Assembly (NCBI GenBank): GCA_973895155.1
Contig: OZ316898.1
Coordinates: 12,799,659-12,863,658, forward strand
Source: Marsupella aquatica
Lineage: Eukaryota; Plantae; Marchantiophyta
DNA length: 64,000 bases
Direction of reading: 5' to 3'
The stretch's first letter is position 1; each line of letters opens with the position of its first letter. This document shows, in pieces, positions 1 to 64,000 of this stretch. Under the pieces are notes generated by a model that was not told the DNA's origin, made no database searches, and saw nothing but the letters and a program-made list of their open reading frames with translations. The position numbers were made by a program, and so were the translations under genes.

Positions 1-729
1 TCATGCATTGAGGCTCGCTGTTCAGACAGAATGGACCAATGACTACCATCCAACCTCCGTTATTCAAACACGTATTCTTCTTTCAATAAGGCTGCGGGCT
101 CCTGACGGTAGCCGAATAGAAACCCCGACATACCTTGCCGTTTTGAAAGTGCCCGTATGCTCGTTGGGGCACTTGCATTGGTGGCATAGGAAAGGCGAAG
201 GAAGTTAGCATAGGTTGATGTAAACAAAATGCATTGGCCATCACACACTACAGAGGAAACCTAAGACATCTCCAAGTTCATTTGAATCTGATTTTAAGCA
301 GCCACGGATCTCCGCTAGGCCAAGTTGTCGCAAATGACGTGAGTCATTCAGAGAAAGATGAGACTTAAAACGTTGGCTTTTTCAAAGAATTCAGCTTGAT
401 GATAGTAAAATTTCCCTGTTGCTTCTCAACTCAACAGAATTTTTTGACAACTGACGTCGTGGGATACAGGCCAGCTCTAACCACGTAGCATTTGATTCAC
501 GAGCCAAAAATGTGAACATCTTATTACGGCTGCAATTGGGTCCGATAGGAGCTAAAGGTTGCGGAGGTCCCCAACAGTCCCAGCATAAGGAGGACCTCCC
601 ACCACCACTCTAGCGTAATCGGCCTTTTGCGAGCTATATCCCAGAAGAGGATTTAATGAGATGGGGAATCCTAAAGTCCCAGAGCTGGAAACGCTGAAGC
701 CTACTAGGAGGGTAGGCTGACTGACTTAC

Positions 730-891
730 TTCTTTGTTAGGAGACGAGTAAGGATTGGTTGCGAAGCGTGCATTATCCAGAGTATCGCTCAGGTCGCTAG
801 AAGCAAAACGGGAATCTCTTGCGATGGAATCACCGACCAGCCGACCGGCTGCCTCAATGTCCGCAACCACGGCCTCCTCCTCCATATTCAT
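730..891 (-). CDS. NUP155: Nucleoporin NUP155, first coding exon; gene continues off the left end of the window
   Basis: ATG at 891 gives MNMEEEAVVADIEAAGRLVGDSIARDSRFASSDLSDTLDNARFATNPYSSPNKE, then a GTAAGT donor at 729. This aligns by eye with the plant NUP155 N-terminus as recalled (DDEIVMRDVTSAG..IGDRIGRE...DLEEALEASRYASHPYSTHPRE). No next exon recognised within 1-729. Confidence 0.75.
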
Positions 892-1230
892 TTCGTCCTC
901 CACCAGTCCCCCGCTCCGGTGGTCCGGCTAGACGCTCCCTCGCTGCTGCCTCACGGATAATCACAAAACGAAATGTGTCTGAACCGGAGGATTGGCATGA
1001 TCAGTGACGAAATCTCCAAGGAAGAAATAATTTCTTTCCTTCAACAATTGGCCCCATCCTCCGCCTGCCAAGAACAAGAAGAGCCACCCTTGAGCTCTCG
1101 TCCCAGGTACACGTACATGCATTCCACCAAATCACACACGCTCCGTAGACTTCTCGCGTGATAAACATCCCACATTGCTCCCGGCGCACTCGATAAACGG
1201 ACAATCCAGCTCCAATGTAGTCACCCTGCC

Positions 1231-1239
1231 AAACCCTAA
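1231..1239 (+). promoter_or_regulatory. Telo-box (AAACCCTAA) upstream of NUP155
   Basis: Exact AAACCCTAA about 340 bp upstream of the NUP155 ATG. Short motif, could be chance. Confidence 0.3.
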
Positions 1240-1549
1240 ACCTCCACACAACCGGTTCACGCACTTCTACTGTACAGAAAATTCCATAGTTTCGTTCAAT
1301 CGCTCTCACTCTGACTCTGATCTCCGTCTCAGTTTCAGCTGCGTGAATGCACAACAAACAATGCGCCTCCTTCCTTCTCAAGCCTGCCCGCGTCGAGAGC
1401 ACGATCCCACATTCCCACGGCGAGCACGCTGCAACGGGACGATATCTCACCTCCTCTTTGATGTCTGTTCCTTGATTCCAATTAGTGAACGACCATGGGA
1501 ATACTACTGTACACACTGGGACCGAGAACGTAAACTCTCTGGCTATGGG

Positions 1550-1750
1550 GCTACGGTTGAAAGATATATTTGAATAATTGATGGACCCCTAAATTTCGCT
1601 ACGGTCGAAAGATATATTTGAATAATTGATGGACCCCTAGATTTCGCTACGGTCGAAAGATATATTTGAATAATTGATGGACCCCTAAACTTCGAAAGAT
1701 ATACTTGAATACTTGATGGACCCCTAAATTGAAATGTCTTATTTGATAGA
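1550..1750. repeat. Tandem repeat, 48-bp unit, about 4 copies
   Basis: Unit CTACGGTYGAAAGATATATTTGAATAATTGATGGACCCCTARATTTCG: three near-identical copies plus decayed ones. Confidence 0.9.
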
Positions 1751-2629
1751 CCCCATGAATTTTTTGGTACATTGATTTGAGATCTATCAACCATCTTGAT
1801 CACTTATGGGTCCATCAAGAAACACTTTGCATTTTGGGGGTCAATGAAGGATCTCTCTAGGCTATGGCCAACCCGCCAAGGGATTAGCTTGGAACAAACT
1901 TGGAGTGGTCAATTGGCCAGGGAGGGGATTACTCTAGACCCCAGAGGGTTGGTAAACCCGATTAATGTAGAACTGAGAGGCCCCAGGTTGGTAAACCCTT
2001 TTTGAATATTTTTTCCTTTGTATGTGTGTACCAGGTTACCAGGCATTACCCCCGGGTGAAGCCACGGAACCCCTGGGCTAGCTTGGCCTGGGGATTCTGA
2101 AATTTGAATGAAAAATAGAATAAAAAGCAAGTGGCAGAGAGTAACGGATCAGACTTTTTCTATGTAGAATTGAACTGAATATTGTGTAACAATTTACTCA
2201 GGCTTTATGCTCGGTAAGTCATGTCCACTTGGGGATAATGATTGACTGTAATCCTTGAGAGCTCCCCTCGTGCTCAGAGCTCTCAGGGATTACAGCCCAT
2301 TATCCCCTCTTGGGGATGGGTTACCGTACACAATACCCTCCCACAAACAAGGGGCTTGGAGAGTATGTAATGTATGGGTGGGGTGCACTGATGGGAGTAT
2401 GGGTTTCTCCTGGGCCCCTGGCTGGCCCGCTTTGGGGCCCTGGTTTAACCCTCTCTCCATCCTGGTGTGGGTACCTGTTGTATCCCTAGGTGTTGTCCCC
2501 TTGTAGCTACCCTACATAAAATCGCATGCTTCTGAGAAGGATGTCTATTCTCTGTTAAATGGGTTTAGGGTTATGCCTTTAGTTAGAGCTGGGGTCTAGT
2601 AGCTTTTGATATATTTCTGTTTATTAGTT

Positions 2630-3500
2630 AAATTTTCACTAGCCTGAATGTGAGTGACTTTGTAATTCTACCAGCCCAAATATGAGGGAGTGAGAAAGTA
2701 TGGGAATCCCTCCTTATCAGTCTTACTTTGTATGTTTCTAGCCCAAATATGTGTGACTTTGTATTTTTACCAACCCAAATATGAGGAACAGAGAACCTAG
2801 GCCCTCCCTATGAGTCTTACTTGTATTTTCACTAGCCTGAATATGAGGGACCTTGTATTTTTACTAGGCCAAGTACGAGGGACAGATAACCTAACCCCTC
2901 CTTTTGATTCCTTTCTCTCTATTTTCACTAGCCCAAATATGCCTGACTAGGGGACCAAGTAACAGAAACCCTCCTTGTGAGTCTACTTTGCATTTTCATA
3001 AGCCCAAATACTCCTGAATGTGAGGGACTGAGTAAGGTAACCCCTCGTTATGAGTCAATTTGTATTTTCACTAGGCCCAAACACTCCTGAATATGAGGAA
3101 TTTAGAACATTAACCATCCTGGCTTGTGAGTCTTCCTTTATTTTCACTAGCCCAAATACGAGGGATTGAGTACCATTAACCCTCCTTGTGAGTCTTATTT
3201 TGTACTTTCACTAGCCCAAATATGCCTGAATACAAGTGACTGAGTGAGTAACCTGAACCCTCCTTATGAATCTTTCTTTCCTTTGTATTTTCACTAGTGC
3301 AAATACAAGGGATTGAGTAACACTCACCCTCCTTATGAGTCTTACTTTGTATTTTTAATCCTGAATACAAGGGACTGAATAATGTAAACCCTCCTTGTGA
3401 GTCATTCTTTGTATTTTCACTAGTGCAAATGTGAGGGACTGAGACAATTAAGCTGAGAAAATTAAACCCACACTAGCCTGAATATGAGGGACTAAGTAAC
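2630..3500. repeat. Degenerate minisatellite, about 60-80-bp units
   Basis: Recurring TTTTCACTAGCCCAAATA...GAGGGACTGAGTAAC...CCCTCCTTRTGAGTC...TTTGTA blocks, more than 10 copies. Confidence 0.85.
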
Positions 3501-6500
3501 TTCAAGACGACTGAGTTTTGCATTTTCTGTTTTCCTTGAGGGCTTTGGAGACCATAATTCTCCTCCAGGATGTTATGGTCATAGCTAGTGTACCACCCCC
3601 TTCCATGCCCCAAAATTGTACACCTTCATTGTAAATCTTCATTGTATATTCAGCAAAGGTGATAGGTCATAACACGCTTGTCACCATTTTCCCGGGGATT
3701 GACTGATTTAAATCTGTGGTACTGCCATGGATCACTGATGCAATTCCTCCCAAACATATCGAATCCAATATTCACTTGTTGGGTTTACAGTTAGTAACCC
3801 ATCCCCTCTTCAAGGGTTATAGCCTGCAACCCGCTTAACCTGAACCGCCCTTGAACATTGCAGCCCATAACCTCCTTGAGGGTGTGTGCTACCCTACACC
3901 AAATCAAGATTTGCATCCCCAACCCATGCAGAGCTTCAACCCTCCATGTTGTTTCTCTATGACTGTTTATCTTTTTTCCAAGCAATGTCTAGGTGGAAAT
4001 CTGTGATTCGTTAGAACAAAGACACAAAATGTGCAAGACACGAGAGCGTACACCCGAGCGTACACGAGAGAGCTAGGAAAAGCAGTATTCAGTATTCTGC
4101 AGATGAACTGCAACTCCCCCAAAGGGAAAAGATAAAGGGCACAATCAACCCCGCAAACAGGAGACCCCGAGCCAGGGCGCGGCAGAGAACTCAAACCAAA
4201 ACAAAGCACGTCGCCCTTGCTTCACATTGTGGCAAGTGCCCTGGGCCCTCAGCTTACAAAATAACGAAACATACGTGTCCGATGGGTATTAAATATCAAA
4301 TCCGCAAATAATATTATAACACCGTTCTAAGCAACAAGGTCCTTGTTTATATTTGCAACTGATTAGAAGAGGTGAAGGGTTTTTTAAAATGTGTCCCAAA
4401 GTTAATGAACTGAAGGGCCATGGTAATACCTAATGACATGTGTCACTTGTTCATTGGACCACGTGTCATCACACCAGTGGATTAGGGGGTTCTAATTTCA
4501 AGAAGGACAATAGTGAAGCCCAATGGGTTTGTGTTGAGTGTGGTGATGCCAGTATTCGTAATATTTGCTCTCAGTTTTCAGAAGTGGATGCTCCCATCCC
4601 ATATGTATGGAGCAACATTAAGAATCTGTGGCCTAGTAAGATGTCTAGCACTTTACAGACAAGAGTAGTGGACAACTTCTTTGGCTTGTTAAGTGCAATG
4701 TCACCTCTAATGTCTTGTAGTGAGATTTCGTTGGAATCTTCTCGAGAACTTTGATATGTAGTCCCGTAAGTAGTTTAAATGAGATGTTTGTGTTGCTAAA
4801 GTCCCAATGACTTTCACACATTGCCAAATATTATATGGAAATATGTTTGTTTAGTATACTTGCCACTTAATGGTACATTAAATAAAATGTGCATTCATGA
4901 TTGAATCTCTTTGCAAAAGTTTTTTTTAATAGCAAATGAAGGGTGTTTTAAATCCCCAAATCTATCTGATTATAATAACATAGGTAAGTTTTATATAGGA
5001 CTGAAAATTCTTTTTAGAACGAATAAGATACATTTTAATGTTCTTCCAAAATATAACAAGGGGTACCTAGGGGGCCTTCAGTCACAGGTATGTCTCATTA
5101 CATTTCCCTTAGTGAGGGCCCAGGGGGCAAGTGGCAAGTGGCAAGTGATGGAGTGCGAACTGCAGGCTAAAGTGAAAACGTAACAAGCTAAAGAACTGCA
5201 GTAAAACTAAAACCACAACAGCCTACATCTAGACGGAGAACGACGAGAGGAACCCCCTGAGGAACCAGACATCAGATCTGGTCGAGCACAGAAGAGAACA
5301 GGGCATTCCCTGTCACAAAATCCTAAGGGCTTTGGTGTGTTGTAAACCTGGGTCTTAGCAAGGCCTCCCGTCAACAATCCCAAGCAGGGCTGCAAGTGCC
5401 AATGATTGTGTCTGCTAGGAAACTCAATCATGTGTTGACAGGCCATTGTTGATGTGTGGAGTCGCAGTTGAGAAGAAGATTGTTCAACTTCAATGCCACG
5501 GCTACTATAGTACACTTAGGAGCTCTTTCCATTCATCTCCTACCCTCGTTGAGATAACCAGGGTTAGGGCGGCAAAGAGGGGCAATTGGAAAGAGAATCT
5601 TAGAGCATTGATTTCCATTTACTCCTTCTCACCCCTTCACCTTGTTCTTGCAAACAAAGATGGCAGGGAGGAAATGTTCAATTCCTTGAGTGGTACACTT
5701 TCCCTCTCTACCTCCCCTTTGCCACCAAGGAACAAGGTAAGCCTTGGACTATATGCTCCCACCTTACTACTCCAATGGGTTAGATGTTGTTCCCTCTGTT
5801 GTTCCGTGCCACCAAGCTGTACAAAAACTCCGTAATTTGAAAATGGAAGAATACAAAATTTAGAATACAAAACCCAAATGGAGATAGGGGGTTTGTCTTG
5901 CCCATCCCCATGGACTGCATAAAGTTGAAAGGCAGTTGAAAGAAAAAGTGCCTTGTTGCTTTTTGATCTAGTATAGCATGTTCATCCTAATACATGCCTA
6001 CTTTGACTTATCCAAATTAATCCGTGGACCCCATGTTCATCCAAGGAATGTGTGTTTGATTAAGTGAATTCAATTTTCAGCAAGGCGGTAACCAACGGTT
6101 TTGAGTCTCCCGATGGTGTTGGTGTGTGCTCGTACAAAAAAAATGCTCAAAAGATAGAGATTTATCAAACGGAAGGTTGAATGTGGAGGAATTGAGTTTT
6201 TTTACAGGTTTTGCTCACACATTGGAGAAATCATCTTTCAACCATTCTTGATTGATTGTTTGTGATTTACATTGAGCATTACTGCCACAAGACAGACTGG
6301 AGTACAACACTCAGCTGTTTGCGAAAAAGCGCTTGTCAATTCGGTGGGAAGAACACACAATACGAACGAGCCATCACTTCACACAAAGGATTTGTAGTTA
6401 TTTTTATTTAAGAAAGCTATGGTGTGAGGGAAAGACCAACAATTGTTTCTTTGACATAAAGGCTACATTTGGCGTCAACCTGTGTTCAGAGTGAGCTTTA

Positions 6501-6639
6501 GTTGAAGACTATCTAAGAGATGCAAAAAATTCAAGCCGGGAAGCAAGCATTGTGGACAAGCGATGACGACGTAATCAAAGAAATCAATTTGTAGCGGCTA
6601 AGTTTGTGACAATGACGAGATTGTGATATCTCTTAATCG

Positions 6640-7110
6640 AGAAAAGGTTTCCAATGAGCCTCACATTGACACATTTTGTCAAGTTCCATATGAGTTTTTG
6701 AATTTCTTTGCCTTTCCAATGAGTGTGAGTATAAGAAATTTTGATCATGAGTTCATGAATTTTTTTAGCTTTCCAACATTGAATCCAACATTGATAAATT
6801 TCATGTCAAATTTTGTCACGGTACTAAAGAGATCAGGAGGTTTTCAGTCTCTTTAGCTTTCTAATGTGTGACATTGAGATTATTTGTCAAAAAATAGAGA
6901 GATCATGTAGCTTGCCAATGAACCTAACATTGATAGATTTTGTCAAGTACTAAGGAGATGATGAGTTTTTAATTTTACTCTAGCTTTCCAATGAGTGTGA
7001 CATTGAGAGATTTTATCAAGACATTACTAAAGAGGTCACGAGTTTTTAAATCTTTATCTTGAGTTTTCCAATGAATCAAACATTGGCAGATTTTATCAAG
7101 TACTAACGAG
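6640..7110. repeat. Degenerate tandem repeat, about 60-bp units
   Basis: Recurring TTTCCAATGA...ACATTGA.A.ATTTTGTCAAG...ACTAAAGAG motifs. Confidence 0.7.
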
Positions 7111-7319
7111 ATTTATTATTTAATTTTACAATGTGAAGCCAAAGGGGTTTTAACTATGTACATTTCTATCCATTGGTTTTTTCAAACTTGCAAACAATTA
7201 AAAAATACAAACATTTTGATATAAAACACTGATATATCTTTGACAAACATCAAAATAGTAACTTTGTTTTACTAAATGACATCTGTTCCTTTGTATTTTG
7301 GTTTTTCTTACGTTTAATA

Positions 7320-7485
7320 TTTACGGCATGGCGCCCAAAAAATTATGTTGCTTCTGTCACAAACAAGAATGTGCACGTTTGTTTTTGTTAAAAGTAGGAT
7401 CATTCCTGTTTGTGGCTGGTTGTGGTGATGTGGTGCAACCTCATGGCAGAGAATTTGCAAGAGACCCCTAATGGGGGTCCGTAAA
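7320..7485. repeat. 166-bp dispersed element, copy 1 (MITE-like)
   Basis: Starts TTTACGGCATGGCG and ends GACCCCTAATGGGGGTCCGTAAA. Termini TTTACGG/CCGTAAA are inverted. Same length and ends as 17411-17576. Confidence 0.6.
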
Positions 7486-9360
7486 GAATTCAAACAATCA
7501 TTATAAGAGTTCATGTGTGGAGAAATTTGAATTTGACTAGTTTATGAAACACAAGTATTGAGAGAATGAGTATAAGAAAGTTAATAACAAAATGCACACC
7601 TTTTTGAAAGTGAGAAAAATACAGTACTTTATGGGTAAGACAAGTTAGAAAAGTGCATTAATTTGAAAGTACTAATCAATAGGGCATGTCAAAGCGCAAC
7701 TGTAACTCAATTATGGCTCAAGACATAAAATGTTGTTACAGTCAGGACAAAATCACTACAGGCTACCAAAATATGTACCCCATAAGGCATAAGGGTGATA
7801 CCTCCAAAAGAAAAGTCGTAGCACTTTGGTTACGGGCCTGGGTTACGGGTGAACTTAGTCACGCCCTAATGTACCTGTACAGGTTAGGTACTGTACTTTG
7901 TGATTTATTGAGAAGTATAGTAACTTTGTTCTTTTTTAATTTTCTTTGTATTTGGTGAGGCTCTCTGTTTAGGTGATGCCTATAGATCAATCTTACTTAT
8001 AAAGCATCAACTACAAGCTTGAGTTGGGGCCTAGGGCTCTAGAGTGAAGACTCTAGACCGTAACTCCATGGCTCATCATGTGGATGGGAAAACTCATGAA
8101 TATGATGTATGTCAAATGAGAATCGTGCAAGGTTTTTATCATCAGTTCTATTTATATTAAAAATGAGCTCTATGGCCCCACCATAACATATGTGCATAGA
8201 AAAAATTATGATAAGTTATGTACGATTATTAAATGATGACATGCATGATGATTTTTTATCATTTCATTAACCTTAAAAAAATGTGAATAAGGAATATATT
8301 TTGGTGACATTTTTATTGTCCTCCCCGCTATACAAGTTCAAAGAACGGGTAGTTGGGGCTAGTAAACCATAAACATTGGAAACTTTCTAACCAATAGACA
8401 TATAAGATTCACTACATCAATAAACAGGATACTAGTTGCTTGGTTCAAGGGTAGAACCTTCTCATGCAGTAAGGAAAAACGCCCCTTAAAATGATAAATA
8501 ATATATAGGGAACCTAATAAAAACCAAGGAAATGAAAAAAAATTAAAGGGGCTGCCAAAATTGACTAAAATCTAAATAGTACATGGCTAAAGCATAGATT
8601 AGACCAGATTAACATAAAAATGCATTGCAAGCAATTTGAATGAGACAAGATAGCCAAAGAGTGTCCCGCCATATAGCAGCCTCAAAAAATCCTTTACTTT
8701 TGAGAAAGATGCCCCAACTAATTTTTCCAAGGGCCCTGATCAATTGTAAACTGTTGCTTTTTGGCAGACATGCATTTGTTTGGACAAGTATGGGATCTAG
8801 ATAATACCAACAAATTCACTGATGCACAGTCTATTATTTGACAAAGTTTGATTTTTTCCGAAATCATTTGCCATGCTTTTGATGAGTGCAGAAATGATCA
8901 AGTATTATAAATCAATTGCACATGTACGCTTCCCTTTTGAAGTGGCTTTGAGTTGTTTGGGCCTGATTGGCAAATTACTTAACACTTTGCAAACTACTTT
9001 TCACTATCTTAAAGGCGCCCTGACTAGTCTGGGCACGAACAACTACTTACATGGGTAAACTAGTTGAAATGGGCTGCAACAGGTCACGAGCCCATTTGCA
9101 GGTTCTGTGAAACTGTGAAATGTGCTATCCGAGCATTTTTAGATGTTCTGTGTCAGTCCATCCTAGCTTTGGAAGTCCATGTTGGCTCCCCATTCAGAGA
9201 AATTTAGGAAAGAGAACCAACAAATTCTTAAAATTTTTACTGTAGAAGCCAAGAAGGTACAAGAGCTTAAAAGTCCTTATCCATGGATATTTACAAAAGA
9301 GTGTTTTTTGAAAAACACCTAACAATACAAATTTCATAAAAGGTCATGCAACTTGGATGA

Positions 9361-9755
9361 TCATGAAGTCACAAGCTGCAGTTCCTGCTTTTGAGGAGGT
9401 GGTATTGGATAGTTCAAAGTGGGCCATGTTTGGGAGTTGAATTTGAACTTGAGGGGGTGATATTGGGTAGTTTGAATTGGGTAGTGTTCAGGACATGAAG
9501 TTGAGCATGAGTTACAAGCTGCAGTTCCTGCTTTTGAGGAGGTGGTCTTGGATAGTTCAAATTGGGTCATCTTGGATAGTTCAAATTGAATCGAGTTCAG
9601 ATGAAGTTGAGCATGAAGTCACAAGCTGTTGTTCCTGCTTTTGAAGAGGTGGTATTGGATAATTTGAATTGGGTAGTATTTAGGACATGAAGTTGAGCAT
9701 TAAGTCACAAGCTGCGGTTCCCACTTCTGAGGATACGGTATTGAATAGTTCAGAT
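9361..9755. repeat. Tandem repeat, about 86-bp core, about 4 copies, downstream of AMMECR1
   Basis: Repeated ATGAAGTTGAGCATGAAGTCACAAGCTG..GTTCCTGCTTTTGAGGAGGTGGT.TTGGATAGTTCAAA. Confidence 0.85.
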
Positions 9756-10446
9756 AGGACTCTGTTGAGCAATGATTTCCACTCGCACACCGTTCACGCT
9801 CTCCTTCAGGGGGTGATTTCTGACCCCATGCTCAGGTACACCCTTTCCAACATTCTCTTAGATGCACCTTAGAATTTTGAGACCTGTCAGACATGAAAGA
9901 ATTTGTATGTCTCGTGTGACTTTTCTAGCAAAACTTCGGCTTACCATCAGAGTCGCTCATATTTAAGGCAAAGTTGAGTCCATTTGCTGAGTAACGAAGA
10001 ATGAATCAATTTTAGAGCACAAAAAATAAATTTCTTTTAAAGCGCTCAAAAATAAATGCTTTGATTTGAAACTGACCGTCAGCTTTCCGATTTGATTTAG
10101 GGGGCCACTTGGAGTCCCCCTCCCAAAGTTCTTTTATTCTTGGCATACAAATCAAGATGGCAATTGCCTTGATGAATGTTTTGAATGATAAGAGAATGCT
10201 GGGACCATAAGTCCACAATGATATCTAAACCAGTGAGCTCTTGTTTGGCTGCTGTAAGCCGTGAATTGATCTGCTCACTGATACAGCAGCCCTCGGTTTG
10301 CTTTTAGACCTTTTGCAATTCTCTCCTCAAGAAAGTTCGATGGGAGCATTCAGGCTTGAATTGCAGGAATGACATTTGCACAAGAGCATTGCAGCACTAT
10401 TCACATTGTTGATCCCTCCGATATGTTTAGCACGAGGATTCTGCTG

Positions 10447-13033
<2,587 letters not shown>

Positions 13034-14039
13034 CCTGTCACACTCTGCTATTCGGAAAAATTATCGCCCCCCGTCGAGAGCAGAGCAGCCGACACGAAGT
13101 AGCACAGCGTCAGTGAAGGCCCCCTTTGCCGAAAGAAAGCTAGAGCGAGAGACAGACAGACAGCCGAGGGTAGGGCAGAGCAAGGAAGGGAGGCCTGTCC
13201 GCCGGTCAGGAAAGCATTATGAATGTGCAATGAACTTGGCTGGCTGGCTGGCTGGCTGGCTGGCAACCACGAAAGAACGACGAAGACTAAGATCAGAAAA
13301 AGGGAAAACAATAGGCCCTTCAAAACCCACAAGTCCCGTTCTCTTTCTCTCCCTCGCTCCCTGTGTCCCTAGTCACAGCATCGAGCCTTCTCTCTCAAGA
13401 CCTCAAGAACCAACCAACCAACCAACGACACACTCCGATCAATTGCTCCCCTCTCCGTCTCGCACCATCTGCTCTATCTCTCTCTCCGTAATCACAGCAT
13501 CGTTTCTGACGACCTCGCGTGAGGGGCAGAGAGAGAACGGGGGGGCTCGCGCACCGAGAGAGAGAGAGGAGTGGCGTGCAAGAAAGTTATGAACCCATGT
13601 CAGACGAGAATCAATCAATCCGCAATCACCCAAGCTGCTCCCAGGAAGGAAGGCATGGAATAATAATAATGACTAGGTACGAGGCCAGGAGAATGAAGAA
13701 GAGAGAGCTAGAGAGGGAGGGAGGGAGGGAGGAGAGGGACGACAACCGAAGACCGGAGTGGAGCTCGAGTGCTGCTAGAGTGGTGATGGTGGTCGTGTGT
13801 AACCAGCAATCACCTTGCCGTATGAGCAAGAGCAGAAGGAGAAGAAGGAGAAGAAGAAGTGGGTGGCGTGCGCCAAGATTCTTGCTGCTTCCGAGAGGAA
13901 AATGAATCATGCTGGTGGTGTACTCGTCCTTGCCAACATCATCGTTCTCAAGCAAAAAAAAGCTCCCTCCCTCTCTGGAATCTCACCGAGCAGTTTCTTC
14001 ATTCCGGTTGACCGTTTGTGAAAACTCACTTACTATAAC

Positions 14040-14530
14040 CCCTTTGAGTTGGGTCCCACTCTAAGAGCATTCCAACTCTTAGAGCATTCCAACCAAAACA
14101 CTTCCTACAACCCCTTGGGTCCCACCCTTAGAGCATTCCAAACCATTTGAGACATGGTACCAGGGTGAGTACAGTAGCGAGGGGGTTAGCGAGGGGGTTG
14201 GCGAGTGGAATGTTTTTCGCAGACAGCGCCCCTCAGTGCCACCATGTTCATTCTCAAGCCAATAGGCTCCCTTTCTATAACCTCACCAAGCAGTTCATTT
14301 GGTGAGTATAGTGGCAAGGGGGTTAGAGAGGGGGTTAGAGAGGGGGGTTGACGAGTCGAATGTTTGTAGGCAAGCAGCACCCCTCAGTGCCACCATCTTC
14401 ATTCTCAAGCCAATAGGCTCTCCCTCTCTAACCTCACCAAAGCAATTCATTCATTCATGTTGACGGTGAATGAAAGCTAAGGTCCTAGAACCCCTTGGGT
14501 CCCACTCTTAGAGCATTCCAACCTGTCGCG
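14040..14530. repeat. Cluster of (T)TAGAGCATTCCAA motifs plus a ~160-bp direct duplication; possibly Tourist/PIF-Harbinger MITE ends
   Basis: Four copies of TAA/TTA+GAGCATTCCAA. Inverted GGAGATGCTC near 14838 and 15724. Two copies of GAGGGGGTT...CCCTCAGTGCCACCAT.TTCATTCTCAAGCCAATAGGCTC. Confidence 0.45.
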
Positions 14531-17410
14531 CCATTTCCAACTTGGTACCCATCAATGCTTATCAACATTCACTTCTCAAAGCATCTACAAGCCTTACTCA
14601 AAAGCCATACTATAAACTGGGTGTTGACCAAACCCAATGACTAGAATGCAAAATAATCATGCCCAAAACAATCCCCGTAATGTCATTGGATATTCAAGCA
14701 TCGGGTTTCCTTAGATTTTTTCCCCTTAGTTGCATCTCTTGCCTTTGAGGTTTCACAAGCGCTACAGCAAACTAAAGGACGGGTTTTTGTTTTGACTGTA
14801 TATTTACTCCTTGTAGTACCCAAACCCATTAGACTTAGGAGATGCTCTAGCCTTGCATCTCACCCTCTCACCTCAACTCTCCTCTACTCACCTCCAACCC
14901 TAGAGCATTCTTTGGGGAGGATCTAGACAACCCAGCAAAGGATCATAGTGGTGCTCAGTAGTAGCAAGAGCAGGTAATGAATGACACAGCAGCCATGCAA
15001 CCTGCATTAATTTTAACAGAAGGCTCCATGAAATCTATATTATACTTTGCCATGAAAGCCTACTGTTCATGACCTACCCACTAAAGTGGAGCCTTAGGCG
15101 ATTTATGACCTACTATAAAGCTACAGTCCATAAATTCTCTAGTAATACAAAACTTTGATATGCTCCTCAGTAAGAGTACCTCCACCAGTTACAGAGTTGG
15201 TCTACTGTAAAGTTATGTTGACCAAATTCAGTTACTTTCAACTAAAAAAGGCAACCCCAATGGGTTACTCTAATGCTATTCATTTCTGAATTTGTTGGGT
15301 TTTTTGGTTATTGGATTTGTATATGAGCTGTTGTATAGCACATTGACATTCCTTGGTTCTCCAAGATCCAATGATATGCATCCAAGGGTGCATATGTCAG
15401 GAGATACTAAAAACCCCAGTAACCATTGGGCTTTCTTTTTATATCATCTTTGCTATATACAACAACCTAAAAAAGGAACCTTGATCTGCCTCCCTCTCCG
15501 GCGGTCTGTGGGTTAGTGCTTCTTTTTCCATATGGGTGTGCTCCTTCTCCAGCCCCCTTAATTTTCCTTGTTTTCCTGTCTCCTACCATCAGACAAATGT
15601 TTCTTGCACGGTGTCCATGTTTTGCAATAAAGTTTCAGGCTTTGTCCCCTTCCCAAAAAACAAAAAAAAGGAACCTTTTACGCTATATTTATTGTATACA
15701 GTAACTAAATAGTGTACACAGTTGGAGATGCTCCAAGGACTGCCATGGGGTTTCTGGTACTAGGAGTCCTTCCTTGCTCTAAGGACTGCCATGGGGATTC
15801 TGGTACTAGGAGTCCTTCCTCTCACCCGTCAAATATATACACATAAATTGCATACACAGGTACATTGAGCTTGTTTATTTTATAATTAGGAGGTGCGGGG
15901 CAAGGAGAGGCAACTGAGGAGAGCCCTCTGATAGGACAGATGTCAATTGGTCACTAAAGGAGGATTCAGAAAAAGAACTTGGCACAGGATTTCCCACATC
16001 AATTTATGTGGAATTGGCTCTCCACATTCACTCTCATTGTCTCAAGCTAGCTGTGCGATTGGCTTGAGGAAAAAACCTTTGACTATGTATTTTTCTATCA
16101 TATAGTTCCAAGTTCCTCTCGACTAGAGGAAAACGTTTTGCTCAGATTTATCACAACAAAACCTTGTGATTTTTGATGGACTAACAATTTTTTGATAGCC
16201 GAAAGTAGTTTCTACCAATTACAAAGTCCTCTGGAGCATTCAACAGGACTTGAACTGGAGACTACTGTAGGTGGAGCATAATCTGGTGCATTCAATAGCC
16301 AGATAGGCGACATGGCCTGGTCTTCGCTCTCTTGCTGGGTCAAACTAATGGGACCATAGGCTTGATAGGTGGGTACCAAAACTACTGTAGAGACTGACTA
16401 TATATATTGCCCAAGCACCAAATCTGAAGTCAGGATCCAAAGGCAGGAAACCCAATAAAGGGGGGAAAACCCAGGACGACCAAAGAGTGAAATAAGGCCG
16501 ATCCCTAAAAATGGTCAAATTAACGAAAACCCTTTTAAGCTGCAATTGAAAAGCGTGGTAAGGATTTTCAAGGGGTGGTTGGCTGTATCGGATTTATTAT
16601 AACAGTGCCAAGGAGGAGACAAGAGCCTGAGGGGGGAGAATCTAATCATAGCTTTGGAAACCTAATCATGCAGATAGAATCATGGCTTTGCAAAAGGCAA
16701 GTTTGGAATCTCTCTGTTTGTCTCACCTGTTGGTCATTATGACATGCTAGGCAGCACGAATTCATTCTGGCAATTATCCTCAATATTTTAATTCCACCAG
16801 ACAAGTGACATCTGAGCATGAGATTAAAAACAGGGGCATCATAGAATGAGACTGAGAAAAGAATGCCAAAACAAATGGATGGATGGGTTCTGTCCCTTTT
16901 GCAAATGGGTTAATATTTTTCAAATGAAAAATTAAATAAATCCAAGCCTTCCTAGCCGTCGATTTTGTTGATTTTACGATCTTTGCCGTCCATTTTGTAA
17001 TGCCTCTAGAAATCTTATTCATCCATGTTAGAAGGCGATCTAGGGTGCAAAAGAAAGATCTCAATGAGATCTACGAGTGGGTATTTTTGTTTTGAGAATG
17101 AGTAAATAGTTTTGAGTATAAAATTTGATGAACTTTCAAGATTCCAGCCATTCCTCCTCCCCGATCCTGGGTTTCTATGTGCTCTTCCCAGCATTAATGG
17201 CCGTACAATACGAGAGGTCCTTACATACCGGGAGTTGCGGTTTAATAAGGAAGTTATCAAGTTAGTTATTAGTCATTATTTATTATATGAAAAATACTTT
17301 TTATAAATCTTTGAATTTAAGTTTTAAAATTGGAAATGTAACTAAAACGGTTACATAGTGACAGTTTTAACCGTCTTGCTCTTTGCATTTCCAATGTTTT
17401 TACTTTTCTT

Positions 17411-17576
17411 TTTACGGCATGGCGTCCCAAAATTTACACCCAAATTGACACAAACATGAATGAAAACTATAAGTTTGATTCACAAAACCGACGAGTCTTG
17501 TTTGTTGCGGTTGTTGTTGACGTGGCACGCTGTGGTGCCAGGAATTTTGGAAGGGACCTCTAGTGGGGTCCGTAAA
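17411..17576. repeat. 166-bp dispersed element, copy 2 (MITE-like)
   Basis: Starts TTTACGGCATGGCG and ends GGACCTCTAGTGGGGTCCGTAAA; diverged paralogue of 7320-7485. Confidence 0.6.
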
Positions 17577-18203
17577 TAATATTCCTCAAGGTGAAATTAA
17601 AGGAATAAAATTCTTATGAACCCCGTGTGAAGTTACTTTCACAGTCGTTGGCACCACCTTGGCCATATAGCATGTTCATCCTGGAACATGTCTCTTTTTT
17701 GTCTTCTAGTGATATGTAATTCATTTAAGTAGGGACATGTAAAATATATGCACATAAAATCACATTATGACCAAGAAAGTACAAAGGTTGAGTTGTGCAC
17801 ATACAGTACAGATTTTCACTTGCTTCTAGGTAATGAAATTCAACTCAATTAAAACCATAAATTTTGCAAAGTAAACCATGAGGGGAACTTAATACACCAG
17901 ATGTTCACATTGATCAAATTCATTTCTTACACTCTCATGAGAAGAAAGAGAATTCACTAAGGAGTGATTGAAAAGGAAAGATTAAACCTTGATGAGGGGA
18001 GCCAAATACATTCAAAATACTCTAAGTTCACTAAATTAAGAGGGGTCCTAAAGTTAATTCAAAATCAAATTAATACAAATGATTTACCTTGTTAAGGCAC
18101 ATTAAAATCAAAATACTTGACACAAAATATGAATGAGACAAAATCTGAAAGGTGGATTCACCATATAGCAGCCTCAAAATTCCACAGTCGTTGGCACCAC
18201 CTT

Positions 18204-18341
18204 GGCCACATTGATGAGCGTTTTTGGTCACAAACAAAACATCTACGTTTGGAACAACAAACACACATAGCTCACCTAGGCCACATTGATGAGCGTTTTT
18301 GGTCACAAACAAAACATCCACGTTTGGAACAACAAACACAA
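18204..18341. repeat. Direct tandem duplication, about 75-bp unit x2
   Basis: GGCCACATTGATGAGCGTTTTTGGTCACAAACAAAACATCYACGTTTGGAACAACAAACACA occurs twice. Confidence 0.85.
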
Positions 18342-18367
18342 ATGGTTGGTCTTGGTTGACGCGAGTC

Positions 18368-18700
18368 TGTTAAGGATTGCTCTTAGTCTTGTGACTCATA
18401 GGTTACGGCACTTAGGCTAACCACAGTTAGGATCTTAGCTGAGGTTAGGTTAGTCGTGTGTGACCTTGTATATAGCAGGGCTAGTGTAAGCCGCTGGTGG
18501 GTGGTGCTTACTGATTGTAACGGAGCAACTTGAGGAAGAGGGAGAGCATGTGTGTTCGTTTACTCTTGAAGTAAAAGCTTGAGTATTCGTGTGGACGTAG
18601 CCTTGGAGAAAAGGTGAACCACGTAGAGATTGTGTCGACTACGTGTACATGGAATGAATCATGGTTGTATGGTCGTTGCGAATGATGTCTTAGTTCAACA
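18368..18700 (+). repeat. 5' LTR of outer copia (333 bp)
   Basis: TGTTAAGG...GTTCAACA. About 9 substitutions versus the 3' LTR by manual comparison (~2.7%). Confidence 0.97.
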
Positions 18701-18702
18701 AT

Positions 18703-18714
18703 TGGTATCAGAGC
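18703..18714 (+). other. Primer binding site (tRNA-iMet) of outer copia
   Basis: TGGTATCAGAGC 2 nt after the LTR. Confidence 0.92.
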
Positions 18715-19559
18715 AAGCCTGGGAGGTGACGTTGAGGTGATAAAAATTTTCGTGACATGTTGGTGATGGTTTTTCCAGCGGTTAGAGTCGGTGGATTTCA
18801 CGGAGATCTATCGCATGGAACTTGGAGGTGTCGGGCTCAACGGATAGATCGGGGCAAGGGCTTTCCGATGGTGCAAAGAAATCTCTGAACGGAGTTCGTG
18901 GTGCGGAGGAATTCACGTTTCCATCGTTCTGGATTTTTTGTGATTCGTGTTCGACGGTTTTCTTCGACGGTTCTTTTGGGGGGGAACTAAGATCGTTTTC
19001 CCGACGGTGTGAGCTTTGTGGTACGCGAGGCGTCACAACCTTTAGCTCAAATTGTAGATCAGGCAAAGCTGATCATTTCGGTAGCTGGTTTGCTATCGAG
19101 GGTGTAGTGAGTGCGATGTACCAAGTAAAAGAGCCGTTCTGAGTTTCTGACTGGCTATGGAGTCTTCTTTTGACTGAAGCGGGGTTTCTTGTCGTTGCGT
19201 TCGACTCAAAGGAAGAAACGGGAAGTGCAATGGCTCAACGGAGAGATCACGGTGCAGTGGTCGTTTTGAGTCCAAGATTGACACTTGATGTGGAGTGAAG
19301 GAGTCATGAAGGGAATTTTTTACTCTACTAGAGTTGCAAACGGTGCCGGTGCAATTCGGTAACATTTCCCGTTGACAACTAGTCTTTATCTGGTGTAAAG
19401 TGATAACGGCAGTGTGAGTAACCCAACAAATTTATTTTTTGTGCACATTTTGCCTTAGAATAGAGCCTTTTTGGTGGTGTGTATACACACCCTCCCGACC
19501 CTTGCACCCCTGTCAATACCCCGTTGGCGACCCCCTCCTCCTCCTCGCTAATACTCCCA

Positions 19560-19735
19560 TCGCGGACGTCCCGGACGTCCCGGCCGTCCCAGACGTCACG
19601 GCCGGCGCGGACATCGCGGCCATCCCGGATGTCGCAGCCGGCACGGACATCGCGGCCATCCCGGACGTCGCAGCCAGCACGGACGTCCCAGACATCCCGA
19701 CCGTCACGGCCATCCCGGACGTCCCGGCCGTCGCA
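19560..19735. repeat. GC-rich 9/18-bp minisatellite in the outer copia leader
   Basis: Repeated CGGACGTCC/CGGCCATCC/CGGACATCG units. They account for the spurious repetitive ORFs at 19379-19840. Confidence 0.85.
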
Positions 19736-19812
19736 ACTCCATCCCTGCCCATTTTGACTCAGTTTTTTACTCCCCGGCCCCCTATGCACTGCCTGGCCCG
19801 TCATGCGTATAG

Positions 19813-20135
19813 TGTAGAGGTTAACTCAGTCTTGGATTGAACTATGGTTAGTATGTTAACTAGGGTTAGAGTAAACCCTAGTTGAAGAGTTGGTCCTTAT
19901 CTTTTCAACTTCTATGTGGTGTGAGAACACACAAGAGAGTTCTCAAGAGAGAACACAGTGATATAGCAAGAGATGAGAGCTTGAAGAGATGAGAGCTATG
20001 GTGATGCTTGAGTAGACACATAACCGTTAATAAAGCTTGGTCTTCTCGTGGACGTAGCCAACCTTGAGGCGAACCACGTAACTATTGAGCACGTGTATGT
20101 TTGGAGTGTTCTTCTTGATCTGATTTCTCTCCACA
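19813..20135 (+). repeat. 5' LTR of inner copia
   Basis: TGTAGAGG...CTCCACA, direct repeat of 25537-25859. Confidence 0.97.
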
Positions 20136-21307
20136 ATTGGTATCAGAGCTCAGGTTTTTTTTCAGTCGATTAGGAACTCCATAGAACTTGCTTCAAGCAA
20201 AGCGAACAGCGGATGATTTCCTCTTCGAAGCGGAGCTATTGAAAGAAGATCGGACTCAATCTTCTCACAAGTGTGGAGCACACAACCAGGGGCTTATTTC
20301 AGTGAAGCAATGAAGGCCTGAGGTCAGAAACAGAAACAATTGTAAGTGACGGTTTTCAATTTACGTTATCGGGCAAGAGATAAGGTCAATTTCTCAGATC
20401 AGTCTTTTTGATTATTCTATCGGGACTTGAAACTGAGATACGCTTGAGCGCCTTGTCTTTCTAGACGTTTCGATATCAACATCGTTGAATTCCGTCAAAC
20501 GGTTGAGAAGCAATCTTAATTTCAATTCTCGTTTTTTGAGCTCGAAATTTTGGCTATGGCGGATAACTTAATATCAGTCACTTTCACCGAATTGTTTCTC
20601 CCTCATTACTCCACCGTTTTGCGAGTTCTTTATATCAATCTTGATGCCCTCGAAGTCTAGTTTCTGAATCTGAAATCAGAATTGGATTTCGTCAAAAACT
20701 GAGATAGGAATTTGAGTGAATCCGTCGAGGGGTACTTTCTGCCGCGAGTAGTCGCGACTTCCGCGGACGCACGAGGAGGTCGAAAACTTCGAGGAGGCCT
20801 TTCTAAGGCTCGACAGGGCTCGGGCAGGGGGAAGTGCCCCCTGTGAAGTCCCCCACAGGGGCTGTACAAGGGCGGACGGAATTTCCCGAAAAGATTCTTT
20901 TCCAGAGGCTTAAATTTTTACCGAAGGTCAAATATTCCGAGCGGCAAATAAAATCGGATCAACTTCAACTTTTGGAGAGGCGTACTTGGGGAAGCTAGGC
21001 AAGTATTGGTGCGTTCAATTCTGAAAAAGTATACTAGTGGAATCTTTGGCATAAGAGATTCCCTCGAGGGGTAATTATTTCCTCTTTTACCCCCCTCCGG
21101 TCGGAGTAAAAATTCTCGGCACTCGAGAGTCCATTTGACAAACCGTTTTCAGAATTCGGAGCGTTACCTTGTGGGATACACATAGGAGTGATCAATTTCA
21201 AAATTCACCAACTTTCATTTTTGGCCTTATTTTCACACCCCACATCTGAGCATTCGACGTTTATTTCTTGTGGGAAGGCGACTCCACACTACATTTGGCT
21301 TCCAGCG

Positions 21308-24300
21308 ATGGCGACTACTAGGATTGGAGGTCAAAGGTTTGAGGTGGAAAAATTTGATGGTCGGATGGACTATACAATGTGGGAACGTAACGTGAGGGAT
21401 GCACTTAGGGCGATGGGTCTAGGCAAGGTACTAAGATCTCAACCCAAGGAGATGGAAGATGATGATTGGCATGATCTCCAGGATCAAGCGGTAAGTATTG
21501 TTGGCATGTACCTGAAAAACAATGTGAAGAAGTAGTTCGAGGAAAAAACAACACAAACGGTGACGGACTTGTTTCAAGCATTGCGCAACAAGTACTACAA
21601 GAAGAAGATGTCAAACCGAATGTATGCAAGTCTGAAGCTCATGCAATTCAAAATGGCTGATGGAGTCAAGATTCAAGATCATATCGATCAGTTCAATGAT
21701 CTTGTGGTTGACCTAGAGAATTTGGGGGAGCATTTGAGCGAAGAAAAGAAAGCCTTACAACTCTTGAGCTCACTACCACCTTCGTACCAATCTTTGTCTC
21801 GAGTTCTTCTATTCTGTGATAAGACAACTATATCCTACAATGATGTGATGAGTGCCTTGTTGATCGATGACATGCAGTCTAAGCTGGTTTCTTCAGCTCA
21901 TCCTACCTCAACCTCATCATCAACCGCACGGTTGGTAGAAAGAGGCAAATCAAGGGAGCCATCTCATGAAAACAAAAGGTTTAACCCACTTCCCATGGAG
22001 CGAGGAAGGTTCAACGACCGATCTTTTGGTAGAAGGAGGTTTAGATCCAGATCTAGATCTCGATCCAAATCACCATCCAAGTCTACTCGTGAGATAAAGT
22101 GTTGGAAGTGTGACAAAGTGGGCCACATGAAGAAGGATTGTCGCATCAAAGATACATTCAAGGAAGTTGTCGATTCTTCAACCCAAGTAGTTGTTCGAGA
22201 AGAGGATAGTGAAGGATTTGCATTGTGTATCACTTCCCAAGTTGAGGATTATCAATGGATCTTAGATTCCGCTTGCTCGTATCACATGTGCTATATGCGT
22301 GAACTTTTCTCATCCTACATTCCTATCAGCGGATCTGTTTTGATGGGAAATAATCATTCTTGCAAAGTTTTAGGGATTGGATTCGTAAAGATTCAACTAC
22401 CCGGTGGCAAGTACTGTACTCTATCAAATGTCAGACACATTCCAGAAATGTGTAAGAATTTAATTTCTCTTGGCTACTTGGATGCGAAGGGTTATCAATG
22501 GAATGCAACTAATGGGGTGTTAACAGTCACGCATGGCTCAACTGAAGTTTTTATTGGCAAGAGGAAAAGAAACATCTATGTCTTGGAAGGCACCACACTT
22601 CTTGCCGAAGTCAATTTGGTCACATCTCAAGAGGAGAAAATCAATTTATGGCATGCTCGGCTTGGTCACATGAGTGAAAAAAGTTTGGAAATCCTACACA
22701 AGCGACATCTCCTACCAGGATTGCAAGCATGCAAGTTGAGTTTTTGTGATCATTGCATTATCGGCAAGAAAACAAGAACTCCATTTCCGATTGCCATTCA
22801 TCATTCTAAAGTTGTACTTGAGTATATTCATTCCGATGTGTGGGGTTCTGCTCCGGTTTCCTCACATTCAGGCAAACAATACTATGTATCATTTATCGAT
22901 GATTACTCAAGGTTTGTTTGGATTTATTTCATTGCCCATAAGTTTGAAGTGTTTTCCATCTTCAAACAATGGGTAGCTCAAGTTGAGACATAGACTGCAA
23001 AGAATGTGAGATATCTACGATCAGATAACGGTGGTGAATACACCTCTGGCGAGTTCAACACGTATTGTGCAAATAAGGGAATTACTCACCATCTCACAAC
23101 TGTGTACACTCCTGAGCAAAATGGTGTTGCTGAGCGACTCAACCGCACATTGTTGGAGCGAGCAAGGAGCATGTTGAGCCACTCTAAATTGCCACAAATC
23201 TTTTGGGCAGAAGCTATCAACATAGCTGCTTATCTAGTAAATCTCTCTCCTAGTCGGGCAATTACTTACAAAACCCCCTTTGAGCTATGGCACAATCAAC
23301 CTGCTGATTATTCAAAGTTTAAGGTTTTTGGCTGTGAAGCATATGCACATGTTCCTAGCAACAATAGGACTAAGCTAGATCCTAGAGCCCAGAAATGCAT
23401 TTTTCTTGGTTATCAGCGTGACGTTAAAGGATATCGATTGTGGGATCCAATTGATTGCAAGTTACTTGTTAGTCGGGATGTATCCTTCAATGAAGACAAA
23501 TCATTGAAGGAGGGGGAGATAGGTCAATTCCCTACTACTAACAACGAGCAATCTCCTCCTCTAGAGGATTTAAGGGGAGAGGATGTGTCAAATGAAGAAT
23601 ATGTTGACACTACTATAAGGCAAAGCGCACTACAATCAGATCAGCCAGAGTCTTCAGTGCGAAGAGGAACTCGCAAACGTCAAGCCCGGGAAAGGTATGG
23701 TACTTGGCTTCCTTCTGATCAAGTGGATTTGGATGAAGAATCTATTGATGCATTGGTGACAGATGATGGAGATCCATCCTCATTTTGAGAGGTCCTAGCT
23801 TCTATGGAGAAGCAATAGTGGAAGGCGGCGATGCGCATGGAAATGAAATCACTTCATGATAACAAGACTTGGGAACTCACAAGTCTACCTAGTGACAAGC
23901 AGGCTGTTGACAGCAAATGGATGTATAGGAAGAAAGATGGACCCACGGAGGATGCTGAGAAGATATTTAAGGCTCGGTTGGTAGCCAAGGGTTTTACTCA
24001 ATAAAAAGGTATAGACTACAATGAGGTTTTTTCACCTGTAGCAAAGTATTCAACAATACGTTTGCTATGTGCTCTTGTAGTTTTATTTGATCTGGTTTTA
24101 GATCAAATGGATGTTGTCACGACATTCTTATATGGATCGTTGGATGAGGTGATTTACATAAGGCAACCAGAGGGTTTTGTGCAAAAGGGCAAGGAAAATT
24201 TGGTATGCAGGTTGCTAAAATCCTTGTATGGATTAAAGCAGAGCCCAAGGCAGTGGAACAAGCGTTTTGATGAATTTTTGAAATCGTTTGGATTTGTGCG

Positions 24301-25342
24301 AAGCATGTACGATCCATGTGTTTACATAAGGCGTGTGAACAACACAGGTTTTAAGCTTGTCATCCTTGTACTTTATGTGGATGACATGCTCATTACAGCA
24401 CAGGATAGGGGCGAAGTTGATAAGCTTAAGGCCCAACTCAGTTCTGAGTTTAAGATGAAGGATTTGGGCACAGCCAAGAGGATCCTAGGCATGGAGATTG
24501 TGAAGGATGTTAACAAAGCCAAACTTTGGCTGACGCAGAAAAGATATGCAGAGAAGGTACTCTCAAAATTCAACATGGCAGATGTTAAGGCTGTGAGTGT
24601 TCCTTTGGCAAGGCATTTCAATATTTCTGCAGCATTTTGTCCATCGGATGCGACAGAAAAAAGTTTGATGTCCAAAGTTCCTTATGAAAGTGTTGTGGGT
24701 AGTTTAATGTATCTCATGGTATGCACCCGACCAGACATAGCTTATGTCATTAGCAAGGTAAGCAGATACATGGCAAATCCAGGAAAAGTTCATTGGGAAG
24801 TAGTGAAATGGATTTTGCGCTACATCAGAGGTTCCACTAAGAAGGGTTTATTGTTTGATGCAAGTTCAAACAATATGAAAGTGCTTCAAGGTTATGTGGA
24901 TGCAGACTACGCAGGTGATCTGGATAAGAGGAGATCGACAACTGGATATGTATTTACACTTGCTGGTGGATGCATTAGTTGGAAGTCTACTCTCCAAAAG
25001 TGTGTTGCAAAGTCTACTATGGATGCCGAGTATGTAGCAGCAGCAGAAGCAGCATCAGAGACCATTTGGTTGAAAAAGCTTGTCACAGAGATGGGTTTAT
25101 CACAGGAGTGTGTATATCTTCATTGTGACAGTCAAAGTGCAATTTACACTGCCAAGAATCAGGTGATGGATGGCAGGGTAAAGCACATTGATGTCCGCTA
25201 TCATTTCATCCGACAGGCATTATCGGATGATGAATTTGAGCTTGTCAAGATTGATGGAAAGCTTAATCCAGCGGATGCTTTTACCAAAGTATTAGACTCC
25301 AATAGTTTTTCAAGGCATTGTAATTATTTAAAAATATTGTAA
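21308..25342 (+). pseudogene. Inner copia gag-pol, single frame of 1345 codons with five in-frame stops
   Basis: VEKFDG gag start; CWKCDKVGHMKKDC zinc knuckle; WILDSACSYH protease; WHARLGH and LRSDNGGEY/TPEQNGVAER integrase; LYVDDML RT; GYVDADYAGD RNase H. Stops at 21533, 22991, 23786, 23816 and 24002. Confidence 0.93.
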
Positions 25343-25536
25343 ATATAGAGTTAACCAAGAAAATGTCTCTATATGAGTACTCCATCCGATGGCTTATCGG
25401 CTACGGCTTAGTTCTAGTTAACCCTTGCATTAGGGGGAGGGTCTTTTGGCCCTACTGTCTTGAACTTCCCGCGGAGGAACTTGTAAGGAAAAGACAATGT
25501 TATGAATCCTCCCAAGACGTGAGTCAAGGGGGAGTT

Positions 25537-25859
25537 TGTAGAGGTTAACTCAGTCTTGGATTGAACTATGGTTAGTATGTTAACTAGGGTTAGAGTAAAC
25601 CCTAGTTGAAGAGTTGGTCCTTATCTTTTCAACTTCTATGTGGTGTGAGAACACACAAGAGAGTTCTCAAGAGAGAACACAGTGATATAGCAAGAGATGA
25701 GAGCTTGAAGAGATGAGAGCTATGGTGATGCTTGAGTAGACACATAACCGTTAATAAAGCTTGGTCTTCCCGTGGACGTAGCCAACCTTGAGGCGAACCA
25801 CGTAACTATTGAGCACGTGTATGTTTGGAGTGTTCTTCCTGATCTGATTTCTCCCCACA
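25537..25859 (+). repeat. 3' LTR of inner copia
   Basis: Direct repeat of 19813-20135, followed by TATAG. Confidence 0.97.
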
Positions 25860-26508
25860 TATAGGTGACGCGGATGCACCTTTTTTAAGATAGTATTTTT
25901 GTGTTAAGGGGCTTAAACCCCCTTAGGCCCGGTTTTTTAATCCTTTCCAGGCTCCTCATTCGTTAAACGGCATCCCGGGCCCGGTGACCCACCAAATTAA
26001 CCGCTTGGATAGGGGGAGCGGCCCCCCTGTGAGACCTGTTGCACAGTCCAAGGAATATTCTGAAAAAAATAGAGAGCTATTTTTTGGCCTTTAGTCCAAG
26101 ATTCCAAGGTCCGAACGGTAACTTTTTTTGGATCTTTTTTGGCGAGAACGTAGCCACTAAAGCTAGCAATGCGGTGCACCACTTGATTTGAATTTCCGAC
26201 GACAGGTGGTACTTGGAATTTTTCTTATTCCCCAAGGTGGTCAAAACGGGGAAGAATTTTTGAGTGTACTCACCCCGACCGAAACGTGAAAAAGTTTTTC
26301 GTCGGAACTCGATTTTAATTTTGGATTTCAGCGCTGGCTTGCTAGGTTGGTGGGCTAAGTGGCGGTGACAAGTTTCAAGTTTTTTTGGAAAGTTGCAAAA
26401 AATGACATTTTTTCGTGATTTGGATTTGAGTCAACAAGAAGGAAGGAAGGAAAAAGCATATAGGGAGCAGCACAGCAATAGCACATGGAGAACGTTGGGA
26501 GGACAACG

Positions 26509-29410
26509 ATGGCATCCAAGTTTGGAGGTGTCAAGTTTGAGGTGGAAAATATGATGGGCGCACAGATTATTTGCTATGGGAGAAGCAGGTTAAGGGAATT
26601 CTTCGTGCTATGGGCCTAGATCATCTGCTATCGACTCGGGAGGAGGAATCTAGCAGTGAGGAGGAGATCCCGTTGAGGAAATGGAGGCAAGAGCAAGTGA
26701 TTGCTGTGAATGCGGTTATGCTGTATCTGAAGCCGCATATCATTAAGAAGTTGGACGACTATGAGGATTGCGTATCCTTATTCAAGGCCCTCAGAGAGAA
26801 GTACTACCGAGAGGATGCCTCAGATCGGTTGTACAAGAAGTCTCTCTTGATGAGCTTGAGGCTAAAAGAAGGAGGCAAGCTTCGAGATCACTTGGAGGAA
26901 TTTGACAGCCTAGCTGTAGATTCATCAAATCTTGGCAAGGGAGTGGAAGATGAAGATAAGGCATTGCTTCTTCTCAGTTCCTTACCCCCATCGTATCAAG
27001 GTTTGAAGCAGGTTCTCTTGTATAGAGATCTCAAAACCATTTCATATGATGAGGTGGTAAGCTCTTTGTTGTCAGATGATGCACAGAAGAAACTAGGTCA
27101 TGTCCAGACACCATCTTCATCTGGCAGTGCATTGAATGTAAACCGCGGGAGGACTCAACAGCAGATGACTGGTGAAAACAGGTCCTTTTCACAAACGTAC
27201 CCCTCACGGAATAGAGGCAAGGAGAAGGCTCGGTCTAAGTCTAGATCCAGGTCTAGAGAGAAATCTCTAGAAAAGAAACCAATTATATGCTGGAAATATA
27301 ACAAGCCTGGCCACATGAAACGAGACTGTCGAGTCAAGCAGACTCATCAACCATCAGCGAACGCAGCCATTGATGTTGATATGATTGACTTGCTTGATGA
27401 TGAAATCTTGTGAAGTCGAGATGTTGCCCTTTGCATTTCATCCAGTAACAACGGTGATGAATGAATTTTAGATTGTGCCTGTACCTATCATATTTGTTGT
27501 ATGAAAGAGTTTTTTACTTCTTACTCAGTATCAACCGGTTCCGTGTTGATGGGGAATGATCATCCTTGTCAAATTGTTGGAATTGAATCCGTGAAAATTC
27601 GGATGTTTGATGGAGCTGTGCGAACAGTGAGTAATGTCAGACACATATCTGACATGAAAAAGAACTTGATTTCTCTTGGAATGCTGGAAGCAAATGGATG
27701 TCGGTGGAGTTCTGCTGATGGTATTCTTCAAGTGTCAACCGGAGGCAAGGTTGTCATGAAGGGTAAGCGGCACATGAATCTATATTTGTTGGAGGGCAAC
27801 GTGATTTGTGAAGAAGCCAATGTAACTAGATCTCAAGGCGAGATGACTCAGTTATGGCACTGCAGATTGGGACACATGAATGAAAAGGGTTTGGCGGTAC
27901 TTCGCAGGAAAAGACTTCTTTCTAATTTGGAATCTACTAAGCTAGATTTTTGTGAACACTGTGTGCTTGGGAAGCAGCACAGGAGAACCTTTGGTGTTGG
28001 AACTCACAATACCAAAGCTATACTTGAGTATGTACATAGTGATGTGTGGGGTCCAGCCCCAACTCCCTCACTTTCTGGAAAATTGTACTATGTTACGTTC
28101 ATTGATGATTACTCATGGTATGTGTGGATCACATTTCTACACGCCAAGTCTGAAGTTTTTGGCACTTTTAAGAAGTGGAAAGCCCAAATTGAGAATCAGA
28201 CTGGATCCAAGGTGAGATATCTGCGATCAGATAACGGCGGGGAGTACAGTTCAAGTGAGTTTGAACTATATTGTGCAGAGCAAGGGATTACTCGTCATCT
28301 CACGACAGTTTATACTCCTCAACAGAATGGTGTTTGTGAGCGGCTAAACCGAACACTATTGGAGCGATCGAGGAGTATGTTGAGCCAATCAGGTTTACCG
28401 CATGAATTTTGGGCTGAAGCTATAAATATGATAGCTTATTTGGTAAATCTTTCTCCTTCAAGTGCAATCAATTTCAAGACACCATTTGAAATGAGGTAAG
28501 GACGGCACGTAGACTATCAGGTTTTGAGAGTCTTTGGAAGTGATGCATATGCTCTCACACCTAAGCAGAATCGATCTAAACTAGATTCTACTTCCAAGAA
28601 GTGTCTTTTTCTTGGTTATCAACCAGGTGTGAAAGGTTATAGGCTATGGGATCCAGAAGCTTGTACGTTGCTTGTCAGTAGAGATGTATCCTTTAATGAA
28701 TCTAGATCATCAAAGGAGGGGGAGAATGCTCAGGCTTCCCGCACTGACAAAGGTAAATCTCCTATTCTGGACCATGTTGTGGGGGAGATTGGTCATGAGA
28801 ATTTTCATGACATAAATGAAGGGGGTGCTCCGAGAATGGAGCTGGTTCTGGTATTGGAACAAGAGGAGCAAGTTGTTGTTGGAATACCTCAAATTCAACC
28901 AACAGAACAAGATCAACCAGAATCATCAGCTAGAAAATCAAGACGTACTACTCGAGCTCCTACAAGGTATGGACAATGGACAGATTCATCAAGGTTAGAT
29001 GATGTTGACATTGCACCTGAAGATGATGACAGAGCACTGATCTTGGAAGAAGGAGAACCTTCTTCTTATCATGAGGCGTGCATTTTAGACGAGAAAGATG
29101 AATGGAATGCAGCGATGCAGAGGGAGTTGCAATCTTTAAGTGACAACAGAACATGGGAGCTGGTGCAACTGCCAAGTGATCAATAAGTGGTGGATAGCAA
29201 GTGGATTTACAAGCTGAAGGACAACTCTTCAGATGGAGGAGACAAGATATACAAGGCAAGGCTTGTTGCCAAGGGATTCACTCAAGAGAAGGGAGTGGAT
29301 TACAATGAGGTCTTCTATCCAGTTGCCAAGTATTCCACGATACAAATTTTGTGTCAACTTGTTGTGTTTTTTGATCTGGTGTTAGATCAAATGGATGTTG
29401 TTACTGCTTT
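26509..29410 (+). pseudogene. Outer copia gag-PR-IN-RT (5' part), disrupted
   Basis: ATG at 26509 (MASKFGGVKFEVE) with a frameshift near 26550. Stops at 27411, 27462, 28497 and 29184. LRSDNGGEY integrase and KARLVAKGFTQ RT motifs. Cut at QMDVVTA by the CACTA. Confidence 0.92.
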
Positions 29411-29456
29411 GTTTCTACTAGTGATCTGGTGTCACTAGTAGAAACCGGGGTGTTTT

Positions 29457-30075
29457 ATGACTAAGTTTTATGACTGCCCATGACTCCTTGTGACTAAAGT
29501 TTGGGGGGTATCAAGCCAATCGTAATTTTGACATAGCGTCTTATTTAAAGTGACTGAAATCGAGTGGTCAGCTATGTGACTAGGGTTTAAGACACATTTT
29601 GTGACTAATAACGACCAAATCCGTACTTGGGCATTTTGGAATTTGGAGAAGGTGTAGTTTTACAAATGACTGCAAAGTAGTCATTTGTATGACTCAAAAT
29701 GAGGTATGCATTAGTCACAAACAGTCAGTGAGGAAGAGTTTCCTTTCGCATATATGACTGGTGCTATGGTTCAATAATGGAACACAGGCGACTGATTATG
29801 ACTAGTTGGTCTTAAAAGTTTAGAGTGTATGGGCACATTAGTGACAGATGATGACTACAGATGACCAATCATCCTGAAAAATCTTAAGATTGGGCTAGAC
29901 TGGTTGGTCTTATTGGGGACCACGATGTAATATATCACGGTCATATCTTAATGACCCAAAATGACTCATTAGTCTAGTTCACAACTGCATTCTTTGACCC
30001 TTTTGGTCAAAATTTAGACTCGACCTAAGGCAATTGCAGCCTGCACATAGCACTAGAAACATGACTAATAGTCAA
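29457..30075. repeat. CACTA left subterminal repeats (TGACT/AGTCA)
   Basis: Dense TGACTA/TGACTG/TGACC motifs in both orientations, as expected for TnpA-binding subterminal regions. Confidence 0.75.
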
Positions 30076-30328
30076 CTCAAGCATACAAACATACATTCAA
30101 GCACTCAAGCATACAAGTACACAAGTCTTACATGAAAACATGAGAGACAACATAGTTCTATGCGAATCTTAGAACTCATATTAACTATTGAACATACATG
30201 CATAATTTCATACAAACTGTGGATGATCCAGTGAATGATCCAGTGAATCTCAATTCAACTCTGCATTATGAAATATCTAGGTAACATTTGGCACCAATCA
30301 TGCAGTTGTTTCTAAGTTTAGGCTAAAA

Positions 30329-33300
30329 CTACAAACCACACATTTCAGGTGTCCCTATGTAATCTGTTGGCCACAACACCAAAGAGTTCAGAGCATCTGC
30401 AATAATTGTCTGTGGCGGGTCATCATTCAAATTAGGAACTAGTAAAGGGGTCTTTGGCTTCACAAGCTTTGTCAACAACACTACATAATACCCTGTTGGT
30501 ACTTCTTTGCAATGAAATGTAATCTGCTCAGGGCGCAATTTTCCATACCCTACACACAACTCATTTTGCTGTGGTGAGAACAATACATACTCAGGATGTG
30601 CCTGAGTTTTCAATTCTGCATCAGCTTTATGCTTCTTTGTCGCTGCCACTCTACCACTTGCCCTGGCCCGACTCTTCACCTTCCGAATAGGACTCCCAGC
30701 AGCGGAAAGCTCTACTTCTACTCCACCGTCTGTGGTCACACCCTGTATGTCACCTGGCTGTGATGGAATTTGGGTCTCCACCTGGCCCTCCGTTTCGCAT
30801 CCATTCTCACCGGCTTTGGCAACTTCTATGAACTCTTCATATGAATCCAAACTGGGGGTATTCAGTACATTGGTAACCTCTGCAATAACAAAATAGCAAG
30901 TCAACAGCCTATCAGCATTTTTGCCTTATCTCCAATCATGGAAACATATAACAAAACACATTTTTTGCCTCATCTCCAATCATGGAAACATGATGAGAAA
31001 CCTCACCTTCCATTGCTGGGGCCATGGTACCCTCCACATCCCTTTCTATGGGCTCCACCTCCATTTGCTGTTCAATGTTACCCTCTGGATTCATCAAATT
31101 GGAGTAATGTGGCAGGTCTCTAGAACCTCCATTCCATATTGCATTCATTATACATTTGTATTGGTCTTCTTGCACACGAATAAGCTTCTGAACATCTTCC
31201 TTTAAAGCAGTCAACTCACTTGCCATTTCACTCAATTTCACGGTCACATCATTCTCATGAGACTCCATACATTTCACACGATCTGATAAATTGCTAAGAG
31301 AACATGATCCACCTCCCTGCAAACACATATGTCCAACAGAGTCAATCCATTACACCTGGTAAATAATATATGGTCCCATTGTTCATGCAAACTAGGGAAT
31401 GTGGACCTCAAAGAACACTATCTGGTATGAGTACTCACTTGGTTTGAAGGATCACTCTGGCCAGATTTTTGCTTCTGTTTTCTTGCTTCAGCTCTCACCT
31501 CTTCTTTTGTAGGGGACTGTCCATTTTGTGCCTTCTGCATACATCATATTTTCACACATTATTTGCTCGGACACAAAAAAACTCAAATACACTGTAGAAG
31601 CTAGGTCTGCCAATCCAACGATTATTCTTACCAGCTGCTCTACTATCGGAGCATTCCCTTTCCTTCCTGTCAAGTTAAGGTTCTGAACGTTGCCACGTGC
31701 ATATGCCATCTGGGAACTCTTACTTTTGCCGGATTCACTCAAGAAGTGATGGACTAGCTTGCTCCATTGAAGAGGATCTGTCAATGGGGGAGCAGGCATT
31801 CTTTGGTCCTCTCCACCTTCTTGAAACAATACGTGCAATCTCCACCTCTCATTCTTCAGAATTGTCTTCGCATGAGCCTGAAGACACTCCATGGCTACTC
31901 CATCCGGATGGCCCACATATTTCCATTTTGCGGCTACATTGTCAACAACTTGTTGCCAATCCGCTGGATGCTGCTGCACAAAATTCACCACACTCAAATC
32001 CAGCCATCGCAATATTTCACCTTTCAAGTCAACCAACCAACGATTCTTCCCTGCACATGCACTGTTCACCCAACGGTTGCTCCCAATGTCCACTACTCCT
32101 TTCTTGGTTCTGTCAGGTCCTGCATTGCTTTCTGTGGTACTACTTGGTGTGACAGGTTTAGGATTCGCTGGAACTTTTGTACTACCCTTTAGTGGACTTC
32201 TAATGCCCCCTGCATCATCCCACATCCATGTGACATCATACAATAGTAACATCAATACCTTTGTATATGTCAAATAGTGGATACCAATTGCAATCTAACT
32301 TGCAATGTGACCATCTTCACAGAATGCCCATCTCCAAGCCATGTGACCAACTTACCAGATGCTTTGCCGACACTCTGTGGATAAGAGGCAGGCTCAACTA
32401 CCTGTACATCTTCCCCACCAGCCAACCAATCAGGCTCTGGCCATTGCTCAGAACCATAGGCTACAGTTGTCCCTTGTCCTGCCTCTACTTCAGGTTCATA
32501 GTAAACCTCCTTGTCAGTTACTCCCCAATCAGGATGGACAGAATCTGCAGTCACATAATTCAGCACTTTAATTAGGTCTTTAACATCACACTAGCATACC
32601 CTTTATATATTTCCAAAGTAATTTACATAAATGCCAGAATTGAAGGGCAATCTCTACTCACATCTCCAATCGTCTCCTGTTGCTCCATACTGCTCAGTAT
32701 GTTGTGTTGGTCTACCTTGGCCCCGTGTAATGTGTGGTGGTGGTGGACCCGTAACATACACAGCAGTGTGCCCAGCAGGTGGTGGTGGCCCATACCCATC
32801 CACTTGTGGGGCTGCTCTCCCCTGAGAGGGTGCACTGTGTGTTGGTGGTGCGCCATACACCACAGTGTACCCCTCGCTGCGTGGGGTTGCTCTAACCTGA
32901 CCTGCACCTGTGCTGTGGGTATGTGTTGTTGCTCTACTTGCAAAGGAGGGTGGGATGTGCCCACCGTGTGGTGCAGCTCCATACACAATAGTGTGACCAC
33001 CTACACCAACAGTTGTTGTTCCATACCCACTGCTCTGTTGGGTTTTACATGGAGGTGGAGGTGGTATGTGCCCAGCACGCCCCATTGGTCCGGACCCACG
33101 TGCAATGTAATGCACTGTGCTTTGCCCTCCAGATGTTGTTGTACTGTGCCCACGGCCCATACCCCGAGCAGCAAGTCCACCTCTCTTAGCCTGCAAGAAC
33201 ATATGTGCAAGGACAATAAACCTAAAAGAAGTATCTTCCTTTGACTTGCCACACTCACATGAGCCAAACATATCACTACTATGATACACTACTTCAACAC

Positions 33301-33810
33301 TTCATTACCACAATTTTGTTGGGCTCCACAACATTATGCTTGCCCTGCACATATTCTTCATCATCTGCATCGGGCTCCTCCTCTGGATAGTACTCTACAT
33401 CATCAAATTCCTTATGGTTTTCACCGGACCCAACATCTTGCCCATCATCTGCAGAATCTGCCATCGATGGAATGTCCTTCACTGCTAGTCTCTCACTGCG
33501 TCGCCGAGGTCCACTTGCACTGTCACTGATGCTTTGCCTAGCCCTTTTCTGCACTACACTTCTCCTGTCTGGGAGCCTGCATGCCATCCAAAAGCAACAT
33601 CCATTGAACAACTCTAGTAAACATAGCTACATTCATTCCAATTAATGAGCAAAGTCTGGATAGGTTCTGTGGATGATAATTGTTCCCTTACAAAGCGAAA
33701 AATCCCTGTCTGAGCTCAGCTCCCAAAGCTGCCAGCCTCTCATCAACATATGCTGCACGTATCATGGCTTGCTTTTCAGACTCACTCATCTCATCATCAT
33801 CTTCTTCCAT
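30329..33810 (-). CDS. CACTA TnpA-like accessory protein (Ptta/En/Spm and Tnp1-like domains), about 8 exons, apparently intact
   Basis: Phase-consistent GT-AG exons: 33810-33692, 33576-33309, 33190-32662, ~32544-32356, ~32209-31633, ~31534-31439, ~31316-31006, ~30879-30329. QWSKLVHHFLSESGKSKSSQMAYARGNV...TGRKG resembles Transposase_24. C-terminal VGYGKL...FHCKEVPTGYYVV...TPLLVPN...LVLWP resembles the Tnp1/En/Spm-type domain. Confidence 0.75.
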
Positions 33811-33828
33811 CCTATTCAATGACAAACA

Positions 33829-36800
33829 TTATTGCATACGCATGGTGTCAGGCTCAGCCTCTACAAATGGCTCCTCACCCTCCCAAGCATCCACCCGTGT
33901 TAGAGGAACATACTCTGTGCTTGTCTGAACAGTACCAACGTCTCCAGTACGTGGTTGTTCAAATGCACTATGTCTATCTAAATGGAACTCTAGCTTTGAC
34001 CCTTCTACCCTACGATTTCTGGGCTGCTTATGACACACTACCCTCCAACCTGGGTTCTCTTCCACATCCAAGAAGAAGGCCTGCTCCACCTGACTGGGAT
34101 ACACAAAAGGCTGCTCCCATTCGGGCAACTTGGACTTGAAATTGGCAAGCAGAAAGCCATCCCGGTCTCTTTTCATACTGGCCCTGTTACCACGCCACAC
34201 TTGTCTTACCCATTCACCCTTCATCAAAATTACAGGAGTGGATGTGGCTCCATAGTCAAGAAGCCAGATATCACTTAGTTCTCCTACATACCCCATCTGC
34301 AACACTCCTCTACTTTCATCAGGGCTCTCATGCTGAAATACACAAATGAGCCCGCAATCATATGTTACCCTGGAAGAAGTTGTTTCATCTCTCACTCTAT
34401 AGTGATTGCCATATGCTGCCGTCCGTTTGTAAGACTTTACCAGCAACCGTGGAGGATTGGACAGGAGATAGACATCTGCATCCATATTAGGATGGCTTGC
34501 ATGATGCTCTCGAACTGTGCATCTCAGCCATTCTGACATGCATGGGAATGTGGCAGACGTGCTTGATTGAATAGCCTTTTGTGCCTCGTACTCTCTACAC
34601 ATACAAGTGCATGGATTTAGCAATCAGAGTACACATTTTATACATGTCTGCAATTTAGAAACCAAGGGTAGCAAAGAAAATTGAAAACAAGTTACATACA
34701 GGGAGACCAAAGTAGGTACTCACTCCAGCCAGGGTTGCATTGCATCAGTGTTTTCTAGAACGTACTGATGAGCCAAGTCTCTAATTTCGATGGTCAGCTT
34801 CACTGTGGTTGCAACACCTTGTAGGACTTCCCCAGACACCCCTTCTTCTTCATCAGAATTCCATACTCGCCTTGTCACATGCTCGTAATCTACTAGGTAC
34901 TCTGTGATGTAGCCCAGAGTTTCATCTTTTATATAACCCCGAGCCATACTTGCCTCTGGCCTATAGTAAGATCGCACATGACCCTTCATCAACTTCATGT
35001 ACCGCTCCAGGGGGTACAACCAGCGTGCTGTCACCGGCCCGTACTGGTCTATTTCTTCTACGACATGGATGAGCAGATGAGTCATTACATCAAAGAATGC
35101 AGGCGGGAAATATATTTCAAGATCACACAACAATAGTGCCACATATTTCTTCAATTGGGGAAACTGTGCAGCATCCCACACCTTCACACAAACTCTGCGG
35201 AACACATCACTCAGACGCAGTATAACTTTACGCACAGGCTCTTGCATGAGGCCCCTCAGGCACAATGGCAGGACTTGTTGCATCATGACATGGTAGTCAT
35301 GGGTTTTCATTCTACCAAATTGGAATTTGTTATCCTTCACATGCCTCTTGAATGCACTAGCATAATCTGTAGGAGCTCGGAGTGAACTCAGCCTTGATAA
35401 GAAGGTCTGCCACTCTGTGTCTGTGCAACAATATGGTGCTTGGTACTTCAAAAACACATTTGCCCTGCTCTGGTGTGTTGTAAGCCAAAGGTGGGGTTGA
35501 ATTCCCCTGTCCTATAGATCCATACGTACAGAGCCCGTGTCCTTTTCTCCACTCAAAAATCGGAGTAGACTCTCGCATATGTTCTTCTCTATGTGCATAA
35601 CATCAATATTATGTTTGTTTGGATCAAACTCCTGCAACTCCAAAACATCAAGCAGTGAGCAAATCCCAATCTTCATAATACATACATACTACTTCATACA
35701 ATCTAACAACTAAATTGACTGAATCACATATATGGGTTGTTGGGGAGAGGAGATTACTCGCCAATACTCCAGCTGCAAGTCCAAAATGGACTGTCGTTTC
35801 ACACCATACAACCTTGCAGGATCTCGTACTCCATCCTCTTCTCCTCCATCTGCATCATACTGTGCCTTGGCAGCCCCCCAAGAACTTATTTTCTCCTTCT
35901 TCACTCGAGGTGGGGGACTGCGGAGCTCCGTGCGCTTGTTAAAATGTGCTATAAGATTGGGTCTACGTCTGTAGGGGTGATCAGAGGGCAGAAATCGACG
36001 GTGATCAAGGTATTTGATACACTTCAAGGACTTTGAATAGTCACTTGTCACATGGGGGCCACATCTTGTGCAAGCTAAATATCCTTTCCCAACCTGGCCT
36101 GCAATCATGCTATGGGCAGGGTAATCTGCAATAGTCAACATTACAATAGCTCTAAGCAAGAATGGATTGGCTTCACCAATCCTCTGCAGCATATCATATG
36201 TGAGCACTCCAGTGTACCATAGCTTTCTCAGTTCCCCTACTAGAGGAGCAAGATAGACATCTATATTGGCTGCAACAGCACTGTCTGGCCCTGGAATCAA
36301 CAATGCCAACATTACAAAGAACCGCTTTGTAGTCAACCATGGGGGAAGGTTGTAATTCAAAAGGGTTACAGGCCAACAAGAGTACGCATTGTTCTTCTCA
36401 CCAAATGGGTTCACCCCATCCAATGATAACCCAAGCCTAACATTCCTTGTCTCCCTAGCAAACTCAGGATACACATCATCAATCAACTTCCATTGCTTTG
36501 AATCTCCAGCATGGCGTTGTAGCCCATCTCGACTTTTGTTTTTAGCTGTCCATGTCATCAACTCTGATATGGCACGGCTCCTGAACATTCGCTGCAGTCT
36601 GGGAATTATAGGAAAGTGACGGAGTACTTTTGCAGGTTGCTTGGACTTCCCATTGTTCCGGTACCGTCCTGTGCTTCCCACATGTAGGGCATGTCAACTT
36701 CTTCTGATGTTCGTTTCTGAAAAGAACATGCCCATCAGGACAGACATGTATTGACTCATAGTTCAGCCCAAGTTTTGATATCAGTCTCTTTGCCTCGTAC

Positions 36801-37579
36801 ATGTTTTTTGGCACTAGATTACCTCCTGGTAGCACTGTTTTTTGCAAGAAGGCCAGAACCTCGGACACAAAGATGTTTGGCACATTGTGGTTCCCACAAA
36901 TATTCAGAAACATTAGCACAAATGCTAATTTGGAACACTTGCTTCCTGGGAACAGCGGATTGAAGGCCTCCTGAACTTCGGTTGGGGAGCCAAACATGGT
37001 GTCCTCTCCAGCTGTAGCCTGTTGCCCAATCTCAAACTCATCTGAAGACTCGTGGTCATCACCCGGTGCGGTCTCAAACTCTTCTGCATCTTCCATGTCC
37101 TCCCGCATTGCATCCATATCCTGGAAAATATCCTGCACCATTTGCTGAACATTGATCCCTTCGTCTGCAGGCTGCTGAAGGACTTCAGACCCACCCAGTT
37201 GAGTCATCACATCTGCCAACCCACCAGTGAAGAACTGGTCTCGCCTTGCACTATTTGCATTCTCAAAGTCAGCCCTCCATTCCTCATCTGAAGAATCAGC
37301 CTCATTCGGATCGTTTGTAACACGCCAACGAGGGTGTCTCCCATGAATTGCCAAGTGCCCATGAATCTGCCTCAAGACTCTGGTGTGGGAGCCATTGCAT
37401 TGAGTGCAAGGACATCTCATTCGTGAACTTGGACCTGACCGTGCCACTTTGGCCTGTTCCCGATTCCAGAGCTTCTGGTCGTGTTGGGAAACCCTCATTG
37501 GATGATGTAGAGGCAACCTGGCAGATGTTGGATGGGTCCAAGGGGGAGGGTGACCTACGGACACTCTTCTAGACTCCAT
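33829..37579 (-). pseudogene. CACTA TnpD transposase (transposase-associated, Transposase_21, DUF4218 and DUF4216 domains); exons 37579-35758, 35631-34724, 34594-33829
   Basis: Motifs MRCPCTQC..HL..HG; IHVCPDGHVLF..CPTCG; LRHFPIIPRLQRMF; NVRLGLSLDGVNPF; YNLPPWL; DYPA; DVMHIEKN; HDYHV; FPPAFFDVMTHL; WLYPLERYM; EQPFVYPSQVEQ. Lesions: frameshift near 36665 and in-frame TAG at 35514-35512. Confidence 0.92.
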
Positions 37580-37966
37580 CTTAGAGTTCAGAACACAGGC
37601 ACTCAGATTTAATTGTCATTTCATTATGAAAGTGGAAAATACATTTCTTGTTTAGTTGTGTTCCGATGTTCACACTATCTACCAAAACATATGACATGAT
37701 ACAGTGTAATAAATCATGCATAGACTTTCTACAACCACCAACAAAAACAAGAAAGGTTCCTGAATCGTGTACCTATTCTCAGGTCACACTGTAACAAAAT
37801 TCCTAACTGTCTCAGGGTGTCACCTCCTTCGCTGTCCTCACTTATACTGCCTCAGTCTGCAATGGCCAACCAAGCACGTACATCCATGACCATATCAGAG
37901 TCCAATCACCTATAGTCATAGACAAACGTGCCTGGTGTGAGAGCAGTATGAGATCTCCTCACATTA

Positions 37967-38569
37967 TTACCAGAGTTCATCTGGATACCCACCCTGTTCT
38001 CGATGGTAGTCACACCTGAGGTACACTGGCATGTACATCAGGTCATCAAGGAGTATGCCCTGGGCATACCAGGGTGGGGTTCGATCTGTGCCTACAAGAA
38101 GTGGTTCTAATGCCCTCCACTGGGGGGAGCTAGCTACCAAGTCCCTCCATTGTGTGCTAATTAGTCTATATTTGCAAATGTCTTGTGCGGTTGACCACTG
38201 AAGAATTCTGGGCCACACATCCGACAACATTATATCATCTGGCAAACCAGGCAACAAGGAAGTCCCCACAACATTCTGCTCTTCAATTTCATCTGCTGAA
38301 AAATAAGATTCATCGTCTCTTGCATCCTCAAGCGGTGTTGAAATATGTTTCAACACCAACCCATGCAGGAGAGTCCAAACAGTGGCCAGCCATGTGGCAA
38401 CCCGGAGGAGGAGCCTACATAGCGCCTGTTGATGTAGGAAAGGCAACATACCCACCAAAGTCTGCCGCCAAGATTTGAGCCCACCCAGTAAGTTTACAGT
38501 GACACCCCCAGGCCCAGCAAGTAACCACAATCTGCCAATAGTAAAATAAGTCCAACTGCGACCAACCAT
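37967..38569 (-). CDS. CACTA cargo: F-box-domain protein with no recognisable substrate-binding domain
   Basis: LLPGLPDDIMLSDVWPRI...ICKYRLISTQWRDLV (about 38257-38114) fits the plant F-box pattern L.PGLPDD...R....W..L. True start uncertain. Confidence 0.7.
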   Translation of the reverse strand: MVGRSWTYFTIGRLWLLAGPGGVTVNLLGGLKSWRQTLVGMLPFLHQQALCRLLLRVATWLATVWTLLHGLVLKHISTPLEDARDDESYFSADEIEEQNVVGTSLLPGLPDDIMLSDVWPRILQWSTAQDICKYRLISTQWRDLVASSPQWRALEPLLVGTDRTPPWYAQGILLDDLMYMPVYLRCDYHREQGGYPDELW

Positions 38570-38660
38570 AACAAGCTATGTTAGTTCAAATATCACATTT
38601 ATTTCAAAGATGTGATTTGTACACAAAGCTTGTCTCAAAACTGATGCTACTACGTACTCC

Positions 38661-39533
38661 TCACTCTGATTCAGAATCGCTAATAACCTCTTCCTCACTT
38701 GTTGTCACATAGTTTTCACTGTGAGGATCCTGACCCTTCCGTGGCCAGGCCTCAAAAAGATCATAGTCCATTGGGTTTTGACGCTTCCCAGCTGCTACTG
38801 ATTCCACAAGCCAAGCATATGAAACCACAAACACATTATGGGACATGACATAAAAGCGAATGTCACCCTTCCCAAACTTGCGGCAGGCTTTGGGATATGA
38901 CTTAGTAATGACATGAGTGGTGTCCTCTGTTATATTCTCCTCCACTGTCCCACCTAGGTCAAGCACTATGGACTTGTACACTTTGCACTTAACCTCTCCA
39001 ATTCCCGCCTCCACAAAAACCATGCTCAGCCCTTTCAGAATGGGGGTTGGTTGCTTCATCTCCTCAGCCAACATACTCTTCAGCCTTCTTGAGATTTGTC
39101 CTTTGTTGAGTACAGGTCCATATTGGACATCAGCAAGCCGTGCCTTTGCTTCCCAGACTTCTTGTTCAGCCCAAGCTGATGCAGTAGCTTCTTCATCCTC
39201 CCACAGTTCATATTGCTCAGTATCCTGTACAATCTGATGTGCTATGGAATCTGTGATCCAAGAGGCCTCAACTACTTTTAGGCCTCGCTCAGTAATTGCA
39301 GAATTCATGTAGGACCATGACCATTTCTTTATCACTGATAGCCATGTCCCTGCAACAACATGTGTAGTCTCTGGAGTGATGTCCTGCACTACAGTGCCAT
39401 GGAGCTCAGAGAATTGTTTCTGTACAGTTGGCCAATGCACTTTGGTCAACCCATGCTGGCCATGGACCAAAATGGCTCTGACCCCTGTAAACACTGCTGG
39501 GTGGTCACACTTTCTACGTTTCCCAGGCTCCAT
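38661..39533 (-). CDS. CACTA cargo: tandem BRCT-domain protein, about 290 aa
   Basis: Two repeats: VFTGV...HGTV...TTHVV...VVEASWITDSI...YEL and ILKGL...LGGTV...TTHVI...VVSYAWLVESVAAGK...YDL. Both carry the BRCT GG, THV and WxxxS motifs. First ATG at 39533; basic N-terminal KRRK. Confidence 0.85.
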   Translation of the reverse strand: MEPGKRRKCDHPAVFTGVRAILVHGQHGLTKVHWPTVQKQFSELHGTVVQDITPETTHVVAGTWLSVIKKWSWSYMNSAITERGLKVVEASWITDSIAHQIVQDTEQYELWEDEEATASAWAEQEVWEAKARLADVQYGPVLNKGQISRRLKSMLAEEMKQPTPILKGLSMVFVEAGIGEVKCKVYKSIVLDLGGTVEENITEDTTHVITKSYPKACRKFGKGDIRFYVMSHNVFVVSYAWLVESVAAGKRQNPMDYDLFEAWPRKGQDPHSENYVTTSEEEVISDSESE

Positions 39534-40129
39534 GTACACACACCCTACGTGATCAGAGTGAATATTGGAAGAGTGGGTTCACCTGCCAATAGAAGGACAC
39601 CAAAATTCCTGCTTTTTAAGTTGATCCGGTCCACTGTTGCCCAAGTCCAATTTTGATAGGTACAGGGGATATGTGAACAATAAGTACTAGGCACCTGCAC
39701 CGATGCAGGACATTGTTTGAGTATATACCAGGAAATCCATATCAAAGGTGAAATGAAGTGCAACCAACTTGTCATGGCCGCACATACATATTTTGTTGTA
39801 AAGGAGGATACATTCAATGACAAACTTATAGGGCAATTTGATTAATTGCATGTCTGATAATTTATATGCTTACAACTTTGAAGTCCTGTTTTAATTTAGC
39901 ACTCTGATGAGAGTGTTTGTGAAAATGACCACTCAGCCTAAATACTTCCAAGAAGGCTTGTTAGGATAAGTTTTTATAGGCATGTACCCAACCACTGACG
40001 CTATAGCATAGGATAAGTGCTGCCTATACAAACTTGCCTACCCAACTCCTTTTCAAAATTGGAATCTCTGCAATCCCCCAAAAATAGTACACCCACATCA
40101 GGTGCCCTGTGCATGTACAATGTTTAGCT

Positions 40130-40810
40130 TCATAGCCAAGATATGTGATCTCTCACAGGAGTGCGCGAGGTAGGATCAATGGCATGGCGATGACAATAAA
40201 ATATCCATCGATCAACACCATGTGCAGAGTGATCATAGATTTCTCTGTCACAAGCATAACCCTCTGCTTGACGATCTTTCAAGCAATGATAGTGCCACAT
40301 AGTGGGACACCTAGCACAGTGGACTATGTCAGCCCAGTACTCATCATCATGCTCACCACATGCCTTGCACCTATGAAGTGGGCAAGCTGTGGCATGAGCA
40401 GGCAAACACTCAAAACAGAAAAACCTCACACAAAAACGGTCTGGACATTTCCTAACATCCGGTGCAGCATCAACAGAGCCCTCATAGGACCCCAACTTCC
40501 CACACTGTGCACACTTAGCTTGCTTCTCCAAACAATCAGTGCACATCCAGTCTCCCTGGTGTGTTGACGGGAGGCCCACCCCTGGACAATTGTTTTCTGC
40601 AGCAAGGTGAGACTCCGGGTTGAGGTGGAAATGCCTCATGCAAGGGCCCTCACAGATGACCAAGCTCCCACCATCGTCACAAATGGCACAACAATGAGCT
40701 GCCTTCTGGAAAATCTGACTTGCAGAGAAGTTAGTAACGTGTGGCCCAGGTACACCTGTGTTGCTCACCTCTATCACACGCTTTTTCGCTGGAATTTTGG
40801 GGCGTGCCAT
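40130..40810 (-). CDS. CACTA cargo: EDM2-like composite (triple) PHD-finger protein, 226 aa
   Basis: CAICDDGGSLVICEGPCMRHFH...C...WMCTDC; CAQCGKLGS...CPDRFC..FCFEC...CPLHRCKAC...CARCPTMWHYHCL...IFYCHRHAIDPTSRTPVRDHI. This matches the EDM2 PHD region as recalled (CAICDNGG..CEG.C.RSFH; CPLHKC; CRRCPKSYH; IYC..H.ID....TPVRDH). Confidence 0.88.
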   Translation of the reverse strand: MARPKIPAKKRVIEVSNTGVPGPHVTNFSASQIFQKAAHCCAICDDGGSLVICEGPCMRHFHLNPESHLAAENNCPGVGLPSTHQGDWMCTDCLEKQAKCAQCGKLGSYEGSVDAAPDVRKCPDRFCVRFFCFECLPAHATACPLHRCKACGEHDDEYWADIVHCARCPTMWHYHCLKDRQAEGYACDREIYDHSAHGVDRWIFYCHRHAIDPTSRTPVRDHISWL

Positions 40811-41560
40811 GCCTACGCATGAGACAGACAGTACAATTAAGTAGACAATACAGGCAATACATTTTGGCAGACTTTACAGACAATATATTCTAGCCGACTT
40901 CACAGAAAGTAAAATTTAGCATTTAAGGTACAACGGCAACTTATACTGCAATGAATTGCAATGGCCACACAAGGATGCAGGGCAGACATACTTTTGGTAT
41001 GTTGAGCCCACACACAAAACTGATCTCCTAGTACAATTGCTCCACCAGCACCTCAATTTCGTGGCTATGATTCACCAAAAAAGATCTGCAACAACATTTC
41101 ATGCATTTGAATCACATACAATAGTCATCACATGAAAAACAGGCGTTTTTCCAACAAGATTGGGATCAAGTAGTGTGACGAGGGTTGTACTTTATACATC
41201 CTATATAGGCTATGATAGTGAGACAAATAAGTTTGAATACGTGACTGTATGGGATGTTTGCAGGTTATGACATGGCCCATTAATTTTGTCATATAATGTT
41301 ACAATGTTGGCCAAGTTAAAGCAGTCATTCAAGCAGTCTTTCATTGGAGAATTTAAAGAGAGCTTGCTTAATTCTTACATTAGGATATTCCACTTAGTGC
41401 AGCCAAATTAGGATAAGTTATATACTATGGATCCTAAACCCTGCACCCAAAATTGCTCAAACTTCAAAATTTTAAATAATTATCTGCGGTGCTTAAGTCA
41501 GAGCATTAAGTTATAGGTCATTGCACTCTGGTCTGTGCATACGGTGTGACAAGTGCTCCT

Positions 41561-42010
41561 CTACAGCGTGTGATCCAAACATGTGTAGACACCAAACGCA
41601 CCGGTGGTGGGGTCTGGGAGGCCAGGACAAGTGACATCGCCAGGCACACTGCAGGATGGCGAGTGGTTCCAGATGATACATTGTGCTCTATGCAAAAATC
41701 GACACCCAAGAGAACGGTCATCCAACTTTGGGCCAGAAGCCCGACAGGCAGGACAGTCATATTGGCAGTTGTGTACACACCCTTGGGCCCTAATTTGTGG
41801 CGGGTCATGTACAAGAGACAGAAATACCAAGGATCTTGGGAAGGGTAGAGAAGCAGGTACAGGCCAACTGTAGTTATTCCTGGCAACAATAGGGTACTCA
41901 AAGTACCATGCAGACTGGGCAGGAAGGATCCCAAGTCTCACATACTCAAGGCGCAACCTCTCTGCCTTGCGTGCAAGCCGCACATGTTCAGCATTGCGGG
42001 TGCTCACCAT
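41561..42010 (-). CDS. CACTA cargo: small Cys/His-rich, divergent PHD-like protein, 149 aa
   Basis: CPAC-x13-C-x7-C-x4-H-x3-C...YTCLDH approximates PHD spacing. ATG start; co-oriented with its neighbours. Confidence 0.5.
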   Translation of the reverse strand: MVSTRNAEHVRLARKAERLRLEYVRLGILPAQSAWYFEYPIVARNNYSWPVPASLPFPRSLVFLSLVHDPPQIRAQGCVHNCQYDCPACRASGPKLDDRSLGCRFLHRAQCIIWNHSPSCSVPGDVTCPGLPDPTTGAFGVYTCLDHTL

Positions 42011-45000
42011 AACTGTTGCTTTTGTTCAGATGTCTTGTGTTCACGTCCTCTGACGTCCTTTGATCAGCAAGGTGAGCAGGAGCTGTACTTGCCTCACCAA
42101 CAACAACCAACCTCAACTTATCAGTTCCCACTCACTGTGTCATTCCCTTGATTCCAACTAGAGGTCATAGTATAAACTTAGCATGAAACACTCCTAATCA
42201 ACAATGTTGCAAACTACAATATCCAGAAACACTGAAAGTCTCTGCCTGCAGTGAGCAACAGAGAGGTAGTTCACTGCTTGCAAGAGTGACTGAGCAGGAG
42301 TGTAGGCAGACTGGCATTCAGTTGGCACAACTATATTGTGCATCAGCACAAAAGCTCTTATAAACATGATATGCATGAAACTCATCGATAAAATAGAAGG
42401 AAACTAAACAGTGGATGCAAAACAAAGCAAATTACAGCACAGGTCGGCACAGGGCAAAACAGAGCAAAACAGAGCATGGATCGAGAAAATGAACAACATG
42501 TAGTTCTTACGCAAGAAACTCAGTGACAGCAAACAAATTCACTAGCCCCAGGGAGTGAAGCAAATGAGTACCAAGCCAACCAACTAAGATTGACTATGAA
42601 ATGCAAGTGACATCATTTCAACCAAAAAAACAATAAAGCACTTAGGCAACATTAATATAGAAGTGTAGTGGAATTATATCATGCGACAGATCATACTTGG
42701 TTCTACCTGAGGTGTACAGGCATACTGCCCTCAGGTAGAATGTGTATGCCCGCACATACACAAGAGGATCCCCAACAAAGCATATAACAATATGATCTGA
42801 ATTCCCAATTACTCTGTTTTGTCTATACCTATGTTCATCAAAAAATGTTATGAGCAGACATTGAGAAGCTAGCAAAATAGAGGAGCCAATCGAAGCCAAA
42901 ATATTACATTGCAGGTTGAATACATCAGTCACTGCCAAGAATCTATGCATGAAACAAACATGAAGGTATCGAATATGTATATGCATTACAAACTTTCATG
43001 CTAGACAGTGGCCAAAGTTAAAATGAACTAGTTTTGACTTTATGACTCTCTGAATGAAAATATTTTATTTCAGAATTATATTCTATTTCAGAATGGGTTC
43101 AACTCTGTGGATTGTGAACTGTCCCACTTGGAATTCCACTATTTGGGCTATCTAAGAATGCAGTTCAAAGGACATACAGTGCAAGACAGTTAGAGATCAT
43201 GTCTTCATTCCGACGTCCAATTGGACATTTTATGTCACAAACTGCGCAAGCAATGAAGTCCATGGAATTTTCTCAAAAATGCAGCTTCTGTTGTTGGTAA
43301 AAGCAACTATGAGTTTCCTATTGAGTGCCCCCAATGCACAATACTACCAGAGGCCCACTTTAGACAACGATGGCTGTCATTACTTATTGGGAACTCGGAT
43401 GCATATGTATTGAAATGCTTCGTAGAGTGTTCCGACCACAGGCAAACCTAACATCAATCTCAACATTCAGTCCCGTCTCAGAATTGATTTAGAGGAGGCT
43501 TAGCATTCAGTACAGTGTCAACAATCAGACTTGTCTTCACATTCAACATCCAATTGCAAGGGGCTTCGATGAAAGCACAAGACAGAGCTATAGAAGAAGA
43601 GACAGAGGAAGGCACCTGTGTGTTTGGGGAAAATGTGAAGCTCCAAAGACCACCCTAAACTGAAATCGCAGCGCACAGTTGGCCGGTCGTAGGTTGATAA
43701 AAGCAAAGCATAGAGCCACTTGGACGTCTGCAATGTTGTGAACTTGCTCCTTTCCTCACACTGTGACCGATGTCGCAAGGCATCTTTCCGTCGCAGTTGA
43801 GGTCCTATGCCTGATGACATGATCAAGAATGAGTAGCTACAATGTCCAGTCTCTCTTGACAGGGTGACATAGCAGCAATACACACATTGGATCAAAGCAC
43901 GAGTCGGAGAAAAACAATGAGAGATAAAAATGGACTTTCGCTCACCCATGTGTTGGATGGAAGAATGCAGCTACGAGGGCCGGTCTCCAGCTACAGCTCC
44001 TTGATGGCAAACCACAGGCTCTTCCCGGTTCTTCAACCAAAAACTGACCCGAAACACACTCTTGCAATGTCCTGAGTTAGTCGCAACAACTCCAATGTAG
44101 GTTGCAGCTGCCAATCCGTTCCCTCCGCCCTCCTTGCCAATGCCAACTCCCGATAGCAATGAGGCTTGTTCAGCTGACCTCCTTTGTAGGAGCTCCCAAC
44201 TCCCAAAGGAAAACTGTCACTACTCAGCTAAAAAACGGCCCCTGGACCTTGTCGCTGCCAATGTGCGTCGTGCGCTCAGTTCTCCTGCCCACCAAGAACT
44301 TCAACTATAACTTCAACTCCAATGCCCAAGAAGATTGATGAGCTCCTTAGTCAGAGACGCAGCTGGAAGGGTATGCACGCACTTACAGTTCACTAAGCTC
44401 CAATGCCCGAGACGATTGAGGAGCTGGTCCTGAGACTGGTCGCAGCTTGCACTCTTCACCTCAGGAATCCCGCGACGTTGTTTGAGCTCACAATACGCTT
44501 GGAAGAGAAGGATAGCTGCAGTAGACTTCACCCTAAGTCTTTACGCCTCCCACACAGGTCCCGCATTAGTAAAGCTTGTGCAGTGCTGTGGTGCGTCCCA
44601 TGGCTCCCTAAACCCAAGAAACCCCCCAGCTCAAGCCGATTCCCGCAGGTTTCGTGCTTGGCGAGGCCGTTTCCGCGGCTTAGCGGCATGGGACGCTGCT
44701 AACCTTCTACTACTACTATTAACATTTTACACACATATACTGGACAGATCCTTCATCGGGTCATGAGATACGTAGCCGGCCTAATATAGGCCTTCCCCTG
44801 TCTTCCCCTGTCTTCTTGTTAGGTATGTTTGGATTCCGCCGCCGGAATGATCCCCAATAGGCTTGGTTAAGCCGCTAAGACCTCTCTCAGCTCGACACAT
44901 CCAACTCTCACTCCCCTGCTTACTTTCCTTCCTTCTGTTGATGTGGGCACTCTTCACACAAGTTAATGCGACACACAAATAGCAAAATGACTCATTCTGA

Positions 45001-45498
45001 CTGAGTCATACCATGCACTTGCCATACAAACAGTACATCTCATACACAAGTTCTGCGAACTAAGTCGTGAGGCCAACTCTATTCAGCTCTTAGGCATGAG
45101 GAAACATGAATATACACAAGGGTCACTGTATGACTAACCGAGAGCTTCTCGTACTACTTGATCCCAGCCCGGCTGGTGCAAACTAAAAACTTGCTAAAGA
45201 AGAGGCCCTGAGCTCCCCGCTGCCCAGGTACTTATCCTGGTAGTGGATCCGCCATTCTTTGCATCGTAAGCCTAATCTACTTAACAGTAATCTACTTGCC
45301 CGAATCTACCTATGTACAGCAAGGCAGGAGCACAAGTGTTGCTCCTACCAGTGGGACCGCAATCCCACTAAGCTAAGTGTCAGGGCCGCTCCTGGTTCTG
45401 ATCCTAATCCTAAACGTGGAGATCCGCGCCCGCCCTGCCCACTCACGCCTCCTCCCTCCACGTCCGCCCTCCCTAAAAGGAACGGCGCCCTTGCACCG

Positions 45499-48400
45499 TC
45501 ACGACACCGGTGGTGGATCCTTAATGGACGCCCCCAACGCTTCCTCCTCAGCCACTGCCGTAGGTTCATTCTCTGACAGATTACCTGCCCTTGACTGAGT
45601 CAACTCTCCATCGGCCTGACTGGGTCCACCTTCGGCTTCAGCCTCGACACCGGCCTCGGCAATACCCACGGCTTCGGCCTCAGCCACTCCCACGGCTTCG
45701 GCCTCCCCTTCCCCTAGGGTAGTTGGATCCTTAGCCGTGACCCTGTCTGGGGTCGGTGCTGGGTCTACCTCCTTGATCACCACGGCCTGTGAAGTCGTAT
45801 TACTCCTTGACCCTGAAGGTTTCCGCTTCTTCTTCGTTGGTGGCTCGGCAGCTGGTCCCTTCCCCTTCCCACTTACTTCCAGCACTGGTGCAGTTGGCGC
45901 GGCTTGTCCTTCGGCAATTACCACCCCTGGTAACTGGTTTGTCCCAACGGGAGATGGACCTGCTGCAGCTAAGCATTTAAATACTGCGGCTTGTTTCTTC
46001 AGCCGCTCTGTTTGGTTGTCGGCCCGCCGCTGTAGGTTCTCCATCTTCCTCGTGATTTCCTCCAACTCCTCTTGGGTTTCATCCAGGTCCTTACGTGCCC
46101 CCTCCAGCTCATTTTTGGCCTCCTCCTGCTCCCTGTGGGCTTCCTCCAATTCCTTCTTCAAGGTAGCCCTCTCCTCCTGGGTTGCTCTTAGCTCCTTGTC
46201 GAGCTCTGCAATGATGACAGACTCCATCTGGTTCATCTTGGCGTAAGTTTGTTCGAGCATCTCGTCCTTCTCCCTTAGGTCGGCCTTGAAGCTGGCCGTC
46301 AGGGACGCAAGCTCCTGCTGCAGCGCCATAATCCCTTGATAGGATTTCCCTAACTCGACCTCCTTCTGCTCAAGGGCTCCGCGGATTTTCTCGAGCTCCC
46401 CTTTCAACGCCCATTCCTTTCTTTGGGTCTCCGCCATGGCCCGGCTGTTGGCTGTTATGTGGGCCTCCTCTGTATTCTTCAGCTCTTGCTTCCACTTCTC
46501 CCTCTCTTTGATCGTGTCGGCCAACTCTTCCTGCGTCTGAGTCAGTTTATCCTTGATATTCTGATTATCAGCCTGCGCGGTGTCCAACTGCCCCTGCATG
46601 ATGTTCAGCTCATGTCGTTTAATCCGCAGTTCATCTTGGGCTTTCTTGGCCGCCCTTAGATCTTCAATCTCGGCTTCCATCCTCCTAAGCCGCCGAATGA
46701 CCTCGTCCTTCTTGCTTCTCTCTAAAGCCACCGCTTCTTCTAATTGGTGCTTCTCCAACTGCTCCCTATGGAAAAAGGGTCCTACCTCCAACTCCTCTCC
46801 AAAGATGCCGAGCGCAAGTTCCCCACACATCTCACCATACTCCATGGCTCTATTCTTAGCGTAGGTGGAGTAAGTAGAAGTGATCGGCATCGCCCATCGT
46901 GGCCTCTGCTCCCAAGCCGTCCTGCGGATCTCTTCAATCGTGGCTAGAGGTTTGCTTCCTTTTTCGGCTAGCCGCCTGATGTCCTCCGGCCAATCTCCTC
47001 CTGGTAAATCCTTTTCCTTAGCCAGGGCGGCCTCCTCCTCCTGCTTGATTCGCTCCTGAAATTCCTGCACCGTCTGTTTTATGCCGTCGAAGCTCGGGGG
47101 AGCAACATCTGGTGGGGGAGACTCAGGGCTACTCTGCTGGTTGGGGTCCCCTCGCACTACCCTTGGAAGTGTGGGGACAAACCGGCCACAGGTCCTTACT
47201 CCTGGAACGTGATGGTCCGACCCATAGCCGGAATTATCATGGCTGCAGTCCTCCACTGCCTCCTCTACCTCTTGGACGTCCGGCTTCTCCCTCTCCTCTT
47301 CGTCGGTAGGAGCTTCAGGCAATTCTGCCTCAGATTCGGAGCTTGAGGTTCCCACGTACATTCGAACACCTGGCTTGGATTCCGGCCTGATTCTCTCCTT
47401 GTCTCCAGCAAAGGGGTTTTCTCTTGTGAGCCGGTGTAGGCCTACCTCTGTAGTAGTGTCCTGCATTGTTGCCGTTGCCGTTGTTGTTGCCGATGCCGAT
47501 TTCTTTTCTTTCTCCAGTAGTTTCAGCAGACTCTGCATGCCTGGTTGCTGCATCGGCAAGTCTTCCTTCCTGGGCCTAAACACCTGCTCGATCGTAGGAC
47601 TAACAGGTGGTTGAGGCTTCTCAGCCAACGGCCTCGGCGTTGGAGCTTCCTCGGGTGCCCTTACCTGTAGGGGAAGTACCGGGGCAAAAGTCTGACCTCT
47701 GGCATACCGGCACAACAGCGGCATGTGATAGCCAAGCCGCGACACGCCCCCCATGCCGATTACCTGCTGCTCCTCCTTTAAGATCTTCTTCAATTGGTTG
47801 AGGAGGTACCCGTTGTAGTCCCGGCTTGGGTCTGGCCTTTCTGCCAGATAGACCTGTGCCTTGCCGATCTCTGCCCTCGGCAAGTTACAATGCATGGTCA
47901 CCCGCAAGAAGTCGATCATCTCTCCTATGTGCGGGTTGGTGCAGGTGTTCCGGAAGAAGCCATTCTTCGTTGATGGCCCGGGGAACGACCGGAACTCCTT
48001 GTCAGGCAGGGTCTTCCTGGTATCAACTTTGGTCTTATTGCCTATCGGCAAGCCAAACACTTCGGCAATTACCTTGGGAGTAAGATAGAAATCCTTCCCA
48101 TATATCCTCGTGCAATTGGTCTCGGGTTCCCATGACCCCACGAATTCTAATAGGTCTGACTCCGGTACCTCCGGCTTCAGCCATGGTAATCTTACAAAGG
48201 CCTCCAAGCCGGATCCGGCCATGAAGCCTTGGTACTTCTTGGTCTGCATGGCCGTAAAGCATGCATCCTCCTCCCGTGCAAAATGTAGTTGCACCTCCAC
48301 CGGTAGGGTTGCCGCCCAGCCCTTCCAGGTGTCATCCCTGGTTGGAATGGCCTTGATGGGATCGACCTCCTCCTCTTCGGCTTCTCCCTGCCTCCTACTC

Positions 48401-48840
48401 TGCTGCTCGGCTGGCCTCTTTGGTGCCGCCGACCTCGTTCTTTTTGCCGGGGTGGCTTCATCGTTGACGGCCCCCTTCCTCTTCATCTCTGCTGCCGTGG
48501 AGGTTTCTCCTAGCACCGTTGCCTGGGTCCACCTTTCCGTGCTACCCTTTAATTCCCAGTGTATGTCGTTGCAGTTCTTGATGGCCTCTCGGATGCCGAC
48601 GACGCTGTCTTTGCAAAACAGAAGATCGTCGAGTTGATTGGAAGTAGGCGTCCACAGGAACTCGTCCTTGATGAGTTCGCCTCCTAAGAAAGCCGTCTTC
48701 TGCAGCTCCCACAATCGAGCGAGCTCCTGCCGTTCTCGAGCTGCCCTTTCTGACTCCTCGTCCTCGTAAGTCTTGATGTACTCAGTTGCCCGTTCGAACA
48801 GGCATCCCCAGAAATGTGCCGCTTGATTGACGTTGCTCAT
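45499..48840 (-). CDS. CACTA cargo: 1113-aa PMD-like/plant-transposon-domain protein with long coiled coil; frame extends upstream to 49098 across one TGA
   Basis: GLEAFV...LLEFVGSWEPETN...IYGKDFYLTPKVIAEVFGLP resembles the Plant Mobile Domain / Athila-ORF-like motif (W.PET...IT..DV..ILGLP). Heptad-rich E/K/Q/L region at about aa 690-960. PPTKKKRK NLS-like motif. Confidence 0.7.
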   Translation of the reverse strand: MSNVNQAAHFWGCLFERATEYIKTYEDEESERAARERQELARLWELQKTAFLGGELIKDEFLWTPTSNQLDDLLFCKDSVVGIREAIKNCNDIHWELKGSTERWTQATVLGETSTAAEMKRKGAVNDEATPAKRTRSAAPKRPAEQQSRRQGEAEEEEVDPIKAIPTRDDTWKGWAATLPVEVQLHFAREEDACFTAMQTKKYQGFMAGSGLEAFVRLPWLKPEVPESDLLEFVGSWEPETNCTRIYGKDFYLTPKVIAEVFGLPIGNKTKVDTRKTLPDKEFRSFPGPSTKNGFFRNTCTNPHIGEMIDFLRVTMHCNLPRAEIGKAQVYLAERPDPSRDYNGYLLNQLKKILKEEQQVIGMGGVSRLGYHMPLLCRYARGQTFAPVLPLQVRAPEEAPTPRPLAEKPQPPVSPTIEQVFRPRKEDLPMQQPGMQSLLKLLEKEKKSASATTTATATMQDTTTEVGLHRLTRENPFAGDKERIRPESKPGVRMYVGTSSSESEAELPEAPTDEEEREKPDVQEVEEAVEDCSHDNSGYGSDHHVPGVRTCGRFVPTLPRVVRGDPNQQSSPESPPPDVAPPSFDGIKQTVQEFQERIKQEEEAALAKEKDLPGGDWPEDIRRLAEKGSKPLATIEEIRRTAWEQRPRWAMPITSTYSTYAKNRAMEYGEMCGELALGIFGEELEVGPFFHREQLEKHQLEEAVALERSKKDEVIRRLRRMEAEIEDLRAAKKAQDELRIKRHELNIMQGQLDTAQADNQNIKDKLTQTQEELADTIKEREKWKQELKNTEEAHITANSRAMAETQRKEWALKGELEKIRGALEQKEVELGKSYQGIMALQQELASLTASFKADLREKDEMLEQTYAKMNQMESVIIAELDKELRATQEERATLKKELEEAHREQEEAKNELEGARKDLDETQEELEEITRKMENLQRRADNQTERLKKQAAVFKCLAAAGPSPVGTNQLPGVVIAEGQAAPTAPVLEVSGKGKGPAAEPPTKKKRKPSGSRSNTTSQAVVIKEVDPAPTPDRVTAKDPTTLGEGEAEAVGVAEAEAVGIAEAGVEAEAEGGPSQADGELTQSRAGNLSENEPTAVAEEEALGASIKDPPPVS

Positions 48841-49989
48841 ACCCTCCTTAGGTCAATCGTCGGTATCTACTCTCTCCCCGAGTGCTTGCCTAAGCAGCTG
48901 ACAATAGTTGGCCTCCCGTAGTCGTCTGCCTAGTTCGTGCTCGCAAATGAGCCACCATCTCCTGCAAGCGCTCCTTACCCCTCTCCTCTGCCGGTCCTTC
49001 TTCCCGTTGATCCTTCCTAGCCGCCGACGCTTAACGCGCCCTAACCCTAATCGGGTTTTCACCCTCAGCCTTACCTCCGGCCTCTGCCCGGGTTCCATGG
49101 TTGCCCCTAATTGTTTATATTTTCCTTGTTTTGTCCCTATACTAAGGTGTTCCTAGGGTGCCTTCCTGCTTTACCCACTTAACCGGCCGAGTGATTCCTG
49201 TCTAGGCATCACAAGTGCCTTCCGCAGCAGTAGCAAAACTCCCGAGTGACTCCCTCCTTCCGCAGCAGTAGTGATCACCTCCCTTGGTGCAACTGCGAAT
49301 GCGCTCTACTTGCAGCCCAAGGACTAAAATGTCCTCAGCACGCAGAGATGGAAGGTTGGCAATGGGAGAAGTTACATACGGGACCCACACCACCACAATG
49401 AGCTCGTAGTTTTACGAGGGAAAGTGAAGGAAATGCGCACCCTAGCCAGCCGCAAGGATGCACTTCCGCCTTGGTGTCTGCACCTTCTCCCGTCTCTCGA
49501 TCAAACGAAGCTCAGACATGTGTGACTAAATGGGACGTGCGACTAAACGGGACGCGGGAACGGAAAAGTTTCACCTGATGGTGGCGATCAACTCCATCCA
49601 ATGGTGCGTGTCCCCCGATTAACCCCCTCCCCCTTGAGATCGATATAACCCCCACGCCCATGTCATATAACCCCCCTAAACCCCCTTTAGGTGTCTTGAT
49701 AAAACCCCCCTAAAACCCCCTTTAGGTGTCTTGCTACAACCCCCCCTAAACTCTGGCAGGATCGGTTACATGCATGTGGATGAGTTAGCTAGGCCTAAAC
49801 TGCACTTCATGTAACACAAAACCCAAAAAAAGCCTCCCTAGCAAACCCTTATGCCCCTTGCATATAGTTCAGTCAATGGCTATGTAAAGCGTAATCCCAT
49901 GGCTCAGAATGTGTATGGGATCGGGTAAATATCCTTTAACCAAGCATATGGCACTACATTATTTTAAAAAGTGTTCAATGGCCACAATG

Positions 49990-50250
49990 AAAATGAATGG
50001 ACAAGTCAATTTTGTTGACTAAATTGGACTTGGCTTACTATTGGCCATTGTCTTATGTTGACTAAGTATGACTATGTAGTCAGACCTGAATGACTCATTC
50101 AATAGAGCAAGATTTTTAAAAAGTTCAATTGTCTTAAGTAGTCATATACATGACTACTAATGACTATCAAGTCTTGTGGGGTCTCAAAATAAGACTGATG
50201 TTCAAAGGTTGCACTTGCGTGGTCACCCCAGTCACAAGTGGTTTGGTCAC
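49990..50250. repeat. CACTA right subterminal repeats (TGACT/AGTCA)
   Basis: TTGACTAA, ATGACTA and TAGTCA motifs clustered before the right TIR. Confidence 0.75.
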
Positions 50251-50274
50251 GAAATGCCCCGGTTTCTACTAGTG

Positions 50275-51508
50275 TTTTCTCTATGGCACCTTGGAAGAAA
50301 AAAATTTCATGAGGCAACCACTGGGCTTTGTGAAGAAGGGCCAAGAGAGTTTAGTTTGTAGGTTGCTTAAGTCCTTGTATGGATTGAAGCAAGCTCCTCG
50401 ACAGTGGAACAAGCGGTTTGATGATTTCATGCTTGCACAAGGATTCACTAGGATGGTGTATGACCCTTGTGTGTATACAAAATCAGTCAAGAATGGTGTG
50501 TTTGGTTTGCTCATTCTGGTGCTCTATGTGGATGACATGTTGATTGCGGCTAAGGATCAAATTGAGGTTGACAAACTCAAAGCAAAATTGAGTTCTGAAT
50601 TCCGAATGAAGGATCTTGGGAAAGCCAAGAGGATCTTAGGTATGGAGATTACGAGGAACTTTGAAACTGGACAATTATGGCTGAATCAAGGCAAGTATGT
50701 TGAAAAGGTACTTGCAAGATTCAACATGGAAAATTGTAAGCCAGTAAGTATTCATTTGGCTCCACATTTCAAGTTATCATCGGCTTTCTGCCCCACGGAT
50801 CAAGTGGAGAGAGGCTTGATGACTAAGGTTCCTTATGAGAAGGCAGTGGGCAGTCTAATGTATTTGATGACATGTACCAGGCCTGATCTAGCCCTAACAA
50901 TGGGCAAAGTGAGTAGATTCATGTCAAATCCAGGGAAGGTACATTGGAAGGCTGTGAAATGGATTCTCAGGTATCTTAAGGGCACAATAGACTATGGTCT
51001 GTTGTTTGATAGTAGATCAAACAAAACCAAATCTTTGGTTGGCTATGTAGATTCTGACTACGGAGGCTGTCTGGAAACAAGGAGGTCAACGACTGGGTAT
51101 GTGTTTACTCTTGGAAGAGGATGCATAAGTTGGAGATCTATCTTGCAGAAGTGTGTATCTCAGTCTACTACAGAAGCAGAATATGTTGCAGCAGCAGAAG
51201 CAGCAAAGGAAGCAATTTGGTTGGATAAGCTGGTCACTGAGATGGGATTGGAGCATGGAAAAATGACTCTTCATTGTGACAGCCAAAGTGCGCTTCACCT
51301 AGCTATTAACCAGGTTATGGATAGCAGGGTGAAACACATTGACATCAGGTACCATTTTATTAGGCAAGCAGTGTCTGATAAAATGTTTGAGCTAGTCAAG
51401 ATTGATGGAAAGCTCAACCCGGCTGATGCTTTTACCAAAGTGATTCCTTTGGAGAGTTACTCAAGACACTGTGCTACTTTGCAAGTTTTGCATTTGCAGC
51501 ACAAGTAG
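50275..51508 (+). pseudogene. Outer copia RT-RNase H (3' part)
   Basis: FLYGTLEE...LLKSLYGLKQAPRQW...LYVDDML...GYVDSDYGG...KHIDIRYHFIR, continuing the RT interrupted at 29410. Confidence 0.93.
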
Positions 51509-51712
51509 AGTAACTTAATAATATATAATTTCTGTATATGGGTTACTCAATCCTGTTATGGCTACGGCTTAATTCTAGTTAACCCTTAGTTAACCTTAAA
51601 TGGTTTTTAGGGGGACACCTATGGTTTTAGGTGATTGTCTAGAATTTCCCGCTGAGTATCTCATATGGATAGCAGAAATTGCAGTCCCCAAGACTAGAGT
51701 CAAGGGGGAGTT

Positions 51713-52045
51713 TGTTAAGGATTGCTCTTAGTCTTGTGACTCATAGGTTACGGCACTTAGGCTAACCACAGTTAGGATCTTAGCTGAGGTTAGGTTAGTC
51801 GTGTGTGACCTTGTATATACCAGGGCTAGTGTAAGCCGCTGGTGGGTTGTGCTTACTGATTGTAACGGAGTAACTTGAGGAAGAGGGAGAGCATGTGTGT
51901 TCGTTTACTCTTGAAATAAAAGCTTGAGTGTTCGTGTGGACGTAGCCTTGGAGAAAAGGTGAACCACGTAGAGATTGTGTCGACTACGTGTGTATGGAAT
52001 GAATCATAGTTGTATGGTCGTTGCGAATGACGTCTTAGTTCAACA
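51713..52045 (+). repeat. 3' LTR of outer copia
   Basis: Direct repeat of 18368-18700, followed by GAGTC. Confidence 0.97.
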
Positions 52046-53149
52046 GAGTCAAGAAAAAGCAGTCAAACCTAGCAGCCATAAAAAAATCCAGAGTAAACTT
52101 AAAATACAAAACAACAAGGAAGAACACACGATAAAAGAAATTGAGGCCAGGTCAGTCAAGAGCTTCATACTTCACACTTCAATACTCAAGGGCTTAATCA
52201 AAGACTTTTGATGACATTGGGCTCTAAGATGTTACACTTTGAATTAAATTTTTGTTTCTTCATTACCACTGTTACTCTCTTCCTAATTTTTCTTGTGATT
52301 AAGTAAAGAGTATCAAACCTTTGGTGTTATGAAATGTTCATGTGAGCTAGTGTGTGCTAATCATTTGCTAGAAGATCAAGGTGTTGTGACTTGCAAAAAT
52401 GGAAGATTCCATAATAAGAAAATCAAGTTGCGTAAGAATCAAAACAAGAAATCTTAAGGAGTTAGGAAAGGTATGCTGATCTAATTATCTTAGTACCGCC
52501 AGAGGCCAGATAGGAGTCTTGGTTCATCCTACATTCAATTCTTCTAGATTCATAGAGATGGTCGACTCAATGTCACTAGCCTACATGATGGACTGGTGAT
52601 TGTCTTAACATACTACATATTGACTGTAATTCTCTCCTCTTTTGCCCTAGATTTCCATCATTTTTTAAAAAACTTTTTTATCTTTATTATTGATTGTACC
52701 TGGATGTGGATGTCACCCACATTATATGTATAATGGTCAAAATACTCCAAAGTCGGGAGAGTCTATAAATATTCATCCAACCTGGGAGATATTGGCTTAA
52801 AACCCTCAAGTGAGTTTAAATCATCTCTTGGATCCCATCCACTCCTAACTGAAATGATATTGATTTGTTAAGGAGTTAAGTTGTCATTTTCTTCTTCTCA
52901 CCTTGCTACAATGACAGCTACTCCAAAGAAAATATACACAAGTGCAATATCGGGCAAACACACAAGTAATCAACCGAAGAGATAAGCAGCACACAAGTAA
53001 TCAACCGAAGAGATAAACAGTTCACCTCTCCAAAGGTTACATCCACAACACAGGAGAGAGCTTTATTGAACTGTAGGCTAGCTAGCCATATTGAGTCTCC
53101 ATAGGCTAAGCTCTCTCTATCTCTTTAATGACTTTGTGCTGATTGCCCC

Positions 53150-53720
53150 CCTTGATACCCTCTTTAGATCATTGATACCCGCTTTAGATCATTGGATGAT
53201 CACACAAACTCCATCTTCGTGCAATGTTTACTAGACTTAGCAGCAATGTGCTTATTTCCCGTTGATACCAGCTTGGGATCGTTGGATGATCACACAAACT
53301 TCATTTTCCTACAGAGTTTACTAGACTTGGCAGCAATGTGCTTATTTCCCGTTGATACCTGCTTGGGATCGTTGGATGATCACACAAACTATATTTTCCT
53401 GCAATGTTTCCTGAACTTAAGAGCAATGTGCCATTATTTCCCCCTTCATACCTGCTTGAGATCGTTGGATGAACACACAAACTCCATCTTCCTGCAATGT
53501 TTCCTTGACTTAGGAGCAATGTGCCATTTTTTCCCACTTGATACCGCTTGAGATCGTTGGATGATCACACAAACTCCATCTTCCTGCAATGTTTCCTGGA
53601 CTTAGGAATGTGCCATTATTTCCCCCTAGATACCTGCGTGAGATGTTGGATGATCACACTAACTCCATCTTCCTGAAAGATTTACTCATGTAGCAGCAAT
53701 ATGCCATTATTTTCACTCAG
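53150..53720. repeat. Tandem repeat, 90-93-bp unit, about 6 copies
   Basis: Repeated GATCGTTGGATGATCACACAAACTCCATCTTCCTGCAATGTT..GACTT..AGCAATGTGC...GATACC. Confidence 0.9.
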
Positions 53721-54494
53721 TTCCCTCATGTCATGCATTTCGAGTCTATGCATGAAGGTTTTTGTCACCCATGGTCAAGGTCATTTGTTGTGAGCTCGTC
53801 TTTGTACAAATGCACACCAATAGTCATGGTTGTTTGTGCCTGGCTATGGTGATTACTGAGGAGTGGCCAATGCACACTTGACATGAAGAAGTCGGTGACG
53901 GAGCTAGAAGAGTCTACGATGAATGTACATATTGAAGCTCAGGAATTTTTTCATATGCAGTACAGGTGCTCCTGCTGGACAAACTGCAACAGACTTCGAA
54001 GTGAGCTAGAAGACGCTCACGGCATGCACGAGGACGTTGCTCACAAGCATGAGGAGCTTTCAGACGGAATTGATGCGAACTACTACTCGAGAACACCGAC
54101 CTCGTGGCGAATTTGCTAGCTCGCGTGTGTGCTTCGGTACGGGACTTGGCAGTGCAGAATACCTCTGGACGATAGCAGGCCAAAAAGAGTTCGCTAGCAA
54201 ACAGACAAAGCAATAAACTTGGACTATTTACAGTGTAGGAGAAAGTCCTATCGATCACAACAATAATTACTCCTGCATTAGTAGTTTTGCCATAATTATC
54301 GACCACGTGTTTTCGGGAGGGCACTTGCTTCTCAGAGGATCCGCCACTTCCTCCCACAGTTTCGCCTAGATCGGTGCCTCGTCTTTAGCATCGGTCATAA
54401 GCTCACTGTCTCACTCCCCTTATCGGTATGTTGTACTTTGCCAATGGACCAATTTCCGATCGATTAATTCCATCATCTGAATCTCAACAGGAGA

Positions 54495-55658
54495 ATGGGG
54501 CGAGAGATAGGAGAAGAGAGTTCCAACCCTCAGGAAGAAGTTCCGACGGAGAATGCAGCGGAATCACATAGAACAGCGGTGCAAGAGGCAGGAGTAGATG
54601 AGCTGATGCAGGAGGGAAGGCAGGAGCAGCTGTCTCCTGCCTGGAGCAGCCCGGACGATCCTCAACAGACTCTAGAATATCTCACAAATGGCGAGAATCG
54701 CAATCTCAAGAGCTTGGACATGAGTTATATAGACATGGGAGCTGACGAAGCGGATCGAATTGGGGACGCAGTGGCCTCACATCAGTCTTTGGAGGTGCTG
54801 ACTATAAAACTGGACTCGACTCTCGACGAGGAGAAGCTCTTGTCTCCAACCAGTACGTGGCCAATGGATAGTTTCCTCATCGCAGCATTTTTTGGGCCAC
54901 AAGAACATCGGAATAGCTCTGTCGTGTCCTTGTTCATTGCAGGTTCTGGCACGGATGGAGACCTTATGAGACTTGGGGTCCTTCCTCAGATGATTCGTAA
55001 CAATACCCACATACGTCAATTGGTGTTCCAATGGCACGGCGATGACGGCACGAGCAAGGGAGAGATGGCGGACCTTTTAGAAGCATTGCAGCAGAACGCT
55101 ACAATTGAAGTTTTGACTTTGCCCAACTTGGTGAGGTGGGATTTTCCGAATGATGAAGATCAGGGGTTCGTTGATGAGGAGTCCTTCACTCAGGTTGTGA
55201 AGCTTGTGCAACACAGCACGTCAATTCACAAGCTGGATCTCCACATTGGAGAGTGCAGAGGGCGCGATCCAGATGTGAACTTGGATGCATTCTACCGAGC
55301 TTTGAGTTCTAACACTGCCATCAGAATTCTTCGTTTGAGAGGGCCAATTTATACGCAGAATGTGGAGAGTGAATTTTCCAATTGGATACGAACGACTTCG
55401 ACTCTGAGACAACTGGAGTTGGAGAGCGATTTAGAGGAATCACCTGTGCTGACCGTGCTCTTCCGAGCCTTGGGAGATAATAATAGTTTGCAGAGACTCA
55501 GATTGGAGGACTTTCCAACCTCAGATGATGAGGATGTCATCGAAGAGTTGTTGAACGCCTTGAGAGTGAACTCAACTGTACAGGAGATTGTTTTCGACCC
55601 TGACTCTGAACGGGGAGAAGAAGTGAGAGAAGCCTTGAAGAAAAATCTTGAACGGTAG
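54495..55658 (+). CDS. Intronless RNI-like leucine-rich-repeat protein, 387 aa (resembles the LRR region of TORNADO1/Roco-type proteins)
   Basis: Repeats LKSLDMS, LEVLTI, IRQLVF, NATIEVLTL, IHKLDL, NTAIRILRL, TSTLRQLEL, NNSLQRLRL, NSTVQEI, preceded by L..AL..N helices. CAG acceptor 4 nt before the ATG. Confidence 0.75.
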   Translation: MGREIGEESSNPQEEVPTENAAESHRTAVQEAGVDELMQEGRQEQLSPAWSSPDDPQQTLEYLTNGENRNLKSLDMSYIDMGADEADRIGDAVASHQSLEVLTIKLDSTLDEEKLLSPTSTWPMDSFLIAAFFGPQEHRNSSVVSLFIAGSGTDGDLMRLGVLPQMIRNNTHIRQLVFQWHGDDGTSKGEMADLLEALQQNATIEVLTLPNLVRWDFPNDEDQGFVDEESFTQVVKLVQHSTSIHKLDLHIGECRGRDPDVNLDAFYRALSSNTAIRILRLRGPIYTQNVESEFSNWIRTTSTLRQLELESDLEESPVLTVLFRALGDNNSLQRLRLEDFPTSDDEDVIEELLNALRVNSTVQEIVFDPDSERGEEVREALKKNLER

Positions 55659-56189
55659 GCCCAGCAGCAATCTGACGGCGAAGTCATGGTTTTGCTAGTT
55701 CTGATTCGCTTTCTCATATGGGAAGTGTAAATCGTTGTGTGAGCTGACCAACATTTCATGACTTCAACCCTATTGTTGAGGCGTTCTATCAATGCAAAGC
55801 AAGAGATATGTTTTCGTTGCCCCATGATTACATTGTTTTATAATGCGGTTTAATCATTGGTTTCTTAACTTGAAGTTCTCTGCTGTTGGAAATGTCGATA
55901 CGCCTGAGATGATATTCATCAGCCTTTGCTGAATTATTTCCTGATTGGCTGGATTGTTATTTCTTTACGGGAGGTTTAGTTCACAGCTTGAAACAAAAGC
56001 CAGGATGGACTGCTACGTATGAATAGTCTCCGCACTGCACAGCATGGTACAGTGTCCAACAGTAATTCATCGCGCCACGATGCACAACCAGAGATAAGAG
56101 AAGTCGGAATGCTTCGCCCACCTACTTCGTGGCATACCAAAGTGCATCGATTGGTGTCATCGTGGCAGGATCAATTTCACAACTCAATC

Positions 56190-56370
56190 CTTGATTTTAC
56201 CAACTTAGTGAGCTTGGAGCTCCATATTGGGGAGTGCACAGGGGACAAGACAGATTTGAAGGCAGATACATCCTCCAGAATGGCAGCTAATATTTGGAGA
56301 TGAACAGCTTTGATAAAATTGGAGATGAACAGCAACCCGAAAGATGAATGTCGTGCTGAGGATGATGTCC
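56190..56370 (+). pseudogene. Degenerate paralogous LRR fragment
   Basis: TNLVSLELHIGECTGDKTD resembles SIHKLDLHIGECRGRDPD of the upstream gene. A stop follows, then TALIKLEM. Confidence 0.5.
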
Positions 56371-56489
56371 AGGTGAGCCTACCACACGGGGCGCCCCCGA
56401 TCGACCCTACTCGATGGACGGCGGGACGTACTGGGATATATACTGTAGTTGTGGCATGCAAGAATACAATACAACTTGTCTTGAAAACA

Positions 56490-58008
56490 TCAAGAACTAT
56501 AATAAAGAGTTGCCCCTTTTTTTAAAAATGGTTGATGTGTAATAAAAAATTTAAAGAAATTAGTATAGAAGAAACAAATTAACCAAACCCTACAAAACAA
56601 GTATAAACAATACTATTTCCCTCCATACTTTCCCCTATAGTGTGCCAATGGATTCCGACCTCTCGGACCCTTTGTACTTGCAAGTACATACAGTGACATA
56701 ATGTATTTGTCAAAACAATGAATATGTTTTTGAATAGTGTGCCAATGGATTCCGACCTCTAGGACCCTTTGTACTTGCAAGTACATACAGTGACATAATG
56801 TATTTGTCAAAACAATGAATATGTTTTTAAATGAAATGACAACACATTGAAGACAATAACTAAAGCTTTGTTGAGCTCATTTTCTTCACATTTTAATATT
56901 TATTATATTTTCTTTCACTTTGTACATTGTAATCTCTTTTGCATTTATTTATTATTTACACAATAACCTTTACCGCATATGACATCTTTCATGTAACCAC
57001 ATGTTTTGCGCAAGACTTTTTGAATTTGAAAATAATATTTTTCGCAATGATATAATGATATCTTTTGTGCAATGCACACCTATTGAACTATCAAAATCTA
57101 CAATAGAATGCTTTTGCAATTTTTGTCGACAGAGATTGTTAAGAGTGATCTTATATTTGTGCAATGAGGGATTTACAATATATATAGTTTACATAATGAT
57201 ATCCTTTAAATACAACATCTTTTGCGATATTTGTGCAATGAGAGATTTACAATATATATAGTTTATATAATGACATCCTTTAAATACAACATCTTTTGTG
57301 GAATGTCATCCTTCATGCATCGACATTGTTTGCAAAATGTCATCTTTTTATATAAATCACATTTTTTACTTAATGACAATTTTACACAATCCTATCTTTT
57401 GGTTAAGTGTATTGTTTACTAAACAGCTTCTTTTGTGCAAAGCCATCTTTTATTTAACAATGTCTTTCATGCAATGATATATTTTACACAAGTACATCAT
57501 AAGGATTGAACTCATCATGTGTATTCTCTTTTAAAATTATTATTTTTCACTTTTTTATAAATTATTGTATCTTCATTTGCACAAATATGCTATATTTTGT
57601 TGGCTAGGTGCTTTGCGCAGCTTCACCATTACACAACAATGTACATAGCTTAGTTAAGGACTTCTCAACTTAACATTGTTTACTAATAACATTTTGTACT
57701 TAATGTTCAACATGGTACACCATCTTTCACTATCAACATTCATTTACTTATCAACCATAACATCTTTCATTATCAACATTCATTTACTTATCCTATTTTG
57801 TACTAACATCTTTGGGTGGCGGCATGACATCCTTTTACTTTGACATAGCAAGTCTTTGGCACCATGATATCTTTTTTGATAACATATTTGATGAAAGAAC
57901 ATTTTTTTTCTTGACATCTTTTTACTTGACAACATATTTCACATATCGACATCTTTGGGGCCACAATATATTTTTACCCAATGACATGTCACACGGGTAT
58001 TAAGCTAG
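56490..58008 (+). mobile_element. Putative non-autonomous Helitron, about 1.5 kb, AT-rich
   Basis: 5' A|TCAAGAACTATAATAAAG. 3' hairpin TACCC..TGACATGTCA..CGGGTA, then CTAG|T at 58005-58009. Internal duplications: 98 bp at ~56637-56830 and a shorter one at ~57153-57300. The 5' boundary is less certain. Confidence 0.55.
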
Positions 58009-58478
58009 TATGCTATATTATTGAAGGTTTCCCCCGGACAAAAATCCTCCAATCCATTTCATGTTCCTTGTTACAGACTCATAATGCGATTGGTAACTAT
58101 TATCTTCGACAGTAAATCTTGAATACAGTATCACACTTCAACCTGCCATGGTTGATGTGATTCGCAAATGGGACTTTTTCTACTTGGGGCAAAAGGCTCC
58201 AGTTTCATCTGGAGAATCAGAAGGCCATCCGTAGACTAGACAAAGATCAGTGTCAAGATTGGAACACCCCAAGAGCTAATGAACCTGTGAGTACTCAAAA
58301 CAGCATGACCTCGTTTTTTACCATACCTCCCGAACGCTGTTGAACAGATTGCCACCCCCTACAAGTGTGGTTGCAATTTTGATCGGAGTCCACAAACATG
58401 GACACATTAATTGAACAAAATTTTCTCTAGGTGACAGCACCCTAAACCCTAACCTAACTCTCCGTAATGGTTACAAAT

Positions 58479-61400
58479 TTAATGTGTAGCCACTGCGCCT
58501 TGCAATCCTTGAGGCAAGCCTGTTACTTTAGCAGACTCCAAGATTCGCTCGACATTGCTGATATTGTCCTGAAATTTTTTGCAGTCATCGACGCAACGTG
58601 ATCTACATCAGTATCAAATCCAAAAAGCTGAAACAAAACCGAATGACGAATGGAGACAAAAGGCACAATAAAAAACCGATATCTAGCTTTCTTCAGTCAG
58701 CTCCTGTCTCGAGCAACCTAACAGATCTTCTCAGAAGCCCTCCGATGCAATATCCTTTGATTTAACTCACTTTCAGCCCCCACCTACTTCGACACCTACT
58801 TCGACACTAACCCCAATCACCGACCTTACCATGTGCAAATCTGCAACATCCTAGGTTTGCAGGGATTAATAAGATAGCAGACAAGATTCTCAACCATTCG
58901 AACTTACCTTCCAAACAGCAAGTTTATTTCGCAAGTCCATCCATTGAGCAGACCCAAATACCCTCTCCGTACAGCGGCTGCACGAAATCGAAATAAGGTT
59001 AAGAGATCACAAGTTGATTTATTTTGGTCCGTTTACTCAAGGAAGTGCACACTGAATTTGCGGTACGACATACCAAGGTCAGTCCGGACTCAAACCTGGT
59101 TTTAATACACATCAATTTACTTTGCCGACAACATTTTTCAAAGGAGTATTAGATATGTATCACTGTCGGTATCTTATGCCAGGAAACATTTCATAGTGAT
59201 AATTTCAAAGCTAAACCTTTGACCTGCACACTGATTCTCAAACCTACCTAATTATGACAACTTGTCGCTGCTGATCCATTTTTGCCTCCACCAGCTTGGA
59301 ACTGATGGCCCTCACAATCCAGAATTCCACCTCATCGTCTGTTATCTGTTGTTCAAAATGTATTCAGTTGACATCCCCAAAAAGCAAAAAGTTCGACAAA
59401 AAAGACAACTCTACTCCTTGCTTCTAAACCGTTTAGGAAGAGCAACACTATCTATCTTTCAAGTTCTTATCTACAATAAAGATATTATAGCAGTTATTGT
59501 AGTCCCAATAGAGAATTATACCTTCAAAGTGTCTCGGACAACTGTATAGGGGATCTCGCCAGAACCCTTTGAAGCAAGACCTGTCAAAGATCCGAGCCGC
59601 ATTTTGACCAGAGAATCCTCATGGACAAGCCCTGCATGAGAAATTAGTCAGTACCCTAACACACGTTGAAGCGAAAGAATCAATGGCTCAGCCAGAAGGA
59701 GAAACATTTCAACGATAGAAGCGTGGAACGCTAGAGTTCTAGTGATATCTGGCAGTGCAGTGTTTCACCACATTTTGAGAAACAGCACGATTCCAACACT
59801 TTGTAAATATCATTCGACTAACTTGGGTAATGCACCCTAGAGTTCCTGCTACATAGTTAGAATTGGACGGCTCCAGATTTATCGAAACAACACTCACCAA
59901 AGCTTTTCAGCAGAGCTGCATTTGCACTCTGAAACTCCAGATATGCATCGAGGTGAGACGTTAGGAAAATCTCGAGCAGGCGGAAAACAGGGGCAGTCTT
60001 GTGGTCCCGCTCTAATTGTCTTACAGCAGCGAGGTCAAGGAGATCACTCTACAGGCAATAGAATAAAAATTAGACATGGCCAAGAATTACAAAATGGGAC
60101 ATGAAGTACGAACTCATCAATTATGTATCACTGTCCAGGCTCGTACAATTTTCGATTTTTTTAATAAAAGCTGAGATATTTCAGTCCTAACAACGACGAG
60201 AAAGACCTTCCACAACAGGGGTCCAGAATTTAATCATGCACTCCAGAGCAGATTCGGGAGCTCAGAACCCAGTACTAAGAAGTGCTGACACTCAGTAAAT
60301 ACCTGGAAAGAATCAGGTGCTTTGACAAATTCAATAATGGCCCTGACAGCATCATCCTTGGCTTCACTTAGAGTGGCAGCGTCCTCTCCAGCGAATGTTG
60401 AAAGATACTTGACTAGGTATGCGAAAGATTCCTTCGATGAGCTGCAGAAGGCACCAGAAATGTTACCTCAATCACGACTACAAATGCGGACATTCGTGCC
60501 AATTCCTAATGGAGACAATTTACACTACTTCTCAAATATTATGACAAGATGGCTTGATTCTTACCCTTTGGTGTCCTTCAGAATATTTGTGGCAGTTAGA
60601 TAAAGCTCTCGTTTTTCACTGTTCCCAATATTCCACTCCTTAATGAAGGTATCCAATCGCTTCAAAGATGGCACAACCACCTCAGTCACCTTCCCAAGGA
60701 TCGCCAACTTTAGCGCTCGCTTAAATGTCAAAAATCGACCGTAAGGATTTCCGAGAATGTTGTACAGATGGAAGAGGCTGCAAAAAAAAGGTCGTCAGAT
60801 TTCCAAATCGGACTTTCTTCGCCGAACTCACTCTGTCACCTTAATCAATCAACACGACACGAACAACAGGGCTAGGCCTAGTAGTGTCACCCTTCTTACG
60901 GTGACTTGCATGCAATCAGAATTAGTGACACTACGCCGGTACTACAAATTGATCATCCTTCTGGCAGAAAAAAACTCCGGAAGAGTCTCGGGCCTGTACA
61001 TTTTCAACCGCAGAGTTGGCTTGTCAATAGGCTGAATGAACAATTTGTTTCCAATCTGATCAGCCATGGCAAGCGCTTCATCTGGAGTCTGTACTTTGGA
61101 GACCAGGTTACAAATCACCGTGAAAATGCACTCCAAATCTGTAGCACCGAAGAAACAATATCAAAAAGAGATGAAACGGCCAGCTTCCACTAGTGAAATG
61201 CCGACAATTTCCAGGTCCATGCTTGTAAATCTTAACTGCCCCATTAGTGCAGCATGATCATAGGAACAATTTCCCACCCACAAATTTCACGCCCAGATCT
61301 TACGGAGTAGACCTTTACGGAAATTCACCTTTATCGCAAATTTCTGACAAGACAGCTCAAATTCCCAACCTTGGAGTAGACCTTTCCCAATTCATCTCTT

Positions 61401-62062
61401 CGAAAATTTATTATAAGACAGCTCAAGTCCCCAAACCCAATCCTTGAGGGGAAGGCACATCCCTAACTTAAGTTTCACATTGCCCGTATTTACGGCACTC
61501 CCTGTCCCTCGCCTTTTTTCAAGTTCATCAGGAAAGCGCACAAATGGCCGCAGAAGAGTCCAAACTCAAGTTTACCTTTCTCCGGGGCATTTGCGAGCAC
61601 CAAGTCGGCCGAGGTTAGCAACAGAGAAGCAAGGTCGGAGAATCGACCGGATAGCAAGAGCCCCTCCGCTTCAGCAACGTACTGTGCAATCTCCGGATCC
61701 GCAATCTACAACATCCAGAACCCTAAACCAGTTCAGAAGAGTGTCCCCGCAAGCAATAAAACCCAAACATACCACTCAAAACCAACCCAGAGTCAATCAC
61801 GATAAGAACATCGAGCGGATCCTGGGACAGCCATGACCATCCCAAGGCGTGACAAAAATTCTTCCGAGAAATCATCCAGGCCAAGCGAAACCCTATGCCA
61901 GCAGCAGAAACTAGCTCCACTGCAAAAGAAACGAACCGATCCAAACCAAACCAAACGGAGCAACTGTACCTCTGAGCCGCCTGAAGACCACGCGAGCTCG
62001 GCAATGGTGCGCGCAACGGCCAACGTCGGCTCCTCATCAGAAGTCTCCACGAGCGTCGTCAT
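58479..62062 (-). CDS. EIF3M: Eukaryotic translation initiation factor 3 subunit M (PCI domain), 410 aa; exons 62062-61970, 61705-61576, 61138-61000, 60777-60565, 60441-60303, 60048-59898, 59631-59522, 59345-59248, 58977-58908, 58568-58479
   Basis: All introns GT-AG, phases consistent (1233 nt). Peptides MTTLVETSDEEP..LAW, DLECIFTVICNLV, LRLKILFHLYN, KYLSTF, AIIEFVKAP, DLLDLAAV, KMRL.SL, VEFWIVRAISSKLVEAKMDQ, RVFGSAQW..LR.KLAVWKDNI match plant eIF3m as recalled. Confidence 0.93.
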
Positions 62063-62454
62063 GGCTGCCGAGCTCGCTCGCTCGTTGGTTGGAAGTCGCT
62101 CTTTCGCGCCACGGACAGGCGCTCAACGCTTGCTACTGCGCAGAAGCGATCCAATCTCTGCTTCGTTTCTTTCTGTGACCACGAAAGGCAGAATGTCGTG
62201 AACCGGAATGCAACGGGAGCTCCGAATCGAGAGAGAGAGCGAGAGAGAGAGACCAGAGCGAACGGAAACTCTCGTCTAGTCTCGTCTCTGCGCTTCTTCG
62301 TCTTCGTGCTCTGGGTGCCACGACGGCATCGGGTTCGAGAACCCTAATCGACTTTTCGTAGGTTTTGTGTTGGGGGATGTTTCGCGCGTGGGTTTTGTCG
62401 GGGGTCAAGAAAAATAAAAATAAAAGAAAGACCTTCTCTAAGAACAGAAACTAA

Positions 62455-62679
62455 CTGTAGCCTGGATGGACCGGCATGTTGAACATGGTGCTCCCATGTA
62501 CCACATTTTGGTGGTCCCTGAGAGTTTTCGGATTCAGAACGAAACTCAATCTTGAGGTTTATTAAGGACTGTAGCCTGGATGGACCCGCATGTTGGACAT
62601 GGTGCTCCCGTGTACCACATGTTGGTGGTCCATGGGAGTTTCTGGATTCAGAACAAAACTCAATATTGAGGTTCATTAA
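62455..62679. repeat. ~115-bp tandem duplication upstream of EIF3M
   Basis: CTGTAGCCTGGATGGACC.GCATGTTG.ACATGGTGCTCCC.TGTACCACAT...GGATTCAGAAC.AAACTCAAT.TTGAGGTT.ATTAA occurs twice. Confidence 0.85.
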
Positions 62680-64000
62680 ACTACACCTGCCCCTTCAAAG
62701 GGCTACCGGTAACCCGTAGCTCTCATTTTAAAGAGTACAAGTTCAAAAATGGACTTTGAACTCCACAAAAGGTGTTGATTGCAAAATCTTTTTTTGACAA
62801 ATACTTCACAGATCGTGCTAGTGTTCACATTTTATGGTGAGTAGTGAGTCATGGAATGAGGCTTTTATAATGGCAGGTGTGGTTTAAGAAACTTAGTACA
62901 AAACTGCCCGCATACTCGAGCAATTGGGCAAGTCCAACTTTCTTCGAAGTGCCAATAGGGTATGAATGAACCCCACTTTTGGGTGAGTCTTTGAAGTGCC
63001 AATGGGGTACGAATGAACCCAGTTTTGGGTGGGGTGAATGGCAGAAGCTATCAACGCTGCAACAGAATTTGAACTTGAGACCTCCCTGACCCTAGTGAGC
63101 TCCGCTACCATGCAGCCTTGGGGCAGCTTGTGACCAGATGGATTTGCGCTCAGAACTTAAACTGTTTCCGCCGGCAGGAAAAGTGGGCAGTGGATTAGGT
63201 ACAGGCTAATCAATTCGAATTAGCCTGAGATTGCACCCTTAGTTTTGCATCTCCAATGGAACTAGAGAAGGAGGAGGTATAATTATCTGGGGCCCCCAAA
63301 ATGGACTCAATGAGTGGTGTTCACACTATTGTGAAAACCATCTTGTTCAGCAAATTGTGTTCATATAACTGGTCACAGGCCTTGGTTATTGAAAATTGAA
63401 GCCCATGTAACAATTGAAGCCTCCATGGACCTAGACCTCTTACAAAATGCCCAGATGGACTGAGAAAACCCTTTTTCCCACTAACATAGCATTTGTCCTT
63501 AGGTTAAAAATTCACTTTTATGGTTGACGGTAACTGGGTCCATGTGTTGACAATGGGTTCAAGGGAGTAGTCTGAGAATTACCTGATAAGTCTGAGAAGT
63601 ACAGCAAATGTATTTATGTGTTGCACCATAACTTCAAGGTAAAATTATTAAATTTTGGGGCACTGCATGAGTGAACCTGATCGTCCCTCGGGTAATGTTG
63701 GAGCCAGCCATCCATATGTATTTTTTCATTTTTTGGAAGGAAAATTATCAAAACATTACGTTAGCAAGCTGGGTAAAAGTACCCATGGCAGTAAATTTGC
63801 CAAGCATAACCTAGATTAAATGCAGAAGCCCTTTAGTATATACTAGCCTGAAATACTCTGACGTATGCACACGAAGAGCTTTAGGCTTTAGGGTCCCAAG
63901 CCCATCCCTGCATTTAGCGTCCATAATTAAATAAATACCTCAAAATTTCAACTTACAAAGATATGTATGTCTCCATAGTTGAATTGAGGGTCTCTTTGAG

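Follow-up and report, generated by a model that had tools for sequence, protein, structure and literature searches.

A conserved H3-patterned tail on an EDM2-type PHD protein carried by a CACTA transposon of Marsupella aquatica

Proteins that mimic histones are known from viruses and from humans. Whether a plant transposon encodes a mimic of the H3 tail is the question raised by a 64,000-nucleotide stretch of the Marsupella aquatica genome (contig OZ316898.1), called the window below. A PHD protein of 226 aa encoded there begins with MARPKIPAKKR (minus strand, 40810-40778: ATG GCA CGC CCC AAA ATT CCA GCG AAA AAG CGT). The original prediction had noticed that A1, R2, K4, A7 and K9 fall in register with H3 after removal of Met, and this register was reproduced, with five of the ten residues of the quoted H3 10-mer matching. 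At least five H3 matches arose in 0.3% of 500,000 shuffles of the ten tail residues and in 1.3% when A1 was fixed. For a single sequence picked post hoc the match is modest and only suggestive, and family conservation is therefore the stronger evidence. Papers cited by PMC number are drawn on through excerpts.

The PHD protein and the element that carries it

The PHD gene sits inside a 20.8-kb CACTA transposon (Table 1), a context established for the window copy alone, its homologues having no usable context. The element ends carry subterminal TGACTA/TAGTCA repeats, and the element was inserted in, and splits, one copia RT frame (flanks 29396-29432 and 50275-50300). The 3 bp at its two ends, where a CACTA target duplication would lie, read TGT and TTT. 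The Cys-rich, PHD, BRCT, F-box-like and TNP2 frames all lie on one strand. Summed contig depth over 39500-42400 was about ten to more than a hundred times that of 42400-44200 (four runs, type unrecorded), which points to many copies. The nested insertion carries a 1117-aa frame (45499-48852, minus strand) with only a weak, sub-cut-off ATG16 Pfam match, and self-BLAST detected no LTR pair within ~44587-49327.

Several further observations were made in the window. At the left end of the element, a 13-nt inverted copy of the terminal inverted repeat (29411-29423) stands together with 9 nt repeating nearby flank; this remnant and the repeated flank look like the footprint of an abortive local hop. 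The Cys-rich ORF, for which no Pfam match and no Atlas match was found, opens with ATG followed by the strong donor-like GTGAGC; splicing from there to the acceptor at 37580 would join it in frame to the TNP2 ATG. Near-identical copia repeats (19813-20135/25537-25859, 99%; 18363-18700/51708-52045, 97%) are consistent with nested, recent insertions of the copia elements at 18363-25859 and 51708-52045. A 396-aa frame at 54468-55658 (plus strand) with an R13L1/DRL21-type LRR match (PF25019) may belong to an NLR gene next to the element.

Table 1 Features of the CACTA element and its PHD gene in the window
Feature	Position	Strand	Basis
CACTA terminal inverted repeat, 18 nt, end beyond transposase	29433..29450	+	perfect match to 50257-50274
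Further open frames at usual TnpA place	30329..33626	-	position only; no Pfam match in 6 frames scanned
CACTA TNP2/TnpD transposase, several frames	33829..37579	-	PF13963, PF02992 (E 3e-66), PF13960, PF13952
Frame with F-box-like stretch	37967..38575	-	PF00646, E 1e-4, above cut-off
Tandem BRCT ORF	38661..39533	-	PF00533, E 2e-14, two stretches
Stand-alone EDM2/NSD-type triple PHD ORF, 226 aa	40130..40810	-	Pfam, PDB, AlphaFold, tree
N-terminal basic motif MARPKIPAKKR	40778..40810	-	sequence, family conservation, mostly silent sister-copy variation
Candidate 3' splice acceptor 2 nt upstream of ATG; TAG here, CAG in other copies	40813..40815	-	sequence
Cys-rich 149-aa cargo ORF	41561..42010	-	high summed depth
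Nested very high-copy insertion	44587..49327 (approximate)	.	depth steps, joints at ~44586
CACTA terminal inverted repeat, upstream end of element's genes	50257..50274	-	18-nt perfect match

The 226-aa product contains PHD1 (approximately aa 39-93), PHD2 (96-140) and a variant PHD3 (148-180). It matched Pfam PF23011, PF22908 and PF23004, each just under the curated cut-off, and among PDB sequences it matched NSD2/NSD3 over about 150 positions (E 2e-12 to 3e-9). Pfam detected no domain beyond the PHD module in this frame, the RFD and the methyltransferase-like ELP domain being absent. The nearest long relatives share the same PHD families, and DNMT1-RFD was present in 4 of the 12 matches scanned; a triple PHD with DNMT1-RFD is what we take to be the EDM2 architecture (compare PMC7529245, excerpt). 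The strongest close relatives at any length were proteins of 130-245 aa, and the long matches scanned were mostly EDM2-like. A quick tree, the only one built, was made from 21 cores of the family and 45 host-like ones (the first of 88), and in it a branch with a support of 100 separated the family from the EDM2-like cores.

Conservation and position of the tail

To define the family, the window protein was combined with 28 short relatives possessing an N-terminus from four protein searches (n=29). Excluded were P0020, P0032 and P0124, which are without the N-terminus, P0163, a near-copy of P0011, and P0016 together with every other EDM2-like match. The start Met was hand-chosen for 10 of the 29 members, including P0007, P0010, P0013, P0018, P0023 and P0092, where the automatic pick was an internal Met; so was the anchor in P0164. 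Conservation of the tail motif, on which the original prediction depended, was borne out in the R2, K4, A/S7 and K/R9 columns: 24 of the 29 members carry [AST]-R-x-K in their first 14 residues, a count that is circular because [AST]-R-x-K was the anchor, which positions 7 and 9 were not. With this anchor kept constant, A or S occupies position 7 in 23 of the 24 carriers (20,000 shuffles gave a mean of 4.3 and a maximum of 13), and K or R occupies position 9 in 19 (shuffle mean 8.0, none as high), giving the family pattern [AST]-R-x-K-x-x-[AS]-[KR]-[KR]. Pairwise identity among carriers has a median of 42% and exceeds 70% in 3 of 276 pairs. H3's T3, Q5, T6 and S10 are not kept in these 24 proteins, position 3 being P in 12. 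The motif is missing in five members, the close relatives P0002, P0003 and P0166 among them, and it was found within 50 aa before Cys1 in none of the 88 host-like EDM2 proteins, suggesting that it was gained with the stand-alone form.

Sister copies were compared through contigs aligned on 40690-40890, which gave 37 listed variants, 30 of them in the coding part. Codons 2-10 held 7 silent and 3 replacement variants, all three of the latter in codon 7, the position of H3's T6, as compared with 4 silent and 16 replacement variants in codons 11-30 (Fisher p=0.015; four DNA-type runs from two studies only, each variant scored as a single change). The conserved columns and the mostly silent variation in codons 2-10 show that the tail motif is under constraint. 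In the sequences compared, its most constrained columns coincide with H3 R2, K4, A7 and K9.

Similar N-termini were also found in viral contigs, where a scan for the tail pattern yielded 58 matches, 51 of them translating as MARPKxxAxK. Twenty-three matches supply the first Met to frames that stay open over at least 60 codons, with about 14 distinct N-termini by eye, a count that has no denominator and hence gives no rate. Judged by translation these frames look like phage proteins, indicating that the pattern can arise in phage-like proteins. Related loci themselves made up 1 of 63 candidates in metagenomes (L001), none of 27 in viral contigs and 1 of 21 in prokaryote genomes, the last a weak match (L098, E 2e-4). 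As a separate observation, two viral-contig frames (L076:601, plus strand; L089, minus strand) open with the exact H3 N-terminus for about 23 and 11 residues, respectively, and run on as non-histone sequence, with repeated KKRGRPK units in L089.

The motif directly follows Met in 11 of the 24 carriers, begins 3 residues in for 6 and lies 7-8 residues in for 7. These offset classes are interleaved on the quick tree, where P0005 and P0006 are sisters, indicating that the motif shifted relative to the N-terminus on more than one occasion without being lost. In the window, the frame between stops spans 40130-40873, and the tail Met at 40810 (minus strand) is the first Met in it. Summed contig depth drops upstream of ~40845, about 35 nt before the ATG, and an out-of-frame ATG lies upstream at 40820 (minus strand). 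The TAG/CAG variant at 40815, seen in four of four runs, is no proof of a splice acceptor, since it is also silent in the out-of-frame frame opening at 40820. An upstream coding exon spliced in phase 1 to 40813-40815 would place the motif inside the protein; that this ATG is not the start for this reason, or that the copy is unexpressed, strikes us as highly improbable. Such an exon would be compatible with the YAG 2 nt before the ATG, kept among copies, with the same V-G-M context in the homologue P0014 and with the 12 phase-1 GT dinucleotides of the Cys-rich ORF. On the other hand, a Met, partly hand-chosen, stands 1-8 residues before the motif in all 24 carriers, the strongest close relatives are short, and splicing from the only strong donor in the vicinity (42008) would yield an out-of-frame stretch of 13 codons. 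Moreover, L001, the one homologue with DNA, has an in-frame TGA 48 nt before the ATG of its MARPKIKAK, on the 3' side of the most likely acceptor. The Cys-rich, PHD, BRCT and TNP2 ORFs (42010, 40810, 39533 and 37579, minus strand) all begin with ATGG 0-11 nt after a YAG, which would suit alternative splicing from a shared non-coding leader. We infer that the ATG at 40810 is the translation start.

Docking in cis and its alternatives

Canonical PHD binding requires the free Ala1 amine, and PHD readers of unmodified H3K4 carry an acidic cluster N-terminal to Cys1 (PMC3241642, excerpt). No such cluster was found in the window protein. None of 21 family members has an acid in the 4 aa preceding Cys1, as against 85 of 88 host-like proteins; only position 32 retains E, in 16 of the 21, and the window protein has Q there. 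PHD1 of these 21 members also contains no K4me3-cage Trp, an invariant residue two before the His ligand, which is replaced by H in 12 and Q in 9. Judged from these residues, the family has lost the canonical K4 site, and with both the pre-Cys1 acid and the cage Trp gone the H3 groove may be dead. D or E is found at positions 45 and 54 in all 21 members and at 49 in 15, and by analogy with AIRE acids at 45, 49 and 54 could hold an R2. Across the family the tail lies 28-48 aa before Cys1, a span that would be enough to fold back, and the net charge in the window protein is -7 for the core and +5 for the tail.

In an AlphaFold model of the window protein (46 rows, Ala as first residue; mean pLDDT 89.3, pTM 0.84), residues 1-10 had a pLDDT of ~70, residues 5-6 forming a strand and 7-9 a helix, and the linker 11-16 fell below 50. 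The model of P0164, whose motif lies 8 residues in, had 86.3 overall and ~60 over residues 1-20, with one bridge at 16 in a different register and a dip at 19-23 after the motif. These models give a weak hint of the tail packing against its own PHD module; such packing may also reflect H3-like peptides on PHD folds that AlphaFold met in training. Foldseek/VIA-align retrieved PHD-family structures, the best being NSD PHD5-C5HCH (Z 5.8, rmsd 3.1-3.3, 85-90 aligned residues), and in all chains listed, including the H3-fused AF10 chain 5dah, the alignments stopped short of model residues 1-18. Complex prediction of residues 20-225 with a 30-aa natural H3 tail (L066) scored 0.01, a value that speaks neither for nor against binding. 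The intramolecular complex envisaged in the original prediction was thus matched by the modelling as far as the tail appears ordered on the module, but no docking site was seen.

Our best reading, held tentatively and short of probable, is that the conserved H3-patterned tail of this transposon-borne EDM2-type protein docks on its own PHD module. A non-coding leader would be spliced to the acceptor 2 nt upstream, making the ATG the start. The tail would fold back into the acidic groove of the module, its R2 using the retained acids D45, position 49 and E54 in a manner that would not need a free N-terminal amine, and, once docked, it would control whether histone tails or partners can reach the module. 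Competition, or modification of K4/K9, would then free the tail and switch the reader on. EDM2 binds H3K9me2 chromatin (PMC7529245) and promotes full-length transcripts across intronic transposons (PMC7529245, PMC9910501). By extension from EDM2's role, the benefit to the element would probably be continued expression within H3K9me2 chromatin, of the kind that EDM2 makes possible for host genes, and the PHD protein would plausibly help the element's own multi-exon transcript.

Several findings disfavour docking in cis. The P0164 tail reaches only ~60 pLDDT with its bridge in another register, the T3, Q5, T6 and S10 positions are not H3-like, the motif is absent from part of the family, phage-like proteins share the pattern, and start Mets, as well as the P0164 anchor, were partly chosen by hand. 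The auto-inhibition first proposed finds support in the ordered tail, but its canonical form is weakened because 13 of the 24 motifs are not N-terminal and PHD1 lacks the acidic cluster and the cage Trp. A wider version, in which transposons captured the EDM2 PHD module, stripped its H3K4 site and added an H3(1-9) mimic as a modification-controlled switch or bait, seems to us rather unlikely; the marks on such a built-in mimic could come from enzymes of the host or from SET proteins that transposons encode.

Chief among the rivals, and in our view doubtful, is a basic targeting arm, either a non-classical nuclear import signal or an anchor to DNA or the nucleosome acidic patch, the H3 register being coincidental. 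It would explain why K/R make up 34% of residues 2-12 compared with 13% further on (automatic Met choice), why position 6 is K in 13 of the 24 carriers, unlike H3, and why the motif floats 1-8 residues from Met; several of the 23 viral-contig frames starting with MARPKxxAxK are DNA-binding-like by eye, and the protein's own PHD1 is without the canonical K4 site. A mere charge patch, however, would not be expected to keep a small residue at position 7 in 23 of 24 carriers, and a protein of about 25 kDa, such as this one, can enter nuclei without a signal. A classical monopartite NLS (consensus K[KR]x[KR]) is present in 4 of the 29 members and missing from the window tail, so that of the ordinary basic NLS offered initially as an equal alternative the classical form falls away and a broader targeting role remains. 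Position 1 is never G, and the AT-hook core GRP is absent, for which reason an AT-hook identity was rejected. The SUVH6 peptide bound by ASI1-BAH, considered as an analogue in the published excerpt, shares only basic residues with the tail and was likewise rejected.

Instead of docking in cis, the tail could act outward as a bait that recruits or titrates host H3-tail readers (H3K4 PHD, MSI1/RBBP4-type WD40) at the element, a reading we judge unlikely. Its closest precedent is the group of H3 N-terminal mimicry proteins (H3TMs: VRK1, BCL11B, PCLAF and others), which carry iM-Z-R-x-K, a pattern present in 48 of 20,996 human proteins, and which are proposed to recruit or titrate H3-tail readers (Chen et al. 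2021, PMC8166343, excerpt). By sequence, iM-Z-R-x-K is found in the window protein (M-A-R-P-K) and in 11 of the 29 members, spread over several sub-branches of the tree; P0014 opens with ARTK and P0023 with TRTKQ, and the lost K4 site would leave the tail free for other readers. For the 13 carriers with an internal motif, by contrast, canonical PHD readers are excluded, and the tail is partly ordered in the AlphaFold monomer. Separately, two short EDM2-like proteins that the tree places with the host, P0046 and P0056, start with M-A-R-K-K and match iM-Z-R-x-K, apparently independently of the transposon-protein family. Taking docking in cis and the outward bait together, a functional H3 likeness of the tail is in our estimate fairly probable.

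The tail had also been suggested to act as a decoy, either as a substrate of H3K9 methyltransferases (SUVH/KYP) or as a target of K9me readers, and this suggestion retains hardly any likelihood. A7 and K9 are in register, position 9 is K in 12 of the 24 carriers, and EDM2 itself binds H3K9me2 chromatin, as cited above. The residue before K9 is the obstacle: SUV39H1/2 and G9a need Arg at -1 of the target Lys, and replacing R8 abolishes SUV39H1 activity (PMC8303541, excerpt; animal enzymes), whereas the window tail reads A-K-K-R with K at position 8, R8 occurs in 5 of the 24, the R8-K9 pair in 1, and position 9 is R in 7. Because R8-K9 is so rare, a K9-methyltransferase decoy is unlikely, as far as this requirement of animal enzymes applies.

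Relation to known systems

The tail motif is real and conserved in the sequences compared, and it is apparently undescribed. A literature search at the level of titles and abstracts, covering few subscription papers, found no transposon-encoded H3 mimic and no transposon-borne EDM2-type reader, and neither "PHD" nor "histone" occurs in the main text of a 2026 review of plant-transposon gene capture (PMC13317346); PMC11738798 and PMC4980392 contributed nothing more. Should the tail bind its own module or readers of the host, a plant transposon family of high copy number would be interfering with the histone code itself, and capture of the module with a built-in H3(1-9) mimic would, if true, constitute a transposon-encoded histone-mimicry system. 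A motif of 10 residues makes such manipulation cheap to test, and the small, confidently modelled 226-aa protein is a handy model for peptide binding by EDM2/NSD triple PHD modules. If the tail is only a targeting arm, interest shifts to the cargo gene and away from the motif.

Compared with the H3TMs, with which it shares iM-Z-R-x-K, the window protein is of plant origin, transposon-borne and fused to its own PHD module, and its family also keeps A/S7 and K/R9 and carries the motif internally in more than half of the carriers. Regulation of a chromatin protein in cis by a built-in lysine-bearing segment is known from the Clr4 autoregulatory loop, and the ARKT automethylation site of G9a mimics H3K9 and keeps A-R-K (PMC8303541, PMC8166343, excerpts). 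Both of these are enzymes, whereas the window protein is a reader in which R8 is mostly K; its tail lacks the R8-K9 of ARK[ST]-type H3K9 mimics. As judged from its sequence, the window protein is not a mimic of the ARK[ST] type, does not qualify as a canonical reader of K4me0 or K4me3, and falls short of a full EDM2.

EDM2 and EDM2-like proteins (Arabidopsis; PMC7529245, PMC9910501, PMC4980392, excerpts) are nevertheless the nearest cellular relatives of the 226-aa protein, with up to ~45% identity, and share with it the triple atypical PHD module and the C-terminal TP-x-R-[DN]-H end. The transposon protein differs in having no DNMT1-RFD domain or methyltransferase-like domain, and its family lost the acidic cluster before Cys1, gained the basic motif and forms a separate long branch. 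The PHD1-PHD2-PHDvar array of NSD1/2/3 resembles it in the match over ~150 positions (E 2e-12) and, with a middling Z of 5.8, in fold, but the 226-aa protein stands alone, without SET or PWWP. VANC recognises DNA motifs and causes hypomethylation (PMC13317346, excerpt); the protein described here differs in having a histone-reader-type fold in a CACTA element, known so far from sequence and model. Like VANC/KIU of Vandal (PMC13317346), it is the product of an accessory gene on a plant DNA transposon and plausibly acts on the chromatin of its own element.
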